From: a virus
Taxonomy: Duplodnaviria > Caudoviricetes
IMG/VR virus record: IMGVR_UViG_3300042934_000302
Coordinates: 1-58,412 of that record
DNA length: 58,412 nt
Reading direction: 5' to 3' (one strand)
The notes under the pieces are model-generated. The model ran no database searches, was not told where the DNA came from, and saw only the letters and a list, made by a program, of their open reading frames with translations. The translations under genes and the position numbers were made by a program. Position 1 is the stretch's first letter, and every line of letters begins with the position of its first letter. Below are positions 1 through 58,412 of this stretch, piece by piece.

Positions 1-93
1 GGCTAGTCGAACGATTCAAGGATGCGGCCGGCAAGCGCGCATTACAATCACTGTTCGCGACGAAAGCACCCGAAGATTGGCTGAACGAAAAAT
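1..93 (+). repeat. Terminal overlap, copy 1 (circular assembly)
   Basis: ggctagtcgaacgattcaagg...gaacgaaaaat is identical to 58320-58412. Confidence 0.97.
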
Positions 94-1121
94 CAGCGGA
101 AGAAACTATCGAACTATTGACGAAACATCTCGATAAGATTAAAATGAGAACATGCGTTCGACAAGAAGTTGGCACGAATGTAAAAACGGATACCGATAAA
201 TTTATCGAAGAATACGAACGACGGAAATCAGGCGATAGCTTCAAGATGTGGAAGTCGGCATTTCCGCGAATCAATCGTGAAGTCGGCGGCTACGTGTCCG
301 GCAACGTCTATACGATTTATGGGCGTTCTGGTCGTGGTAAATCGGTCATTGCGATCGAGGAAGCCGTTGGCATGGCGATGCAGGGTGCGAACGTGCTGAT
401 ATGGAGCATGGAGATGGGCTGGTTCGAAGTGCTCGTTCGTATTTACGTTAGCTTATCGGCGCGGCAAAAGATAACGAAAGTAGAACTCGACGGCGCTACG
501 ATGGCTGCCGGATTTAACGCAGCAGACGTTCGCGCTGGCAAGCTAGGCGATGACTTCGAAGAGGGATTCCGCGACTTCCTTAAGCATATGAACGAGTTGA
601 TGCCAGGGAGTATCACGGTGCGCAGCGTAGATGACGATGATTTTAATAAACGTGATTTACGAGCGCTTGAGTCGGATATACTCGCGACTAAAGCCGACGT
701 CGTTGTCGTAGATCCGTTTTATTACCTCGACTATGAACGCAACACTTCGAAAACGGCCGGTGGCGACGCAGCAGCTACAAGCATCGCGCTTAGGCGATTA
801 ACAGGCCGAATGCACGTCGTTACTTTTCCGATCACACAAGCCGACGAATCGAAGGATGATAAGACAGACGAAGGCGAACGCGAGCTGAAACAGCCACAAC
901 GCGCTGACGTTAAGAAAACAAAACAGCTGCTCGAAGATGCGTATATGCTGATTACAGTGGATACTGACTACAAGCAACGTCGCGGCTATATTTGGCTGAA
1001 TAAGGGGCGCGATGGGGGCGAGGGTACGGAGATCGAACTCTCATACATCCCATCGGTTGGTATTGTTCGTGAAATGCCAAGTGGCGAAGAAATTGCTGGC
1101 GAGTTTACACTGCCATTTTAG
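3..1121 (+). CDS. DnaB-like replicative helicase, C-terminal part (gene starts at 58085 and crosses the join, about 451 aa)
   Basis: Walker A GRSGRGKS, SMEM motif, VVVVDPFY Walker B, KGRDG motif; frame open back through position 3 into 58085-58319. Confidence 0.9.
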   Translation, partial: LVERFKDAAGKRALQSLFATKAPEDWLNEKSAEETIELLTKHLDKIKMRTCVRQEVGTNVKTDTDKFIEEYERRKSGDSFKMWKSAFPRINREVGGYVSGNVYTIYGRSGRGKSVIAIEEAVGMAMQGANVLIWSMEMGWFEVLVRIYVSLSARQKITKVELDGATMAAGFNAADVRAGKLGDDFEEGFRDFLKHMNELMPGSITVRSVDDDDFNKRDLRALESDILATKADVVVVDPFYYLDYERNTSKTAGGDAAATSIALRRLTGRMHVVTFPITQADESKDDKTDEGERELKQPQRADVKKTKQLLEDAYMLITVDTDYKQRRGYIWLNKGRDGGEGTEIELSYIPSVGIVREMPSGEEIAGEFTLPF

Positions 1122-1212
1122 AAAATTGGTTGAAATTACCTATGGATTGGAAACATTTACCACTTTAATTTATTGTTACAAAAATTTAGACTATTAAGGA
1201 GGGCTATCATAT

Positions 1213-2166
1213 ATGGATGTTCGCGCCGAATTGGAACAGTATGAGTGGACGAACGCTGAGTGGTCGGATGACAAGCTACTGGCTGCGTCGCCATTCCGGT
1301 ATGACCGTAAGCCATCATTTTATGTGTGGTTACGTGATAATCCGTCAAGCCATGCGAAAGCCGGTTACTGGGCCGACCTTGGCCATTATGATCAATCGTA
1401 TGCTCGCGGCGGCATATCGAAGCTACTCGCCTATCTCCGGCACGAAACGGAAGAAGAAACGGACGAGTATCTGCACGAAAAGTACGGTACGGATCTCGTC
1501 AATGATTCCCCCGACGATGATCGTTGGCATATCGTCGCGCCACGGTTACACTCGATCTATCATCCGCGACCGTTGCTCGAATCGAAGTTGCCACATGAGC
1601 CATCGTCCATTCATCCGTATCTAAATCGACGGGGCATATCATCCGCGACACAGCAGTTATTCGATATTCGCTACGATACTAATTCGCAGGCGATTGCGAT
1701 TCCCTGGCGGTTGCCCAGCGGTAACTTAGCCAACGTGAAGTATCGTAAGGTTTACGGTAAAACGTTCTGGTACGAAAAAGGCGCGTGGCCAATTCGTGAT
1801 TTAATATTCGGCATTGACGTAGCTTATCGCCAGCGACCGAAAGTTTGCGCGATCCTCGAAGCTGAGATCGATGCAATGTCGGTAGTCGAATCAGGTTATT
1901 CGGCAGTGGCAACGGGTGGCGTGGCGTTTGGCCGCGAAAAGTTGGACGTGCTATTACGGGCACCTGTCGATGAGTACGTGATTTTAAGCGATAACGATAA
2001 GGCTGGCGATAAATTACGAGAATTATTGATCGAAGGGTTATCGTCGGTGAAACGGGTGAGATTAGCGAGAGTAGATGCAAGGTGGAAAGACGCGAATGAA
2101 GCGTTAGTTAACGGAGGAACGAAAGCGATCGATGATGCGTTACGTAATGCTCTGTACGTCAAATGA
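1213..2166 (+). CDS. DnaG-like primase (TOPRIM)
   Basis: SPFR..PSF N-terminus, YLNRRGI, LEAEIDAMS and DNDKAG TOPRIM motifs, KDANE; follows the helicase. Confidence 0.9.
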   Translation: MDVRAELEQYEWTNAEWSDDKLLAASPFRYDRKPSFYVWLRDNPSSHAKAGYWADLGHYDQSYARGGISKLLAYLRHETEEETDEYLHEKYGTDLVNDSPDDDRWHIVAPRLHSIYHPRPLLESKLPHEPSSIHPYLNRRGISSATQQLFDIRYDTNSQAIAIPWRLPSGNLANVKYRKVYGKTFWYEKGAWPIRDLIFGIDVAYRQRPKVCAILEAEIDAMSVVESGYSAVATGGVAFGREKLDVLLRAPVDEYVILSDNDKAGDKLRELLIEGLSSVKRVRLARVDARWKDANEALVNGGTKAIDDALRNALYVK

Positions 2167-2192
2167 CGTACGTTACGGAAGGACGCCCGGAT

Positions 2193-2411
2193 TTACCGGG
2201 ATGCCCGCTCAAATTCGTAAAGTTCCTCGATGGTTACGTTTAGGACTTCCGCGATATTCTTCGCAGTTCGTAACGTCATTACACGGCGATGGCTAATGTA
2301 ATCGTTGATTTGTTGCCGCGACATGTGCAGCTTATCGGTTAAGTAGCTTCGTTCCAACCGTTTACTTTCGAGGATATCTTCGAGCAGGCAACGTCCGACC
2401 TCGTAAAGCAT
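2193..2411 (-). CDS. XRE-family HTH regulator
   Basis: HTH pattern MSRQQINDYISHRRVMTLRTAKNIAEVLNVTIEELY; RBS ggagg. Confidence 0.85.
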   Translation of the reverse strand: MLYEVGRCLLEDILESKRLERSYLTDKLHMSRQQINDYISHRRVMTLRTAKNIAEVLNVTIEELYEFERASR

Positions 2412-2435
2412 GCCGGCGTTCCTCCACTATTTTAT

Positions 2436-2663
2436 TTATAGATTTACTTTTACTACTTTTTCAATTGGTACATTTAGTGCTGTGCATATTTTTAATATAT
2501 TTTCCATAGAAATCAGTTCATTTCTATTTATTTGAGCTATGATCGTTGGATGTAATATATTATAATCTCCGCGCCCTCTTCGTAAATCATTAAGGGTAAT
2601 ATGCTTCTCTTCTAATGTACGAAGTAGGGGCACATATGACACAGATCGTTCAATATCAGTCAT
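2436..2663 (-). CDS. Cro/C1-type (HTH_26-like) regulator, candidate lysogeny repressor
   Basis: SYVPLLRTL...ISMENILKICTALNVPIEKVV; ATG at 2663 has a GGAGG RBS (track start 2696 is probably too long). Confidence 0.85.
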   Translation of the reverse strand: MTDIERSVSYVPLLRTLEEKHITLNDLRRGRGDYNILHPTIIAQINRNELISMENILKICTALNVPIEKVVKVNL

Positions 2664-2690
2664 GACTATCCTCCTAATTATATCGTTAGG

Positions 2691-2720
2691 GTTCAACTTT
2701 TTGAACCATTGTTGTATAAT
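2691..2720 (+). promoter_or_regulatory. Palindromic operator GTTCAA-N4-TTGAAC overlapping a putative sigmaA promoter for aimR (TTCAAC-17-TATAAT)
   Basis: GTTCAActttTTGAAC at 2691-2706; TATAAT at 2715-2720; second copy at 4087. Confidence 0.6.
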
Positions 2721-2763
2721 ATATCTATATTATAACGAATATATACATTAAATTAAACAGTGT

Positions 2764-3951
2764 GTGGTGATTTTTATGCAGAGCTTGAATGATATTTTCG
2801 AACAAGTATGGGAAGACGCTGAAGCACATCAAGGGAAAAGGTTAACAAAAGTACAATTAGCTTCCCTTGCTGGTTGCAGCAGTTCATTACTAACTAAATA
2901 TACAAATGGCGAAGAGGAGATAAGTTTTCCTATCCTTATTCGTTTAATTCGGGAATTGTATGAAGATGAACATGTTTACTTTGCCCCTGTTTTAGATAAC
3001 CCATTTGATTATATGGAGCGCATGGAAAATATTCGTTGGTTTATGCAGTATTTATTATTTTCAAGGCGTATCCGCAGTCTTGAAATGATGCTAAATAGTG
3101 ATAGGTTCCAAGATAACCGAAAAAATAAGGACTTCATTAAGATTTTTAAACTATTTGTTAACTATTATAATATGAAGGACATCATAGAAGAATTACATAA
3201 TTACTCCCCTAAACATCCTGAAACTAAAGCTCTCAAGTTAATTTTGTCTGCGTTTATTGCTCACCGAGAGAAAAACTATATTGTTATGTATTCATACTAT
3301 CCGCGGTTAATAAGCGCGATCAACGATGTAACTGATGTGTTTTTACATGATTCATTTTTATTACAAGCTAAGCAAATTAACATGTGCGGCGAACTTTACG
3401 TTAATACAAACTTTCCCGTTGCGAGAAAACTAGCAATGGAAATTATTTCTTCAAAAATATGCGCAGAATTCAAAACTGAGTCGTACTATATAGTGGGAAC
3501 ATCGTACATGTTCGTAGACTTCGAAAAATCGATGCATAACTACGAAGAATATCGGAAACAGTTGATTGAATACGGGAGGGTTTGTGAAGCAGAGATCGTT
3601 AAATTATGTGACGAAGTGTTTTTAAAGATACTTCACGGTAAAATCGATCGAAGTGAAATTAACGATATGTCCGAATTAGCTCATTATGAGGCACGATGGG
3701 GAAATCGTGATACTGCGCAAAAATTGGCTGAGCAGTCGATTGAAAGATATGGTTACTCTATTTTTAGGGACTACTATCTATCGCTTGCCAAAATGGATGG
3801 CAGTGAGCTATTCCGTGTATTAGTCAAGATGCTTGTATCCGGAAAACGTATTTACGCGTGCATGGTTTATAAAAGTCTACAGGCATTCAGTGATTTCCAA
3901 ATACCATCAAAAATATTGATGGAAAACTATAAACTGGAGATGGTTGTTTGA
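2764..3951 (+). CDS. aimR: AimR-like arbitrium peptide receptor (N-terminal HTH plus helical TPR-like region); start may be ATG 2776
   Basis: About 390 aa, HTH (LASLAGCSSSLLTKYTNGEEEISF), AimR-like C-terminal motifs (YYIVGTSYMF, SELAHYE); followed directly by a secreted peptide ORF. Confidence 0.85.
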   Translation: MVIFMQSLNDIFEQVWEDAEAHQGKRLTKVQLASLAGCSSSLLTKYTNGEEEISFPILIRLIRELYEDEHVYFAPVLDNPFDYMERMENIRWFMQYLLFSRRIRSLEMMLNSDRFQDNRKNKDFIKIFKLFVNYYNMKDIIEELHNYSPKHPETKALKLILSAFIAHREKNYIVMYSYYPRLISAINDVTDVFLHDSFLLQAKQINMCGELYVNTNFPVARKLAMEIISSKICAEFKTESYYIVGTSYMFVDFEKSMHNYEEYRKQLIEYGRVCEAEIVKLCDEVFLKILHGKIDRSEINDMSELAHYEARWGNRDTAQKLAEQSIERYGYSIFRDYYLSLAKMDGSELFRVLVKMLVSGKRIYACMVYKSLQAFSDFQIPSKILMENYKLEMVV

Positions 3952-4085
3952 AAAAGGCTATTTTGGTGATCGCGGTAGTAGTACTGGCAGTTGGATTTGG
4001 ATTTACAAATGATAATGGTAAGTCTTCAGCGAGTGGTACTAGGATAACGACGAATATGGCAGACCCTGGCGGTGGTGGTTTGTAA
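3948..4085 (+). CDS. aimP: AimP-like arbitrium pro-peptide, 45 aa MKKAILVIAVVVLAVGFGFTNDNGKSSASGTRITTNMADPGGGGL
   Basis: TTG start overlapping the aimR stop, RBS ggaga 7 nt upstream, signal peptide, C-terminal DPGGGG motif; absent from the ORF track. Confidence 0.88.
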   Translation: MKKAILVIAVVVLAVGFGFTNDNGKSSASGTRITTNMADPGGGGL

Positions 4086-4086
4086 G

Positions 4087-4125
4087 GTTCAACATATTGA
4101 ACAATTTTACGAATGCAAATATAGT
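4087..4125 (+). promoter_or_regulatory. Second GTTCAA-N4-TTGAAC operator overlapping a sigmaA-like promoter TTGAAC-17-TATAGT upstream of the sigma-like gene
   Basis: GTTCAAcataTTGAAC at 4087-4102; TATAGT at 4120-4125. Confidence 0.6.
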
Positions 4126-4195
4126 AAATTTTTGCTATGATCGGTCTGAGGTATGCTAGACTTATAGTATTATATTAGAAAAGAGGTCTTGCCAC

Positions 4196-4816
4196 TTGGA
4201 TCGGCAAAAACTGAATAATCTCGTACTTATTTACTTGAAAGATCATGATGATGATGTGTTCACACAGATCTACAAAATGATCAGAATTACCTGGTCAGGA
4301 AAACTTGGACAACATGCACGAAGCATCAGATCTGATCCGCAAGAGTTAGAAGAGTACTACGAGAACAAGCTGCTTAAATGTTTGTCGACTTTCGATGGTT
4401 CACGAGATTTTTGGAACTATTATCACTCATCGATAACACGAGCGCGATGCGATTTATATCGAAAGACAAAAAGTCGCTTAGACAAAGAAATGCTTGAGTC
4501 TGATATTAATCGTAATGACTCAAGCGGGCAATCAACGTTTGAACTCATCATAACAAACATACCGCACGATGGAACACTCGAAAAGATACGTAGTCAGCGG
4601 CAACTGATTGCGCATCTAATGTCAAAGTCGAAAGACTCACGAGTATCCATTATCGTGAATGCGGTGTTATCTGATGATAATCCTAAACTGTGCCCGACGG
4701 CAATCGAGCAAGCTACGGGAATCAAACGCGATACTGTGATGCGATGCTTGAAAAAGCTCGCAAAGGAATTTGATCGTGACCTCTTTGGCGATTGGCACGA
4801 CTACTTAACTTGTTAA
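4196..4816 (+). CDS. Sigma-70/ECF-like phage sigma factor or positive regulator
   Basis: Region-2-like segment (LLKCLSTFDGSRDFWNYYHSSITRARCDLYRK) and C-terminal HTH (PTAIEQATGIKRDTVMRCLKKL). Confidence 0.7.
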   Translation: MDRQKLNNLVLIYLKDHDDDVFTQIYKMIRITWSGKLGQHARSIRSDPQELEEYYENKLLKCLSTFDGSRDFWNYYHSSITRARCDLYRKTKSRLDKEMLESDINRNDSSGQSTFELIITNIPHDGTLEKIRSQRQLIAHLMSKSKDSRVSIIVNAVLSDDNPKLCPTAIEQATGIKRDTVMRCLKKLAKEFDRDLFGDWHDYLTC

Positions 4817-5020
4817 TTGCAATACATCTGTTTTACGGTTGTTGATTATATAAACAAATATGTTGACTATAGTAAATAACCGCATTTTTATTATAACTGT
4901 TTTTAATTATTTTGTGTAGTAAATTATTTATTTAATATTGTTTTAACAACTTGTTAAACCTTTAAAAACTATGTTTAATATAATTTTTGAATCTACTTTA
5001 AAATAAAGGATCTGATTATA

Positions 5021-5599
5021 ATGAATGGGTTTAATTTTGGTGATCGTTGGTCTGCCCATCTTCCGCGGGTAAGTAATCATGCAATCGATCGTGCAATACA
5101 ACGGTTTAAGGTATCGCATAAAACCGCATCAAAGTGGGTAATCGACCACCTACGTGAATCACGGTTCATCAGCAGTATAACCGGAATTGATGGAAAGCAT
5201 GCATACTTATTTTCGTGTCGCGACATTGGTTTGGTCGTAAGCGACGATTTGACCACGATCATGACCGTGATTGTCCCGAACAACCCGAGATATCATGGCG
5301 CAGCTGATCGGCCAATCCGTGAGCGATTCGTTAAACTTGCGCGTACAGAGCTACGTAAGGCAGAAACGGTTGAGCAACGCGTGAAGCGGATTAACGAGCG
5401 CACAATTGCGGAGTTGAACGTTGAAATAGCGCAGTTAACATTAGCGCTTATGCGATTGCGGTCACAGGCGAAGATATTCGCGTACAAGGCACGAATCGCT
5501 GCGATCAACATGCGTATTGACGAGTTAAAAACGGAAGCTGCCGAAGCCACTAAGCAACATTGTATAGTCGCGAAAACAGTCGCAGGGTTCGTATCATGA
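5021..5599 (+). CDS. Hypothetical protein (SNHAIDRAIQR motif, C-terminal coiled coil)
   Basis: 192-aa ORF with RBS aagga, operon orientation. Confidence 0.75.
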   Translation: MNGFNFGDRWSAHLPRVSNHAIDRAIQRFKVSHKTASKWVIDHLRESRFISSITGIDGKHAYLFSCRDIGLVVSDDLTTIMTVIVPNNPRYHGAADRPIRERFVKLARTELRKAETVEQRVKRINERTIAELNVEIAQLTLALMRLRSQAKIFAYKARIAAINMRIDELKTEAAEATKQHCIVAKTVAGFVS

Positions 5600-5715
5600 G
5601 CCGGTTATGCGATGCATTTATACTGATGTTTGCGGTGATCGGAATGGGAACGGTAGTCAGTATGATATACGATTGGATTACGGTGAAAATTAAACGAATT
5701 AAGGAGCGTGTGTAA
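5596..5715 (+). CDS. Small membrane peptide (39 aa)
   Basis: ATGA overlap with upstream gene, stop abuts next ATG; one hydrophobic segment. Confidence 0.55.
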   Translation: MSRLCDAFILMFAVIGMGTVVSMIYDWITVKIKRIKERV

Positions 5716-6450
5716 ATGAGTTATATCGCGAAAAAAGGTAAGGCGGCAGCTGAATCGGCATTGGCGGAAAAGGAAGATCTTAGCAACGCACTGGTTTCGC
5801 TAAAAAGTGGGGTATCGTTAAAGGTTCGTGTGGCTAGTGTAGAGGATTTCGTTGAATATTTCGCAGCCAGCGTTTACAAAGTATTCTACACGACGCCGGT
5901 CGAACCAGGAAACCTATATCAGAAAGCCGCAGCCGTGCTGTATGATGAAGCGAAGAAAGCGAAAGATGCCGGTGATGATACGAAATCCGAAGAACTCCGC
6001 AATCAAGCGTACCAAATTAAACCGAAGCCACGTTACTTGCTCGGATTCATTAACCTTGCCGATGGCCAGCCGATTGTTGTTGACTTGTCGAAGGCACAGG
6101 CGAAAGTCATTATCGCCGCGATCGAAAAGAATGCGAAGAAACTCGATCGCAAGCCGTTTGAACTCGCAAAGGACGGTAAATCAAAGAGTACAGTCGTTAG
6201 CTTAACGCCACTTGACGCTGATGAGGAAAGTGAAGATTTAACGCCGACAGAAAAGAAAACGTTTGAAGCAACGAAAGACGCGAAGGTACCCGATGATCTA
6301 TACGAAAAGGTACTGAGCGTAAAGTCCATCGATGATCAGGCGGAGGATCTCGAAAAGTTTGGGTTCGACGTAAGCCGGATTGGTATTACAGGCGATAAAG
6401 ACTTCGAAGCTGCTGACCGTGCTGTTGAAAATCCGGAAGATTTATTTTAA
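5716..6450 (+). CDS. Putative single-stranded DNA-binding protein
   Basis: Upstream of the polymerase; acidic C-terminal tail ending EDLF. Confidence 0.5.
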   Translation: MSYIAKKGKAAAESALAEKEDLSNALVSLKSGVSLKVRVASVEDFVEYFAASVYKVFYTTPVEPGNLYQKAAAVLYDEAKKAKDAGDDTKSEELRNQAYQIKPKPRYLLGFINLADGQPIVVDLSKAQAKVIIAAIEKNAKKLDRKPFELAKDGKSKSTVVSLTPLDADEESEDLTPTEKKTFEATKDAKVPDDLYEKVLSVKSIDDQAEDLEKFGFDVSRIGITGDKDFEAADRAVENPEDLF

Positions 6451-6464
6451 GGGGGTCCATATAA

Positions 6465-7589
6465 TTGGTGAAATTAAACGTTGAAAAACTTGCAGATAAC
6501 GCGGTGAAGTTTGGCGGTGATGTGTACGTAAAGACAACGGGTAAACCGAAGGTTAGCGATTTGGTTCGTGCTGGAGATGACGATATTGGTATTGATAAAG
6601 GATCGTTTTACCAGGCAGTTTCAATCGATTCGGATGGTGACCCGCACTTCCGTGATAATGATGATGATGGGAACTGGATACGCCCTTACGATACATTCGC
6701 GAAACTGTCCGTTGGTACTCGCGTAAAGATTATGGGAAATAGCGAAAATACAACGGTTCCTTTCGGGGATACGCATAGATTTTCAATCGGTGATATACGG
6801 GAAGTTGTTGAATTACGTACTCATGGGGTTAAATTACCTGGAAGTTGCGCAAATGTAGGATTCGGAGACTTCGAAATTTTCGATGACGACAAATCATCAA
6901 CGCAATCATTCGAAGATGGTGCGTCATATACCTACGAAGGAAAATCGTATACCTTGCGCAAACGTATGCCGCGCGATGGCGAACTCGTCCTTATTACGGA
7001 GGACGGCGATTCATATTACGGAAAAGTAACTACGCCAGTTGATATCGACAACAGCGATGACAGTATTCGCGATGATAACGATAATTGGCACTACGTCAGT
7101 GATAACGAGTTCCTGACGTTGGAAGATGCAGACGCGAAGACCCCGAAGAGTTATAACGATGGCGATACGTATGAGTACGAGGGTAAATCATATGTGCTAC
7201 GAAATCGTAAGGCGAAAACCGGAGAAAAAGTACTCGTAGTCATGGAACAGTACAGCGCAAGGTACAAAAATGGTGATGTTCTTACGGTTAAAGATGATGA
7301 TTCTTGGGATGATGGCGAAGCTATACGTAGTGAAGAATCCGATACGTCTCTTTATCATTCAGAATATCTCGTACTCGAACCGACCGCCAGCGAAGCACCA
7401 ACGTCATCACATACGTTCACCGTACGATTGAAAAGCGGTCGTGAACTACCGATCACCGACGAAAATGCCGAAACAGTTGCAGATCTTATCGCCACTAGCG
7501 TTGATGACGGAGACTTCGTTCATGCCCAACTGTTTACCGCATTAGTGAATATCGACACCATTACGATTGCAACGAAAGCAGGCGATTAA
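6465..7589 (+). CDS. Hypothetical acidic protein with repeated SH3/KOW-like modules
   Basis: Internal repeat YTYEGKSYTLRKR / YEYEGKSYVLRNR. Confidence 0.7.
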   Translation: MVKLNVEKLADNAVKFGGDVYVKTTGKPKVSDLVRAGDDDIGIDKGSFYQAVSIDSDGDPHFRDNDDDGNWIRPYDTFAKLSVGTRVKIMGNSENTTVPFGDTHRFSIGDIREVVELRTHGVKLPGSCANVGFGDFEIFDDDKSSTQSFEDGASYTYEGKSYTLRKRMPRDGELVLITEDGDSYYGKVTTPVDIDNSDDSIRDDNDNWHYVSDNEFLTLEDADAKTPKSYNDGDTYEYEGKSYVLRNRKAKTGEKVLVVMEQYSARYKNGDVLTVKDDDSWDDGEAIRSEESDTSLYHSEYLVLEPTASEAPTSSHTFTVRLKSGRELPITDENAETVADLIATSVDDGDFVHAQLFTALVNIDTITIATKAGD

Positions 7590-7973
7590 TTGGACGAACA
7601 GTTAACGAAGGGCGATCGTAGCGAGCTGATCGCAATCACCGCATTCCTCGCGAAAGGATGGGACGTTTGCCAGCCGGTAGCCACGCGACCATATGATTTA
7701 ACCGTTGAACCGCCGGAGGGTGGACGGATACTCAAAGCGCAGGTAAAAACTATTCGCGAGCGGGCTGACCGGCCAGGCTACTTAATCATCCAAGCGCGGA
7801 ATCACGCAAAGCAGGCGTACCCAACGAGTGATGTCGATCTCATCGTGGGCGTTGACGGGCGCGACGTATATGTGATCGAGAACGACGGCAAGCAATCGGA
7901 ATTTTGGACGAAAAAGAGCGAACCGAAGTGGACGAAGCTAAACGAAAACGACGATGTGGAGGCGATTGTATGA
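7590..7973 (+). CDS. PD-(D/E)XK endonuclease, group I intron-associated type (PDDEXK_5-like), free-standing
   Basis: KG..SE, PYDL, QVKT, Y...DVDLI motifs. Confidence 0.8.
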   Translation: MDEQLTKGDRSELIAITAFLAKGWDVCQPVATRPYDLTVEPPEGGRILKAQVKTIRERADRPGYLIIQARNHAKQAYPTSDVDLIVGVDGRDVYVIENDGKQSEFWTKKSEPKWTKLNENDDVEAIV

Positions 7974-8788
7974 AGGTAACACTCGAAGGAAACGCGGAAG
8001 ATATTCGTAAGGTGCTTGGCACGGAGGTTGACGAGTCTAATGTTGCAATTACGTATGAAAATGACGAACAGCATACGTTCAAAGTTGGCGAAAAAGCTCG
8101 ATTAATAAAGCTTAGTATAACAACTCGTGGTTTTAGCGAAGGAGAAGTAGTTCGTATTGTGGATAATAGAATATCCCCAGAGCAGGGTCGCGTGGCGTTT
8201 TCGAAATTAAATAATTCACACGATACAGGATTTGCGGATCCGGCCGATCTTGAGCCAATTAAGCAACTCACTCGCCGCGAAATCGTGGAAAAGGCGAAGG
8301 CTGACGTAGCCGATATAATCGCGAAAGCGAAAGGTAGCAAACGAAATCATGACGGTAATTATACGTTTCGCGAAAAAGTAACCTACGTAAAGTTTAACGT
8401 TAATCGTGAGAAACGAACCGTTGCTGCACTTATTTATAGTAATATTGACGATAAGCTGCTCGAAAAAGGAATAGCTAAAGTTGCGCCGGATGACGTGTTT
8501 AACGTGGATATCGGAAAGGCTATTTCGGCTCATCGTGCGTACGGACTTGACGTTCCAGACGAGTATCTTAACGCGCCAAAGCCGGAAGGAGTTGCGGTTG
8601 GAGATACGATTATTAGTCGAGGGATTCTTAGCGGAAAAGGAATTGTGACCGCAGTAAGACCACATGGATATGGTGATTGGAATAGAGGACTAACATTTAA
8701 ACGAGCTGATGGTCGTAACGTGTGGACTTATATTGAGAAAGTAGTCGTAATCGATGATAGCGACCGGAATTACGATGTTGCCGAATGA
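7970..8788 (+). CDS. Hypothetical phage protein
   Basis: ATG 7970 with ggagg RBS; common phage motif GIAKVAPDDVFNVDIGKAIS. Confidence 0.75.
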   Translation: MKVTLEGNAEDIRKVLGTEVDESNVAITYENDEQHTFKVGEKARLIKLSITTRGFSEGEVVRIVDNRISPEQGRVAFSKLNNSHDTGFADPADLEPIKQLTRREIVEKAKADVADIIAKAKGSKRNHDGNYTFREKVTYVKFNVNREKRTVAALIYSNIDDKLLEKGIAKVAPDDVFNVDIGKAISAHRAYGLDVPDEYLNAPKPEGVAVGDTIISRGILSGKGIVTAVRPHGYGDWNRGLTFKRADGRNVWTYIEKVVVIDDSDRNYDVAE

Positions 8789-11589
8789 AAATGTCGATGA
8801 ACACCGATGCCAACCGTATTGCCCTCCGTAGAGAAACGCGGGCTAAAATAAGCGACGTAACTGCCGACGATTGGCAACGAATATTTGCGATGAAACTTAC
8901 GGATGCTGATCGTGATAAACTTCGACTGCTTAAACCGTTCATGGATCGTGGCGAAGTACAACGAAAGGCTACGAATCGCTATACGGCGACTGGCCGACCG
9001 CGACCTTTTAGCAAATCGGAAGCGCTCGAACTAGCTGTCGAAGTACAGGCGAAAATTGCGGAATCCAAACGTGAGGAACGTATGGTCGAAACGATTCGTA
9101 CGAAACCGGATAATTATCGAGTAATTACGGATGACACTGACCTACCGATGCTGATGGAGCGTATTCACGAAGAAGTTCGTTTACAGCAGAACGATCCATG
9201 GTTCCGTAAAGTATTCGATCTATTCAATCATACGTTAATCCGCGAGAAGTTACTCGAAAGCAACATTGAGATTCCGTTAGTATCGTCTTTTACTGAGTGG
9301 GACACTGAAACAAGTGGTACCGATACACGCATTGATATGACCGGTGGCTATTCGTTCTGGCTTCCGTTGCTTCGCGAAGGATATTACGTAGCTTACGGAC
9401 ACTTAACGAAAGATCCGCAATGCACGCGGTCAAAGGCATTAGGAGCGATTAAATCGTTCATATCGGATGCAAAGCAAATTAAATCGTTCCATAATACAAC
9501 GTTCGACTACGCGATGATGCTTAACGATAAAATGAAACCCGTTGGCTTTAGATACGACTCAATGGATGCGATGCAGATATTGAACGAACATGAAGAAACG
9601 TTCAAGTTGAAGGAACTCGCGCATAAGTACAAGTATCATATCGGCGCTGATCATTTGGATGATTTTACATTTGAAGATCTATTCGGCGATGGGTCACCGC
9701 TTATTTACTCTCCGGAAATCGTTGGTATATACGCGATAAAGGACGTTGAAAAAGGCTGGTTACTCACTAAATGGCAGATTGATATGCTGCTAAAATGTGA
9801 TGATCTTTACTATCCATATTTTCAGATCAGGCAGTATTTATATGAAGTCAATGTAACAATTGAACGGACTGGATTTGAAATTGATTTGCAGGAAATGAAG
9901 CAACTTGAAAACGAGTTCGAGCCGAAGTTGGAACAAGCCCTTCACGCGATCTATGACACGTACCAGATTGATGACAAGTTTCTTTACGATATGTCGATGA
10001 CTATTAATGGTGATCGAATTGAGTCATGGTGCACGAATAGAGAACGTCAGATAGCTAAACAGAACGAAATGTTAGCGAGTTGTAAAGAACAGCTTGTAGA
10101 CGTAAATCCGGAAACAAAAAAGTATCAGCAGTTAAAAGATCGAATTGAGCGGTATGAAACAAATCCGCTTGATCCACCTAGTCCAGATAATGCACCCGAT
10201 TTCATTCACGAGTTCAACTTAGATTCAGATAAGCATCGTCAATATCTTCTTTACGACGTGCTCAAAATCGAGGATAAGTCACACTTGTTCGATAAGCAGC
10301 GTAAGCGACTCGTTAATAAGAAGGTTATGGACTTATATTATCGCGATGTGCCCGAATTGAAGCCAATGGCTGAATACTCTAAGTTGTCGACGTTGCTCGG
10401 AACTTTCGTCAAGAAGATACCGAATGCACTCGATATGGATGGTCGGCTGCATACGCGACTATCAACGGTATCGACTGGGCGTTATAGTTCGAAGGGGTAC
10501 ACGGGCAAAGCAAACGATCTGTATCGCGATGATATTACGGATGATAATTTTATCGCACATATGAATGAATTGGTTCACGCGGACAAAGCGATTGAAAAGG
10601 GTACGAACGTACAGAACATTCCGGCTCGATCAAGCGAGGGAGAACGCGTGCGAATGACGTTTAAGCCACCGAAAGGGTGGACGTTCATAGGATCCGACTT
10701 ATCGTCGATTGAACCACGTATACAAGCACATCGTATGGCGACGGAGTTCGGTGACGACTCATTTGCGGAGATGTACCGAAAAGGATTCGATCCTTACGTT
10801 GAGTTTGCGGCAATCCTATTTGAAGTTCCAAAGGAAATCTGCCTAGAGACGTATTATAAATCGGTCAAGGGTACGGCCGACGAGGTTCCGGCGTACCGTA
10901 AAGCGATGAAGCAGATGTTTCTTGCTCGCGGGTATGGCCAAGCATTCGATATGTTCTACAAAGGTGTACTCAAGTTCGGCATTGGCGAACAGCAGGCGCG
11001 AAAGGCATACGATACATTCGACGATATACTGCCAGGTTTCGGGCATATGGTCGATGTAACATTCGAGCATTTACGCAAGCACGGCTGGACGGCAACGATA
11101 TTCAAGCAAAAGCGGAGATTCCCGGGGTACGTCGATAAGTGGCAGAGATTATGCCGAATGATGCGTCGATGTGGTATCCGCGATAAGAACGATCCTGATC
11201 TTGGTAAAAAATCTCGTAAATTGCCGTGGAAAGAACGGTCGGAATTTTGGGAGCTAATCAAGTTTACGGGGCGTTGTGAACGCCAAGGATTCAATCATAC
11301 AATTCAGGGCTCTGGCGCGAATATCCTACAAATGTGTATGATTAGAAACTATTATGAGTTTGTGATAAAACGTGGGTTCGAGTTTTGCTTGACTCTGCAT
11401 GACGAATTAAAAAACGCCGTGCCCAACGATAAGCTAACACCAGATATCATCCACGTGTATAACGATATCATGCGAAATACGTTTAGTCTCGCGTTACCAA
11501 TTAAATGTGATACAGTCATCGAGACAAAATGGATGGATGAGTACAGCGAAGATGAATGGGACTTCGAACACTGTAAGCCAGGAGGATGA
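8785..11589 (+). CDS. polA: Family A DNA polymerase with 3'-5' exonuclease
   Basis: ExoI DTET, motif A DLSSIEPR, motif B RKAMKQMFLARGYG, motif C LHDE. Confidence 0.95.
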   Translation: MKMSMNTDANRIALRRETRAKISDVTADDWQRIFAMKLTDADRDKLRLLKPFMDRGEVQRKATNRYTATGRPRPFSKSEALELAVEVQAKIAESKREERMVETIRTKPDNYRVITDDTDLPMLMERIHEEVRLQQNDPWFRKVFDLFNHTLIREKLLESNIEIPLVSSFTEWDTETSGTDTRIDMTGGYSFWLPLLREGYYVAYGHLTKDPQCTRSKALGAIKSFISDAKQIKSFHNTTFDYAMMLNDKMKPVGFRYDSMDAMQILNEHEETFKLKELAHKYKYHIGADHLDDFTFEDLFGDGSPLIYSPEIVGIYAIKDVEKGWLLTKWQIDMLLKCDDLYYPYFQIRQYLYEVNVTIERTGFEIDLQEMKQLENEFEPKLEQALHAIYDTYQIDDKFLYDMSMTINGDRIESWCTNRERQIAKQNEMLASCKEQLVDVNPETKKYQQLKDRIERYETNPLDPPSPDNAPDFIHEFNLDSDKHRQYLLYDVLKIEDKSHLFDKQRKRLVNKKVMDLYYRDVPELKPMAEYSKLSTLLGTFVKKIPNALDMDGRLHTRLSTVSTGRYSSKGYTGKANDLYRDDITDDNFIAHMNELVHADKAIEKGTNVQNIPARSSEGERVRMTFKPPKGWTFIGSDLSSIEPRIQAHRMATEFGDDSFAEMYRKGFDPYVEFAAILFEVPKEICLETYYKSVKGTADEVPAYRKAMKQMFLARGYGQAFDMFYKGVLKFGIGEQQARKAYDTFDDILPGFGHMVDVTFEHLRKHGWTATIFKQKRRFPGYVDKWQRLCRMMRRCGIRDKNDPDLGKKSRKLPWKERSEFWELIKFTGRCERQGFNHTIQGSGANILQMCMIRNYYEFVIKRGFEFCLTLHDELKNAVPNDKLTPDIIHVYNDIMRNTFSLALPIKCDTVIETKWMDEYSEDEWDFEHCKPGG

Positions 11590-11593
11590 TGCA

Positions 11594-12151
11594 TTGCGTT
11601 GGGAATCAATTATAGGCTATAAGGGCCTTTATGAAGTAAGTGATTGCGGGGATGTAAGAGCATTAGAAACTGGCATTATACGGAAAAAGCAAATAGCTAG
11701 GGGATACTATAGGGTTAACCTATCAAAGCATAGTGTTAAAAAATGGTATCAAGTGCATAGGTTAGTTGCTCGCGCTTTTTGTATCGGGTATCAAGATGGA
11801 TTAATCGTAAACCACATAGATGGGAATAAGCTAAACAATCATTATTCAAATTTAGAGTGGGTTACTCATCAGCAAAATACGCTTCACGGCGTTTATATAA
11901 TAAAAACAATAAATTACGAAAAGGGGCTTACCTATCTAAATAAATGTAGCAAAATGGCCAAAAATCCGGTTGCTATGTTTGATAGTGATAATAATTTAGT
12001 AGCTAAGTTTGAAAGTATTCGAGACGCAGCAAGAAAAACAGGGTTTAATAATGGAAACATATCGCTCGTATGTAATGGCAATAAGCAAAGCATATGTGGG
12101 TTCATATTCAAATTTATTGAAACTAGAACACGAAAGGAGACGATTGTTTGA
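11594..12151 (+). CDS. NUMOD4-HNH-NUMOD1 homing endonuclease
   Basis: W..I.GY.GLYEVS NUMOD4; VHRLVA...VNHIDGNKLNN...NLEW HNH; FESIRDAAR; TTG start after GGAGG. Confidence 0.9.
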   Translation: MRWESIIGYKGLYEVSDCGDVRALETGIIRKKQIARGYYRVNLSKHSVKKWYQVHRLVARAFCIGYQDGLIVNHIDGNKLNNHYSNLEWVTHQQNTLHGVYIIKTINYEKGLTYLNKCSKMAKNPVAMFDSDNNLVAKFESIRDAARKTGFNNGNISLVCNGNKQSICGFIFKFIETRTRKETIV

Positions 12152-13131
12152 CTGAATACAACGACACTATCGCGCAAGACTTCGTATCCATGCTCGACAA
12201 CTTTCATTCCGCGCCGGAGTGCTGGGATGACGAACTCGATTCGCAACTCCATCGATGGTATACGAATCCTCCGAAAATTTGGCCGAAACGCCCGTACTTT
12301 TCACCGTCGGCTGCCGGTAGTGATTCACGAGAACTCTACGTTAAAACACTCGGAGCCAAGCGTGACTCATTCGGCCGTAAGCCGTGGCAAGCACGATGGA
12401 CGGCTGAGGGAACATCCATCGGCGATATGATTCAACGCGACGTATTACTAATCGGTAAGCACGTGCCTGACGCGAAGTTTCATTTCGAGTTTAACGATGC
12501 TGGCCAGCCAATGTTCGAAGAGTTCGCGAAGGTGAATAAACGTATTACTTATCGCGGGCATACGTTTTACATTTATGGCCAGCCGGACGGAATTATGCGA
12601 TATACAACGCCAGATGGCGAAGAACTACGCGTCGGACTCGAAATAAAATCAAAACAGACAACGGCGGCGAAAACGTCGCTACACACGATGCGCGAACCGG
12701 AGGACAAGCACGTCAAGCAAACGGTCGGCTACTCGATCATGTACGATCTCGATGATTACATCATTCTCTACGTGAACGCGTCGAAGAAGTCGTGGAATAT
12801 GACCGACGAGGAATACCATAAGTCACCGGACATTCGCGCATTCCACGTGCATTTTACACGCGACGATAAGTTAGCACTATGCGATTATTTTGCTGACGTT
12901 CTGGACGCGGTGAAAGCTAAAAAGCCACCAGTTTTGAACCTCGACAAATTTACGTTTAATAATTATAAGACAGCGTGTGCAAAATCGTTGTCCGACGAAG
13001 AATTTTCGGATATCGAAGCACTCGTTAACCGCATGCAACACTCGTCACTTGGTGATAAAGCGAAGCAGGAATACGCGGATGCGCTTGAATTTATTCGCAG
13101 CGTCCGTCAGGACGGTGGTGATGCATCGTGA
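12148..13131 (+). CDS. RecB/Cas4-like PD-(D/E)XK exonuclease
   Basis: GQPDG...LEIKS...KQTVGY motifs. Confidence 0.7.
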   Translation: MTEYNDTIAQDFVSMLDNFHSAPECWDDELDSQLHRWYTNPPKIWPKRPYFSPSAAGSDSRELYVKTLGAKRDSFGRKPWQARWTAEGTSIGDMIQRDVLLIGKHVPDAKFHFEFNDAGQPMFEEFAKVNKRITYRGHTFYIYGQPDGIMRYTTPDGEELRVGLEIKSKQTTAAKTSLHTMREPEDKHVKQTVGYSIMYDLDDYIILYVNASKKSWNMTDEEYHKSPDIRAFHVHFTRDDKLALCDYFADVLDAVKAKKPPVLNLDKFTFNNYKTACAKSLSDEEFSDIEALVNRMQHSSLGDKAKQEYADALEFIRSVRQDGGDAS

Positions 13132-13295
13132 GAGACATTAATTATGCCGATGTGCTAACGATGTACCACTATATTATTGGTACGCATCTCGCAGATGGTC
13201 GACTGGATAGCGATAAGTTTGATCGATGTAGTACGAAGTTGCGCGAATGGGAATATCAAGGGCGTGAATCAGCCGAATTGGGGGTTAGGGGATGA
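13128..13295 (+). CDS. Small hypothetical protein (55 aa)
   Basis: GTGA/ATGA coupled on both sides, RBS ggtggtg. Confidence 0.55.
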   Translation: MRDINYADVLTMYHYIIGTHLADGRLDSDKFDRCSTKLREWEYQGRESAELGVRG

Positions 13296-13459
13296 GTAAA
13301 AGCGTTGCATTGGCACTTATTATTGCTACTGTGTTCGATTTTTTAGTTGGGTTTTTATTATCCTTAATTGTTAATGGCCCACCTAGTTATGTGTTTATTA
13401 TTATTGGTTTTATTGGTGGATTTATCGGTTTAGTAATTAGTGGTGTTGAAGATGACTGA
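13292..13459 (+). CDS. Small two-helix membrane protein (55 aa)
   Basis: MSKSVALALIIATVFDFLVGFLLSLIV...; translationally coupled. Confidence 0.6.
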   Translation: MSKSVALALIIATVFDFLVGFLLSLIVNGPPSYVFIIIGFIGGFIGLVISGVEDD

Positions 13460-13988
13460 GCGAATACGAATTCTAGGCATCGATACCAGTTTCGCGTCTC
13501 CTGGGATGACCGTTATTGATATCGTAAATGGTAAACCGAAGTTCATCGCATCATCGCACGTTAAAACTGGCGGTAAATACGCGAAACTTGGCAACGAAGC
13601 ACGCAACGCAATGATTCGAAGCTGGACGGTGCTATTCTGCCGCGACTACTGGCCATTTGACGTAATTGTACGCGAGAAATTTAGCAGTAAATCGGTCGAC
13701 ATTAATCGTAAGGTTTTCGGAGCATGGCGTGAAATGGACGCTGCTCTCGCAGAACTCGGGTACACTGGCGAACCAGTTACGTGTACCCCGGCCCAGTGGA
13801 AGAAGATGGTCGTAGGTAACGGAAACGCAACGAAAACTGACGTAGAGGATGCCGTGAAGCGATACGTAGGCGATGTGGAGTTCGCGACAAGTGGTAAGGG
13901 CGGAACATATGACGAAAGTGACGCAGCGGGGCTGGCATTGTGGTATGCGATTGATAACGGATTAATTGAACGAAAAGGGGACGAGTAA
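13452..13988 (+). CDS. ruvC: RuvC-like Holliday junction resolvase
   Basis: ILGIDTS, catalytic E in IVREK, GNGNATKTDV, DESDA. Confidence 0.9.
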   Translation: MTERIRILGIDTSFASPGMTVIDIVNGKPKFIASSHVKTGGKYAKLGNEARNAMIRSWTVLFCRDYWPFDVIVREKFSSKSVDINRKVFGAWREMDAALAELGYTGEPVTCTPAQWKKMVVGNGNATKTDVEDAVKRYVGDVEFATSGKGGTYDESDAAGLALWYAIDNGLIERKGDE

Positions 13989-14201
13989 ATGAACGATAAA
14001 CACCGATTACTCATCGTAGGACTAATCGACGAAATCCTACGAAATGATTTCGATAAAACCGATCTGCTCACGAAAGAGGAACACGTAGTTTGCTACGATC
14101 GATTGCACGAAGTCGTCGATACATCATCACCGCGTGAACTACGTGAGTCACTCGTAGCACTAGGACGGAAACTTTACGAGGAAGTCGGTGATGCTGAATG
14201 A
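13989..14201 (+). CDS. Hypothetical protein
   Basis: Coupled ORF with RBS. Confidence 0.65.
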   Translation: MNDKHRLLIVGLIDEILRNDFDKTDLLTKEEHVVCYDRLHEVVDTSSPRELRESLVALGRKLYEEVGDAE

Positions 14202-14407
14202 GAAAACACGTAATTAGCACGATCGCGACTATTGTAGTATCGATACTCTACTTCGTATTCTTCCAAGCGCTATTCGTCGGGGTTTCGTTGCTGATCGGAT
14301 TAACATTCGGACTTAACGTAAACGTGCGAGTGCCCGTAATAATCGCGACAATTATGTGGCTCGCAGCTACGTGGACCATCGTTCATGCATCGAGGGGGTT
14401 ACGATGA
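14198..14407 (+). CDS. Small membrane protein
   Basis: Two hydrophobic segments; ATGA coupling. Confidence 0.65.
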   Translation: MRKHVISTIATIVVSILYFVFFQALFVGVSLLIGLTFGLNVNVRVPVIIATIMWLAATWTIVHASRGLR

Positions 14408-14574
14408 TTTTAAATCGAGAATTGGTACGGTTGCTATCGAAGGAACTAGCGGAAACAGAACGTTGCATTGCGCAGCGCGAACGTGAGCTTACCGAATTGA
14501 ATTTGGAACGTAAGCAATTATATGACCGGCTGCACGAGCTGAACGAAAAGATACGAAACGGGGTGGGCGAATGA
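14404..14574 (+). CDS. Small coiled-coil protein
   Basis: ATG 14404 with gagggg RBS; heptad pattern. Confidence 0.6.
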   Translation: MILNRELVRLLSKELAETERCIAQRERELTELNLERKQLYDRLHELNEKIRNGVGE

Positions 14575-14747
14575 AAACATATGTATTGGTATACGATGCA
14601 GCAGTAATTCTATTATATATTGTAATGCTAGTATTGACTATGCTTGGGTATTCGGTGACTAGTAGTAATCTAGACATTCTACTTACCTTCTCGAATATCA
14701 TCATGCTTGGGCTAGTTAACGTAGTATTTATAGGGGGTGATCGCTAA
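14571..14747 (+). CDS. Small membrane protein (58 aa)
   Basis: ATGA/TAATG coupled; hydrophobic; below the track length cutoff. Confidence 0.55.
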   Translation: MKTYVLVYDAAVILLYIVMLVLTMLGYSVTSSNLDILLTFSNIIMLGLVNVVFIGGDR

Positions 14748-14938
14748 TGCTTGGGTATGGAATCAGCGCGTTATTAATCGCATGGATTCTATCACTATTC
14801 GGGTTCCATAAAGCCGTAATATACGGATATCACACGTTATTTGGCGGAAGCATTAATATTTACGTGTATTATCTCGTTTTCTTCACGATGGGCATTACCG
14901 GGTATATTATCGATCAGATCGCGGGGTGGCGTAAATGA
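14747..14938 (+). CDS. Small membrane protein
   Basis: Two hydrophobic segments; RBS gggggtg. Confidence 0.65.
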   Translation: MLGYGISALLIAWILSLFGFHKAVIYGYHTLFGGSINIYVYYLVFFTMGITGYIIDQIAGWRK

Positions 14939-15591
14939 GTATGCTGCTATCCGATAAGGAAAACGAAATCGTCGGTTTGATTCGTGATAAACGATATGAA
15001 CAAGCCCACGAAGAACTATCGAAGTTTATCAATACGGATCCGTTGCCGCCCGTTCATATCGCGCTCATTGGCAAGCTACGAAGTGGCAAGTCGGAAATCG
15101 CCACGTACCTATTCATGCAGCACGGCATCAACGATATTGCGTTCGCTGATTCGCTCAAGCGCGTGATTATCGATCTATACGGTCATAGCGATCATAAGCC
15201 GCGTGAACGACTGCAAGCGATTGGCGAAGCACTGTGCGAATATGATCCGGAAGTATTCGTCAATGCGGCATTACGTACAGCCATGCATTATGATCGCGTG
15301 TGCGTGAGCGATTGTCGCAAGCAAGTCGAATATAGTGCGCTCAAGGACGATGGCTATATGTTCATCCGCGTAACAGCAAGCGACGAGTTACGGTTACAAC
15401 GAGCACGGGAAGCAGGCGACGAGTTTACCGTAGCTGACCTGCAGCATACGACTGAAACGCAACTCGACGATGCGCCCGTAGATTACACGATTGAAAATGA
15501 CGGCAGCATCGAGGATCTGTATGCGAAAGTTGACGTAATATTAGCGGATATTCAACGTTCGTCATCTTCCGCAACATGTGCGACAAGCTGA
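14935..15591 (+). CDS. Deoxynucleoside monophosphate kinase-like P-loop protein
   Basis: GKLRSGKS, AFADSLK, RERLQAIG, SDCR...E, HTTE, IENDGS. Confidence 0.85.
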   Translation: MSMLLSDKENEIVGLIRDKRYEQAHEELSKFINTDPLPPVHIALIGKLRSGKSEIATYLFMQHGINDIAFADSLKRVIIDLYGHSDHKPRERLQAIGEALCEYDPEVFVNAALRTAMHYDRVCVSDCRKQVEYSALKDDGYMFIRVTASDELRLQRAREAGDEFTVADLQHTTETQLDDAPVDYTIENDGSIEDLYAKVDVILADIQRSSSSATCATS

Positions 15592-15941
15592 AATAGCTTC
15601 GTGCCACGCGGAATATCGACGCCAGCCAAATCGTCGCCAACGTATTCGTACCGAAGTGGCAGATTAGCCTTCGTCAGCCCGATATCTCGTACAAACGGCT
15701 TTGCGTATGCATAACGACGATTATCAAATTTAAACGGTTCTACGTCAGGCACACGAACAATGCCCGCTTTACCAACGACCATGCGTTTATTCGCTTTATC
15801 ATAGCCAACGAATAGTTGCGCAGGGTACTCGTTAATTTGTAATAGTTTAACGGAATCACTACTTAGATAAAGCCGTTGTTGCTTGTCTACCGTAACATAT
15901 GCGGTATTTGAAGATCGCGCGCTAATCCATTCGAATGACAT
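15552..15941 (-). CDS. Hypothetical protein (independently promoted moron)
   Basis: Counter-oriented ORF with ggag RBS and TTGACT-17-TACTAT upstream. Confidence 0.7.
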   Translation of the reverse strand: MSFEWISARSSNTAYVTVDKQQRLYLSSDSVKLLQINEYPAQLFVGYDKANKRMVVGKAGIVRVPDVEPFKFDNRRYAYAKPFVRDIGLTKANLPLRYEYVGDDLAGVDIPRGTKLFQLVAHVAEDDER

Positions 15942-16029
15942 AACGATTCACTCCGATTCAAACGTTTTATTAACATAGTATACGCAAGTTCACCGAAAGT
16001 CAATCGTAACAACGAAAGGAAGCGGTAAT

Positions 16030-16368
16030 TTGGCGAACGAATACCCCGGCTTATATACGAGTGTTGGCGTAAAAGCGTTGCTACGCGACTATAATACGCT
16101 ACATGACCGTGGCTACGATAAAGGCGATTATAACGCGGTAATCATGATCGTAGACCTCGAATGTGCGATCACACTCGCAGGGCTTACGGACAGGCAATCG
16201 GAAATCCTACGACTGATTTACGTTGATGACCGAACGCAAGACGACACCGCTGGCGCGCTAAATATTACGCAGCAAACAGTGAGCGAAGAGCTTGCGGAAG
16301 CCCATCGAAAGATTGCCGCTGTTTACGATTACTGGCGTAAAACTGATAATACCACGGTGACAATCTAA
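16030..16368 (+). CDS. Sigma-70 region-4-like HTH regulator
   Basis: LTDRQSEILRLIY...TQDDTAGALNITQQTVS. Confidence 0.8.
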   Translation: MANEYPGLYTSVGVKALLRDYNTLHDRGYDKGDYNAVIMIVDLECAITLAGLTDRQSEILRLIYVDDRTQDDTAGALNITQQTVSEELAEAHRKIAAVYDYWRKTDNTTVTI

Positions 16369-16378
16369 TAAACATACG

Positions 16379-16416
16379 AAAGCCCCTACGCCTATCTACG
16401 TAGGGGCATTTATTTT
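16379..16416. terminator. Intrinsic terminator, probably bidirectional
   Basis: GCCCCTACG-8-CGTAGGGGC followed by atttatttt, between convergent genes. Confidence 0.7.
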
Positions 16417-16513
16417 ACGTACACGCGGCATATTATAAACGAATAAACCCTACGTTTATTCGCGTAGGGTGGAATAGATTACTATATCGTTATTGACGTA
16501 ATTAATGATTATG

Positions 16514-16540
16514 ATACGTAGTAGTGTCGAATTGTGAATT
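16514..16540 (-). repeat. Cassette junction site (exit) AATTCACAA-TTCGACACT-ACTACGTAT
   Basis: Overlaps the stop of 16539-16739; matches 55726-55752 and 45997-46023. Confidence 0.7.
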
Positions 16541-16739
16541 AGAAAAATCTTTTACGAAAGATTCCAAGCGCTATTAATAGCTCTTCTGAACAACGCATGA
16601 ACTCTTCTTGTTGATCTGCAAGATATGCTTCATCACCGTATTTCTTATCTTGATCACGCATATCTTGCATAGCTTCAACCATTTCTGATATAGCTTTAAC
16701 CTGTTTTTCATTGAGTTTGTGACCAATTAAATCTTTCAC
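16539..16739 (-). CDS. AT-rich hypothetical cassette gene 2
   Basis: RBS aaggaaggtg; flanked by junction sites. Confidence 0.75.
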   Translation of the reverse strand: MKDLIGHKLNEKQVKAISEMVEAMQDMRDQDKKYGDEAYLADQQEEFMRCSEELLIALGIFRKRFF

Positions 16740-16751
16740 GCTCTCACCTTC

Positions 16752-16778
16752 CTTCGTTTTAGCTATCTACTGAACAGT
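16752..16778 (-). repeat. Cassette junction site (internal) ACTGTTCAG-TAGATAGCT-AAAACGAAG
   Basis: Lies between the two AT-rich genes; right half matches 16973-16999 and 55428-55454. Confidence 0.7.
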
Positions 16779-16960
16779 TAAAAGTTACCCAATGTTGTAA
16801 TCATTCTGTTCTTTTCTTTTTCCAAAGAATATTTTTGTACCATTAATTTGTTAATGTACCTGTTTCTGCTATCTGTGTATTCGGTTTCCTGTTTGACACA
16901 TAGTCTTTCAATGCGTCTTTGAAGATCATCAATTTTGTCAATCAATAACTTCCCCTGCAT
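16778..16960 (-). CDS. AT-rich hypothetical cassette gene 1 (MQGKLLIDKIDD...)
   Basis: ATG 16960 after gaaggga RBS; flanked by junction sites. Confidence 0.7.
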   Translation of the reverse strand: MQGKLLIDKIDDLQRRIERLCVKQETEYTDSRNRYINKLMVQKYSLEKEKNRMITTLGNF

Positions 16961-16972
16961 TTGCTTCCCTTC

Positions 16973-16999
16973 TTTCGTTTTAGCTGTCAACTACGCATT
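16973..16999 (-). repeat. Cassette junction site (entry) AATGCGTAG-TTGACAGCT-AAAACGAAA
   Basis: 24/27 identical to 55428-55454. Confidence 0.75.
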
Positions 17000-17005
17000 A
17001 CTATT

Positions 17006-17041
17006 CACTATATAATACGTACAAGCATCCATAATCGCGCA
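17006..17041 (-). promoter_or_regulatory. Putative phage-sigma promoter TGCGCG-N16-CGTATTATATAGTG
   Basis: One of four copies with identical spacing. Confidence 0.7.
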
Positions 17042-17046
17042 TATTT

Positions 17047-17319
17047 TCAGAAGTTATTTAGTAGATCATCGAGTCCACCCGTCAGCTCATCATCAGACTT
17101 TTCGATACGATCGAGCATTGGCATCGGTGTTTGCTCATCGCTAACCACCGTTCGCACACGTTCCCCTTCGAAAAACCACGCTCTTAGCGCATCACGTAGC
17201 ACATCGCTAATATCGATACCTTCCGAAAGCTGTTCGATGGCTCGACGCAAATCATCATCCTTCTTCGCGCGGATCCGGCATTTAATTATCTCCGGGCACT
17301 TACGCTTTTGTTCGCCCAT
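17047..17319 (-). CDS. ParR-like ribbon-helix-helix adaptor
   Basis: Small gene coupled downstream of ParM; strand-helix-helix pattern (ISDVLRDALR); C-terminus ending LLNNF. Confidence 0.6.
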   Translation of the reverse strand: MGEQKRKCPEIIKCRIRAKKDDDLRRAIEQLSEGIDISDVLRDALRAWFFEGERVRTVVSDEQTPMPMLDRIEKSDDELTGGLDDLLNNF

Positions 17320-18272
17320 AGTCGAGCACCTATCTTTCCGTAGCCACGCACGTTGCCAAATTGCGGGTTATCGAGGGCAACAACGTTTGGCAGATCGATA
17401 TACTTCGCGATGAATGACGCCGACCCACCGGTTAGCAAATAAGTTGCGTAATATGCCGACTGGCTCTCGATCTCTAGTAGAATCTGCTGCGCGAGCGAAC
17501 GGAAGGCGCGGTCAACTAACGGCTTAATATCGTACCCAGCGTATTCACCAGCGAGCACATATCGGTCTAACTCGAAACGTTCCGGTGCTCGACCGATTGA
17601 TTCCATAAGGTATCCGTTGAGCAGATCGTACGCGGTGTCTACGCCAAGATTACGCGGGCTACGACTATTTTTACCGATTTCCATCCCTTCGAGTTCGAGA
17701 AGATCAAGCGTGTAATATCCGATATCAATGACGAGCATCGGTTTCTTCGCGGCATCAGGACGAGCAAGCGAGCCATCGTCAGCAAGCAGATAATCCATTG
17801 CGCTGCCGAACGGCTGTGGCACGATCTTATGTTTCGCGATCAATGGGTTAGCATGTATCGTTCCTTGGCCGACTACTTCGACGGAATAACGCCCGCTTTC
17901 GTTAATTGTGTCGAATAAATGCACGAAACCGTTCTTCTGCGTTAAATAGTAGTCTACGGGCAGCCCGGTAATGATATTCGACGCGCCAGTCGGTGCTAAT
18001 CGAGCAAGTAGCGTTTTAAGCAGCACCGCTGTTGTCCACGTATCCGTTTTATCCTCGCCGGTACTCGTATAGCGAATCTTACTTTGCCGTAGCGCGAGAT
18101 CACCGATAAAAAAGTCACCGTCATCACCGTGATAAATCAAATCACCAGGCTTACGTTGTTCCTCCATTAATTGACGCGCGTCTCCAACCACGGACGGTTG
18201 GCTAAAATATCGTTCTCCTGCGACCGCTTTCGTCCACCCGTAACCCATATCAGCACTGACAAAATTATTCAT
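17286..18272 (-). CDS. parM: ParM/StbA-family actin-like ATPase
   Basis: DMGYGWTK, TGLPV, VPQP, IDIGYYTLD, LTGGSA, NVRGY actin-fold motifs; ATG 18272 follows GGAGG. Confidence 0.92.
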   Translation of the reverse strand: MNNFVSADMGYGWTKAVAGERYFSQPSVVGDARQLMEEQRKPGDLIYHGDDGDFFIGDLALRQSKIRYTSTGEDKTDTWTTAVLLKTLLARLAPTGASNIITGLPVDYYLTQKNGFVHLFDTINESGRYSVEVVGQGTIHANPLIAKHKIVPQPFGSAMDYLLADDGSLARPDAAKKPMLVIDIGYYTLDLLELEGMEIGKNSRSPRNLGVDTAYDLLNGYLMESIGRAPERFELDRYVLAGEYAGYDIKPLVDRAFRSLAQQILLEIESQSAYYATYLLTGGSASFIAKYIDLPNVVALDNPQFGNVRGYGKIGARLWANKSVSARR

Positions 18273-18273
18273 T

Positions 18274-18492
18274 TTAATTTCCTCCATTCACCAGTTTACC
18301 AAATTTAGATTCAATATTTTCAAGGTGCTGCCCAGTTTCATGTTTATACCAATCAATAGTTTCACGTAGCCGATAACACCGATACTGAAAATGCGACTGG
18401 TTTTTATCATAAGCATCCCATGCGTCTAAACAACTGATTTCGTCCATGATCGCGTTATAGATAAAGATTTTTACAAACTCGTTTATGATCAA
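18274..18492 (-). CDS. Hypothetical protein
   Basis: RBS gaggtg; lies in the operon between the Replic_Relax gene and ParM. Confidence 0.6.
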   Translation of the reverse strand: MIINEFVKIFIYNAIMDEISCLDAWDAYDKNQSHFQYRCYRLRETIDWYKHETGQHLENIESKFGKLVNGGN

Positions 18493-18497
18493 TCACC

Positions 18498-19133
18498 TCA
18501 GTTTGTGGCACGTTGTGCCACGTTTTGTATAAAATCACGCACATCATCACTTTGATACGCATTGACGTTCGCATATCGTCGTTTTCCGATAATCCATATG
18601 TGGGGAAATATCGGCTTACCATTCGGCTGCCAATCGAGATTATGCCATGCACCCGATTGTCTATATCGTTCATATCGCGCTAATTTACGTCGCATTACGG
18701 TATCCGTGTAATTACTACGCTGTACCTCGATGAACCACGGCGATCGGTTCCATATCGCGAAGATATCCGGTTCTACCGTACCTTTCGCGCCATACTTCGG
18801 CTCAACGATGAAACGCTGCAAATTGCCGTATGCTTGTAAATCGCGATACACACGCAGTATGCCGATAAAGTGGTCGATCTTCTGACTGCCTTCGCGAATA
18901 CGAGCGTCCTTCGGCATGTATACGTAGGAATTACGAGTAGCATCGACCTTCACGTAACCCTTCGCACGCAATCGTCGCATCACACGATTAACTTCCACGG
19001 TCGCGTACCGTATACCTGCGAAGTGTAATGCAGCAATATCATCGCGACTCATGCAACGGAAACGGTCGAGGTCAGCGAGTATTCGTTTATCACGATCAAT
19101 CAAGTTCACTACCTCCTTTTTCGTCAAGCGCAC
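18498..19133 (-). CDS. Replication-relaxation (Replic_Relax) family protein; true start probably near 19103
   Basis: RDKRIL.DL.RFRCMSRDDI wHTH, EPD...FIEVQ PD-(D/E)XK-like motif; coupled to FtsK. Confidence 0.85.
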   Translation of the reverse strand: MRLTKKEVVNLIDRDKRILADLDRFRCMSRDDIAALHFAGIRYATVEVNRVMRRLRAKGYVKVDATRNSYVYMPKDARIREGSQKIDHFIGILRVYRDLQAYGNLQRFIVEPKYGAKGTVEPDIFAIWNRSPWFIEVQRSNYTDTVMRRKLARYERYRQSGAWHNLDWQPNGKPIFPHIWIIGKRRYANVNAYQSDDVRDFIQNVAQRATN

Positions 19134-20253
19134 CGAAAGGGTTAGGTAGATTATTGATTGTTTTCGGTTGCTTTACGCTAGGTTCGCGATAATAAGGCGT
19201 AAGTAACTTTATCGCCGCGTCATCGGTCAATAATGGTGCTTGCACGAGTTCGGGTCGTTTTATTTTGAGCAGCATGCGGCCGGTAACATCGAGATTTTCT
19301 GCACCTTTCGCGCCTAATGTGATCTTCGAGTTGATTGCATCAGCATGTTCGAACGCCATGCGAACTGTTAGATTCGCTTTCAACTTTCCGTCAAGAACGT
19401 CTGCATCCGGTCGCTGCATCGATAGGATAAGGTAAACGCCAAGCGCACGGCCAAGGGCCGATATATCTTCGAGCAACTTCATGGCTTCTTTGTCGCCGTG
19501 CAACATCGCAACTTCATCGATGCATACGATAATGTCTGCTGGCCGCTTTCCTGGCGGTAAATCAACCACGTTTACTTTGCCACATTGATCAAGTAGGTTG
19601 CCACGTTTCGTTAACTCGCATTGTACCTCGGATAGTGCTAGCGCAAGCGCATCATTATCGTTGCATAACGCATCTACGTGGGCAATATTGCGAAATAAAC
19701 CGAACTCGCTACGTTTCATATCGGCAAGCACAAACCGTAGCATATGCGGTGATTTGATCCGTATCAGCGTCGTTAGAATAGCGCGTAGTTGCGTTGATTT
19801 ACCGCTGCCCGTTTCACCAGCGATAAGCAGGTGGGGATGCACGAACATATCGTATGCGAACAGCTTACCGTCCGCGCGAACACCGGTAATAATAGGCAAC
19901 GCCATGCCCTCGCAAACTGTGCTAACTTCCGACCATCGATAGGTTAATTTCCTTGGCATTTGACGCTCATACACGTGAATAATGAACTTTTTCGGTCCGC
20001 CGTGTACCGTTGTATTCGTGCCAAACGTCTGCTGAAACGCATATTCGCGCTTTTCAACGAGTTTCGGATCAACGCCGTTGGGCAATGTAAAAGTCATTGC
20101 CGTATAGCCGTCTTTACGTTCGATCGCGTGAATAATCGGCAGCACTTCGTAGCCACGCCGCGTTTTAAAGATGCCGACTGATCGAAAGCAATCGTTCAAT
20201 TTACGATACATCGGATTAAATCGTAGCAACATCGCGATCACCATAGCTTCCAT
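19096..20253 (-). CDS. FtsK/SpoIIIE-family ATPase
   Basis: PHLLIAGETGSGKS, DMKRSEF, IDEVA, GRALGV, MQRPDA. Confidence 0.93.
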   Translation of the reverse strand: MEAMVIAMLLRFNPMYRKLNDCFRSVGIFKTRRGYEVLPIIHAIERKDGYTAMTFTLPNGVDPKLVEKREYAFQQTFGTNTTVHGGPKKFIIHVYERQMPRKLTYRWSEVSTVCEGMALPIITGVRADGKLFAYDMFVHPHLLIAGETGSGKSTQLRAILTTLIRIKSPHMLRFVLADMKRSEFGLFRNIAHVDALCNDNDALALALSEVQCELTKRGNLLDQCGKVNVVDLPPGKRPADIIVCIDEVAMLHGDKEAMKLLEDISALGRALGVYLILSMQRPDADVLDGKLKANLTVRMAFEHADAINSKITLGAKGAENLDVTGRMLLKIKRPELVQAPLLTDDAAIKLLTPYYREPSVKQPKTINNLPNPFGALDEKGGSELD

Positions 20254-20552
20254 ATCGGATTCGCGACAACGAGATAAACGATGCCACCAATCGCAACGGA
20301 CGATAAAATGACTTTCGCAATGATCGGTACATAATCCGCTAATACATCGTCCTTCTTCGCATAATATCGCTCAAGTTTGGCCATAATAATAGCGAAGGCA
20401 CCAGCAGTAACAATAATACCGAAGCCAGTCGCCATCATCGGGCTTAAATGAACGAGTGATCCTAACGTTACAGGTGCAAGCGAATACGTGGTTACATGCC
20501 GCTGCTTGAATGCATCGCGCCAATCCAATACATAACATTCCATTCCGGTCAT
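20238..20552 (-). CDS. Membrane protein preceding FtsK
   Basis: Two hydrophobic segments; overlaps the FtsK start. Confidence 0.7.
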   Translation of the reverse strand: MTGMECYVLDWRDAFKQRHVTTYSLAPVTLGSLVHLSPMMATGFGIIVTAGAFAIIMAKLERYYAKKDDVLADYVPIIAKVILSSVAIGGIVYLVVANPIWKLW

Positions 20553-20738
20553 CCTTCCCTCTTTACAAAATATAAAAATCGCTATGCAATGGGGTCGAAC
20601 AAGCCGAAAAATGACTTATGGGTAAGTTGTCTACTAAGTTATTCGCGAATAGAGTATAATTGTTATGTTGACGAGCCATTTCGTCGGCACATGGGCAATC
20701 CGTAATCTCTTCGCAGGGGATCGGGTTGCCATTAATTT

Positions 20739-20921
20739 TTACTTCGTTTTGTCCAACGTGTAGACGGTTTTCTTCTTTAATGCGTACTTTCCACCAGCAT
20801 AATCCTGCATAAAAGCTTCGAGCACATCATTCATAGTCGCGCCAGTATCTTTACAATATGCCTTAAACGACGCTTGAATATCCTCATCAATGGTTGTTGT
20901 AAATGGTTTTCGCTCGCTCAT
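20739..20921 (-). CDS. Ribbon-helix-helix (CopG-like) regulator
   Basis: RKPFTTTIDEDIQASFK...TMNDVLEAFM; RBS aggaggtg. Confidence 0.75.
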   Translation of the reverse strand: MSERKPFTTTIDEDIQASFKAYCKDTGATMNDVLEAFMQDYAGGKYALKKKTVYTLDKTK

Positions 20922-20945
20922 CGCTTCACCTCCTACTTATTTCGT

Positions 20946-20980
20946 AAACATATAATAAAACATATTTATAAACATGTCAA
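20946..20980 (-). promoter_or_regulatory. sigmaA promoter TTGACA-17-TATTAT overlapped by three AAACAT repeats at 12-bp period
   Basis: AAACAT at 20946, 20958, 20970; tgtcaa at 20975-20980. Confidence 0.6.
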
Positions 20981-21122
20981 TATAAATATGCGATAATGAC
21001 GAAACTTTAACGAAGTAACAACGCATGATATACTATAAATAGGCGAAATGAATAATTATACGCCTTATAATAATCAATGTCAACGAAAATAAACGCAATA
21101 GTTACGATAGGGAGCGATTAAA

Positions 21123-21635
21123 ATGGAGATGAACGCGGAACAGTTGGAGTATTACCGCAACGAGTTCGCCGAATGGGTAAACGGTTTCGCCCGTAATGTT
21201 CGCGCTGGCACGCCACCTTATAACGACCGAACAGCACGCGCGCAGGCGATTGAGCAACGTATTGATGAATACGTATGTGCCACCGGTGAACGGCCGGACA
21301 GCGGCGAACTGGAACGATTGAGCAACGCAATATTGTACGAAGAATTATCGGACAAGCGCCGTAACAAAATGAGCATCGAAGAGTATCCGTTCATGAGCGA
21401 TCAACAGCTGGAACGTCGCAAATACGGTAGCCATACGCGCAAGCACAGCAGTAGAAAACATGAGGTGCCGCTATCGGTCGCTGCATTCGTTGGCATCGAT
21501 GGTGTTGATTATCGCGATGCACGGATTGCCGTTGGCGAACGAAAAGCTACGAATAACGAACGGAAGAAACAGTACCGCGAATTTACGAAGGAACAGCCGG
21601 TGAGTACGTACACTGTCGAGGAGGAATCGAAATGA
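21123..21635 (+). CDS. Hypothetical phage protein
   Basis: 170-aa ORF, RBS agggag. Confidence 0.75.
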   Translation: MEMNAEQLEYYRNEFAEWVNGFARNVRAGTPPYNDRTARAQAIEQRIDEYVCATGERPDSGELERLSNAILYEELSDKRRNKMSIEEYPFMSDQQLERRKYGSHTRKHSSRKHEVPLSVAAFVGIDGVDYRDARIAVGERKATNNERKKQYREFTKEQPVSTYTVEEESK

Positions 21636-21988
21636 GCGAATTAACGGTAAAAATTAACGTAGATGCTGACGACGCGATCGAAAAGATTGCGCAGGTTAAA
21701 CGGGCATTACGTGAAATGAACGAAACTGCAGTTAAGGTCGGGGTTGTGACGAAGAAAACATCCGATATAGCATCGAAGTCAATCGAACAATTCCAGCGCG
21801 ACTCATATCTACATGATGTGACAACCCGAGATTTAATTAATGAACTGGTTAAGCGGACGGGGGTATACAGCTATGAAGTTGACCCGTATAAGCGATATGC
21901 CGTAAAGACGCAAGGCAAGGGACCAGTACAAAAAATAGCGACCGCAGAAACTGGACCTGCATTAATACTGGTGGTGACCGATGATTGA
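21632..21988 (+). CDS. Hypothetical protein, BC1881-like C-terminal domain
   Basis: TRDLINELVKRTGV...VDPY...GPALILVV. Confidence 0.65.
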   Translation: MSELTVKINVDADDAIEKIAQVKRALREMNETAVKVGVVTKKTSDIASKSIEQFQRDSYLHDVTTRDLINELVKRTGVYSYEVDPYKRYAVKTQGKGPVQKIATAETGPALILVVTDD

Positions 21989-22138
21989 GCGAATTAAACC
22001 GAGTATTAAAGATCAACGCGCGTCGAAAGTATTACGGCGGATGGGACATTTACGACAAGGGTGACGATAAAAAGAAACGTGCACGCCTGGAACGAACGTT
22101 GAGGAAACGGGTAGATCGGATTGCTATCGCGGAAATGC

Positions 22139-22174
22139 TGCGCGATTAGGCGTTGGGAAACGTATTATATAGTG
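22139..22174 (+). promoter_or_regulatory. Putative phage-sigma promoter TGCGCG-N16-CGTATTATATAGTG
   Basis: Both boxes identical to 17006-17041. Confidence 0.7.
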
Positions 22175-22185
22175 AGGTGAATAAT

Positions 22186-22458
22186 ATGTTAATTCGAATT
22201 AAAATCGAGTTTGTACGAAAGAAGAAGTCCGCGGTCATATTAAGGCACGGAGCAGAGACGATCTATCTGCTTGGGCTATTCAAGAATAGAAAACGCGCGC
22301 TTAAAGCGTGGAATACGTTTCGGTGTAAACCCGGATATTGGCGGCAACCAGTGATTGCTAAAATAATCGACTGCACCGATCAGGAATACGAAACAATTGT
22401 GAATCAGTTTATTTATCGCGCGGTTACTGGCGAGAGGACAACTTATAGCGCTAAATAG
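22186..22458 (+). CDS. Hypothetical protein
   Basis: ATG 22186 after gaggtg RBS. Confidence 0.65.
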   Translation: MLIRIKIEFVRKKKSAVILRHGAETIYLLGLFKNRKRALKAWNTFRCKPGYWRQPVIAKIIDCTDQEYETIVNQFIYRAVTGERTTYSAK

Positions 22459-22478
22459 CAACAACGGAGGTTAACGGA

Positions 22479-22736
22479 ATGGAAGGAATACTTATCGACT
22501 GGTGGTTCGACCACGACATGAAAAACTTGTGTGTACGGAATTTTAAACGAATTCGCGAACGCAATCGTAAGGAATACGGTGATGATCCGGAAATTAATAA
22601 TAAACGTCAATGGGGTATTCATACGAATGGTGCGCGAAAGGGAGATCCACAGCATACGTGTTTCGATTGGTCACTCGACATCGGGCACATTTGCATCAAT
22701 TACACGGATTTCGATTACAACCGGAAATATCGATAA
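22479..22736 (+). CDS. Hypothetical protein
   Basis: RBS ggaggt. Confidence 0.6.
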   Translation: MEGILIDWWFDHDMKNLCVRNFKRIRERNRKEYGDDPEINNKRQWGIHTNGARKGDPQHTCFDWSLDIGHICINYTDFDYNRKYR

Positions 22737-22790
22737 TTTAACGCTACTTACCGCGTAGCACACGATAATTTAACGGAAGGCGGTAATTAA

Positions 22791-22976
22791 ATGGATAAAT
22801 CGATCAAGTCACGGCTGCACTTCGTCTATTCGAAGCGTGTCGCGGATTATCTAATAAATGAACGCGGATTACAGTATGTTACGTATGCAAAGCATCCGGA
22901 AACGGGACGGCTATTTTGGATATTCGAACGTGGGACATCGTTAGACAGCGCATTAAGCGAATACAGCGGGCAATAA
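22791..22976 (+). CDS. Small protein, DUF5659-like
   Basis: FVYSKRVADYL...HPETGRLFWIFE pattern. Confidence 0.6.
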   Translation: MDKSIKSRLHFVYSKRVADYLINERGLQYVTYAKHPETGRLFWIFERGTSLDSALSEYSGQ

Positions 22977-23007
22977 ACGATAGTTAAGCGAAAGGGGAAC
23001 GATATGC

Positions 23008-23466
23008 ATGGAAAATATTGCAGACGTAGCTTTGCAACAAAAGAAACGAGTCCTTGACGATGGCTACACGCCAACACCACATTACATTTACCGTGACCTG
23101 TTACCGGAACTTGTCGCGAAATACGATGGAATGACAGCACGAGATTGTATCGTATTGCTCGGATATTTCCACGCCTATGTTAACGGAGAATCCAACAAAG
23201 ATACGTATATGTGGGCGTATCCAAACGTTAGCCAAATCGCGGCGAATACGGGGATCGATGGAAACCGTGTGGCTCCGCTGGTCAACGTACTGGAAACGGA
23301 AGGATTACTAATTACGAAAAAGATCACATGGAATGGCCATCAGAAGAAAATGTACATGCCACTTTACGAGTGGAAACGCCCGAATACCGCAGACGGTAAC
23401 TGTCCGGATACCGTTGACGGTAATCGATTAAATACCGCAGACGGTAAACTAATAAGAACAACGTAA
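23008..23466 (+). CDS. Winged-HTH replication-initiator-like protein 1
   Basis: GYTPTPH...WAYPNVSQIAANTGI...VNVLETEGLL; ends in iteron-like repeats. Confidence 0.7.
   Translation: MENIADVALQQKKRVLDDGYTPTPHYIYRDLLPELVAKYDGMTARDCIVLLGYFHAYVNGESNKDTYMWAYPNVSQIAANTGIDGNRVAPLVNVLETEGLLITKKITWNGHQKKMYMPLYEWKRPNTADGNCPDTVDGNRLNTADGKLIRTT
23383..23447. repeat. Three palindromic iteron-like repeats ATACCG-N4-CGGTAA at 24-bp period
   Basis: aataccgcagacggtaa 23383, gataccgttgacggtaa 23407, aataccgcagacggtaa 23431. Confidence 0.85.
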
Positions 23467-23487
23467 TAATAACAAATAAATAATAAT

Positions 23488-23619
23488 AATACATTGCAGG
23501 TACTCGCTTACGCTCGACCTGCTACATGTTTATTTAAATACCTTTGTTCGCGAATATCTTTAAATCTTGTCAAAGACAAGAAAGAAAAGAAAAAGTTTCG
23601 CTAAAAAGAAAAGAAAGAA
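23488..23619 (+). repeat. Origin-like non-coding element, copy 1
   Basis: Shares AATACATTGCAG..CTGCTAC, GTTCGCGAA and a 39-bp identical purine block with 52383-52512. Confidence 0.85.
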
Positions 23620-23919
23620 AGACAATGCCCGTAGCGCCCGCATAGCCGAACGAAATCACCACGCTAATCAATCGTACCATACGATACCTAACGTTACACA
23701 CGCCGTCTGCTACGCGCTCATATGACACCGTACATTGTCGCGTGTATTATCGGCCATTATATGTAGGCTTACGATTCATCCGCGGGCGCCACGTGTCAGC
23801 ACGAAGGTCCGGCCAGACGAGGTCGGTTGAAACTCAGGGGGTTGGCGTTATTTAGGCAATATTTGCGATTATGGTGGATGCTCGATTTTATATGTCGATG
23901 TCTAGCGCGTAAATAGATT

Positions 23920-23947
23920 AGTTCGTAAAATATTTATTTTACGTAGT
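23920..23947. other. dif-like Xer recombination site (11-6-11)
   Basis: AGTTCGTAAAA-TATTTA-TTTTACGTAGT; reverse complement matches B. subtilis dif (ACTTCCTAGAA-TATATA-TTATGTAAACT, as recalled) at 20/28. Confidence 0.6.
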
Positions 23948-24395
23948 AATGTAATTGTGTAGTAACTGCCACAAACGTTGATACTACGGGGTTTATCAGC
24001 TATTCGTATATTTTATGATTACTACGTATACTTTGCATTATCAATTAGACTACGATTAATGCCGTTTGTTATCGATAAGAGCGTGCCTACGGTTGCTATC
24101 GAGTGTGACGAAGTGGCTGATTCGTATGGTGACGAGTGTCTACGTAACACATCGATATGACATCGACTAATCTGTTTGCCGCGACCCCCAGGGCACCCGA
24201 AATTTTCCGGCCGACTGACGAATTAAACTGCCGCACAATTTTTCGTAACCGGGCCGCAGTCACCACGATACTCATACGAAAGCCTACGAGCCCCGTACGT
24301 CAATTTCACACGTGTATCCTTACGAATACACTCGAATAGTATAAACATCGCTCTACGGCTTTCCTACGAAGCCACAGCATGTATTAAACGAAAGG

Positions 24396-26168
24396 ATGGC
24401 GATCATCATCGCATACATTAACGGTAAATGGCTCGATCGATCCGAACGTGCCCGAAGGATCGATTTACTCACGCAGCACGCGCGCAAGCTGATCGCATTG
24501 TATAAGTCGGGCAAGGCCACACAGTATCACATCGATCAGCTACGGCGTGACCGCGAAGAGCTGACGAAACTCAAGCGTGTTCATCGTGCTGAGGTCGATA
24601 TGCTGTACTTTTTCTACGAATATTTCTCGGAAGCGCGTAACCCCGGCAACCCGGACAACCTCGTACCCACCGCCGATGTCGATATGGATAGCGCTCCGGA
24701 GTTCCACCGTAAATTATCGCGCATTCTTGATTCTGTATCGAATAAAAACCGTACGGCGCGTATCGCATGGGCTGCATCGCGTGGTCACGCAAAGTCGGCG
24801 TACCTATCAAACGCGTTCCCAACGCATGAAACGGTATTCCGTAAGCGTCGGATGATTCTGATTATATCGGAAACGAACGCAGGATCGAAGAAATTCATCA
24901 AATGGGTAGCCGGCCAACTCAAATATAATACGAAATTGCGCGACGACTTCGGAATTGTGCTGTTTGAGCAGAAAACGCGCAACGAAAAGGACTCGGAAGA
25001 AGCGTTTTTGACGACAACGGGCACGAAAATGGAAGCGACATCGCTCGGTACACAGATTCGTGGGTTCCGTAATGGGTCGCAGCGGCCGGATCTCATCATT
25101 TTGGACGACCTTGAGTCGCGTGACTCGAATAATACGCCAGAACTGCGGCAGAAAGCGAAAGATTGGCTGAATCAGGATTTAATGCCGGCGTACGACCCGA
25201 CTCAGACCGCGATCATCTTCATGGGAACGATCGTTCACGTAGATTCACTGCTTAATTATGTGCTTAACGAACGTCACGACTTTATTAAAAACCGATTTCC
25301 GGCGATTATTACGCCACCGACGAATGAAAAGTTATGGGCAGAGTTTGAACGCATTTATCGCGAGTATCAGCCAACAGGTGAAGAGCTGGCCGCGATGGAA
25401 ACGGCAAGCGAAGAAACGCCGACACCAAACGCTCAGGCAGCATTACGATTTTACGCGGATCATCGAGAAGCCATGGATGCCGGTGCTGAAGTTCTGTGGC
25501 CAGCACGGTTCCCACTCGCGCAACTCTATCTCGAAAAAGTTAACTACGGATCCAAGGCGTTCAATACCGAGTTTATGAATAATCCACTCGACGAAGAATC
25601 GCAATTATTCCACCCTGACGCGTTCTATTATTGGGATAATATGGATTTCCCAGCGAAAGAATACGATATTTTCATGGGTGTAGACTTCGCAATGGGTAAG
25701 CAGCGCGGTGACTATTCGGCTTGCATTACGATCGCCAAGCATAAGATTACCGGAAAAATATACGTTATTGATGCATATTTGGCGCGAATCCATCCGGACG
25801 AATATATGCAAGTAATTATCGAAAAGGTGCGGAAGTATCAACCGACACGTATCGGTGCCGAGGCGCAAATGGCACAGGAGTTTTTCGTTGACCGTTTGAA
25901 AGCGGCATTACAAGACGTTGGCTATCCGGCATATTCGCGCGTTAATAAGATACAGCAACGGTCGCGTAAGGAATTACGTATTGAATCGATGCAGCCGGAC
26001 ATTGAACGTGGCGATATCGTGTTCCATCGGTCGCAAAAGTTGCTACTCGACCAATTCGAACAGTACGGAACTAACGCACATGATGACGGACCGGATAGTT
26101 TGGAAATGGCGATCGCTACGTCAAAACGTACAAAAGTACGAATTATCGATAAACCTAACTGGATTTAG
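24396..26168 (+). CDS. terL: Terminase large subunit
   Basis: ASRGHAKS Walker A, IILDDLE Walker B, MGT, GVDFA nuclease, HDDGPDSLE. Confidence 0.95.
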   Translation: MAIIIAYINGKWLDRSERARRIDLLTQHARKLIALYKSGKATQYHIDQLRRDREELTKLKRVHRAEVDMLYFFYEYFSEARNPGNPDNLVPTADVDMDSAPEFHRKLSRILDSVSNKNRTARIAWAASRGHAKSAYLSNAFPTHETVFRKRRMILIISETNAGSKKFIKWVAGQLKYNTKLRDDFGIVLFEQKTRNEKDSEEAFLTTTGTKMEATSLGTQIRGFRNGSQRPDLIILDDLESRDSNNTPELRQKAKDWLNQDLMPAYDPTQTAIIFMGTIVHVDSLLNYVLNERHDFIKNRFPAIITPPTNEKLWAEFERIYREYQPTGEELAAMETASEETPTPNAQAALRFYADHREAMDAGAEVLWPARFPLAQLYLEKVNYGSKAFNTEFMNNPLDEESQLFHPDAFYYWDNMDFPAKEYDIFMGVDFAMGKQRGDYSACITIAKHKITGKIYVIDAYLARIHPDEYMQVIIEKVRKYQPTRIGAEAQMAQEFFVDRLKAALQDVGYPAYSRVNKIQQRSRKELRIESMQPDIERGDIVFHRSQKLLLDQFEQYGTNAHDDGPDSLEMAIATSKRTKVRIIDKPNWI

Positions 26169-26263
26169 CCAAAATTTCCGTAAAAGTTAGCAATATGTAA
26201 CTAATTAATATGGAGGGGTATTTTTACCCCATTGAACGGAACTTTACCGAAGGGAGGTACGCT

Positions 26264-26710
26264 ATGAATCGCAAATTTCAACAGATCGAAGCAAAACTAA
26301 CGATGCAACAACGAAAAGCAGCGTTATTGCTTGTGCAACGTGAACTCGACAATCCAGTCGTAGAGCAACAACTTACGATTAAGGATATCGCGGAGCAAGT
26401 AGGAGTTAGCGAACGGCAAATGTATCGTTGGAAACGAGACCCCGTGTTTATCGAATACATGAACATGCTTGCCGACGATTTTCTTTCCGGTTATCGATCA
26501 GGCGTGTATAAGCAGATGCTCAAGCTCATATTCGCGAGTCAGCCATCCGTTAAAGCGATGGACTTGTACCTCAAGCGATTCGGCCTGCTTACTGACCGTA
26601 CAGTTACGGAAACAGCCGATAATGAAGCTGATCAGTCTGACGAAAAGATCGCGGCTGATATCGAGGCATTGGAACGTGAACTTGCCGATGATGAAAGCGG
26701 TGATTCATAA
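26264..26710 (+). CDS. phBC6A51-type HTH protein, probable terminase small subunit
   Basis: HTH TIKDIAEQVGVSERQMYRWK, QPSVKAMDLYLKRFGLLTD; ATG 26264 after gggagg. Confidence 0.7.
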   Translation: MNRKFQQIEAKLTMQQRKAALLLVQRELDNPVVEQQLTIKDIAEQVGVSERQMYRWKRDPVFIEYMNMLADDFLSGYRSGVYKQMLKLIFASQPSVKAMDLYLKRFGLLTDRTVTETADNEADQSDEKIAADIEALERELADDESGDS

Positions 26711-28329
26711 TGCTATTTCGTCGGACGCTCAACGATCAAATCGATGATTTTTACGAACATACACGAGATTATCGTCTGTTTCAAACAGGCGCCGTTTATC
26801 CACCATTAGATGATCTTTCGCGAATTGCGAAATATCGTCGAGGCCGTGCAATATTCAAAGGTTATTATGATGGCCCGCAATATCTAGGACATCACCACAT
26901 ACTGGAACGTGCAGCACGGTTGCTAGGAGATACGCCGCTTGCACCACAGCTTAACTATCTATACATCACCGTTAATTTAATGGACATTCTGCTTACCAAG
27001 CCAGCCGATCTAATGGTCGGTGAACCACCGCAATACGAAAGCGGAAGCCAGGATGATTCGCCTGAGCAAAAATCGTTAAATCGTATTGTTGAGAATAACG
27101 ATTTGAACGTTGAAATTCACGAATCAGTAATTGGTGCTGGATATCGCGGTGATGCATGGTTTAAAACACGTTATGGATATTACGATGATTTTTCGGCGAT
27201 CCCTCTGGAAATGATACCGGACAATGCAGAAATGGGCCCGATTATCGAACATGTTCGCGCAGATTACGTTTTCCCTGAGACATCGCGTGGTAACGTGAAA
27301 AAATTCAAGGCAGTAAATATCGCGTGGGTTGAATGGGTGGAAACAGAAAATGATGAAAAGCCGTTTCTTAATGTTGAGCGTCATGTTCCTGGGTACATCA
27401 CATATGAACGATATGCACTGTATGATCCACAGATTAATCATGAATATGGTGTTCCTTTACAGGTGTTTACCATTGGTGAGCGGATACCTACTGGACGTGA
27501 TAATGATGTTGAGGAAACAGGCGTACCGATGATCCTCGTTGATCACGCGCCATATAAATCAGTAGATGATGAGTGGCAAGGTATCAGCGGCATAGAAAAG
27601 ATCGAATCCACACTTGCTGCGATTAATGATCGTTTGACGCAGATCGATTATATCTTGTGGAAACATAGCGATCCAACATTGTATGGCCCTGACTTAGACG
27701 AGTCAGCAGGATCAACAGCACGATTTGGTGGTCGATATATTCCACTAACGAAAGATGATGCAATTCCAGGTGCTATTACGTGGAATGGGCAGCTTGACGC
27801 GGCATTTAAGGAACTCGATCTGCTAATCGGCACCGTGTTTCAGATGTCAGAAACACCGCAATGGTTATTCGGTACATCAACATCATCGGATCATGGGGGT
27901 ACCGGTACATCACACACTGATAGCTCGTCAATTAAAGCACGGTTCATGCCGATTTTATCGAAAGTGAAGCGAATACGCATTCATTACGATAAAGCTATTC
28001 GGAATGCACTATGGAAAGCACAGCTACTCGAACTTGCAGCTAATAAGAGTATCGCAGGTTTTGATAAGTATACGCCTACTTATCCGACAATACAGTGGAA
28101 AGATGGAATTCCACGTGATGAGAAAGAACTTGCTGAAATCATGCAGATCAGAACAGGTGGAAAGCCAACTCTAGATCAACACTCGGCGATCAAGATCGAA
28201 TCCGAAGTGGACGATCAGCAGGCGGAAGAGATTATATCACGTATTCAGTCCGATGAAGAACGGATGAGTGGCACCGTGGACGCGTCGATCTTTCAGCAGC
28301 CAACCGACAGCGGAAGTGGTAGCGGATGA
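26710..28329 (+). CDS. Portal protein (SPP1 gp6-like)
   Basis: 539 aa after the terminase; IQWKDGIPRD C-terminal motif. Confidence 0.85.
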   Translation: MLFRRTLNDQIDDFYEHTRDYRLFQTGAVYPPLDDLSRIAKYRRGRAIFKGYYDGPQYLGHHHILERAARLLGDTPLAPQLNYLYITVNLMDILLTKPADLMVGEPPQYESGSQDDSPEQKSLNRIVENNDLNVEIHESVIGAGYRGDAWFKTRYGYYDDFSAIPLEMIPDNAEMGPIIEHVRADYVFPETSRGNVKKFKAVNIAWVEWVETENDEKPFLNVERHVPGYITYERYALYDPQINHEYGVPLQVFTIGERIPTGRDNDVEETGVPMILVDHAPYKSVDDEWQGISGIEKIESTLAAINDRLTQIDYILWKHSDPTLYGPDLDESAGSTARFGGRYIPLTKDDAIPGAITWNGQLDAAFKELDLLIGTVFQMSETPQWLFGTSTSSDHGGTGTSHTDSSSIKARFMPILSKVKRIRIHYDKAIRNALWKAQLLELAANKSIAGFDKYTPTYPTIQWKDGIPRDEKELAEIMQIRTGGKPTLDQHSAIKIESEVDDQQAEEIISRIQSDEERMSGTVDASIFQQPTDSGSGSG

Positions 28330-29162
28330 TGCCTAATGAGCCGGATTTCGATAAAGAGATCGCTAAATTAACGGCATTGTACGATAAATCAATCGGTGAT
28401 ATTCGTCGCGTCCTTGATAATATCGATTTATCACGGTTTACACCACGTCAGCAAGAGGCTATATTACGTAAGGTACACGATATATTGGTGCAACTAAACA
28501 ATGACTCATCGAAATGGATTTCCGACCACATGGCTGATGCTGCGATTGCTGGCGCGGTGCTGGCGATTATATCGTTAGGTGACGAAGTAACCAAAAAAGC
28601 AGCACTGGCAGCGATAAAATCAAAAAAAGTATCGGATGAACTTGTAAAAGCGGCAATATCTGATACACAGTCGGATCTGCTCGCGGTAACACAGAATGTT
28701 GAGCGTAAAGTACGATCATCTGTACGCCAAATGTATGCGGAAGTGCTGCGTGGTAATTTATCGCGAGGAGTAAATGGACGAAAGACGATGAATGCCGATG
28801 CGATTACGAGACTGCGTCAGCGACTTGGTGACTCGCTTAATTCGGGAATTATCGATGCATCGCACCGTCGATGGAAACCTAGTGTTTACGTAGACATGGC
28901 GACACGCACGAAAATGATGCGGCTGATGCTTGAAGCAACAGCAACTGAAGCTATTAGCCGTGACGTGCTATATGGAGTGATTAGTTCACACGGCGCAAAG
29001 GATCGGTGTGGGCCGTGGGAAGGTCGTATTGTTAAATTAACAGCCGATGCCCCCGGTGATTACCCGTTGCTCGATGATTTATACGGAGGTGGAAACGGTA
29101 TATTCCATCCAAACTGTAAACATACTGTATCAGCAATACGTGATCCAAGTAAATATATTTAA
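28326..29162 (+). CDS. Minor capsid protein
   Basis: DASHRRW...YVDMATRT, SSHGAKDRC, FHPNCKH. Confidence 0.85.
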   Translation: MMPNEPDFDKEIAKLTALYDKSIGDIRRVLDNIDLSRFTPRQQEAILRKVHDILVQLNNDSSKWISDHMADAAIAGAVLAIISLGDEVTKKAALAAIKSKKVSDELVKAAISDTQSDLLAVTQNVERKVRSSVRQMYAEVLRGNLSRGVNGRKTMNADAITRLRQRLGDSLNSGIIDASHRRWKPSVYVDMATRTKMMRLMLEATATEAISRDVLYGVISSHGAKDRCGPWEGRIVKLTADAPGDYPLLDDLYGGGNGIFHPNCKHTVSAIRDPSKYI

Positions 29163-29179
29163 GAAAGGAATGAGATTGT

Positions 29180-29755
29180 TTGGCGATTGATAATAAAATA
29201 AGTACACCGATTAGCGTTGATTCACGTGGTGTTTCTGCTGTAATTGATGAGGATATTGACGGGGTAAAGGCAATTCCACATGTACTAGTAACAAAAGATG
29301 AGAGCGGTAAATTTGTATATGCGTCATTAGGTGGTAGCAGTTCGGTAACTTCTGATGAAATCACGGATGCTACGGATGTAGGTAAAGCAGTAATTACCGC
29401 GGCAGATGCTAGTACAGCACGATCCGCAATAGGCGCTGGAACGGGAAATTCAAATCTAACACTAGGAACTACCGGAACAACGGCGCTAGCTGGAAATGGT
29501 ACAGCAGTAGCAGCGACAAAAATTGCAACAGCACGCTCGATTGCTCTTACGGGCCCGGTTACTGGATCAGTAAACTTCGATGGATCTGCCAATGTAAGTA
29601 TCCCAACAACATTAATTGCTGCATCAACAAGTACTGTAGGCGGTGTTAAACAAGCATCTGATCAAGCAAACTCTACAGCTCCTGATGTTGCAACATTAGT
29701 AACCGATTTTAATGCATTATTAGCAAAACTTAAAACAGCAGGAATCATGGCTTAA
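29180..29755 (+). CDS. Head fibre/decoration protein
   Basis: GGVKQA...LVTDFNALLAKLKTAGIMA head-fibre C-terminus; fibre repeat ATARSIALTG. Confidence 0.75.
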   Translation: MAIDNKISTPISVDSRGVSAVIDEDIDGVKAIPHVLVTKDESGKFVYASLGGSSSVTSDEITDATDVGKAVITAADASTARSAIGAGTGNSNLTLGTTGTTALAGNGTAVAATKIATARSIALTGPVTGSVNFDGSANVSIPTTLIAASTSTVGGVKQASDQANSTAPDVATLVTDFNALLAKLKTAGIMA

Positions 29756-29838
29756 TAGATTAATATGTCCGAACGTTAAGACGTAAAACTAAACGGAATT
29801 TAACGCGCGACGGCGCTTGATAAACGGAGGAATACGAA

Positions 29839-30501
29839 ATGAGCGAAGAAGTAAAAGATGAAACACCTACGGTTGAGGAACCGGAAAAGAAACCGACTGA
29901 TGATACGAAACAAGATGAAAAGACTTTTACGCAAGCGGATATTGATCGCATTCTTGCTGAACGAATCGCACGTGAGCATAAGAAGTTTTCTGATTACGAC
30001 GAATTGAAAACGAAAGTTAGCGACTTTGAAAAGCAAGCCGAAGAAAAACGAATTGCGGAACTTTCCGAGAAGGAAAAGGCCGAAGAACTTGCGAAGAAAG
30101 CGCAAGAAGAACGTGACTCATTAACGAAGGAAATCGAAACGATGAGGTCAGCGGTAAAAACCGAAAAGATTCGTAATGCGTTTATTACTTCCGCAACAAA
30201 AAATGGAATCGCGTATGTTGACGATGCTTATCAACTAGCAGATTTGTCTAGCGTAGAAGTTACAGAAGATGGATCGATTAACGGCATCGATGATGTAGTA
30301 AAATCACTAATCGAAACTAAACCCTATCTTTCTGCAAAAGAAAAACCGAGTCTAATCGGTAGTGCAACAAACGACAGCCATGATAAATCTGATAAGACCT
30401 CTGAGCAATTGCTCGCGAAAGCAAGTGAAAAGGCACGAAAGAGCGGTCGGATCGAGGATAAAATGGCATACGCACAATTGAAACGTGAACTTGGTAAGTA
30501 A
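29839..30501 (+). CDS. Capsid scaffolding protein
   Basis: KTFTQADIDRI motif, coiled coil, precedes the capsid gene. Confidence 0.85.
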   Translation: MSEEVKDETPTVEEPEKKPTDDTKQDEKTFTQADIDRILAERIAREHKKFSDYDELKTKVSDFEKQAEEKRIAELSEKEKAEELAKKAQEERDSLTKEIETMRSAVKTEKIRNAFITSATKNGIAYVDDAYQLADLSSVEVTEDGSINGIDDVVKSLIETKPYLSAKEKPSLIGSATNDSHDKSDKTSEQLLAKASEKARKSGRIEDKMAYAQLKRELGK

Positions 30502-30518
30502 CTAAATTCGAAAGCTCA

Positions 30519-30549
30519 AGGCGCTCACAAATAAGTGGGTGCTTTTTTG
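30519..30549 (+). terminator. Intrinsic terminator-like hairpin between scaffold and capsid genes
   Basis: aggcgctcac-aaataa-gtgggtgctttttt. Confidence 0.55.
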
Positions 30550-30580
30550 ATGCCCAAAATTACAAATTGGAGTGAAATTA

Positions 30581-31672
30581 ATGACTAAAGCATATGACGC
30601 TTCCCTAATTGGTAAGAAGCTGTCCGTAGTAGATGAAATGCTACTACTTAATCCTTATCAAACTCCGCTGATCAGCCTTTGCGGTTTCGGTCAACCCGTA
30701 ACTCAAACGACTCATCAGTGGTTCGAAGATGAACTTTTCGGAGATAAATCGACCGTAGCCGGTGCGAAACTAGCGTCTGACACATCAATTGTTATAGCAG
30801 ATGCCGAACCATTCCGTGTAGGTCACGTAATCAAAATTGGTGATGAGCTGCTGTATGTATCCACGGTTGATGCAGGTTCGAAAACGCTGACTGTAACTCG
30901 TGGATATGCAGGTACTACCCCGGCAGCTATTTCTGATGGCGCAAAAGTTGAAGTTCAGTTCGTTGAAGGTGTCGAAGGCGCAGACGCACGTGCTGCTCGT
31001 TACAAATCACGTACACCACATCAGAACTATACGCAAATTTTCGATGACTCTATCGAAGTTTCCGGTACTGCCGAAGCAGTACAACAGTACGGAGTTGCTG
31101 ATCTGTACGAATATGAAAAGCAGAAGAAGCAGACTGAACTCGCCCTGCAACTTGAAAAAGCATTGATTGGCGGCGTTGCGTTTAATAACGGTCAGGTTCG
31201 GCAAATGGCTGGTATCCGGTCACTCGTACAGACTAACGTTACTGACGCGGCAAATGCAGCAGCTAGTGCTAGCATTCTTAACGATTCTTTGCAGTCGATT
31301 TACGAAGCAGGCGGATTTCAGAGCGGTGGCGACTATCATATCCAAGTATCCCCGAAGCAGAAACGTGCGATTTCTAACTTTGACGATAATCATCTGTATG
31401 TTACTCGTGCTGATAATGCCCGCGGTCAGAAAGTAGACCAGTTCGTATCTGATTTCGGTCAATTCCCGATCTACTTGAACATTAACCTTGATCCAGACGA
31501 AATTATTATTTGCGATTGCAACCGTATGGCTATTCGCCCACTTATTGGCCGCGACTTCTTCCACAAGTACCTTGGTGAAAAAGGAGATAGCACAAACGGT
31601 ATTATTGTCGGCGAATACACACTAGAGCTGAAACAAGAAAAAGCATTCGCACGTATCAAGAACTTGGCATAA
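30581..31672 (+). CDS. Major capsid protein (SU10/DUF5309 type) with an inserted beta domain
   Basis: TPL..L, HQWFEDEL, NYTQIF, QLEKALI, RQMAGI, SDFG, GEYTLE. Confidence 0.88.
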   Translation: MTKAYDASLIGKKLSVVDEMLLLNPYQTPLISLCGFGQPVTQTTHQWFEDELFGDKSTVAGAKLASDTSIVIADAEPFRVGHVIKIGDELLYVSTVDAGSKTLTVTRGYAGTTPAAISDGAKVEVQFVEGVEGADARAARYKSRTPHQNYTQIFDDSIEVSGTAEAVQQYGVADLYEYEKQKKQTELALQLEKALIGGVAFNNGQVRQMAGIRSLVQTNVTDAANAAASASILNDSLQSIYEAGGFQSGGDYHIQVSPKQKRAISNFDDNHLYVTRADNARGQKVDQFVSDFGQFPIYLNINLDPDEIIICDCNRMAIRPLIGRDFFHKYLGEKGDSTNGIIVGEYTLELKQEKAFARIKNLA

Positions 31673-31685
31673 GGAGTGACGGTAC

Positions 31686-31865
31686 TTGGCAACGTTTAAG
31701 AGCCGATTTAAAGAACTCGCGTTTTACGTTGATGGTCAGTTGAAAAAGTTTCACGCCGGCCAATACGTAACGAAGAACGCAAAAGAAACGAAAATTGTCG
31801 ATGCACTGAAAGATACTGAGCGCGTTGATGAACCAGCGGAGCAGCCGAAAGCCTCCGCAAAATAA
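31686..31865 (+). CDS. Small head-associated protein (59 aa, MATFKSRFKELAFYVDG...)
   Basis: TTG start after aaggag; fills the gap after the capsid gene; below the track cutoff. Confidence 0.7.
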   Translation: MATFKSRFKELAFYVDGQLKKFHAGQYVTKNAKETKIVDALKDTERVDEPAEQPKASAK

Positions 31866-31882
31866 GCGGAGGTGAACGGTAA

Positions 31883-32281
31883 ATGGCCGTAAATATTACG
31901 GATGCTGATGCGTATATCGATGTAAACGTCATCGTATGCGAAGATTGGGACGATAGCGATGAATCGAGAAAAACACGATTGCTTAATAAAGCATCGAACG
32001 TGCTCGCAAACAAATATGTAGGCTATACGATTCCTGATTCGGCAGCATACGAATATGCAGCGTTTCTCGCGACAGTATTTAACGACACCAATAAGTACGC
32101 GCAACAGGGCGCACTCGGTTTTTCTGTATCAGGCGTAGTTTCCTTTTCATTCAAAGGAACGCAGATTAAGCCGTTCGACGATATTCCGAAAACTGTCGTG
32201 CAACTGATTAATGACGACGAATCAAATGCCGATTTACCATCATTATCATCTGGGCGCGGCGTAAAGTGGACGGTGCTGTGA
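31883..32281 (+). CDS. Head-tail adaptor
   Basis: ADAYI...W...K..LL..A pattern; synteny. Confidence 0.7.
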   Translation: MAVNITDADAYIDVNVIVCEDWDDSDESRKTRLLNKASNVLANKYVGYTIPDSAAYEYAAFLATVFNDTNKYAQQGALGFSVSGVVSFSFKGTQIKPFDDIPKTVVQLINDDESNADLPSLSSGRGVKWTVL

Positions 32282-32282
32282 T

Positions 32283-32621
32283 ATGGCGTTAATTCCGATG
32301 AAGCAGACAGTTACACGGATACGCACGACTGGTGACGAATGGAGCGGAACAACAACGACTGATCGAGCACCAATGAAATGCGCGGTTAATGAGGGCACAA
32401 AATTAGTGCGGTCAACAACTGGATCCACTGGTGCTCAGGGTATCATATCTAGCGAGGTTGTATCAAGTGCGCAAATTTATTTCGATAAACTCGTTGATGT
32501 TCAGCTCACGGACAAATTTGAGTATACAAACGAGCTCGGCATTAAACGGACATACACGCCGCTAACGATTGATGTTAAGCGGTTAGCCGGTAAACCGATA
32601 TTGACGGTGATTTCCGTATGA
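32283..32621 (+). CDS. Head closure protein
   Basis: Synteny and size. Confidence 0.6.
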   Translation: MALIPMKQTVTRIRTTGDEWSGTTTTDRAPMKCAVNEGTKLVRSTTGSTGAQGIISSEVVSSAQIYFDKLVDVQLTDKFEYTNELGIKRTYTPLTIDVKRLAGKPILTVISV

Positions 32622-33019
32622 GCGCGTCGATTGAGATTAATTCAGATAAATTGCGTTTGTTACTTGCTCAGTCACCACTATTCGCGGCTAAAGGTGCTAA
32701 ACAAGGGCTACACGAGTCGCTTGATGATTGGGTAAAAGAGTCACGAGATATTGCACCAATTGACAAAGGAACGTTGAGACGAGGCATTACGCCAGGTGAT
32801 ATTACAGGAGAAGGTCTCGATTTAAAAGCAACTATTGAATCAACAGCTAATGAAGGTGACTTTAACTACGCCTATTACATTCATGAGCTTGATGACGGCG
32901 GTAAAAATGTAAATGGAGAGAAAAAATATCTCGATGTATCGGCCGAAGAGAATCAAGAAAAGTGGATGAAGTGGGTTGAGGAATCAATGATCAAATCAAT
33001 GAAGGAGGCCGGCTGGTGA
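32618..33019 (+). CDS. HK97 gp10-like neck protein
   Basis: APIDKGTLRR, NYAYYIHE, KYL. Confidence 0.8.
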   Translation: MSASIEINSDKLRLLLAQSPLFAAKGAKQGLHESLDDWVKESRDIAPIDKGTLRRGITPGDITGEGLDLKATIESTANEGDFNYAYYIHELDDGGKNVNGEKKYLDVSAEENQEKWMKWVEESMIKSMKEAGW

Positions 33020-33465
33020 CAGTAATAAACGAAATGAACTCGATTTATGATTATATAAAGTCGATGTATCCGACATCAATAATAGCGAGACAAGACGTTC
33101 CATCGTCGCCAGTAGCCAGCACCTTTATTATTCGATCGCAATATAATCCTACTGGAGTAGAAACATCGGTAACAAATATTCATAGTCGCGAGTACCAGTT
33201 AATCTACTATGGTTCTAGTTCCGTAGATGTGCTAACGCAGTTTGACGCGATAGATCACGCTATACAAAATAGCCGAATGATGATCCCATTACGAAGCTCT
33301 TCCCGGTTTATCCGAGTGAAGGGCTTTTATTATGGAACCGTTTATACATCGGCGAGTGGTGTTCCTTATTCAATTGGCGTTCTACAAACGGAGACACGTG
33401 ACCTTATGGACATTCCGGAAACAGAAAAGATCATGGCCGTTAATACAACGGTTAATGGGGAGTGA
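33016..33465 (+). CDS. Tail terminator-like protein
   Basis: Synteny before the sheath gene. Confidence 0.6.
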   Translation: MTVINEMNSIYDYIKSMYPTSIIARQDVPSSPVASTFIIRSQYNPTGVETSVTNIHSREYQLIYYGSSSVDVLTQFDAIDHAIQNSRMMIPLRSSSRFIRVKGFYYGTVYTSASGVPYSIGVLQTETRDLMDIPETEKIMAVNTTVNGE

Positions 33466-33470
33466 AATAC

Positions 33471-34541
33471 ATGAGCTTTACTCAATGGGATCCGACGGCC
33501 TTGCCGGTTCGTCCGGGTCTCTATATTAATTTTGTTGAGGCAGCTATTGCACAGATCAGCGGAGGCGCGATGGGTATCGTTGCTATCCCGTTGAAAGCCC
33601 ATACTGGAGGAACAGCTACTGACAAAACATTTTATACGGTAACTAATGAGTCTGACGCTACTGAGTTATTTGGCGCTGATAATATCCAGTCGATTAAGTT
33701 TGCGTTGGCTGGCGGCGCGAGCGAAGTGCTTGTTTATACGTTGCCGGTAATCGATGGAACGACAGTTACTGAAGAAGCAGCGTACAGCGAAGCACGCAAC
33801 GAATTTGAAGCACGACCGTTTAACGTCTTTGTATTCGATGGTGAAGTTAGCGCTACACAGCAAACGGAAACGGCGGCTTGGCTGCAAACCAACATCACCG
33901 AAAAGAAAGAGTTTATGTTCGTTGCTGGCGGAAGCGCTGCGGATGATCTCGATCCATCTGTAGGAAATACACGATCTACGACGCTGGCCAACGATGCCGT
34001 TGTGAACTTGATATCCGGTGTAACGATTGAGGGCGTAGATTATTCAAGCAGCGATTATGCACCGTTTATCGCCGGTTTGGTCGCTGGCACGCCGATTAAC
34101 GCATCAATTACGTACGCAGTAGTTCCAGTCGATGATGTTACGAAACGGTTGAAGAATAGCGATATCGTTACGGCGTTGCAGGCAGGGTCGCTAGTGCTCG
34201 TAAATGATGGCGAAAAGGTAAAAGTCGAGCAAGGGCTTACGACTACGAAGAAAAAGATCCGCAGCATCCGCGCTCGCCATGCGATTGCCACAGCGATTGA
34301 TAAGACGGCTCGCGATAACTATATCGGCAAGCTAAATAACAATGCCGATGGTCAGGCCGCTTTGATTAGTGCGGTTAAGGCGTATCTCGAACAGTTGGAA
34401 AATAGCAACGTGCTTATTCTTCCAGACAACGCGGTAGGTCTTGATCCACAGCACGAAAGTAGCGGGGATACGGTATTTTTAGCGATTAATTATACCGAAG
34501 TTGACTCTATGGAGCACGTATTCTTAACGGTAAACGTCTAA
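33471..34541 (+). CDS. Contractile tail sheath protein (XkdK-like, short form)
   Basis: RPGLYINF, YIGKLNNNADG, DSMEHVFLTV. Confidence 0.9.
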   Translation: MSFTQWDPTALPVRPGLYINFVEAAIAQISGGAMGIVAIPLKAHTGGTATDKTFYTVTNESDATELFGADNIQSIKFALAGGASEVLVYTLPVIDGTTVTEEAAYSEARNEFEARPFNVFVFDGEVSATQQTETAAWLQTNITEKKEFMFVAGGSAADDLDPSVGNTRSTTLANDAVVNLISGVTIEGVDYSSSDYAPFIAGLVAGTPINASITYAVVPVDDVTKRLKNSDIVTALQAGSLVLVNDGEKVKVEQGLTTTKKKIRSIRARHAIATAIDKTARDNYIGKLNNNADGQAALISAVKAYLEQLENSNVLILPDNAVGLDPQHESSGDTVFLAINYTEVDSMEHVFLTVNV

Positions 34542-34563
34542 TAAAGGGGGGGGGTAATCGTGC

Positions 34564-35001
34564 ATGGTTATGGATGGAACGCGTGCTATTTACGGCTCTT
34601 ATGGTGAGCTATGGCAGGATGGTACGTGGCTGACAAACATTAATAAGGTGCAAGCCAGTGGAGAAATAAATAAAGAAGAAGTTCAACGAAGTGGTACACG
34701 AATTACGGCGCATAAAACAACTAGCGTAACATTCTCCGGAACAATGTCCGGATTGAAAATATCATCGGCGTTAGTAAAACAAATTGGTCAAGTCGGAACA
34801 GATCGTGGGGTTCCGTTTGTTACCGAACTAATCGCGAAATTGGACGACCCCGAATCATGGGGCGCTGAGCGTATTCGTATGAAAGGCGTTCAGTTCGATA
34901 AGATTGACCTCGTAAACTTCGAGGCAAACAAACTCGTCGAAACGGAGATCCCATTCACATTCAGCGGGTTCGATCTTCTCGATGAGATTAAAGAAAGTTA
35001 A
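34564..35001 (+). CDS. Tail tube protein (XkdM-like)
   Basis: GSYGELW, KLDDPE, GVQFD, EIPFTF. Confidence 0.9.
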   Translation: MVMDGTRAIYGSYGELWQDGTWLTNINKVQASGEINKEEVQRSGTRITAHKTTSVTFSGTMSGLKISSALVKQIGQVGTDRGVPFVTELIAKLDDPESWGAERIRMKGVQFDKIDLVNFEANKLVETEIPFTFSGFDLLDEIKES

Positions 35002-35058
35002 TCATGGCACCCATTGCGGGTGCTATTTATTTTGAAAATAACCGGGAGGTTTATATAA

Positions 35059-35433
35059 ATGGCTAAAAAAGATGCATTGTCAGCGTTTCTTAGCGCGGAC
35101 TTAGATGTAAAAGAAACGGTATACATTAAGCGGTTAGGCATTGATCTCGAAGTAAAGCCGATCACGGGTAAGACACTCAACCATCTTACCGAGCAGGCAA
35201 CGTTTGCTAATAAGGTTGACGGATTGAAACTAAACTGTCTTATGGTCGCGAATGCATGTACATCGTTGAACTTTGGCGATTCGAAAATGATCGAACATTA
35301 CGGCGCATCCGATCCGGTCGATTGCGTACAAAAAGCGTTATTTGCCGGTGAACTTACACAAATGGTTCAAACGATCCTAAAAGTTTCCGGATTTGAAAAT
35401 ATGGATGCTCAGGTACTCGCGGCAAAAAACTAA
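35059..35433 (+). CDS. Tail assembly chaperone (XkdN-like)
   Basis: LFAGE...SGF...AKN C-terminus. Confidence 0.85.
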   Translation: MAKKDALSAFLSADLDVKETVYIKRLGIDLEVKPITGKTLNHLTEQATFANKVDGLKLNCLMVANACTSLNFGDSKMIEHYGASDPVDCVQKALFAGELTQMVQTILKVSGFENMDAQVLAAKN

Positions 35434-35591
35434 TCAAGGCCGGTGGAGAAGCAACGTTAATCCACGCGATATTCCAACGGCACCATATTCCACCTGACGA
35501 GTTATACGCGAAGAATCAACGTATTCGCGCGTTTATGTATGCATCAATGGAGCTCGTGCTCGAAGCGGAAGAAAAAGAACGGAATAAATAA
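35424..35591 (+). CDS. -1 frameshift extension of the tail chaperone (KLIKAGGEATLIHAIFQRHHIPPDE...RAFMYASME...)
   Basis: Slippery A AAA AAC at 35424-35430 right before the stop; -1 frame open to TAA 35589-35591 with no start of its own. Confidence 0.85.
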   Translation, partial: KKLIKAGGEATLIHAIFQRHHIPPDELYAKNQRIRAFMYASMELVLEAEEKERNK

Positions 35592-35609
35592 AGAAAGGAG
35601 GAATGACCT

Positions 35610-37661
35610 ATCGCCTTCGATTTGACGGCCGTCCTTCGTTTGACTGATGCCAACTTTACTTCGGGGATGCGATCAGCTCAACGCCAAACTGGGCTATTTA
35701 AAAGTAGTATCGGTGAAACAGTTAAACAGCTCGGTATCTTAACATCCGCTGGTGCAGTCGTTGCTGGCGGTTTTTCTGCGGTCAAGAAGTCGATGGACTT
35801 CGAATCCGAAATGAGCACGATTAAGGCGTTAACTGGCGCTACTGGCGGACAGATGAAACAGATGACGAACCTTGCGTTACAGATGGGAGCGAAAACGAAA
35901 TACAACGCCTTAGAAGCGGCGCAAGGAATAGAAGAACTGCTAAAAAGCGGCATGCAACCGGCAACCGTACAAGCTGGCGGGCTTGAATCAGCACTGAATA
36001 TGGCAACGGCAGGAGGTATGAGCCTTGCGGATTCAGCATCACTTATGTCCAATTCGTTGAACTCGTTCAAAGGAACGGGATTAACTGCGGCTGCTGTGGC
36101 AAATACATTAGCCGGAGCGGCAAACGCGTCATCTGCGGATATGGTTGACCTCAAGTATGGTCTTGCAGCTGTTGGCCCTGTTGCTTCCGGTGTGAAAATG
36201 TCATTACGTGATACTACCGCAGCACTGGCTCTTTTCTCGAATAACAACTTGCAAGGACAAGACGCTGGTACATCGTTTAAGACGATGCTTATGAATTTGT
36301 CCCCACAGACGAAAAAAGCGGCTGCGTTGATGAAGGATTTGGGCATTATCACGAAAAACGGTACTGACCAATTCTTTGATGCTAAAGGTAAGGTTAAAGG
36401 TTTGGCTGATGTTGCCGAGGTTTTACGTCAATCCCTTAAAAATCTGAATCCGAAAGAGCAAGGCGATGCGATCAAGCAAATGTTCGGTAGCGATGCTATT
36501 CGGGCAGGTCGTATTTTGCTATCTGAGGGCGCGGACGGGGTTAAAAAAATGTACGGTGAAATGTCGAAGGTCACCGCGCTAGACGTAGCCAAGCAAAAAA
36601 TGAATAATGCAAAGGGTGCGGTTGAGCAATTTAAGGGCGCAATGGAAACGTTGCAGATATCCGCACTCATGCCGACGTTGCCCGTAATTAAACAAGTAGC
36701 AACGGAAATGGCAAACTGGGTATCGAATTTGAAGCCTGGTCAGATACAATCGTTTGGGGATACGGTTAAGAACATATTGTTGACAATTGTTAACCTTGTA
36801 AAATCAGTAGTATCACATTGGAATATGATATCAGGCGTACTTATTGGTGCGGCAGTAGCGGTTGGTGTTTTTAAAACAGCAATGGTTGGTCTATCGATTG
36901 TTGGTGCAGTAATCAAGTTAATGAATGCGTGGCGTACTGCAACAATGGCGGCAACACTGGCCGAAATGGGATTGAACGCGGCAATGTGGGCAAACCCGAT
37001 TACGTGGATTGTGGCAGCTATTGCAGTGTTAATCGGGATCATCGTTGTACTCGTATTACGGTGGCACCAAGTAACATCAGCGCTTGCCTACGCATGGAAT
37101 CATTTCAAAAAAACGCGTAACATAATTCTCATATTGCTCGGCCCAATCGGTTTAATAATTGCGGCTGCCGTATCTTTGGCATCACATTGGAAAACGGTAA
37201 GTGCAGTATGGTCAACGGTGTGGAACGGAATTAAGACGAAGGCTGCATCATCGATCAATTCAGTTATTGGCGGAATTAATAAGATGATTGGTGTCATCAA
37301 TCGTATACCAGGAGTTAATATACCGATCATTCCGAAAGTAAACTGGGGCAGTTCCGGAAGTAAGGCAAAAGGCGGATCACCTATGTCTATGTCGCAGCAC
37401 GTGCAAATGGTTAAGTATGCGCATAGTCATGCCGGCGGACTATCGAACGTACCATATGATCAGTACGCCGCGTCACTGCATAAGGGCGAACGTGTGCTTA
37501 CACGAAGTGAGAACGAAGCATATACGCGTGGTAATGGCCGGAACACGTACCAATTCGGAGATATCATAATTCAGGGCGGGCCAACGGATAAAGTTACGGT
37601 CATTCGATTAATGGACGCGATCGCTAACGAAATCGAAGCAGCAGGAAACGGGGGAGCGTAA
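35610..37661 (+). CDS. Tape measure protein (TP901-like core); probable ATC start at 35610
   Basis: DFESEMSTIKALTGA, AGTSFKTML, ANPI repeats; AAAGGAGG RBS upstream of ATC GCC TTC GAT. Confidence 0.92.
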   Translation: MAFDLTAVLRLTDANFTSGMRSAQRQTGLFKSSIGETVKQLGILTSAGAVVAGGFSAVKKSMDFESEMSTIKALTGATGGQMKQMTNLALQMGAKTKYNALEAAQGIEELLKSGMQPATVQAGGLESALNMATAGGMSLADSASLMSNSLNSFKGTGLTAAAVANTLAGAANASSADMVDLKYGLAAVGPVASGVKMSLRDTTAALALFSNNNLQGQDAGTSFKTMLMNLSPQTKKAAALMKDLGIITKNGTDQFFDAKGKVKGLADVAEVLRQSLKNLNPKEQGDAIKQMFGSDAIRAGRILLSEGADGVKKMYGEMSKVTALDVAKQKMNNAKGAVEQFKGAMETLQISALMPTLPVIKQVATEMANWVSNLKPGQIQSFGDTVKNILLTIVNLVKSVVSHWNMISGVLIGAAVAVGVFKTAMVGLSIVGAVIKLMNAWRTATMAATLAEMGLNAAMWANPITWIVAAIAVLIGIIVVLVLRWHQVTSALAYAWNHFKKTRNIILILLGPIGLIIAAAVSLASHWKTVSAVWSTVWNGIKTKAASSINSVIGGINKMIGVINRIPGVNIPIIPKVNWGSSGSKAKGGSPMSMSQHVQMVKYAHSHAGGLSNVPYDQYAASLHKGERVLTRSENEAYTRGNGRNTYQFGDIIIQGGPTDKVTVIRLMDAIANEIEAAGNGGA

Positions 37662-38309
37662 ATGGCGATTGAATTTTGGCTAATTAACGGCAGTACGCGT
37701 TTACGCCTACCCGTTAACCCACCGTCATTGAAATATACATCACCGTTTGGGTACGAAGAAGTTACGGTTGCTGGGCTTGGCGAAACATCAAATATTGGCT
37801 ATCGCGGGCAAAAGGAGTTTACAATTGAGACGTTTTGGCCAAAAAAGTATAATCCTATTTATTGTAGTTATTCGGGGTTTATTTCGCCAAACACGTTTGT
37901 ATCTAAAATGGAATCGTGGCGTAATGCGCGTAAGCCAATTCGTTTCCTTGTAACAGGAATCGGAGGAGCTAACTGCAAAGTTACTATCCGTGATTTTACG
38001 ATTGATGCAGAAAAGTTCGGAAGTCCTGGCGATATTTACTTTTCACTTACGTTGAAGGAATACCGCGAGATTAAGATTAAGCACGTTACGATTTCATCGC
38101 CGAAAAAGAAAGCAAAATCACGGCCAGCTGCGGCTAAAAAATCTAAGTCGAAAACATACACGGTGAAGAAAGGCGATTGCTTGTGGAAGATTGCAAAACG
38201 ATATTACGGGAGTGGATCACAGTGGCGAAAGATTTATAACGCGAACAAGTCGAAAATTAAGGATCCACACTGGATTTACCCTGGTCAGAAGTTTGTGATT
38301 CCATCATGA
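37662..38309 (+). CDS. XkdP-like tail tube initiator with LysM domain
   Basis: LPVNP, GDIYFSLTLKEYR, YTVKKGDCLWKIAK...IYPGQ. Confidence 0.9.
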   Translation: MAIEFWLINGSTRLRLPVNPPSLKYTSPFGYEEVTVAGLGETSNIGYRGQKEFTIETFWPKKYNPIYCSYSGFISPNTFVSKMESWRNARKPIRFLVTGIGGANCKVTIRDFTIDAEKFGSPGDIYFSLTLKEYREIKIKHVTISSPKKKAKSRPAAAKKSKSKTYTVKKGDCLWKIAKRYYGSGSQWRKIYNANKSKIKDPHWIYPGQKFVIPS

Positions 38310-39751
38310 GTATATCAGTCGCATACTATTCAGACAGCAACATCTATTATATAACAGAGTTAGTAACGTCGGTTAAATGGTCCGGTGATACGACGCAAGC
38401 ACAGCGAGACTGCGAAATTGATCTAGCGAATACGAAAAATGGGACGACTAAAGCAATTAGCTTTACGTTAGGCAAAGAGATACGATTTTATGACAGTGGC
38501 ACCGAGGTTTTTCGCGGGGTCATTTTTAACGTTGATATAAAAGACACTGGCGACACTTCCGTTACAGCACACGACTACAACTATTATCTGACGCGGAATA
38601 CGGATTCGCTAAAGTTTACGAAAATGAAGGCGTCGCAAATCGTTAAATCGATCTGCAAGCGATTCGGCATCGATTATGGGGTAGTTGATGATACCGGATA
38701 TGTATTTTCAAAGCTGATTTTTCGGGACAAGACAATTTACGATATGATCGTGACCGCGCTCACTGAGACGAAGAAAAAGAATGGGCGCACGTTTATTATC
38801 GGCAATGAAAAAGGTAAGCTTACGTTGCGCGAGCGTAAGAACCAAGTCAAGCAGCTCGTAATTAGCGATGGGTCGAATTTAACAAGCGCAAGTTATTCGA
38901 AGTCTATCGATGACCTGCGAAACTCAGTACGCATTACAGGCAAATCCGGCCCAGATAAAGCGGGCGTTACCGTTAGCGATTCTGATAACATTAAGAAATA
39001 CGGATTGATGCGCGAAAAGAAGGACGAATCCAACAACACGGACGAAAAAAATAAATCCGTTGCGGACGCGCTACTCAAAGAGCTGAACAAGGTAAAAACG
39101 GAATCCAACGTTGATGCTATCGGTGATTCGTCGATCATCGCGGGTAAACAGGTGCAAGTAAGCGAATCCATGACGGGAATAAGCGGTGGCTTTTACGTGC
39201 TGACTGATTCACATACGTATACCCCGACGAGCCATACGATGTCGCTTAAAGTTTCGAAAACACTTGAACTTAACGAAATTGAGTATGAGCCACCGGATAC
39301 CACGTCTACTTCGAGCAGCAGTAAGTCAACGACATCTGTTGCGAAGGACAACGGTGGCATATTTATGAAGCCGGTAAACGCGCCGGTATCTAGCCCATTC
39401 GGTCGTCGCAACGGGAAGATGCATCCAGGCATTGATTACGCGAAGTCGGGTACAGTGCCAATTTCTGCGGCTGCATCGGGTAAGGTTGCCCGTTCGTATC
39501 GATCGAGCAGTTACGGCGAATGTATCATTATTCATCACGTGATTAAGGGTAAAACGTACGAAACGCTCTACGCGCACATGCGGTCAGGTTCGCGAAAGTA
39601 TCACAATGGACAAACAGTTAAGCGTGGCGCGGTGATCGGGTATATGGGCAGCACCGGCGATTCTACCGGCCAGCACTTACATTTCGAAATTAATATTCCG
39701 GTATGGAACCCATCGCATTCGAACGCAGTTAATCCAGCTAAATATGTATAG
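38306..39751 (+). CDS. XkdQ-like baseplate hub fused to an M23 peptidase
   Basis: XkdQ-like N-terminal region; HPGID and HLHFEI zinc motifs. Confidence 0.88.
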   Translation: MSISVAYYSDSNIYYITELVTSVKWSGDTTQAQRDCEIDLANTKNGTTKAISFTLGKEIRFYDSGTEVFRGVIFNVDIKDTGDTSVTAHDYNYYLTRNTDSLKFTKMKASQIVKSICKRFGIDYGVVDDTGYVFSKLIFRDKTIYDMIVTALTETKKKNGRTFIIGNEKGKLTLRERKNQVKQLVISDGSNLTSASYSKSIDDLRNSVRITGKSGPDKAGVTVSDSDNIKKYGLMREKKDESNNTDEKNKSVADALLKELNKVKTESNVDAIGDSSIIAGKQVQVSESMTGISGGFYVLTDSHTYTPTSHTMSLKVSKTLELNEIEYEPPDTTSTSSSSKSTTSVAKDNGGIFMKPVNAPVSSPFGRRNGKMHPGIDYAKSGTVPISAAASGKVARSYRSSSYGECIIIHHVIKGKTYETLYAHMRSGSRKYHNGQTVKRGAVIGYMGSTGDSTGQHLHFEINIPVWNPSHSNAVNPAKYV

Positions 39752-39762
39752 GAGGTGGCAAC

Positions 39763-40044
39763 GTGGACAAACGATTAAAGGTTGAAGGTAGCGGTGCATC
39801 ACGCATGGTTCAGCTGATGCGTAAACACGGCTATAACAAGGACGTTGATATCGAAATCGGAACGGTCACTGCGCCACTTCCAAATATCGAAGTTACGTTG
39901 AATGACGGTATCGCACTCGATAAGGACGATCTTATCATCACTTACGCGGCGTCGCAATCGGGTATCGCAGTCGATGACGAAGTAGTCATAATTGGCAACG
40001 AGGAATCGCAATTCTACGTCTTAATCGATAAGGTGGCGAACTAA
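39763..40044 (+). CDS. XkdR/DUF2577-like baseplate protein
   Basis: IGTVTAPLPNI...FYVLIDKV; synteny. Confidence 0.75.
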   Translation: MDKRLKVEGSGASRMVQLMRKHGYNKDVDIEIGTVTAPLPNIEVTLNDGIALDKDDLIITYAASQSGIAVDDEVVIIGNEESQFYVLIDKVAN

Positions 40045-40485
40045 ATGGCGCTAACCCCCGATAATAATACGGAATTGCTCGATCAAGTCGATGAAGAAAC
40101 TGCGGATGACAGTACGGCCGATCTAGAACCATCGTTAACTTACGAGTTAAATTTCTATGATGGAACGATTGGCGATCTAATTGACGGTACAGACGCGCTA
40201 AAGCAATTTATTTACAAGGCGATCATCACCGCGCGATCACGTTACCTTATTTATACGGATGACTACGGGTGCGAGCTCGAAGATTTACTCGGCGGAACGT
40301 TGACCCCATCGCTACTCGAAACCGAAGTAGAGCGTATGGTGACGGAAGCACTAATTTATGACGATCGCATCGATGATGTAACGGATATCGAATCAACGCA
40401 AGTCGGCGATACGTTAACGATATCATTTACGGTCGTTCCCGTAACGGAAGCACCGTTTGAAATGGAGGTGAACGTAGATGTATGA
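40045..40485 (+). CDS. XkdS/DUF2634-like baseplate protein
   Basis: ALKQFIYKAI.T.R..Y.IY..DYG.E, EALIYDDRI. Confidence 0.85.
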   Translation: MALTPDNNTELLDQVDEETADDSTADLEPSLTYELNFYDGTIGDLIDGTDALKQFIYKAIITARSRYLIYTDDYGCELEDLLGGTLTPSLLETEVERMVTEALIYDDRIDDVTDIESTQVGDTLTISFTVVPVTEAPFEMEVNVDV

Positions 40486-41530
40486 GAGTGAGACTGCCGA
40501 AGTGATTTTGGCGCGAATGCTCGAACGATTATCTGATACGCTTGATAAGCGTGAAGGGTCGGTGTTATCCGATATTCTATCGCCAGCTGCGATTGAACTC
40601 GAACAGGCTTACGCCGAAATGGACAACGTATTTAATCTCGGATTTGTCGACACAACGTATGGTGAGTATCTTGACCGTCGTTGCGCAGAGCAAGGGTTGA
40701 CGCGTAAACCAGCGGTTGCAGCAGTTGGTACCGTTACAATCACCGCGCAAGCAGGTACAGTAATTCCGCAAGGTACGCGACTATCAACGACTGACGATAC
40801 TCCGATTTATTTCGATACAACCGTTGATGCAACGGTAACAGACAGCACCGTTGATGTTGCGATTGCCGCCGAGATTAGCGGGGTTAGCGGAAATATCGAT
40901 GCAGGAACGATCACAGCAGTAGTGGGCGACATGGCGAGTATCATTACAGTTAATAACGCGGAAGCAACGACTGGCGGTATTGACGAAGAAACCGACGAGT
41001 CATTACTAGCACGATATCAGGAGAAAGTAAGCCGGCCGATTACGTCGGGAAATAAATATCAATACGAATCATGGGCGAAGTCGGTCGCCGGTATCTCGGA
41101 CGCGTTATGTTACCCGTTATGGAACGGCCCTGGAACGGTAAAAGTCGTTGTTATCGACGATAATAAACGATGCCCAGCGCAGTCAGTAATCGACGCGGTA
41201 TCGGCTTACATCGAGGACAATCGACCGGTTGGCGCAAGTGTTACGGTAGTTGGCGTAACCGAACGATCTATCGACGTGAGCGCAACATTGACGCTAACCG
41301 ATGGAGCTGTGTTAGATGATGTAAAAACGGCAATTATCGCGAGCATAACGGTATACTTCGAGAGTATTGCGTTTGTTGATCAAACAGTGCGCTACTCGAA
41401 GATCGCGAATGCTATTCTTGATACCGACGGTGTTATCGATTACGCGAATATGCAAGTAAGCGGGCAAACGGGGAACATCGTACTGAACACAGACGAAGTG
41501 CCGGTAATTGGCGCGGTACTCGTTGCATAA
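40478..41530 (+). CDS. Baseplate J/XkdT-like protein
   Basis: DKREGS, GEYLD, GGIDEETDESL, SGN, PLWNGPGTVKV. Confidence 0.92.
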   Translation: MYESETAEVILARMLERLSDTLDKREGSVLSDILSPAAIELEQAYAEMDNVFNLGFVDTTYGEYLDRRCAEQGLTRKPAVAAVGTVTITAQAGTVIPQGTRLSTTDDTPIYFDTTVDATVTDSTVDVAIAAEISGVSGNIDAGTITAVVGDMASIITVNNAEATTGGIDEETDESLLARYQEKVSRPITSGNKYQYESWAKSVAGISDALCYPLWNGPGTVKVVVIDDNKRCPAQSVIDAVSAYIEDNRPVGASVTVVGVTERSIDVSATLTLTDGAVLDDVKTAIIASITVYFESIAFVDQTVRYSKIANAILDTDGVIDYANMQVSGQTGNIVLNTDEVPVIGAVLVA

Positions 41531-41553
41531 CTAAACGAAACGGAGACGATTAA

Positions 41554-41946
41554 ATGGCTTACGCATTCAGCGATTATTTGGAAAACGCATTACTAAACGC
41601 CACATTACGAGGGGTTGCGTACATAGCGCCATCAACCGTATATGTGGCGTTATTTACGAGTGACCCAACGGACACAGGAACGGGCGGTACCGAAGTCACA
41701 GGCGGAGCATACGCGCGGCAAGCGATCACGTTTAACGCGCCAACCGCTGGGTCAGCGAGTAACTCAGCTGACGTATTATTTCCGATTGCTACTGCGGCGT
41801 GGGGAACGATTACCCACCTGGCATTCTTCGACGCGGCTACAGCAGGTAATATGCTATACAGCGGCCAGCTGACGACTGCGAAAACGATTGCGACCGATGA
41901 TCAACTAAAATTAGCGGCAGGCAACGTAACTGTGACGCTCGACTAA
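41554..41946 (+). CDS. Small tail/baseplate structural protein
   Basis: SDYLENALLN...YVALFT.DP...GGAYARQ...WGTITH common virion domain. Confidence 0.75.
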   Translation: MAYAFSDYLENALLNATLRGVAYIAPSTVYVALFTSDPTDTGTGGTEVTGGAYARQAITFNAPTAGSASNSADVLFPIATAAWGTITHLAFFDAATAGNMLYSGQLTTAKTIATDDQLKLAAGNVTVTLD

Positions 41947-41959
41947 GGAGTGATCACGT

Positions 41960-42895
41960 ATGGCAATCGTAACAGCTGATGCGATGAACATATCGTCTAT
42001 TGCATCGATAACATCGAGGGTCACCGCGATAACGAAATCAAGCGCAACTACGTTAGCACACGCAGTAAAAACGGGGCGCGCTTATCGCGTAGCACAGCAT
42101 ACATCAACGGTAGCGAACGGCCATGCTTCGGCAGCTTTGCGTGCTGTACGTATGCAAAAGGTAAGTATTGCGTCAACATCGCAGGCAACCGTATCTGGAC
42201 GATCATACAGGATAGAAACAGTTTGGTCATCACCATCAGCGTATGCAACATCGATAGTTAACGCGTGGAAATACAAAACGGCGCGGAGCGATATTGCTGC
42301 ATCGGGTACCCTCGAAGCATACCAAACTGACCGCGATATCGCACAGGATGTTGTCGACTACCTTCCGCAATACTACGAAAAGTTTCTCGCAGTTATGGAT
42401 TCGGCGCGTACGGAAGGTAATGAAAGCACACGTATGCAAGCGAAGTTACGCGAGTTGCTCGATCAGTTTTTTACGTTGACCGCGACAATTTCGCTTGACC
42501 GATGGGAATCGTTGACTGGAATCGAACATTTACCGCAACGATCGGTAATATCAACGCAACATTACGTAACCAGTAAAATTGCGGGAACAGGCACAGTTAA
42601 TCTCGCGCTGTTAAATGATATAGTCAATACGTTTTACGGGATTGAGTCGACAGAACTAGCAACGGAAAATATCATGCATTTCAAGTTCGTTGGTCAGCGT
42701 GGGGTACCGAAGAATCTCGAAGATATTGAAGATGCGGTGAATGACGTGATACCGGCACATATCGCAGCTGAGTACGAGTTTACGTATTTACCGTGGGATG
42801 AATTGGGGGCGTCGGATATGCAGTGGCAGGATGCAGATACGTATACGTGGGACGGAATTGAACAAGTATTTCTCGGCGAAGGGGAGTTTGTATAA
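41960..42895 (+). CDS. XkdU/DUF2313-like baseplate protein with Ala/Ser/Thr-rich N-terminal extension
   Basis: YLPQYY, DQFF..TAT..L..WE, IPAH motifs. Confidence 0.75.
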   Translation: MAIVTADAMNISSIASITSRVTAITKSSATTLAHAVKTGRAYRVAQHTSTVANGHASAALRAVRMQKVSIASTSQATVSGRSYRIETVWSSPSAYATSIVNAWKYKTARSDIAASGTLEAYQTDRDIAQDVVDYLPQYYEKFLAVMDSARTEGNESTRMQAKLRELLDQFFTLTATISLDRWESLTGIEHLPQRSVISTQHYVTSKIAGTGTVNLALLNDIVNTFYGIESTELATENIMHFKFVGQRGVPKNLEDIEDAVNDVIPAHIAAEYEFTYLPWDELGASDMQWQDADTYTWDGIEQVFLGEGEFV

Positions 42896-44044
42896 ATGAG
42901 TAGCGGAACAACGGAAAATCTCGGATTGCACACGTGGGAACCGACTGATTATGTAAAAAGAGACGAGTTTAACGATAACTTCGATAAAATAGATCAAGTT
43001 GCAGGCGATCATGCTGCGCAGTTGGCGGAAGAGACACAACAACGATTGAATCAAATAAATGAAGTGATATATGTCAAAAAAAACAAACCTCAGTATAGGG
43101 GTGTAGCATATGGACTCTTGGAAGGAAATACAGACGTTGACACTATGCTTGCGAATGTTAAAAGCTGGGACTGTCAAATTGAATTGGTTGTTTTTGTTAG
43201 TGTTTCCGATATTAATTCAACATCTTTTGCAACGTTATCTGCCGCTAAAATGGATGAATTTTTTCAAAAGGCAAATACAGCAGGAATAACCATTTCCTTT
43301 ATGGCGATTCATTTAGTTAAAAATTTTGACGATGGAGCAAATGGAAATAAGCAAACGATTAAACCATTGCCAGGTAATGAAAGTACATGGTTTACAAACT
43401 ACGAGCAGGCAGTTCGCTTTTATATGGAATATGCAAAGAACAATGGGGTAGATCATTTTTCTATCGCAAATGAAAATTTGTCAGTATCGACAGATCCAGC
43501 CTTACTTTCTTATTGGATTGCAATGATTAACAGTTTAAAATCAACATATCCAACAATCCAATTATCTTATAACAATAGCGATCCTGAACAGGCAATTTTT
43601 ATTGCTACTCAAAAAGCTGAGAGTGACAATTTACTGAATCATTTGGATTTCATTAGCATGAACGTCTATCCACGTTTAAGTGAAAACACTCTCTACACAG
43701 CCGGAGATGAAAGTTTAAATAAAATGTTAAAGTCCGTATCTTTATTATCTATTAGAGATACGATACACGCCCTGTCAGCATTATATGATAAAGAAATATT
43801 TATTAGCGAAACTGGCTGTATGGGGTTAGACAATTCTCTTTATGAGCCTATTTATTTGAACCAAGGTTCTGACCCAAAACCGACCAATAATTTAGTTCAA
43901 GGATATTATTATAATGGAATTTTTAATAGCTTGGCTTTAATTGATGCTGTTAAAGGGTTGTTCATTTGGAACTATAGTCCTCCATTCGATTTTATTGGAA
44001 AAACTGCTGAAACCATTTTTGAAGATTATATGAAAGGAGAATAA
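42896..44044 (+). CDS. Tail fibre/receptor-binding protein with clan GH-A-like TIM-barrel glycoside hydrolase domain
   Basis: Anchor TENLGLHTW...FNDNFDKID; candidate catalytic IANEN and FISETG; DFISMNVYP. Confidence 0.7.
   Translation: MSSGTTENLGLHTWEPTDYVKRDEFNDNFDKIDQVAGDHAAQLAEETQQRLNQINEVIYVKKNKPQYRGVAYGLLEGNTDVDTMLANVKSWDCQIELVVFVSVSDINSTSFATLSAAKMDEFFQKANTAGITISFMAIHLVKNFDDGANGNKQTIKPLPGNESTWFTNYEQAVRFYMEYAKNNGVDHFSIANENLSVSTDPALLSYWIAMINSLKSTYPTIQLSYNNSDPEQAIFIATQKAESDNLLNHLDFISMNVYPRLSENTLYTAGDESLNKMLKSVSLLSIRDTIHALSALYDKEIFISETGCMGLDNSLYEPIYLNQGSDPKPTNNLVQGYYYNGIFNSLALIDAVKGLFIWNYSPPFDFIGKTAETIFEDYMKGE
43013..43039 (+). repeat. Degenerate cassette junction site (entry), in frame inside the tail fibre gene, GCTGCGCAG-TTGGCGGAA-GAGACACAA
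   Basis: Left half matches the other entry sites; the sequence turns AT-rich immediately after it. Confidence 0.45.
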
Positions 44045-44046
44045 AC

Positions 44047-44988
44047 ATGGCTATTCTTCCTTATGGCTCAACTGTCGCAGGTGAAAAAATTATAACTGAA
44101 CAAGAATTAAATAAAAACACATATATCTCTCCTTTAAAAACCACTTCAGACAGTTGGAATGCCTTTGCTATTATACCTGGGAATGCATTTAACACTAATA
44201 ATAACGCTACAATTAATGTTCGTTTTTCGGTTAAAGGAAAACCCATGTTAGAAAACCAAATTGATCTTATATTAGATTACTATGCGGTTAAAGTAGATGG
44301 CATAAAAACAGAAAAACTTACAGTTCAATCATTCGGATATAATCCTTACATTGATTATGATATTGTATCTAGATGGATTGATGATGGAACAAATATTGGT
44401 TTTTATATAAATATAAGAAACACAAATGATGCTGTTATCGTAAAATGTGAACATTTTTTAATTTCTTTTTCGGGAGTAAGGGAAAGTTTAAAAACGGATA
44501 TTTATTGGGGAAAGTATAATGCATTAATAAGTGGCCCTATTTCCGGAATAGATATCCCAAAAGAAATAATTCGTTTAAATAGAACAAAAATGATTTATCA
44601 AGCAAATACTCAACCTCTAGTTGGGGGGGACACCGTAGATGCAAGTAATACCTTAACATGGGCACTTAAACAAAAAAGTCCTTCTTACATTCCTGATTTG
44701 ATCATACCAGCTAATAGTCTTTACAAATTAAGTGTATCCTTGTCTTTTTTAGGGGTAGGTCAGGAAGCATATACTAAAAACGTATATATTTCTATTAGAA
44801 TAAATGGCTCTACTCAACATAGTTGTGTCCATACTATTAACTCGACATCTACTGATCGGGACGTAAAAGATTTGACGTTGTTCAGAAATTTAGTTAAAGG
44901 TGACACGATACAAATAACCGTATCATTGAGACAACCTAGTGGTTTATCAATTGACACATTAAGTTTTTTAAAAATAGAGGAACAATAA
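44047..44988 (+). CDS. Hypothetical beta-rich tail-associated protein
   Basis: RBS aaaggag; AT-rich module. Confidence 0.7.
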   Translation: MAILPYGSTVAGEKIITEQELNKNTYISPLKTTSDSWNAFAIIPGNAFNTNNNATINVRFSVKGKPMLENQIDLILDYYAVKVDGIKTEKLTVQSFGYNPYIDYDIVSRWIDDGTNIGFYINIRNTNDAVIVKCEHFLISFSGVRESLKTDIYWGKYNALISGPISGIDIPKEIIRLNRTKMIYQANTQPLVGGDTVDASNTLTWALKQKSPSYIPDLIIPANSLYKLSVSLSFLGVGQEAYTKNVYISIRINGSTQHSCVHTINSTSTDRDVKDLTLFRNLVKGDTIQITVSLRQPSGLSIDTLSFLKIEEQ

Positions 44989-45008
44989 ACAGGAAAGGTA
45001 GTGAAATC

Positions 45009-45308
45009 ATGGCTCTTATCAAACAATATTCTAAAAACGTATATGGAGATGATGTGATCTTTGAAAATGCCTACTTTAAAATTTGCCAAGTTTCTGGAAG
45101 CAAGGAGAAAGTAGAAATGAATGTGTCTATTTTTAAAGATTCAAATAAAGAAATAGCAATAGAAAATAAGAGTTATGAATTTGTACCGTCTATTGAAAAA
45201 GATGCTTCTGAATGGATTAAGCAAGGATATGACTATATGAAAACACTGCCAGAGTTTATTGAAGCTATTGATGTTCCTGAAGATGGTAGCGCAGAAAATT
45301 ATGAATGA
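45009..45308 (+). CDS. Putative tail fibre chaperone
   Basis: AYFKI...KQGYDYMKTLPEF..A.D pattern common after fibre genes. Confidence 0.6.
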   Translation: MALIKQYSKNVYGDDVIFENAYFKICQVSGSKEKVEMNVSIFKDSNKEIAIENKSYEFVPSIEKDASEWIKQGYDYMKTLPEFIEAIDVPEDGSAENYE

Positions 45309-45378
45309 TTATTAAGGTTGCAATTATTGTTATGATATCTTTAGAAAAATGTGGTAAAATAGATAAAAAATTATTTTA

Positions 45379-46008
45379 GTGGGTGAAATTATCACGTTAA
45401 ACAAGATGAGAAAAATTCTAAAAATAAACTATATCAAAAGCCTACTATTAAGCAAAGCGCTGAATATTTTGGTCTTTCCAAAGGTAAATATTGGATTGTC
45501 AAAGAACGTAGAAATAATAAATAATGGTCATTTAAGATTGGGAGAAACATGGGAAAAGAATGGCTATTTGCCATCGATGTTTAAGATGGGGGATAATGCA
45601 ATATTGAAAGTAAATGGTAATTTTAATATTTTTTCAGGTTTCAAAGTGTCGATTAATGAGGGTGCAACTTTAGAAATTGGTGACGGTTATGCCAATTATA
45701 ATGTAAATATCGCATGTTTTGAAAAGATAAAGATAGGTAAAAATGTAATTATTTCTGAAAATGTAAGTATTAGAGACTCTGATAATCATAAAATGCTCTA
45801 TTCGGGATATGAAATGAGCAAGCCAATTATCATTGATAATCATGTATGGATAGGCATGAATGTAACTATATTAAAAGGTGTTCATATTGGAGACGGTGCT
45901 ATAATTGCTGCTGGCTCTGTGGTAACAAGAGATGTTCCTAAGCATTGCCTTTTTGGTGGTGTACCAGCTAGATTAATAAAGGAAAATGTGAGTTGGACAG
46001 AAAAGTAG
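45379..46008 (+). CDS. Hexapeptide-repeat (LbH) O-acyltransferase
   Basis: [46 protein letters not shown]. Confidence 0.92.
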
Positions 46009-46023
46009 GACGCTACTGCGCAA
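45997..46023 (+). repeat. Cassette junction site (exit) ACAGAAAAG-TAGGACGCT-ACTGCGCAA
   Basis: Contains the acyltransferase stop; right 15 bp match the other exit sites; marks the end of the AT-rich block. Confidence 0.55.
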
Positions 46024-46041
46024 CAACTAAATAATTAACAT

Positions 46042-46066
46042 GAGTCACTAATGTGGCTCTTTTTTA
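46042..46066 (+). terminator. Intrinsic terminator
   Basis: gagtcac-taat-gtggctc-tttttt. Confidence 0.7.
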
Positions 46067-46088
46067 TTGCCGAAAAGGAGGTGTTCGC

Positions 46089-46325
46089 GTGGATGAATCG
46101 CAAGAAAAGTTAGAGGATCGCGTTGACAAAATCGAAGATGAGTTGAATACGTTAAAAACGCGTGTATCCGTTGTAGAAACTAACGTAAGCACGATACTCG
46201 CGCAGCTTGCCGATATTAAATCGAATACAACGTGGCTTTTACGTCTTGTACTCGGAATCATTATCGCGTCAATTCTTGCGTTAATATTCAAAGATTCCGG
46301 TGCGCTCGCGGCAATCATGCTGTAA
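46089..46325 (+). CDS. XhlA-like holin/haemolysin family protein
   Basis: Coiled coil plus IKSNTTWLLRLVLG TM segment; GTG after aaaggagg. Confidence 0.85.
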   Translation: MDESQEKLEDRVDKIEDELNTLKTRVSVVETNVSTILAQLADIKSNTTWLLRLVLGIIIASILALIFKDSGALAAIML

Positions 46326-46342
46326 TTATACGAAAGGGGACG

Positions 46343-47641
46343 ATTAAAACGAAATTAAAACGATTGTTTGCGCCATTTGCGATTGCAATGGCGTTTTTAT
46401 TATGCTTACCTATGGCAACATTCGCAGCACCACGGGTTGACTTCATTGACGTTAGCCACTGGAACAATTCGTCGGGCCTGCCATTATCCTTTTACCAAAC
46501 GTTAAAGGCCGGTGGCATCGATAGTGTAGTCGTAAAGGTGTCGGACGGCACGAACTATATCGATCCGACTGCGAGTGTGAACGTAGCCAACGCGAATCAA
46601 GCGGGCATGATTGTCAACGCGTACCACTTCGCCCGGCTTACGAGTGCCGCGGATGCCACAAATGAGGCGAAATGGTTCGATCGCCAGCTACGATACGTTG
46701 GCTTCGATAAACTTCGCGATGGCATTGTCGTCGTGGATGTCGAAGTGCCAACGGCAAGACGCGATAAGCTCACAGAGTACACGAATACGTTCATAAGCAC
46801 GATGCATCAACTTGGATACCCGACCGTCGATGTTTATACGGGATCGAGTTTCTACCACGGTAATTTAGATGCGTCGAAGCTATCCGTTAAAGATCCGTGG
46901 CTAGCACGTTATAACGGTGGCACCTCAGAACCTACGTGGCATAATGGAAATAAAGGCGCGTGGCAATGGTCAAGCTCGTATCATTTCGCTGGCATTTCGG
47001 GCAACTTCGATGTATCGCAAGACTTCGCGGGCAAGTATACGAATACTTACATTACGCCGAATGCAACGCCGACTGGTGAGACGAAAAAGATCGGCAGTGT
47101 TTCGCTCGTTAACTGGATGAAGTCGAAGGGCATGGCGTGGTCATACGATGCGCGCGCTAAACTGGCCGCTAAATACGGCATCACGAATTATGGCGGAACA
47201 GCAGCGCAAAACCTCGCATTACTGTCGAAATTGAAAAGCGGCGTGAAACCGGTAAAACTCGTCAATGACGCAAATTATCTTCCGATATCTACGAAGAAAA
47301 TCGTGCTCACGAATAAAGCGTATCTCTATCGCGGCGTCGAGTTCAAATCGAAGTATCGCGTGCGTGGTTACGCAAAGGGTACGAAGTTTACGATCTCCGG
47401 ATATAGGCGATCAGCCATCGGAACTATTCGCCTGCGTACAAAATCAGGCTACTACATTACCGCGAATAAAAAGTATGCGAAAGCAGCGAAGGCGTCGAAA
47501 TCATCACGAAAGTATACGGTACGCGCCGGTGATGCGCTATGGTCGATTGCCCACGCGAAGCATACGACAGTGGCACGGCTGAAATCGTTGAACAAGCTTC
47601 ACAGCAACGTAATTCATATCGGTGACAAATTGAACTATTAA
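46343..47641 (+). CDS. Endolysin: signal peptide, GH25 muramidase, DUF3597-like, DUF5776-like and LysM domains (start uncertain, 46343-46364)
   Basis: FIDVSHWN, AYHF, VDVE, WQWSS, FDVS; NYGGTAAQNLALL; YITANKKY; YTVRAGDALWSIA. Confidence 0.9.
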   Translation: MKTKLKRLFAPFAIAMAFLLCLPMATFAAPRVDFIDVSHWNNSSGLPLSFYQTLKAGGIDSVVVKVSDGTNYIDPTASVNVANANQAGMIVNAYHFARLTSAADATNEAKWFDRQLRYVGFDKLRDGIVVVDVEVPTARRDKLTEYTNTFISTMHQLGYPTVDVYTGSSFYHGNLDASKLSVKDPWLARYNGGTSEPTWHNGNKGAWQWSSSYHFAGISGNFDVSQDFAGKYTNTYITPNATPTGETKKIGSVSLVNWMKSKGMAWSYDARAKLAAKYGITNYGGTAAQNLALLSKLKSGVKPVKLVNDANYLPISTKKIVLTNKAYLYRGVEFKSKYRVRGYAKGTKFTISGYRRSAIGTIRLRTKSGYYITANKKYAKAAKASKSSRKYTVRAGDALWSIAHAKHTTVARLKSLNKLHSNVIHIGDKLNY

Positions 47642-47655
47642 GGAGCGATTAATTA

Positions 47656-47997
47656 ATGGACATTTCTAATTATATTGATACAGCAGTTTTCGCAGTAATT
47701 GGCGCATTGATTACGGCAGCATTCCGGTATGGTGTACCGGTGATTGTCGACTTGCTGATTAAGCTTCACGCTGGGCAACTCGTTAAGGCAGCTGAAGCAA
47801 TTTATAGTGGTAGCGGACTTGGCGATGCAAAGTATCAGTTTGTTGCCGATGCACTCGTAGCTTACGCCGCAAAGTTTCACGTTAAGCTCGATGCTACCCG
47901 TGTGAAAACGTACATTGAAGCGGCAGTGACCGATTTACACGTTGCACTCAATGGTGCCGCGAAACAGATTACGGACGCAACGAACGAAAGTAAATAA
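47656..47997 (+). CDS. Holin (LL-H-like)
   Basis: N-terminal TM, VKAAE, IEAAV. Confidence 0.75.
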   Translation: MDISNYIDTAVFAVIGALITAAFRYGVPVIVDLLIKLHAGQLVKAAEAIYSGSGLGDAKYQFVADALVAYAAKFHVKLDATRVKTYIEAAVTDLHVALNGAAKQITDATNESK

Positions 47998-48118
47998 CGA
48001 TTGACCGCGAGTGTGAACGAAAATAGTACGAAAGTTTTCGTTTGCACTTGCATACATAATAGTACCGCGGTAAGATGATGCTAACGATAAAATACGAATT
48101 GAAAACGGAGTGATTACG

Positions 48119-48535
48119 ATGGGATTCTGGAAAGAAGCGTTGCGCGAACGTGTGAATGTCGAAGTGCTGGCTGGTCACCCAACGAATGCGAAATACGTCA
48201 ACATTGCGAGCGGCGATGCGCCAGGCGAAATCCTCGTTGAAGTTGGGCCACGTACCAAACGTGCATATAAGCCGGACAGCATTCGTTGGTCGGAATCATC
48301 GACGCGCAGCAGTGGTGCAGCTGCAGCAGGCGGAATTGCTGGCGGGCTGATCGGTGGCGCGATCGGTGGGATCGCAGGTGCTGCAGTTGGCGGGCGTAAG
48401 CATGATAATTCGAAGGCATACGTGGATCTCGTAGATGCCGAAACTGGCGAAGAAGTTACGTTGCATATTCGATGCAATGCCGCGCAATATCGGCAGATTG
48501 ACGCGTTGATTAGGAGAACGAATACGGCGAAGTAG
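48119..48535 (+). CDS. Moron protein with glycine-zipper segment
   Basis: GGIAGGLIGGAIGGIAGAAVGG; own promoter TTGCAT-17-TAAGAT (48048-48076) and terminator. Confidence 0.75.
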   Translation: MGFWKEALRERVNVEVLAGHPTNAKYVNIASGDAPGEILVEVGPRTKRAYKPDSIRWSESSTRSSGAAAAGGIAGGLIGGAIGGIAGAAVGGRKHDNSKAYVDLVDAETGEEVTLHIRCNAAQYRQIDALIRRTNTAK

Positions 48536-48555
48536 AACGTAATACGTTGTAATAC

Positions 48556-48598
48556 AAAACCCCTTACGATTAATTTCGTAGGGGGCGTTTTTTTGTTT
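48556..48598. terminator. Bidirectional intrinsic terminator
   Basis: aaaaccccttacga-ttaatt-tcgtagggggcgttttttt between convergent genes. Confidence 0.7.
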
Positions 48599-49052
48599 AT
48601 CGTATGCCAGCGATTTTATCTCGTAGCTCATCAAGCAGAGACGGTTGACATTCCATCGGAAGCGGAAAATCTACGTAATCATTCGTGAACCGCGACAACT
48701 TAGATACGTAGCATTTCGGTGGATGCGTTCGAAGGCATATCGATACTTTTCCGGAAACTTCCGAAATAGGCACGTAATAAATTTCGTTATTTACTCGATT
48801 ATGAATAGCGATGATATCGACTTCCCCACGATGATACCCGTTTGTATCGTTATTTCCCCGAAGGCTAACCTTTATTTCTCCGTTACTTTCGAATGAACTT
48901 TTAACCTGGATAAAATATCTAACGCTAGCTGTCTCAACGCTTAGATCGTATCTTGGATTGCCTGTCGGCATTATTACATCGAATCCCATTTCCGTTAGCT
49001 TATACGCGACAAAATACTCGCTTAGTTTACCCTTTTGGTGTCTATCGTACAT
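48597..49052 (-). CDS. PD-(D/E)XK endonuclease (PDDEXK_5-like), free-standing
   Basis: KGKLSE, RYDL, IQVKS, Y...EVDII. Confidence 0.82.
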   Translation of the reverse strand: MYDRHQKGKLSEYFVAYKLTEMGFDVIMPTGNPRYDLSVETASVRYFIQVKSSFESNGEIKVSLRGNNDTNGYHRGEVDIIAIHNRVNNEIYYVPISEVSGKVSICLRTHPPKCYVSKLSRFTNDYVDFPLPMECQPSLLDELRDKIAGIR

Positions 49053-49065
49053 GGCCTCGTCTCCT

Positions 49066-49101
49066 CACTGTATAATACGTATGCCAACGGTAAATCACGC
49101 A
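49066..49101 (-). promoter_or_regulatory. Putative phage-sigma promoter TGCGTG-N16-CGTATTATACAGTG
   Basis: Third copy, same spacing. Confidence 0.7.
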
Positions 49102-49151
49102 GTTTTATCGATTTTATTTTCTATGCTAAACTAATATGTATATGCGCTTTA

Positions 49152-49180
49152 TTGACAAATAGTATTCTACGAATTATACT
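49152..49180 (+). promoter_or_regulatory. Near-consensus sigmaA promoter TTGACA-17-TATACT pointing into attP
   Basis: Direct reading of the sequence. Confidence 0.7.
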
Positions 49181-49253
49181 TCGAATATACCAAATGCTAG
49201 ATTTCGCTTGACACACCGGGACTCTACCCGTTAGGTCAACGTGTATATATTAC

Positions 49254-49310
49254 CGCATGACTCAAAATCATGTTCCTTCGGGAGTGTCGGTTCGACCCCG
49301 ACCACCGGTA
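49254..49310 (+). other. attP core: 3' portion of tRNA-Leu(CAA)
   Basis: Anticodon arm CATGA-CTCAAAA-TCATG, long variable arm, T arm GTCGG-TTCGACC-CCGAC, acceptor 3' strand CACCGGTA; 5' half absent; adjacent to the integrase. Confidence 0.92.
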
Positions 49311-49340
49311 TTAGAGTTATACGTGAAATACCGTGACACA

Positions 49341-49376
49341 GCGGACTCTACTTCGGTAGGGTTCGTTTTTTTGTTT
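49341..49376 (+). terminator. Intrinsic terminator after the tRNA fragment
   Basis: GCGGACTCTAC-TTCG-GTAGGGTTCGT plus T run. Confidence 0.8.
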
Positions 49377-49392
49377 ATGTAGGAACATTATT

Positions 49393-49426
49393 TATGCGCG
49401 AAAATTATGCGCCACGAACTATGCGC
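49393..49426 (+). repeat. Three TATGCGC direct repeats (fourth at 49141), probable integrase arm-type sites
   Basis: Copies at 49141, 49393, 49406 and 49420 flank the att core. Confidence 0.65.
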
Positions 49427-49449
49427 ACACTCAAAGGAGGATTACGTAA

Positions 49450-50421
49450 TTGCGAAGAAGAAACGACTTGTCAGCAGACGAAATCGCGAAAGTTAATGGG
49501 CTAGTAACAGCCGAATCATTTACGTTAGACGAACTTGTTGATCTGTTCATTAACGATTGTAAGGTGAAGGATCTGCGCGAATATACACAAATAGATTATC
49601 GTAATGATATCCATGCATTCTCGAAATATTTACGTGAACAAGACGTTGATCCACACCCGTCAACAGTAACTACTGATGAAATTAAAGAAAATTTTATTCT
49701 ATACGCTAAAGAAATAAAAAATATTAAGCCAGTGTCGATTAATACTCGTATTCGGTCATTAAAGGTATTCTTTAACTTTTTGAAACGCAACCATTATATT
49801 AAAGACAACCCAATGGAAAGTATTACTCAGCTGAAGCACCGCAATAGAATAATTCCAACGTTTTCTAACAGGCAAATCAATGATTTATTCAATAAAGTTA
49901 ATCTTCGGACATTTACGGGCATTCGCGACCTAACTATTATGAAACTGATGCTGGACATCGGGGTCCGCGTAAATGAATTAATTAACATCGATGTATATGA
50001 TGTGAAACTAGATGACTCAATGGTCCACGTTAGAAAAACTAAAGGATATAATGAGAGAATGTTGCCAATATCTACTGAAATGCGAGAGCAGATAAAAAAA
50101 TATATACGGATTCGAGGACGTCTAACTACCGATGCATTGTTTGTTACAGTAGATGGAGGCAGATTATCTAAGCGGCAAGTTCAGAACCGTGTTATAAAGT
50201 ACGGGAATGATGCTAAGATTGTCGGGGTACGCTGTTCTCCGCATACATTTCGGCATACGTTCGCTAAGATGTCTGTACAAAACGGTGCAAATATATTCGA
50301 CTTACAGATGATGCTTGGTCATACGTCGATGGAAATGGTCCGTATTTACGTTAATCTATTCGGTAATGATGTACGCGAAAAACATAGAGAGTTCTCGCCA
50401 TTAAAAAACCTACACAAATAA
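49450..50421 (+). CDS. int: Tyrosine integrase
   Basis: GVRVNEL (R), KTKG (K), HTFRH, LGH, IYVN (Y). Confidence 0.95.
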   Translation: MRRRNDLSADEIAKVNGLVTAESFTLDELVDLFINDCKVKDLREYTQIDYRNDIHAFSKYLREQDVDPHPSTVTTDEIKENFILYAKEIKNIKPVSINTRIRSLKVFFNFLKRNHYIKDNPMESITQLKHRNRIIPTFSNRQINDLFNKVNLRTFTGIRDLTIMKLMLDIGVRVNELINIDVYDVKLDDSMVHVRKTKGYNERMLPISTEMREQIKKYIRIRGRLTTDALFVTVDGGRLSKRQVQNRVIKYGNDAKIVGVRCSPHTFRHTFAKMSVQNGANIFDLQMMLGHTSMEMVRIYVNLFGNDVREKHREFSPLKNLHK

Positions 50422-50486
50422 AAAATAAAAGCCACCGGTACTGGAATACCGGCAGCCATTCGTGAGTAAACACGAGTTATACACCA
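50415..50486 (-). ncRNA. Putative antisense counter-transcript RNA upstream of the rep-like gene
   Basis: Minus-strand TTGCCA-17-TATAAT (50520-50492), hairpin CCGGTA..TACCGG and U-tract at 50430-50416. Confidence 0.55.
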
Positions 50487-50539
50487 TCTATATTATACCT
50501 CGTTTACTCATTCGTGGCAAGGCGGAGAGGGTTTTTATC

Positions 50540-51361
50540 ATGCCTTATTACGATGAATATACGCAATATCAGTCGTTCGCATCAATCGATGAATTGAACG
50601 ATACTTCTTACGCATACCTCGATCAATTTTCCGATCAACTTACGAACTCCACAATCGATATTTTCAAACGAATCACGCGCTACTCATGCGTTGTTATTGG
50701 CGTTAGCTGGCTTAAAGTACGCACGCTTGCGTCAATACTCGATAAGTCCGAAAAGACCGTTAGACGCGCCCTCAAGCAGTTAGAAACGTTACATATTATT
50801 CGACGAGTGCCTACGATACGGTCGCAAGGTGGACGCGGGTATGATATCGTAGTCATCCAGCCGATGTCCACTCGTGACCAGTCGAAAATTCCGCATGACA
50901 TCGCCCCTAATAAGCCCTTCGAAACTTTAGAAACTACTAAATCAAATAATCTATTAAATAAACGTAGCACAGAAAAACACGCTGATTCCAGTACGCGCGA
51001 AAATGCTACTGAATTGGATCACGCATTCGTTAGCGAACGAGTGCCGGAAGTATTCGTAAAAGCAGTAAAGCCGTTTTTTGATAATGCACGTGTGATCGAA
51101 TCATTTTGGTACCGATCAAATATCGCCGCGTGGAAGAACACGGTCGATGATGAAGATGAAACGAAGTTGAATGTCGCGTTATCCTCATTCCGTCAAACTA
51201 TTCGTGGGTTAAAGTTCGGGCGCGTACGTGATAAGTTTGCCTATTTCTATCGTATTGCTTATCGAAAATTTAATGCCGAATATGAACGCGAATTGGATGA
51301 AATAGCGGAACGCGAAGGATTAACATTCAATTTCGACAACTTACCGGCATGGATAAAATAA
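50540..51361 (+). CDS. Winged-HTH Rep-like protein
   Basis: TLASILDKSEKTVRRALKQLETLHII; ATG 50540 after ggagagg. Confidence 0.7.
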   Translation: MPYYDEYTQYQSFASIDELNDTSYAYLDQFSDQLTNSTIDIFKRITRYSCVVIGVSWLKVRTLASILDKSEKTVRRALKQLETLHIIRRVPTIRSQGGRGYDIVVIQPMSTRDQSKIPHDIAPNKPFETLETTKSNNLLNKRSTEKHADSSTRENATELDHAFVSERVPEVFVKAVKPFFDNARVIESFWYRSNIAAWKNTVDDEDETKLNVALSSFRQTIRGLKFGRVRDKFAYFYRIAYRKFNAEYERELDEIAEREGLTFNFDNLPAWIK

Positions 51362-51379
51362 AAAAAGTTATCGAAAATG

Positions 51380-51415
51380 TGCGTGGAATCGATTTGGCAT
51401 TCGTATAAGATAGTG
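51380..51415 (+). promoter_or_regulatory. Putative phage-sigma promoter TGCGTG-N16-CGTATAAGATAGTG
   Basis: Fourth copy; heads the replication operon. Confidence 0.7.
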
Positions 51416-51444
51416 AAGGTTATTTTATACGGGTAGGTGATCGA

Positions 51445-51969
51445 ATGGAGTTATCTGAAATGAGAAGGCATGGAGCATGCGCCGAATTAAAAGTCGCTGC
51501 GGATATCGCGGATAAGGGTTATATTCCGTACCGTCCAATGGTTGAAAACACAAAAAGCGATATGGTCATCGATATTAATGATCGAACACTTCGGGTTCAG
51601 GTGAAAAGTGGATATTCTGACGGTGACAAAATAAACGTTGATTTACGTAGACCAAGTGCAGCGAATCCATTTTACGAAAAGAATGATTTCGATATACTTG
51701 CGATTTACGATGGTACAACAGGGCAAGTTGCATATCTAAACTGGCGCGACGTACCCAATAAACGTGGAATGGTGTTACGTTTTACACCGGAAACAAACAA
51801 TAATGGGTTTGTTGCGAAACATGGGCGTAAATTCTTCGCGGATTACATGGATATTGAGAAAGCAGCGCCACAGGAGAAGGTGAGCGAATGCAAGACAATC
51901 TCGTTACTGTCGAGACTCAGACAGAGCTGTCTGCAACAACAGGAGAACGAGAATCGCGAATCTTCCTAA
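51445..51969 (+). CDS. PD-(D/E)XK endonuclease (PDDEXK_5-like), free-standing
   Basis: GACAE, SDMVID, VQVKS, Y...DFDILAIYD. Confidence 0.82.
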   Translation: MELSEMRRHGACAELKVAADIADKGYIPYRPMVENTKSDMVIDINDRTLRVQVKSGYSDGDKINVDLRRPSAANPFYEKNDFDILAIYDGTTGQVAYLNWRDVPNKRGMVLRFTPETNNNGFVAKHGRKFFADYMDIEKAAPQEKVSECKTISLLSRLRQSCLQQQENENRESS

Positions 51970-52310
51970 AAATGTATGTTGACGCAGTACACTCTGGGTT
52001 AATAGGAGATCTCGGTCCAGAACGATGGCAAACGTTATGTGTCATTGCCGCATTCATGAACGAGAAAGGCGAGTGTTGGCCGACACAGGAACAAATAGCC
52101 AGTCGTTTAAATATTCGTCGCGAAGCCGTTAGCAAGCGCATCAAAGCACTCGCGGAATACACATGGCAGGGACGACACCTAATTCGTACAGTTCGTAAAA
52201 GAGACGAGCACTCAAAGGCGTGGCAGAATACACGATATACGATCCTTCCAGTCAGCCAATTCGCTATTTTTGACGGGGAAATAGAGCCACTTGCGATAGA
52301 GCGAACATAG
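51888..52310 (+). CDS. Winged-HTH replication-initiator-like protein 2 (HTH_36-like)
   Basis: GECWPTQEQIASRLNIRREAVSKRIKAL...NTRYTI; RBS aaggtg. Confidence 0.8.
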   Translation: MQDNLVTVETQTELSATTGERESRIFLKMYVDAVHSGLIGDLGPERWQTLCVIAAFMNEKGECWPTQEQIASRLNIRREAVSKRIKALAEYTWQGRHLIRTVRKRDEHSKAWQNTRYTILPVSQFAIFDGEIEPLAIERT

Positions 52311-52345
52311 CTCGTTCAAATGTGGCTGATGATCACACTATCTAT

Positions 52346-52379
52346 AACTAATCTTTAACAAGAACTAATCTTTAACAAG
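52346..52379 (+). repeat. Tandem 17-bp AT-rich repeat AACTAATCTTTAACAAG x2
   Basis: 52346-52362 and 52363-52379. Confidence 0.85.
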
Positions 52380-52382
52380 ATA

Positions 52383-52512
52383 AATACATTGCAGCACTCA
52401 CTAACGTTCGTACTGCTACGCTATTATTACCATACATTAGTTCGCGAAGATATTTAAAAGAACTTTGTGGAACAAAGAAAAGAAAAAGTTTCGCTAAAAA
52501 GAAAAGAAAGAA
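52383..52512 (+). repeat. Origin-like non-coding element, copy 2
   Basis: Homologous to 23488-23619. Confidence 0.85.
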
Positions 52513-52523
52513 GGTTGAGCACG

Positions 52524-53006
52524 ATGACCACACCGAATCACACCGAAATTATCGCGAAAATAGGCGTCATTGAAACGAATCACTGTCAGTATTGCGAAAA
52601 GTGGGCGAATCAGGCGCATAATCACGAAGCTGCCGATGTTTGTACTGGTTGCCTGTATTATGCAAAGATCCGTGAGCTTGGCGATCAGCTCGATATTAAC
52701 GGTAGCAAGCAGAATATGGATTCGCTCGATATGACGGTTGACGAGTTTAATGCGTACCGATCACGCGGGCTTCGATTGATCGACATTGCCGAGGAAAAGG
52801 GCGTAAATGTCGGTAAGATTAAAACTTGGCAACGGAGGAACGGTATATCTATACGAAGCCAAAAAGCCCCGATAAAATACGACATGTATCGCAAACTCCG
52901 CGATGAAGGGTTATCGTTAAATGGCGTTGCCAAGCGACTACACCGCGACCCACGTACGTTAAAGTCGTGGCTAGCGAAAATGGAAAAGGAGGTAGTAAAC
53001 GCATGA
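52524..53006 (+). CDS. Zinc-finger (C2..C..C, zf-C2HCIx2C-like) plus HTH protein
   Basis: HCQYC...CTGC...IRELGDQL and two short HTH-like repeats. Confidence 0.7.
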   Translation: MTTPNHTEIIAKIGVIETNHCQYCEKWANQAHNHEAADVCTGCLYYAKIRELGDQLDINGSKQNMDSLDMTVDEFNAYRSRGLRLIDIAEEKGVNVGKIKTWQRRNGISIRSQKAPIKYDMYRKLRDEGLSLNGVAKRLHRDPRTLKSWLAKMEKEVVNA

Positions 53007-53305
53007 TCGATATCCCTATTTTAGACGGAAAGTATCGTATTACGAGCGACCCATTAACGTACGTCATAAGTGAACGTCGCGTAATCGATCCAACTAAGTC
53101 ACCGAATTGGGCGAAAATGAAAGCCGAAGGTAAGTCGCCAGCACCACGAATTGAATACCGTGAATTATCGTATCCGAGCACGATGGAGTATGCGTTGCAG
53201 TACATCATTGATCGCGAGGTTAAATCGTCAAATGTTCGGTCGCTTGACGAATACATTGCGGAGATAAAACGACTACGTACAGCCGTGATATTACCGGTGA
53301 AATAG
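53003..53305 (+). CDS. Hypothetical protein
   Basis: ATG 53003 after aaggagg. Confidence 0.7.
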   Translation: MIDIPILDGKYRITSDPLTYVISERRVIDPTKSPNWAKMKAEGKSPAPRIEYRELSYPSTMEYALQYIIDREVKSSNVRSLDEYIAEIKRLRTAVILPVK

Positions 53306-53398
53306 CGTTATAACGTATCCGACGATAGATTGTAAGGGTACGAAAAATAAACGCCATACGCAAGCGATAGACAGCGTAAAACACGAGGAGGAACGACA

Positions 53399-53767
53399 AT
53401 GAACGAAAGTAATTCGAAGGATGTTTACGAATTGAAATTCGAAGTTAGCGAAGATGTTTTGGCTGCATTGAATAAATTAGATGAAGTTAACCCATACCTG
53501 CGTTTATATGCTGCCATTGGGTCGTCTAATGATCTCGATGATCAACGTCTTTGTCGCGAAGGTTATATCGATTTACTCGACGCAGCACTAAGCGGAAAAC
53601 GCGTAGTAAACCCGAAAACTGATCGTGAGCGACTCGAAGAAATACATGATAAATACGTGAGCTATATACACGAAGATTTACCAGCCCCAATCGCTATTTC
53701 CGACCTGAAAACGTTATTACGTATCGCTGGTAAGTCCGTTGGTATCGATGTGGCTGCCGATGAATGA
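53399..53767 (+). CDS. Hypothetical protein
   Basis: RBS gaggagg. Confidence 0.7.
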   Translation: MNESNSKDVYELKFEVSEDVLAALNKLDEVNPYLRLYAAIGSSNDLDDQRLCREGYIDLLDAALSGKRVVNPKTDRERLEEIHDKYVSYIHEDLPAPIAISDLKTLLRIAGKSVGIDVAADE

Positions 53768-53924
53768 GCGTAAACTCCGTGAACTCGAACTTGATGCGAA
53801 AACTGCGGGCGATAACGTGGACAAGTTGCAACGGATTGCTCGCGTAGATGTGCCGGTGCTGATTGCGGAGATTAGGCGATTAAAAATGGAAGGGGATGTT
53901 GCCCCGTGGTTTCTGGTCGATTAA
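53760..53924 (+). CDS. Hypothetical protein
   Basis: Coupled ORF; ARVDVPVLIAEIRRL motif. Confidence 0.6.
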   Translation: MNERKLRELELDAKTAGDNVDKLQRIARVDVPVLIAEIRRLKMEGDVAPWFLVD

Positions 53925-54280
53925 CAACTGATGACTTGTTCGATTTATATAACTTATGGTCGTTATCAACAAACGGATACTGGTCAGATGATGATGAGGA
54001 ATGGCCGTGTTCATCTAAGCTAAAATATTGGGTTAACTTTACCAGCTACGATTCACAGGACGGCCTAGCTTGCGTAGCATCACATTCAGACGCTATGTTC
54101 ATTGCAAAGGCACACGAAGCAATACCACAGTTAGTCAGCGAGGTGCTCGATCTGCGTAACGAGCTGCATCGGTATAAATGCGCACATGAAACTTTGCAAC
54201 GATTAGTCGCGCATATTGATCAAGAAGCACTAGATCAAGCAATCGAAGCATGCAACAGGGGGCTGGGTGACCGTCGATGA
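53906..54280 (+). CDS. Ead/Ea22-like protein
   Basis: DAMFIAKAHEAIPQLVSEV. Confidence 0.6.
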   Translation: MVSGRLTTDDLFDLYNLWSLSTNGYWSDDDEEWPCSSKLKYWVNFTSYDSQDGLACVASHSDAMFIAKAHEAIPQLVSEVLDLRNELHRYKCAHETLQRLVAHIDQEALDQAIEACNRGLGDRR

Positions 54281-54678
54281 CTAAACGTAGCCCAGGCGCA
54301 GATTACGAATCAGTTCCGATCCCCGAATGGAACGTATCACATTTTCACGCGTGGTTAATTGCGGAAACGAAATCACGATTTAACGTCGACTACGCACCAT
54401 TCGGCCGCGGAACGTTAGCTTCACGTTGGCTTGCCGAAAAGGGCATGTTGAAGCAGGCGTGCGCGACGTATGGGAACGAAGTCATGCGCCGGTTCATCGA
54501 ACGATGCCTCGAAAGCTACCGGCCGACACCACAATACCCTGCGATCAATTTCGGCTTCATGTACTCGTATCGACGCGACGAATTGCAAAGAGCGCAGGCA
54601 GACGTGGTGCGAACGAATGCTGACGATAGAAAGACGCAGATTGTCGATGATGACGTGGATTTGAGCGAATTTATTTAA
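54277..54678 (+). CDS. Hypothetical protein upstream of the helicase loader
   Basis: Coupled ORF; acidic tail. Confidence 0.7.
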   Translation: MTKRSPGADYESVPIPEWNVSHFHAWLIAETKSRFNVDYAPFGRGTLASRWLAEKGMLKQACATYGNEVMRRFIERCLESYRPTPQYPAINFGFMYSYRRDELQRAQADVVRTNADDRKTQIVDDDVDLSEFI

Positions 54679-54684
54679 CGGGAG

Positions 54685-55440
54685 GTGGTTCGAATGGATT
54701 ACGCTAACTCACCGCTCTTACATTTCACCAACGTCACCACACCGCCGGCTACCGGCAGCCCACTCGCCGCTGCGTGTGATGCGTTCAGCGCCCGCCTAAT
54801 CGCCGCAAACATTCCGGTAGACTATTTATCCGCACCGATGATTGACGCTACTGTACAGGTCACAGCGAAGGTTAACGGTCATGTACGAAGTAATGCCGCT
54901 GGGCTGGCCGAATGGCTGCCGAAGTATGAGCGATCATTCGGCGAGAGTACCGCACCAAAATCGTTGTACCTGTTCAGTCGCGGCAAAGGCGTAGGTAAGA
55001 CAGCGACAGCCTGCCGATTGCTGATCGATTATATGGCGACACAATTCGTAGCTGCGTTGAAGGAAGGACGCACGCCACCGCAGAGGATCGGGTACTTCCT
55101 CGACTTAACCGAAATGCAAACGTCTTACAATATCGCGAGCATGACACATGACGATGAGGGCATGGCGCGAATAGGTGAAGTAGTAAAGCGAGTACAGCAC
55201 GCGGAAATGACGGTACTTGATGATGTTGGCGTTCGGTCAGCAACGGAGGCATTCAGGGCATACGTTCATGCCATCGTGAATTATCGGGTTGCGAACGGTA
55301 AGCCAACGATTTATACGAGTAATATCGAGGTTGACGAGTTGGCAAACGTATTTGATGAGCGACTGGCTGACCGTGTGCGCGAGAAGTGTTTCGAGATTAC
55401 ATGGATGGAAAACGATAGTAAACGGGGAATACGTAGTTGA
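54685..55440 (+). CDS. DnaC/IstB-like AAA+ helicase loader
   Basis: GKGVGKT, VLDDVG, NYR, TIYTSN, RLADR. Confidence 0.9.
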   Translation: MVRMDYANSPLLHFTNVTTPPATGSPLAAACDAFSARLIAANIPVDYLSAPMIDATVQVTAKVNGHVRSNAAGLAEWLPKYERSFGESTAPKSLYLFSRGKGVGKTATACRLLIDYMATQFVAALKEGRTPPQRIGYFLDLTEMQTSYNIASMTHDDEGMARIGEVVKRVQHAEMTVLDDVGVRSATEAFRAYVHAIVNYRVANGKPTIYTSNIEVDELANVFDERLADRVREKCFEITWMENDSKRGIRS

Positions 55441-55454
55441 CATCTAAAACGAAG
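55428..55454 (+). repeat. Cassette junction site (entry) AATACGTAG-TTGACATCT-AAAACGAAG
   Basis: 24/27 identical to 16973-16999 (minus strand); contains the loader stop codon. Confidence 0.75.
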
Positions 55455-55466
55455 GAGTGACAAATA

Positions 55467-55727
55467 TTGAAACTTATATGTATCAAATCGGTTCAGATGA
55501 AAGGTGAAAAGAAAGCTGATAGATTTCAAGCGTTCACAAAAGGGAAAAAATACATGGCAAGAAAAGGGATGTTAAAAGGAAAAATGCAAGGTGTAAGCGA
55601 TGATCCCTATGATATAACACCAGTTTTACGAGCAAAAAATGATAACGGAGAAAGTCATATCATTAAGATTATTAAAGACGATTCATTTGATGATTTTTTT
55701 AATGAGCATTTTCAGGAAATCAAGTAA
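55467..55727 (+). CDS. AT-rich hypothetical cassette gene
   Basis: MKLICIKSV...FTKGKKY; RBS aaggag; bounded by junction sites. Confidence 0.75.
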   Translation: MKLICIKSVQMKGEKKADRFQAFTKGKKYMARKGMLKGKMQGVSDDPYDITPVLRAKNDNGESHIIKIIKDDSFDDFFNEHFQEIK

Positions 55728-55752
55728 TTAGCAGTACGACACTAATACGAAA
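55726..55752 (+). repeat. Cassette junction site (exit) AATTAGCAG-TACGACACT-AATACGAAA
   Basis: Overlaps the cassette gene stop; matches 16514-16540. Confidence 0.7.
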
Positions 55753-55769
55753 CAGTTGGGAGGTCGCAT

Positions 55770-56252
55770 ATGAACTGGAAAACAGCAGGATTAATCGGAA
55801 TCACAGCGGCAACCATCACCTATATCATATCGCGTCCGAAGTACCCGACGATCGACGAAACGGAATGGGACGACATAGTTGCCGAATCAGACGGTCCACT
55901 ATTCGAAGTTGGCGATAAAGTTATCGTTACCTGCCCGTATACTACTGAAATGTGGGGTGCTGATAGCGATTTTATTCCGAGAGTGTACGAAGTGTCAGAC
56001 GTACAGTATATCAAGCGTACAGATGCGTACGTATACAAAATTGTCGGGGATGATCGGTGGTATAACGAAAATTGGCTCGTGAAAGATACGTATGGGAGCA
56101 TGACGGTGGATCCGGATGCTATCGACCATGACCGCGAAGTAGTAGACGAGCGGCAGGCAGGGGTTCATCGTACAGCCGAATGGAAATCGAAGTCGGACGA
56201 GTTGCTTGACGAATATAATCGTACGCATGACGACGATGTAAGACGCGAATAG
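55770..56252 (+). CDS. Hypothetical protein with N-terminal hydrophobic segment and SH3-like domain
   Basis: RBS gggagg; FEVGDKV motif. Confidence 0.7.
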   Translation: MNWKTAGLIGITAATITYIISRPKYPTIDETEWDDIVAESDGPLFEVGDKVIVTCPYTTEMWGADSDFIPRVYEVSDVQYIKRTDAYVYKIVGDDRWYNENWLVKDTYGSMTVDPDAIDHDREVVDERQAGVHRTAEWKSKSDELLDEYNRTHDDDVRRE

Positions 56253-56304
56253 TACGAAAGACAACGGGTTAACGAAATGATCGAGGAAATTACGGAAAGG
56301 GGTA

Positions 56305-56646
56305 ATGACGATGACTAACTTGGAGATTGACCGCAAATTGGCGGAAGCGATGGATTACAAAATATTGGCTGCACTTCCATTAGTGATCATAAAAGAAAAG
56401 CCATATCTTACTGCTAGACAATGGTCACCACATTTATATATGGGTGACGCTTGGGAAGTTGCTAAACGACTTGGACTATGTGAGATCCGAAGAGAAGAAA
56501 ATCCATATGCATGGGTAGCAGTTTTCACAGATGGATTTGAAGAAAATCAGCTTCATCAGTCCTTTTCATATCGAGATAAATCAGCACCCATGGCAATATG
56601 CTTAGCGGCGCTGAAAGTTATCGAAGGGAGCAAGAGCGATGAGTGA
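56305..56646 (+). CDS. BC1872/NinX-like (phage ABA sandwich) protein
   Basis: EIDRKLAEAM, WSP...DAWEV, APMAICLAALK. Confidence 0.7.
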   Translation: MTMTNLEIDRKLAEAMDYKILAALPLVIIKEKPYLTARQWSPHLYMGDAWEVAKRLGLCEIRREENPYAWVAVFTDGFEENQLHQSFSYRDKSAPMAICLAALKVIEGSKSDE

Positions 56647-57034
56647 AGATGTGTATGTGTTGAAAAAGAGAATTGATCCAGTTGTTTTAGGCATTTTAAA
56701 CGACGGTGACGCAGTTCCATCATCGCTTATAAAGGTAAGTATCAGAACAATGGAAAATTGTAAGTTTAGAATGGCTGATCTTGATGATATATCTGATTGG
56801 ATCTCTGCACTGAAAAGCGGCAAGAAGATCGTCAATCCGTTGAGTCCAAGGGAAGAACTAGAAATGTATCTTACTGATCGGCAGGAAGAGGCTAAATATC
56901 CGTCGGGAGTTGATGTACGAATTCGAGTAATCGGGATTAAGAAAGGTGTTAAAAAGGCACTTGAAATTATCGCCAAAGAGCATCCAGACGTTGCGGATTG
57001 GCTGAAAGATGAAGGTGAAGCGTATGAGCCGTGA
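56639..57034 (+). CDS. Hypothetical protein
   Basis: Coupled ORF. Confidence 0.65.
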   Translation: MSEDVYVLKKRIDPVVLGILNDGDAVPSSLIKVSIRTMENCKFRMADLDDISDWISALKSGKKIVNPLSPREELEMYLTDRQEEAKYPSGVDVRIRVIGIKKGVKKALEIIAKEHPDVADWLKDEGEAYEP

Positions 57035-57206
57035 TTTATTTGAAATTACTGGTGATATTGAAGAAATTATGAGACACGCAAATGCAATTAATCGTTTGTT
57101 TGAACAGGGAGAAAAAAATATCGATTGGAATCTAGTTGAACGACATGCATCACGTTTGCAAGATTCGGCAGATGGATTATATGACGGGGTGGTTGAAGAT
57201 GCCTGA
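57024..57206 (+). CDS. Hypothetical protein
   Basis: ATG 57024 after aaggtg. Confidence 0.6.
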   Translation: MSRDLFEITGDIEEIMRHANAINRLFEQGEKNIDWNLVERHASRLQDSADGLYDGVVEDA

Positions 57207-57369
57207 TCCATTTCAACAAATTAGAGACCGGTATAGTGAAGCAGATAAGAAGTGGGAAAACGAAGGTAACTCAAATGAGGAAGGATATGCAATGGGCATT
57301 GAATTTGTGGTGTACAAGCTAGATGAATTGTACCCGGGACTAGCAGAAAGGGTGTGGCCGAATGAATGA
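57199..57369 (+). CDS. Hypothetical protein
   Basis: ATG 57199 coupled to the upstream stop. Confidence 0.55.
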   Translation: MPDPFQQIRDRYSEADKKWENEGNSNEEGYAMGIEFVVYKLDELYPGLAERVWPNE

Positions 57370-57488
57370 CGTACCCGATAATCCAATTATCACGCAAATG
57401 GAACGTTATGGCTATACGTTAGATGAGCTACGCGAACAGGAACGATTATGCCGCGAGCAAATAGAACTAGAAAAGGAGGATCGATGGG

Positions 57489-58085
57489 ATGAGCGATACT
57501 GTAACGATTAAAGACACAACCATGCGATTGCTAACGGATTACCAAAATGGAATCGATACTGCAAACGAAATCATACGATTGAACATGCCATTTATTACGT
57601 ATGTGACGTACCGAGCGAAACCGACCAGCATGGAGTTTGACGATGCATTTCAGGAAGCGTCTATCGGCATGTATAAAGCGATCAAGAGTTTCGACTTATC
57701 GAAGGAATACCAGTTTTCTACGTATGCATCGCGTGTGATGGCGAATGAGCTATGGATGGCTGCGCGTAAAGAACCCCGTCGTGCTCGGATCGGTAAGCTG
57801 TTATCGCTCGATTCCGAGATTAAATCGACTGATGATGGTAGCCCACGACTGATCGATTTCATCGTCGCACCTGACCGCGGATTATCCTATCCAGAGATCA
57901 CCGAAATGGTGGCAGATATTACGAGTTGCATGAATGAACGGGATCAATCGGTTATTTATTCATATGTACGTGGATATAGTCAGCATGAGATTGCACGCCA
58001 TGAAGGTATCTCACAGAGTTATATATCGCGGATTATTAATCGATTTAAAGCGCTGATCCATTCGCAGATGGCGGTGGTGTCGTAA
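57489..58085 (+). CDS. Sporulation-type (SigE/SigK/SigF-like) RNA polymerase sigma factor
   Basis: DAFQEASIGMYKAIKSFD...FSTYASRVMANE; YSQHEIARHEGISQSYISRI. Confidence 0.88.
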   Translation: MSDTVTIKDTTMRLLTDYQNGIDTANEIIRLNMPFITYVTYRAKPTSMEFDDAFQEASIGMYKAIKSFDLSKEYQFSTYASRVMANELWMAARKEPRRARIGKLLSLDSEIKSTDDGSPRLIDFIVAPDRGLSYPEITEMVADITSCMNERDQSVIYSYVRGYSQHEIARHEGISQSYISRIINRFKALIHSQMAVVS

Positions 58086-58412
58086 TGTTCGGGCCGGAAA
58101 TTCTTTCGAAAGTTTGCGATGAAAATGATACCGAAGCGTTCACCCGTTATGCCATCGACGCAACCATGTTCGCTACCGATAGCGAGCGCCAGGCATTTAC
58201 GTTTATTAACGATTATGCGTCAGCAAACGGGGGCAAGGCGCCAAGCGCGGATCTCGTAGCTGCGGAAGTACCCGAATTTGCGGCGATTTATATTCCACAT
58301 GTGAGCGATGGGTTTCCGTGGCTAGTCGAACGATTCAAGGATGCGGCCGGCAAGCGCGCATTACAATCACTGTTCGCGACGAAAGCACCCGAAGATTGGC
58401 TGAACGAAAAAT
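58085..58412 (+). CDS. DnaB-like helicase, N-terminal part (continues at window start)
   Basis: TAATG coupling with the sigma gene; open frame MFGPEILSKV... continuous with 3-1121. Confidence 0.85.
   Translation, partial: MFGPEILSKVCDENDTEAFTRYAIDATMFATDSERQAFTFINDYASANGGKAPSADLVAAEVPEFAAIYIPHVSDGFPWLVERFKDAAGKRALQSLFATKAPEDWLNEK
58320..58412 (+). repeat. Terminal overlap, copy 2
   Basis: Identical to 1-93. Confidence 0.97.

Follow-up and report, generated by a model that had tools for sequence, protein, structure and literature searches.

A small array of two genes (array 1, locus 1) delimited by three copies of a short recurrent sequence was identified at 16.5-17.0 kb on the minus strand of the window. 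The window is the whole stretch of 58,412 nucleotides that was analysed; it is a complete 58.3-kb temperate phage, and its host is probably a member of the Sporolactobacillaceae. On the minus strand, the array consists of a promoter-like element, site 1, an open reading frame (ORF) of 60 aa, site 2, an ORF of 66 aa, site 3 and two terminator-like hairpins (Table 1). The two ORFs are promoterless, have one orientation and are located behind the common promoter-like element. A second locus (locus 2) contains one ORF between two sites. All five sites had been picked out in a preliminary description of this DNA and read as given there. The enclosed genes, described as AT-rich and CpG-poor with stop codons overlapping the sites, have a GC content of 0.31-0.34 and 11-25 CG per kb, against 0.45-0.52 and approximately 100 CG per kb in the flanks.

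Table 1. Positions of the junction sites, cassette genes and associated features in the window
Feature	Position	Strand	Remarks
Two terminator-like hairpins closing the array 1 unit	16382..16470	-	Stems 16470-16447 and 16407-16382
Site 3, B-type	16514..16540	-	TAATTCACAATTCGACACTACTACG; overlaps ORF 2 stop codon
Cassette ORF 2	16539..16739	-	66 aa, no family match, GC 0.343
Site 2, internal A-type	16752..16778	-	CAGTAGATAGCTAAAACGAA; overlaps ORF 1 stop; followed by ribosome-binding site and GTG start
Cassette ORF 1	16778..16960	-	60 aa, no family match, GC 0.317
Site 1, A-type	16973..16999	-	TAGTTGACAGCTAAAACGAA at 16993-16974; followed by ribosome-binding site and ATG at 16960
Promoter-like element upstream of array 1	17001..17045	-	GCGCGATTA...ACGTATTATATAGTGA; kept in G001
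Candidate left junction of tail-fibre module	43010..43030	+	CTGCGCAGTTGG, corresponding to A-left arm; within tail-fibre ORF at composition shift; weak
T-type junction, 3' end of AT-rich tail-fibre module	45997..46024	+	GTAGGACGCTACTGCGCAACAAC; spacer and right arm as in host dyad repeat
Xer-like tyrosine recombinase	49450..50421	+	Sole recombinase found in the window; candidate only; no link to the sites found
A-type motif, locus 2	55428..55456	+	TGA within TTGACA terminates the upstream DnaC-like gene
Cassette ORF 3	55467..55727	+	86 aa, phrog_28132 (no assigned function), GC 0.314
B-type motif, locus 2	55726..55752	+	TAATTAGCAGTACGACACTAATACGAAA; followed by ribosome-binding site of next backbone gene

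The promoter-like element is a 43-nt repeat with three copies in the genome that are 81% alike, the others being located at 22138-22180 (+) and 49060-49102 (-). It contains a -10-like TATTAT; a canonical sigma-70 match is absent, and the element was not listed by a sigma-70 scan. Judged by its sequence and repetition, this element may work as a promoter. Another promoter-like match (TTCACA-16-TATCAT) lies over site 3, the only one of the five window sites with such a match, and the other B sites do not carry it. Terminator-like sites are enriched in the array 1 region (5 versus 1.0 expected). Searches with the cargo proteins gave Atlas scores of 0.80-0.85, which are below the meaningful level, no Pfam family and one PHROGs family of unknown function, and a search of 37 family genomes with the protein of cassette ORF 3 as the query did not find it.

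Similar junctions had also been proposed, more loosely, for the tail-fibre module, which has a GC content of 0.319 versus 0.47 in its flanks. The two tail-module sites are alike only in part. The sequence at 45997-46024 is a conserved junction, and the homology with a related phage genome (G001), which has no tail-fibre homologue, resumes at 46006. The left site at 43013 has only GCGCAGTTG in common with the motif.

The Xer-like recombinase gene is located 32 kb from array 1. Its product scores 70.1 bits with TIGR02249, an integron integrase model (cut-off 265), and 42 bits with NF011946 (cut-off 435); it scores highest with the XerD and XerC models (175-180 bits), again under their cut-offs. 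A probable attP is located at 49254-49312; in 33 of 37 family genomes, a sequence of a host tRNA region matches it over 58-65 nt. The tRNA-like attP core was tried as a model of the B sites and rejected, as the two have only GTTCGAC in common. The phage also encodes a Cas4-like exonuclease and a RuvC-like resolvase; a single-strand annealing protein was not found in it, and several proteins of the replication module have no family match.

The junction motif in phages and hosts

The junction motif is approximately 20-27 nt in length and has two polar forms. Form A, (G)CGCAGT-T/A-GACAGCTAAAACGAA, is located 5' of the cassettes; a Shine-Dalgarno (SD) sequence and the beginning of an accessory gene follow it within a few bases. 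Form B, TAATTCGCAGT-W-CGACACTAC-n-ACG, is located 3' of the cassettes and runs from the stop codon that closes the final accessory ORF. The SD sequence follows the motif after 0-12 nt and the start codon after 11-25 nt. Compared without gaps, A and B are alike at 12 of 20 positions, and site 3 matches site 1 only as a variant. The entry sites at 16971-16999 and 55428-55456 represent one 29-nt motif (90% alike) on opposite strands. In array 1, the A-left CGTAGT is the reverse complement of the B-right ACTACG, a complementarity that is clear in this array only. The preliminary description had sorted the half-sites by role (backbone entry, cassette start and backbone exit), which holds only loosely in the larger sample. 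Neither form has dyad symmetry or a hairpin: when folded as single-stranded DNA, the five window sites gave minimum free energies of 0 to -1.1 kcal/mol, with z values of +0.57 to +1.54 against 200 shuffles each.

With up to three mismatches, CGTAGTTGACANCTAAAACGAA occurs twice in the window and in none of 100 shuffles, and exact copies of CGACACTANTACG occur twice, both as exit sites. In 730,226 bases, there were 37 distinct A-type matches with up to three substitutions, versus one for the reversed pattern. The window, the lineage contigs or the family genomes contain 24 of the 37, and 19 of these 24 precede an SD sequence and a start codon, whereas none of the 13 chance matches in unrelated organisms does. 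The motif is therefore considered real and specific to the lineage. The 15-nt right half of A (A-right) is near-invariant across phages that have no other DNA similarity. The order A, ORF(s), B was found in 16 arrays of the lineage, with A and B in direct orientation in all of them. Shorter patterns in the 37 family genomes were about as frequent as their reversed controls, and only pairs of A and B on the same contig were used.

In a genome scan for the A site, for which our estimate of the chance expectation is approximately 17 matches in 596 billion bases, eight of ten stretches were from unrelated organisms and look like chance; the same applies to the single stretch matched in a metagenome scan (L061), which has no SD sequence or start codon behind it. 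No DNA match to locus 1, locus 2 or the A site itself was found among 50,697 deposited phage genomes, and their single match at E = 2 is inside a coding region of a Sporosarcina phage. In the literature searched, one of four motif strings was found, in two unrelated papers on AAV and Arabidopsis, and among the papers listed by a search for phages or prophages of Sporolactobacillus none is on such phages.

A repeat composed of 11-nt inverted arms around a 6-nt spacer is present zero to three times per genome in the host chromosomes. Across 10 copies, the arms are complementary at 5-10 of their 11 positions, and one change is compensatory. The repeat has 17 of 18 nt as in the B sites, its spacer and right arm match the tail-module junction, and one of its sides is conserved and the other variable, like the end of an element. 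For a 28-nt palindromic consensus, the only matches in the window were at 45997 (7 mismatches) and 55726 (8 mismatches). No Rfam match was found in the window or at 10 host-repeat loci, and neither the window nor the host repeats contain tRNA genes.

Cassettes in other backbones and their breakpoints

A search of IMG/VR with the ParM-like, DnaC-like and sigma-like proteins identified one relative of the window phage, G001. At locus 1 of G001, a different gene is located between the same sites, as the preliminary description had predicted for relatives. At locus 2, the whole unit including its sites is replaced by an HNH-AP2 endonuclease gene. The same cassettes were also found in other phages, as had been proposed when the sites were described as borders of exchangeable units. 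An otherwise unrelated phage contig (L139) matches the window only at 16998-16522 (477 nt, 98.95% identity), where it encodes a 60-aa ORF that is identical bar one residue (I to V), a 98% identical copy of ORF 2 and, between them, the internal site 2. Four contigs (L140 and L141-L143) match the window at locus 2 only, from 55435/6 to 55752 (93-96% identity), and the copies of cassette ORF 3, present in two other backbones, are 93-97% identical; L143 has three extra matching stretches of 43-51 nt farther downstream. Two further contigs (L116 and L107) have a cassette in common, and their homology begins at the A site. The genes of array 1 were always met as a pair, and the single-gene mobility proposed for 16.5-17.0 kb is therefore not what was seen.

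Sequencing runs were examined as assembled contigs, and no RNA runs were listed among them. Logan contigs from four soil-metagenome runs of three studies diverge from the window at 16517, 16525, 16992 and 17002, and at site 3 the divergence points in contigs from other contexts are 16517, 16525 and 16535/6. In run X6, the depth of the array is 117-151 versus approximately 4.6 in the flanks, and in run X5 a contig of 6579 nt fits the window at 16517-16992 only. For the cassettes of both loci, the homology always begins and ends at the sites. Empty sites, which relatives had been expected to show, were not found in the assembled contigs and relatives, nor were circles or deletions. A joint from 16541 to 16998 in an X1 contig was considered as a deletion, but its depth fits a G001-like strain, and it is read as a replaced cassette. 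The 30-nt loose end of a Logan contig was not found in IMG/VR.

Repeated copies of the motif thus border orphan ORFs, insertions, deletions and replacements between relatives are located at it, and breakpoints at or inside the sites coincide with it in at least six independent comparisons. Since the bracketed genes are near-unchanged in otherwise unrelated phages, gene swapping does take place at the points marked by the motif. Together, these genomes represent a natural before-and-after set: the same cargo at 93-99% identity in backbones that cannot be aligned, one backbone with other cargo, and a hybrid site. Docking at such sites is not supported as the general route of gene exchange: when the window is aligned with G001, the motif is present in only 2 of the 22 intervals that separate the aligned blocks. 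The other indels of this pair and an extra gene in L012 are located at gene borders with TAAATG overlaps, terminator repeats or a 12-nt GGATATGAGYGG repeat, which suggests that exchange at boundary microhomologies is general in the lineage.

The position of the breaks within the sites was compared. Junctions are spread over approximately 25 nt, with at least three positions per side: after TAATTC, GACA and ACG on the B side, and at 17002, at approximately 16989 and after the SD sequence on the A side. Between the window and L139, the left half of B stays with the cassette and the right half follows the backbone, with the break directly after GACA; at A, the left half varies and the right half is constant. 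The window and L140 show the same GACA break, and L140 contains a hybrid B-left/A-right site (CAGTTCGACAGCTAAAACGAA) between two cassettes. A crossover near site position 12/13, as proposed earlier, is consistent with the two breaks at the mid-site GACA and with the hybrid site, whereas the spread of junctions contradicts a single fixed crossover. The B-left half also differs between L140 and L141 for the same cassette. The same backbone genes can do without the motif in relatives: the window copy of the 160-aa gene has a B site but the G001 copy does not, and the helicase gene of L034 has one but that of L013 does not. Several B sites have no gene behind them, being followed by terminators in array 1 and G001 and by 66-117 nt of non-coding DNA in L009, L140 and L141.

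Explanations of the exchange and comparison with known systems

The clean swapping of single genes at gene borders is a long-standing question in phage biology, for which linkers have reportedly been proposed by Botstein, and illegitimate recombination followed by selection by Hendrix. The explanation preferred here, in which we place about even confidence, is that modules are exchanged through linkers by short-homology recombination, in the manner of the promoter-early stem-loop (PeSL) mobile regulatory cassettes of T4-like phages. Each site would be one copy of a junction (linker) motif that is specific to this lineage, the phages and prophages of Sporolactobacillaceae, and the block from A to B would be swapped through the motif itself among phages whose backbones cannot be aligned. 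Recombination would take place between motif copies, either in co-infected cells or when a phage meets a prophage, via short imperfect homology, and general recombination functions of the phage or the host may be the agents. The motif may also persist as the stop-linker-SD expression context of accessory genes. This explanation is preferred because the junctions vary within the motif and because other indels in the same genome pair are located at other gene-boundary microhomologies; the lack of a dyad or hairpin in the sites and of a recombinase common to the window and L139 supports it as well. Several observations argue against it. The stretches available for pairing are approximately 15 nt (A-right) and 7-14 nt (B), and RecA-type recombination normally needs longer identity than approximately 15 nt. 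Two independent comparisons break exactly at the central GACA and a clean hybrid site is present, both of which are predicted by site-specific exchange. The near-invariant A-right block calls for selection, and the motif resembles the 11-6-11 dyad repeat of the hosts. The failure to find a single-strand annealing protein in this phage, or any circles, deletions or empty sites, also counts against it.

The junctions at GACA and the host dyad repeat speak for a dedicated site-specific cassette system, a possible though doubtful alternative that is close to the model of the preliminary description. Here A and B would be attL/attR-like hybrids of a core site in which a spacer around (C)GACA(C) separates a left arm (GTTGCGCAGT) from a right arm (TACTGCGCAAC or TAAAACGAA). 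Strands would be exchanged at GACA by a tyrosine recombinase, for which the candidates are the phage Xer-like enzyme, a small recombinase consisting of the catalytic domain only, and host XerC/D. Cassettes would leave as circles with an A-by-B junction CAGT-W-CGACAGCTAAAACGAA and load elsewhere. Half-sites are swapped at GACA in the window versus L139 and versus L140, the hybrid that the model predicts is present in L140, the host repeat combines its likeness to B sites with element-end-like flanks, CGTAGT and ACTACG are complementary in array 1, and tyrosine recombinases are encoded in the window, in L139 (182 aa) and near an A-like site of L083. However, the junctions are not at a single position, for one cassette the B-left half is not the same in L140 and L141, neither A nor B has its own dyad or folds, and the complementarity of A-left and B-right is limited to array 1. 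The window recombinase owns a tRNA-type attP, and the window has no counterpart of the L139 enzyme (best tblastn E value 0.52), so that the two phages share no recombinase. The rarity of the motif among the window/G001 intervals and the failure to find an empty site or a circle also stand against this model. In its wider form, the model would be an undescribed system whose 20-27-nt sites derive from an 11-6-11 core that is also found in the host chromosome. The Xer-like or a host enzyme would act at GACA, and unrelated phages would exchange single ORFs and also the tail-fibre (host-range) module; this form is rather unlikely.

The motif could also be an expression signal only, i.e., a DNA- or mRNA-binding site 5' of the SD sequence similar to the start-associated sequences (SAS) of Cluster K mycobacteriophages, with an incidental position at gene borders. 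All copies run along transcription, the lineage A sites are mostly followed by an SD sequence and a start codon, the motif is located upstream of accessory, non-structural genes only, and A-right is strongly conserved beside the SD sequence. Four copies of the motif contain the upstream stop codon, as described for SAS in extracts of that report (PMC3203893). The B sites without a gene behind them, the loss of the motif from the same backbone genes in relatives, the breakpoints at the motif and the position of the SD sequence outside it largely contradict an expression signal as the sole explanation, which is improbable. Chance similarity or chimeric assembly at a short repeat is very improbable. 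The window, G001 and most of the related contigs are metagenome assemblies, and Logan contigs break at the sites, but the window shuffles gave no matches, separate IMG/VR records and runs of three studies show the same junctions, and arrays from A to B are also present in isolate assemblies titled Sporolactobacillus shoreae BK92 and S. terrae DSM 11697. Three host CRISPR arrays contain spacers that match the motif. Identical blocks of 15-20 nt also fall short of the word length of assemblers, so that chimeras are unlikely.

Among the known systems, integrons are similar in their promoterless single-ORF units in one orientation, short bounding sites, occurrence of a cassette in different arrays and hybrid junctions. 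The array system, which had been called integron-like, is not an integron, because its sites are unfolded, an IntI is lacking and the integrase is Xer-like with its own tRNA-type attP; the sites of 20-27 nt also lack the folded imperfect inverted repeat of attC, and the junction is not fixed. Clusters of attC have been reported in phages, according to the available part of that study (Qi et al. 2023, PMC9892861). Modules bordered by dif sites (pdif modules) in Acinetobacter plasmids are moved by host XerC/D, as described in extracts of three reports (PMC6449649, PMC13141974 and PMC7399989). As in the present arrays, short sites flank separate modules, and these are shuffled among replicons although the element carries no transposase dedicated to the task; the hosts here also have an 11-6-11 repeat. 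The pdif sites are full 28-bp XerC-spacer-XerD sites, and their modules are flanked in inverted orientation. In contrast, A and B are direct repeats without an 11-6-11 dyad, and to our knowledge they show no likeness to the Bacillus-type dif consensus.

The PeSLs of T4-type phages are approximately 100 bp in length and contain a sigma-70 promoter and a terminator stem-loop; extracts of the report describe PeSL mini-circles, crossovers in zones and a proposal that recombination between motif copies yields chimeric motifs (Arbiol et al. 2010, PMC2839356). Both systems have a repeated intergenic motif that flanks orphan ORFs, insertions, deletions and replacements at the motif, and zoned crossovers, whereas the motif here is short (20-27 nt), promoter-less and unfolded, has two polar forms and occurs in temperate phages of a Bacillota family. 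PeSLs are said to have been treated also by Comeau et al. in 2014. In Botstein's modular scheme, modules are exchanged via conserved flanking linkers that give a suitable context (as summarized in part of PMC2839356). Array 1 resembles such modules, and morons, as a unit of promoter, genes and terminator between backbone genes, but its linker is a defined, recurrent, short two-form sequence common to unrelated backbones. The SAS of Cluster K mycobacteriophages is a 13-bp sequence that contains the SD sequence and is located 3-7 bp from the start codon, in the parts of the report at hand (Pope et al. 2011, PMC3203893). Like SAS and ESAS as described in those parts, the present motif is a short asymmetric repeat in one orientation before the start codons of varied non-structural genes, sometimes with a stop codon inside. 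It differs in being located 5' of the SD sequence, in having a 3' form without a gene, in coinciding with exchange breakpoints, which those parts do not mention for SAS, and in that gene families do not keep it across relatives.

If short-homology exchange is the correct explanation, the PeSL principle would apply beyond T4-like phages and include temperate phages of Bacillota, with a much shorter, promoter-less linker. A site-specific system, if real, would be a functional analogue of integrons or dif modules in Bacillota phages, and a true recombination site would represent a new kind of cassette system and provide a docking sequence for phage engineering in this group. The cargo genes, all without known function, are natural candidates for host-takeover or anti-defence genes. 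A block from A to B holds between one and three of these genes, which are small, AT-rich, promoterless and of unknown family; in one array, one of them encodes a DNA methyltransferase.

Motif forms and cassette loci

All five well-defined sites located by the preliminary description were recovered in the sequence, and they represent two forms of one motif, form A on the 5' side and form B on the 3' side of the cassettes. The outer two A sites have 26 of 29 nt in common, and a 22-nt A pattern with three or fewer mismatches finds only these two in the window and none in 100 shuffles. In the two-gene array on the minus strand (array 1), a conserved promoter-like element is followed by an A site, a 60-aa ORF, a second A site, a 66-aa ORF, a B site and two terminator-like hairpins. 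This is the order of promoter, site, gene, site, gene and site proposed earlier, with the promoter reduced to a promoter-like element. At the single-gene locus on the plus strand (locus 2), a DnaC-like gene, the TGA stop of which falls within the A site, is followed by that site, an 86-aa ORF, a B site, a Shine-Dalgarno (SD) sequence and the next gene.

The base composition of the cargo is foreign to the genome: GC content is 0.31-0.34 (flanks, 0.45-0.52) and CG frequency 11-25 per kb (flanks, about 100 per kb). This agrees with the AT-rich, CG-poor genes described earlier, and the cargo is more AT-rich than every other backbone where it was found. Family and protein-atlas searches gave no lead on the function of the cargo genes. 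The CpG excess of the backbone is strong (observed/expected 1.66, about 81 CG per kb over the whole genome), and likewise in the closest relative, G001 (1.65); the ratio is 1.03-1.19 in other motif-bearing phage contigs and 0.45-1.0 in the cassettes and the tail-fibre module. A degenerate A-like sequence elsewhere in the window may be a decayed site.

The first 93 bases of the window are identical to the last 93 in a repeat search, and the IMG/VR record is classed as having direct terminal repeats and as 100% complete; the window is therefore the entire phage genome of about 58.3 kb. Gene assignments were made from PHROG, Pfam and NCBIfam matches. A sequence just 5' of the Xer-like recombinase gene shows 97-100% identity over 58-65 nt to sequence in 33 of 37 Sporolactobacillaceae genomes and, since it resembles the 3' part of a tRNA gene, is the probable attP of the phage. 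From this match the host is probably a member of the Sporolactobacillaceae, with which the match, coming from a search of that family only, is consistent rather than proof. The integration module coexists with plasmid-type genes, and the phage may have two prophage lifestyles. A 40-nt element occurs in three copies, each directly 5' of a gene or of the cassette array, and may be a phage-specific promoter or operator. The two copies of an A/G-rich 42-nt direct repeat (98% identical) lie 29 kb apart.

Coordinates of the motif sites and other features (window positions unless another record is named)
Feature	Location	Remarks
Form A core CAGT-T/A-GACAGCTAAAACGAA	16993 (-), 16772 (-), 55434 (+)	
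Form B core CAGT-W-CGACACTAC-n-ACG	16534 (-), 55732 (+)	usually TAATT before it
Degenerate A-like sequence GATAGACAGCGTAAAACACGAGGAGG	53355-53398	5' of 122-aa gene (53399-53767); block conserved with G001
DnaB-like helicase, primase, DNA polymerase		family matches
HNH endonuclease	11507-12151	family match, E 5e-44
HNH endonuclease	52467-53006	family match, E 3.5e-06 only
Cas4-like exonuclease, RuvC-like resolvase		family matches
FtsK-like ATPase, replication-relaxation protein		family matches
ParM-like actin, then small protein without known family		family matches
Two sigma-like factors		family matches
Xer-like tyrosine recombinase, 323 aa	49450-50421	family matches; integration module
Probable attP, tRNA-like	49254-49312	integration module
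Plasmid-type genes	17047-20253	ParM-like actin, small downstream protein, replication-relaxation protein, FtsK-like ATPase
40-nt element GCGYGATT...ACGTATTATAYAGTGA	17001-17045 (-), 22138-22180 (+), 49060-49102 (-)	
A/G-rich 42-nt direct repeat	23578-23619, 52471-52512	
Terminator tail GGGGGCGTTTTTTTGTTTAT	48571-48600, 49349-49378; G001 19790-19830, 20760-20790	
Host dyad repeat	L124-L126, L129, L131, L134-L138	host chromosomes

Exchange of cassettes at the motif

In our view, comparison of related sequences demonstrates that A-to-B blocks are exchanged through the motif. The sole close whole-genome relative compared was G001, one IMG/VR record of 61.2 kb with about 77-95% identity to the window across the greater part of the genome; related sequences are for the most part short metagenome contigs. 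Homology at array 1 ends at 16966 and restarts at 16541, and the G001 segment in between holds one unrelated ORF of 120 aa, with a degenerate A site before it and a well-kept B site after it. The preliminary description had suggested looking for relatives with other genes or empty sites; another gene was found here, and no empty site in any of the sequences compared. Homology at locus 2 ends at 55430 and restarts at 55757. The corresponding G001 segment (29040-29632, for window 55431-55756), as read from the translated sequence, contains an HNH-AP2-type homing endonuclease gene with unrelated flanks and neither site, so both sites are part of the insert rather than of the backbone. Consecutive aligned blocks are separated by 22 intervals in all, and just 2 of them (array 1 and locus 2) contain the motif. 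At six further clean indels, all at gene borders, the short repeats are different ones, namely TAAATG overlaps, a repeated terminator tail or RBS-to-start stretches. In G001, copies of a terminator tail bracket a 0.9-kb insertion, another instance of exchange at a repeated boundary sequence.

L139, a 13.5-kb IMG/VR contig with a replication module different from that of the window, has the entire two-gene array (16998-16522; 98.95% over 477 nt) as its only match to the window. The left half of its A site is unlike that of the window, with agreement from GACAGC onward, and its B site agrees with that of the window up to and including TAATTCACAATTCGACA and departs from it at the base that follows. 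Neither gene of array 1 was encountered without the other. The 86-aa gene was found in contigs L140 and L141 (= L142 = L143). Their homology to the window is confined to 55435/6-55752, apart from three extra 43-51-nt stretches of L143 that match the window farther downstream. At this gene, the window and L140 have B-left in common and differ in B-right, whereas L140 and L141 have B-right and the downstream backbone in common and differ in B-left. The site between two cassettes of L140 (CAGTTCGACAGCTAAAACGAA) is an exact hybrid of B-left and A-right, as expected from an A-by-B exchange. L116 and L107, from two different genomes, have a common cassette (about 97% identity); homology begins at the A site, a region with 7 mismatches in 30 nt, and identity falls just past the B site. 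Breaks at a site edge or mid-site were also found in the pairs L012/L058, L047/L059, L053/L057 and L034/L057.

Logan contigs from four soil-metagenome runs of three studies diverge from the window (region 14000-20000) exactly at 16517, 16525, 16992 and 17002, and one of 6579 nt fits the window only at 16517-16992. Array depth in run X6 is 117-151, against about 4.6 in the flanks. Unitig ends fall at 16988/9 and at 16525 or 16536. Six runs were listed, of which X1-X3 may be the source sample and, of these, X1 alone was compared; as contigs only, the data indicate presence and context, not frequency.

Compared with L009, contig L012 (oriented locus, about 1310-1500) has an extra 62-aa gene bracketed by a 12-nt direct repeat, GGATATGAGYGG, which is the end of the upstream gene; insertion thus also takes place just left of the A site via another microhomology.

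Distribution of the motif and a related host repeat

Exact-pattern scans, together with searches of 37 Sporolactobacillaceae genomes, located the motif in further IMG/VR contigs (L009, L012/L014, L013 and L034) and in prophage regions of several genomes of the family, including records titled Sporolactobacillus shoreae BK92 and S. terrae DSM 11697. Sixteen arrays with A, one to three ORFs and B on the coding strand were counted. A and B are between 226 and about 1800 nt apart, and one of the arrays includes a gene for a DNA methyltransferase. With three or fewer substitutions, 37 distinct A-type matches were obtained in 730,226 bases compared, against 1 for the reversed pattern. An SD and a start codon follow 19 of 24 A-type matches in the window, lineage contigs and family genomes, and 0 of 13 in unrelated organisms, the latter taken from exact-pattern scans of very large collections as an internal control. 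No match to the motif loci was found in deposited phage genomes.

Two B-type sites 86 nt apart, with only 66 non-coding nt between them, form an ORF-less cassette in L141 (1387-1492) and L140 (1142-1250), and the same downstream segment is present in L009. CRISPR arrays of 17 to 43 or more repeats (64-69-nt spacing) with motif-matching spacers occur in three Sporolactobacillaceae loci, A-type in L077 (G024:C1) and L080 (G028:C29) and B-type in L114 (G002:C4). Judged by these spacer matches, the family assignment of the host is supported and the motif is a recurrent target.

A low-copy, intergenic repeat of host chromosomes, GTTGCRCAGT-W-CGAC-n-C-TACTGCGCAAC, has inverted 11-nt arms (5-10 of 11 positions complementary in 10 copies) around a 6-nt spacer and is identical to B sites at 17 of 18 nt. 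It occurs in 0-3 copies per genome, with 6 exact matches against about 0.25 estimated by chance, and 17 matches against 11 for the reversed control at one or no mismatch. One flank is conserved and the other variable; most copies are followed by about 100 conserved nt containing AACTTTATTGT repeats. Its spacer plus right arm are found again in the window, where they form the 3' edge of the AT-rich tail-fibre module (45997-46024), and in the same place in several prophages. The repeat has no Rfam match, and no tRNA gene was found at it; it may be a mobile-element end or an att-like site.

Mechanism and relation to known systems

The mechanism that we infer, with about an even chance of being correct, is short-homology exchange at linkers, in which recombination between motif copies would move A-to-B blocks between phages. 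The junctions are spread over about 25 nt of the motif, on the B side after TAATTC, after GACA and after ACG, and on the A side at 17002, near 16989 and after the SD, which does not bear out the single crossover near site position 12/13 proposed earlier. Other microhomologies at gene borders serve for gene swaps in this lineage as well. Both observations argue against one fixed crossover. A dedicated site-specific exchange system, a possible but doubtful reading, has support from the identical blocks, which are very short, the two junctions that fall mid-site at GACA, the clean hybrid in L140, the near-invariant A-right across unrelated phages and the related host repeat. That the motif is an expression signal alone is unlikely; the preliminary description had named a mere translation signal among the alternatives, and a general signal of this kind was rejected because the remaining genes of the window do without the motif, as do the same backbone genes in relatives. 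An artefact is very improbable.

Linker exchange by short homology has its nearest known counterpart in behaviour in the promoter-early stem-loop (PeSL) cassettes. In T4-like phages, according to passages of PMC2839356, recombination between PeSL repeats flanking orphan ORFs leads to replacements and mini-circles, with crossovers in zones; here too, junctions scatter and exchange takes place at repeats flanking ORFs. Botstein's linker idea, as summarized in that source (PMC2839356), predicts such a pattern. The motif resembles the start-associated sequences of Cluster K mycobacteriophages in form (passages of PMC3203893), and the system resembles integron cassettes (PMC9892861) and dif modules, the latter compared by short descriptions only, as an idea. 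It fails the defining features tested of PeSL cassettes, start-associated sequences, integrons and dif modules, and a search with the motif strings found no description in the literature covered. Given these results and the lack of a deposited phage match, the system is read as module exchange at conserved linkers, a known principle in a new form, with a real chance that it is more than a variant of such exchange.

The integron-like identity proposed earlier was abandoned, as the sites do not fold and the recombinase is not an integron integrase. Folded as single-stranded DNA, the sites are less stable than shuffled versions of themselves (z +0.57 to +1.54), and attC-like sites were rejected on this ground; the recombinase of the window is instead Xer-like, with its own probable attP. 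Rfam gave no match for the region. L139 encodes (6125-6673) a 182-aa tyrosine recombinase, consisting of the catalytic domain only, between a sigma/ArpU-like gene and an HNH/terminase region. Neither the window nor G001 encodes a counterpart (best E 0.52), so the motif-bearing phages have no obvious dedicated enzyme in common. A homologue with 70% identity is encoded in a host genome (L083, 2493-3014), 1 kb from an A-like site.
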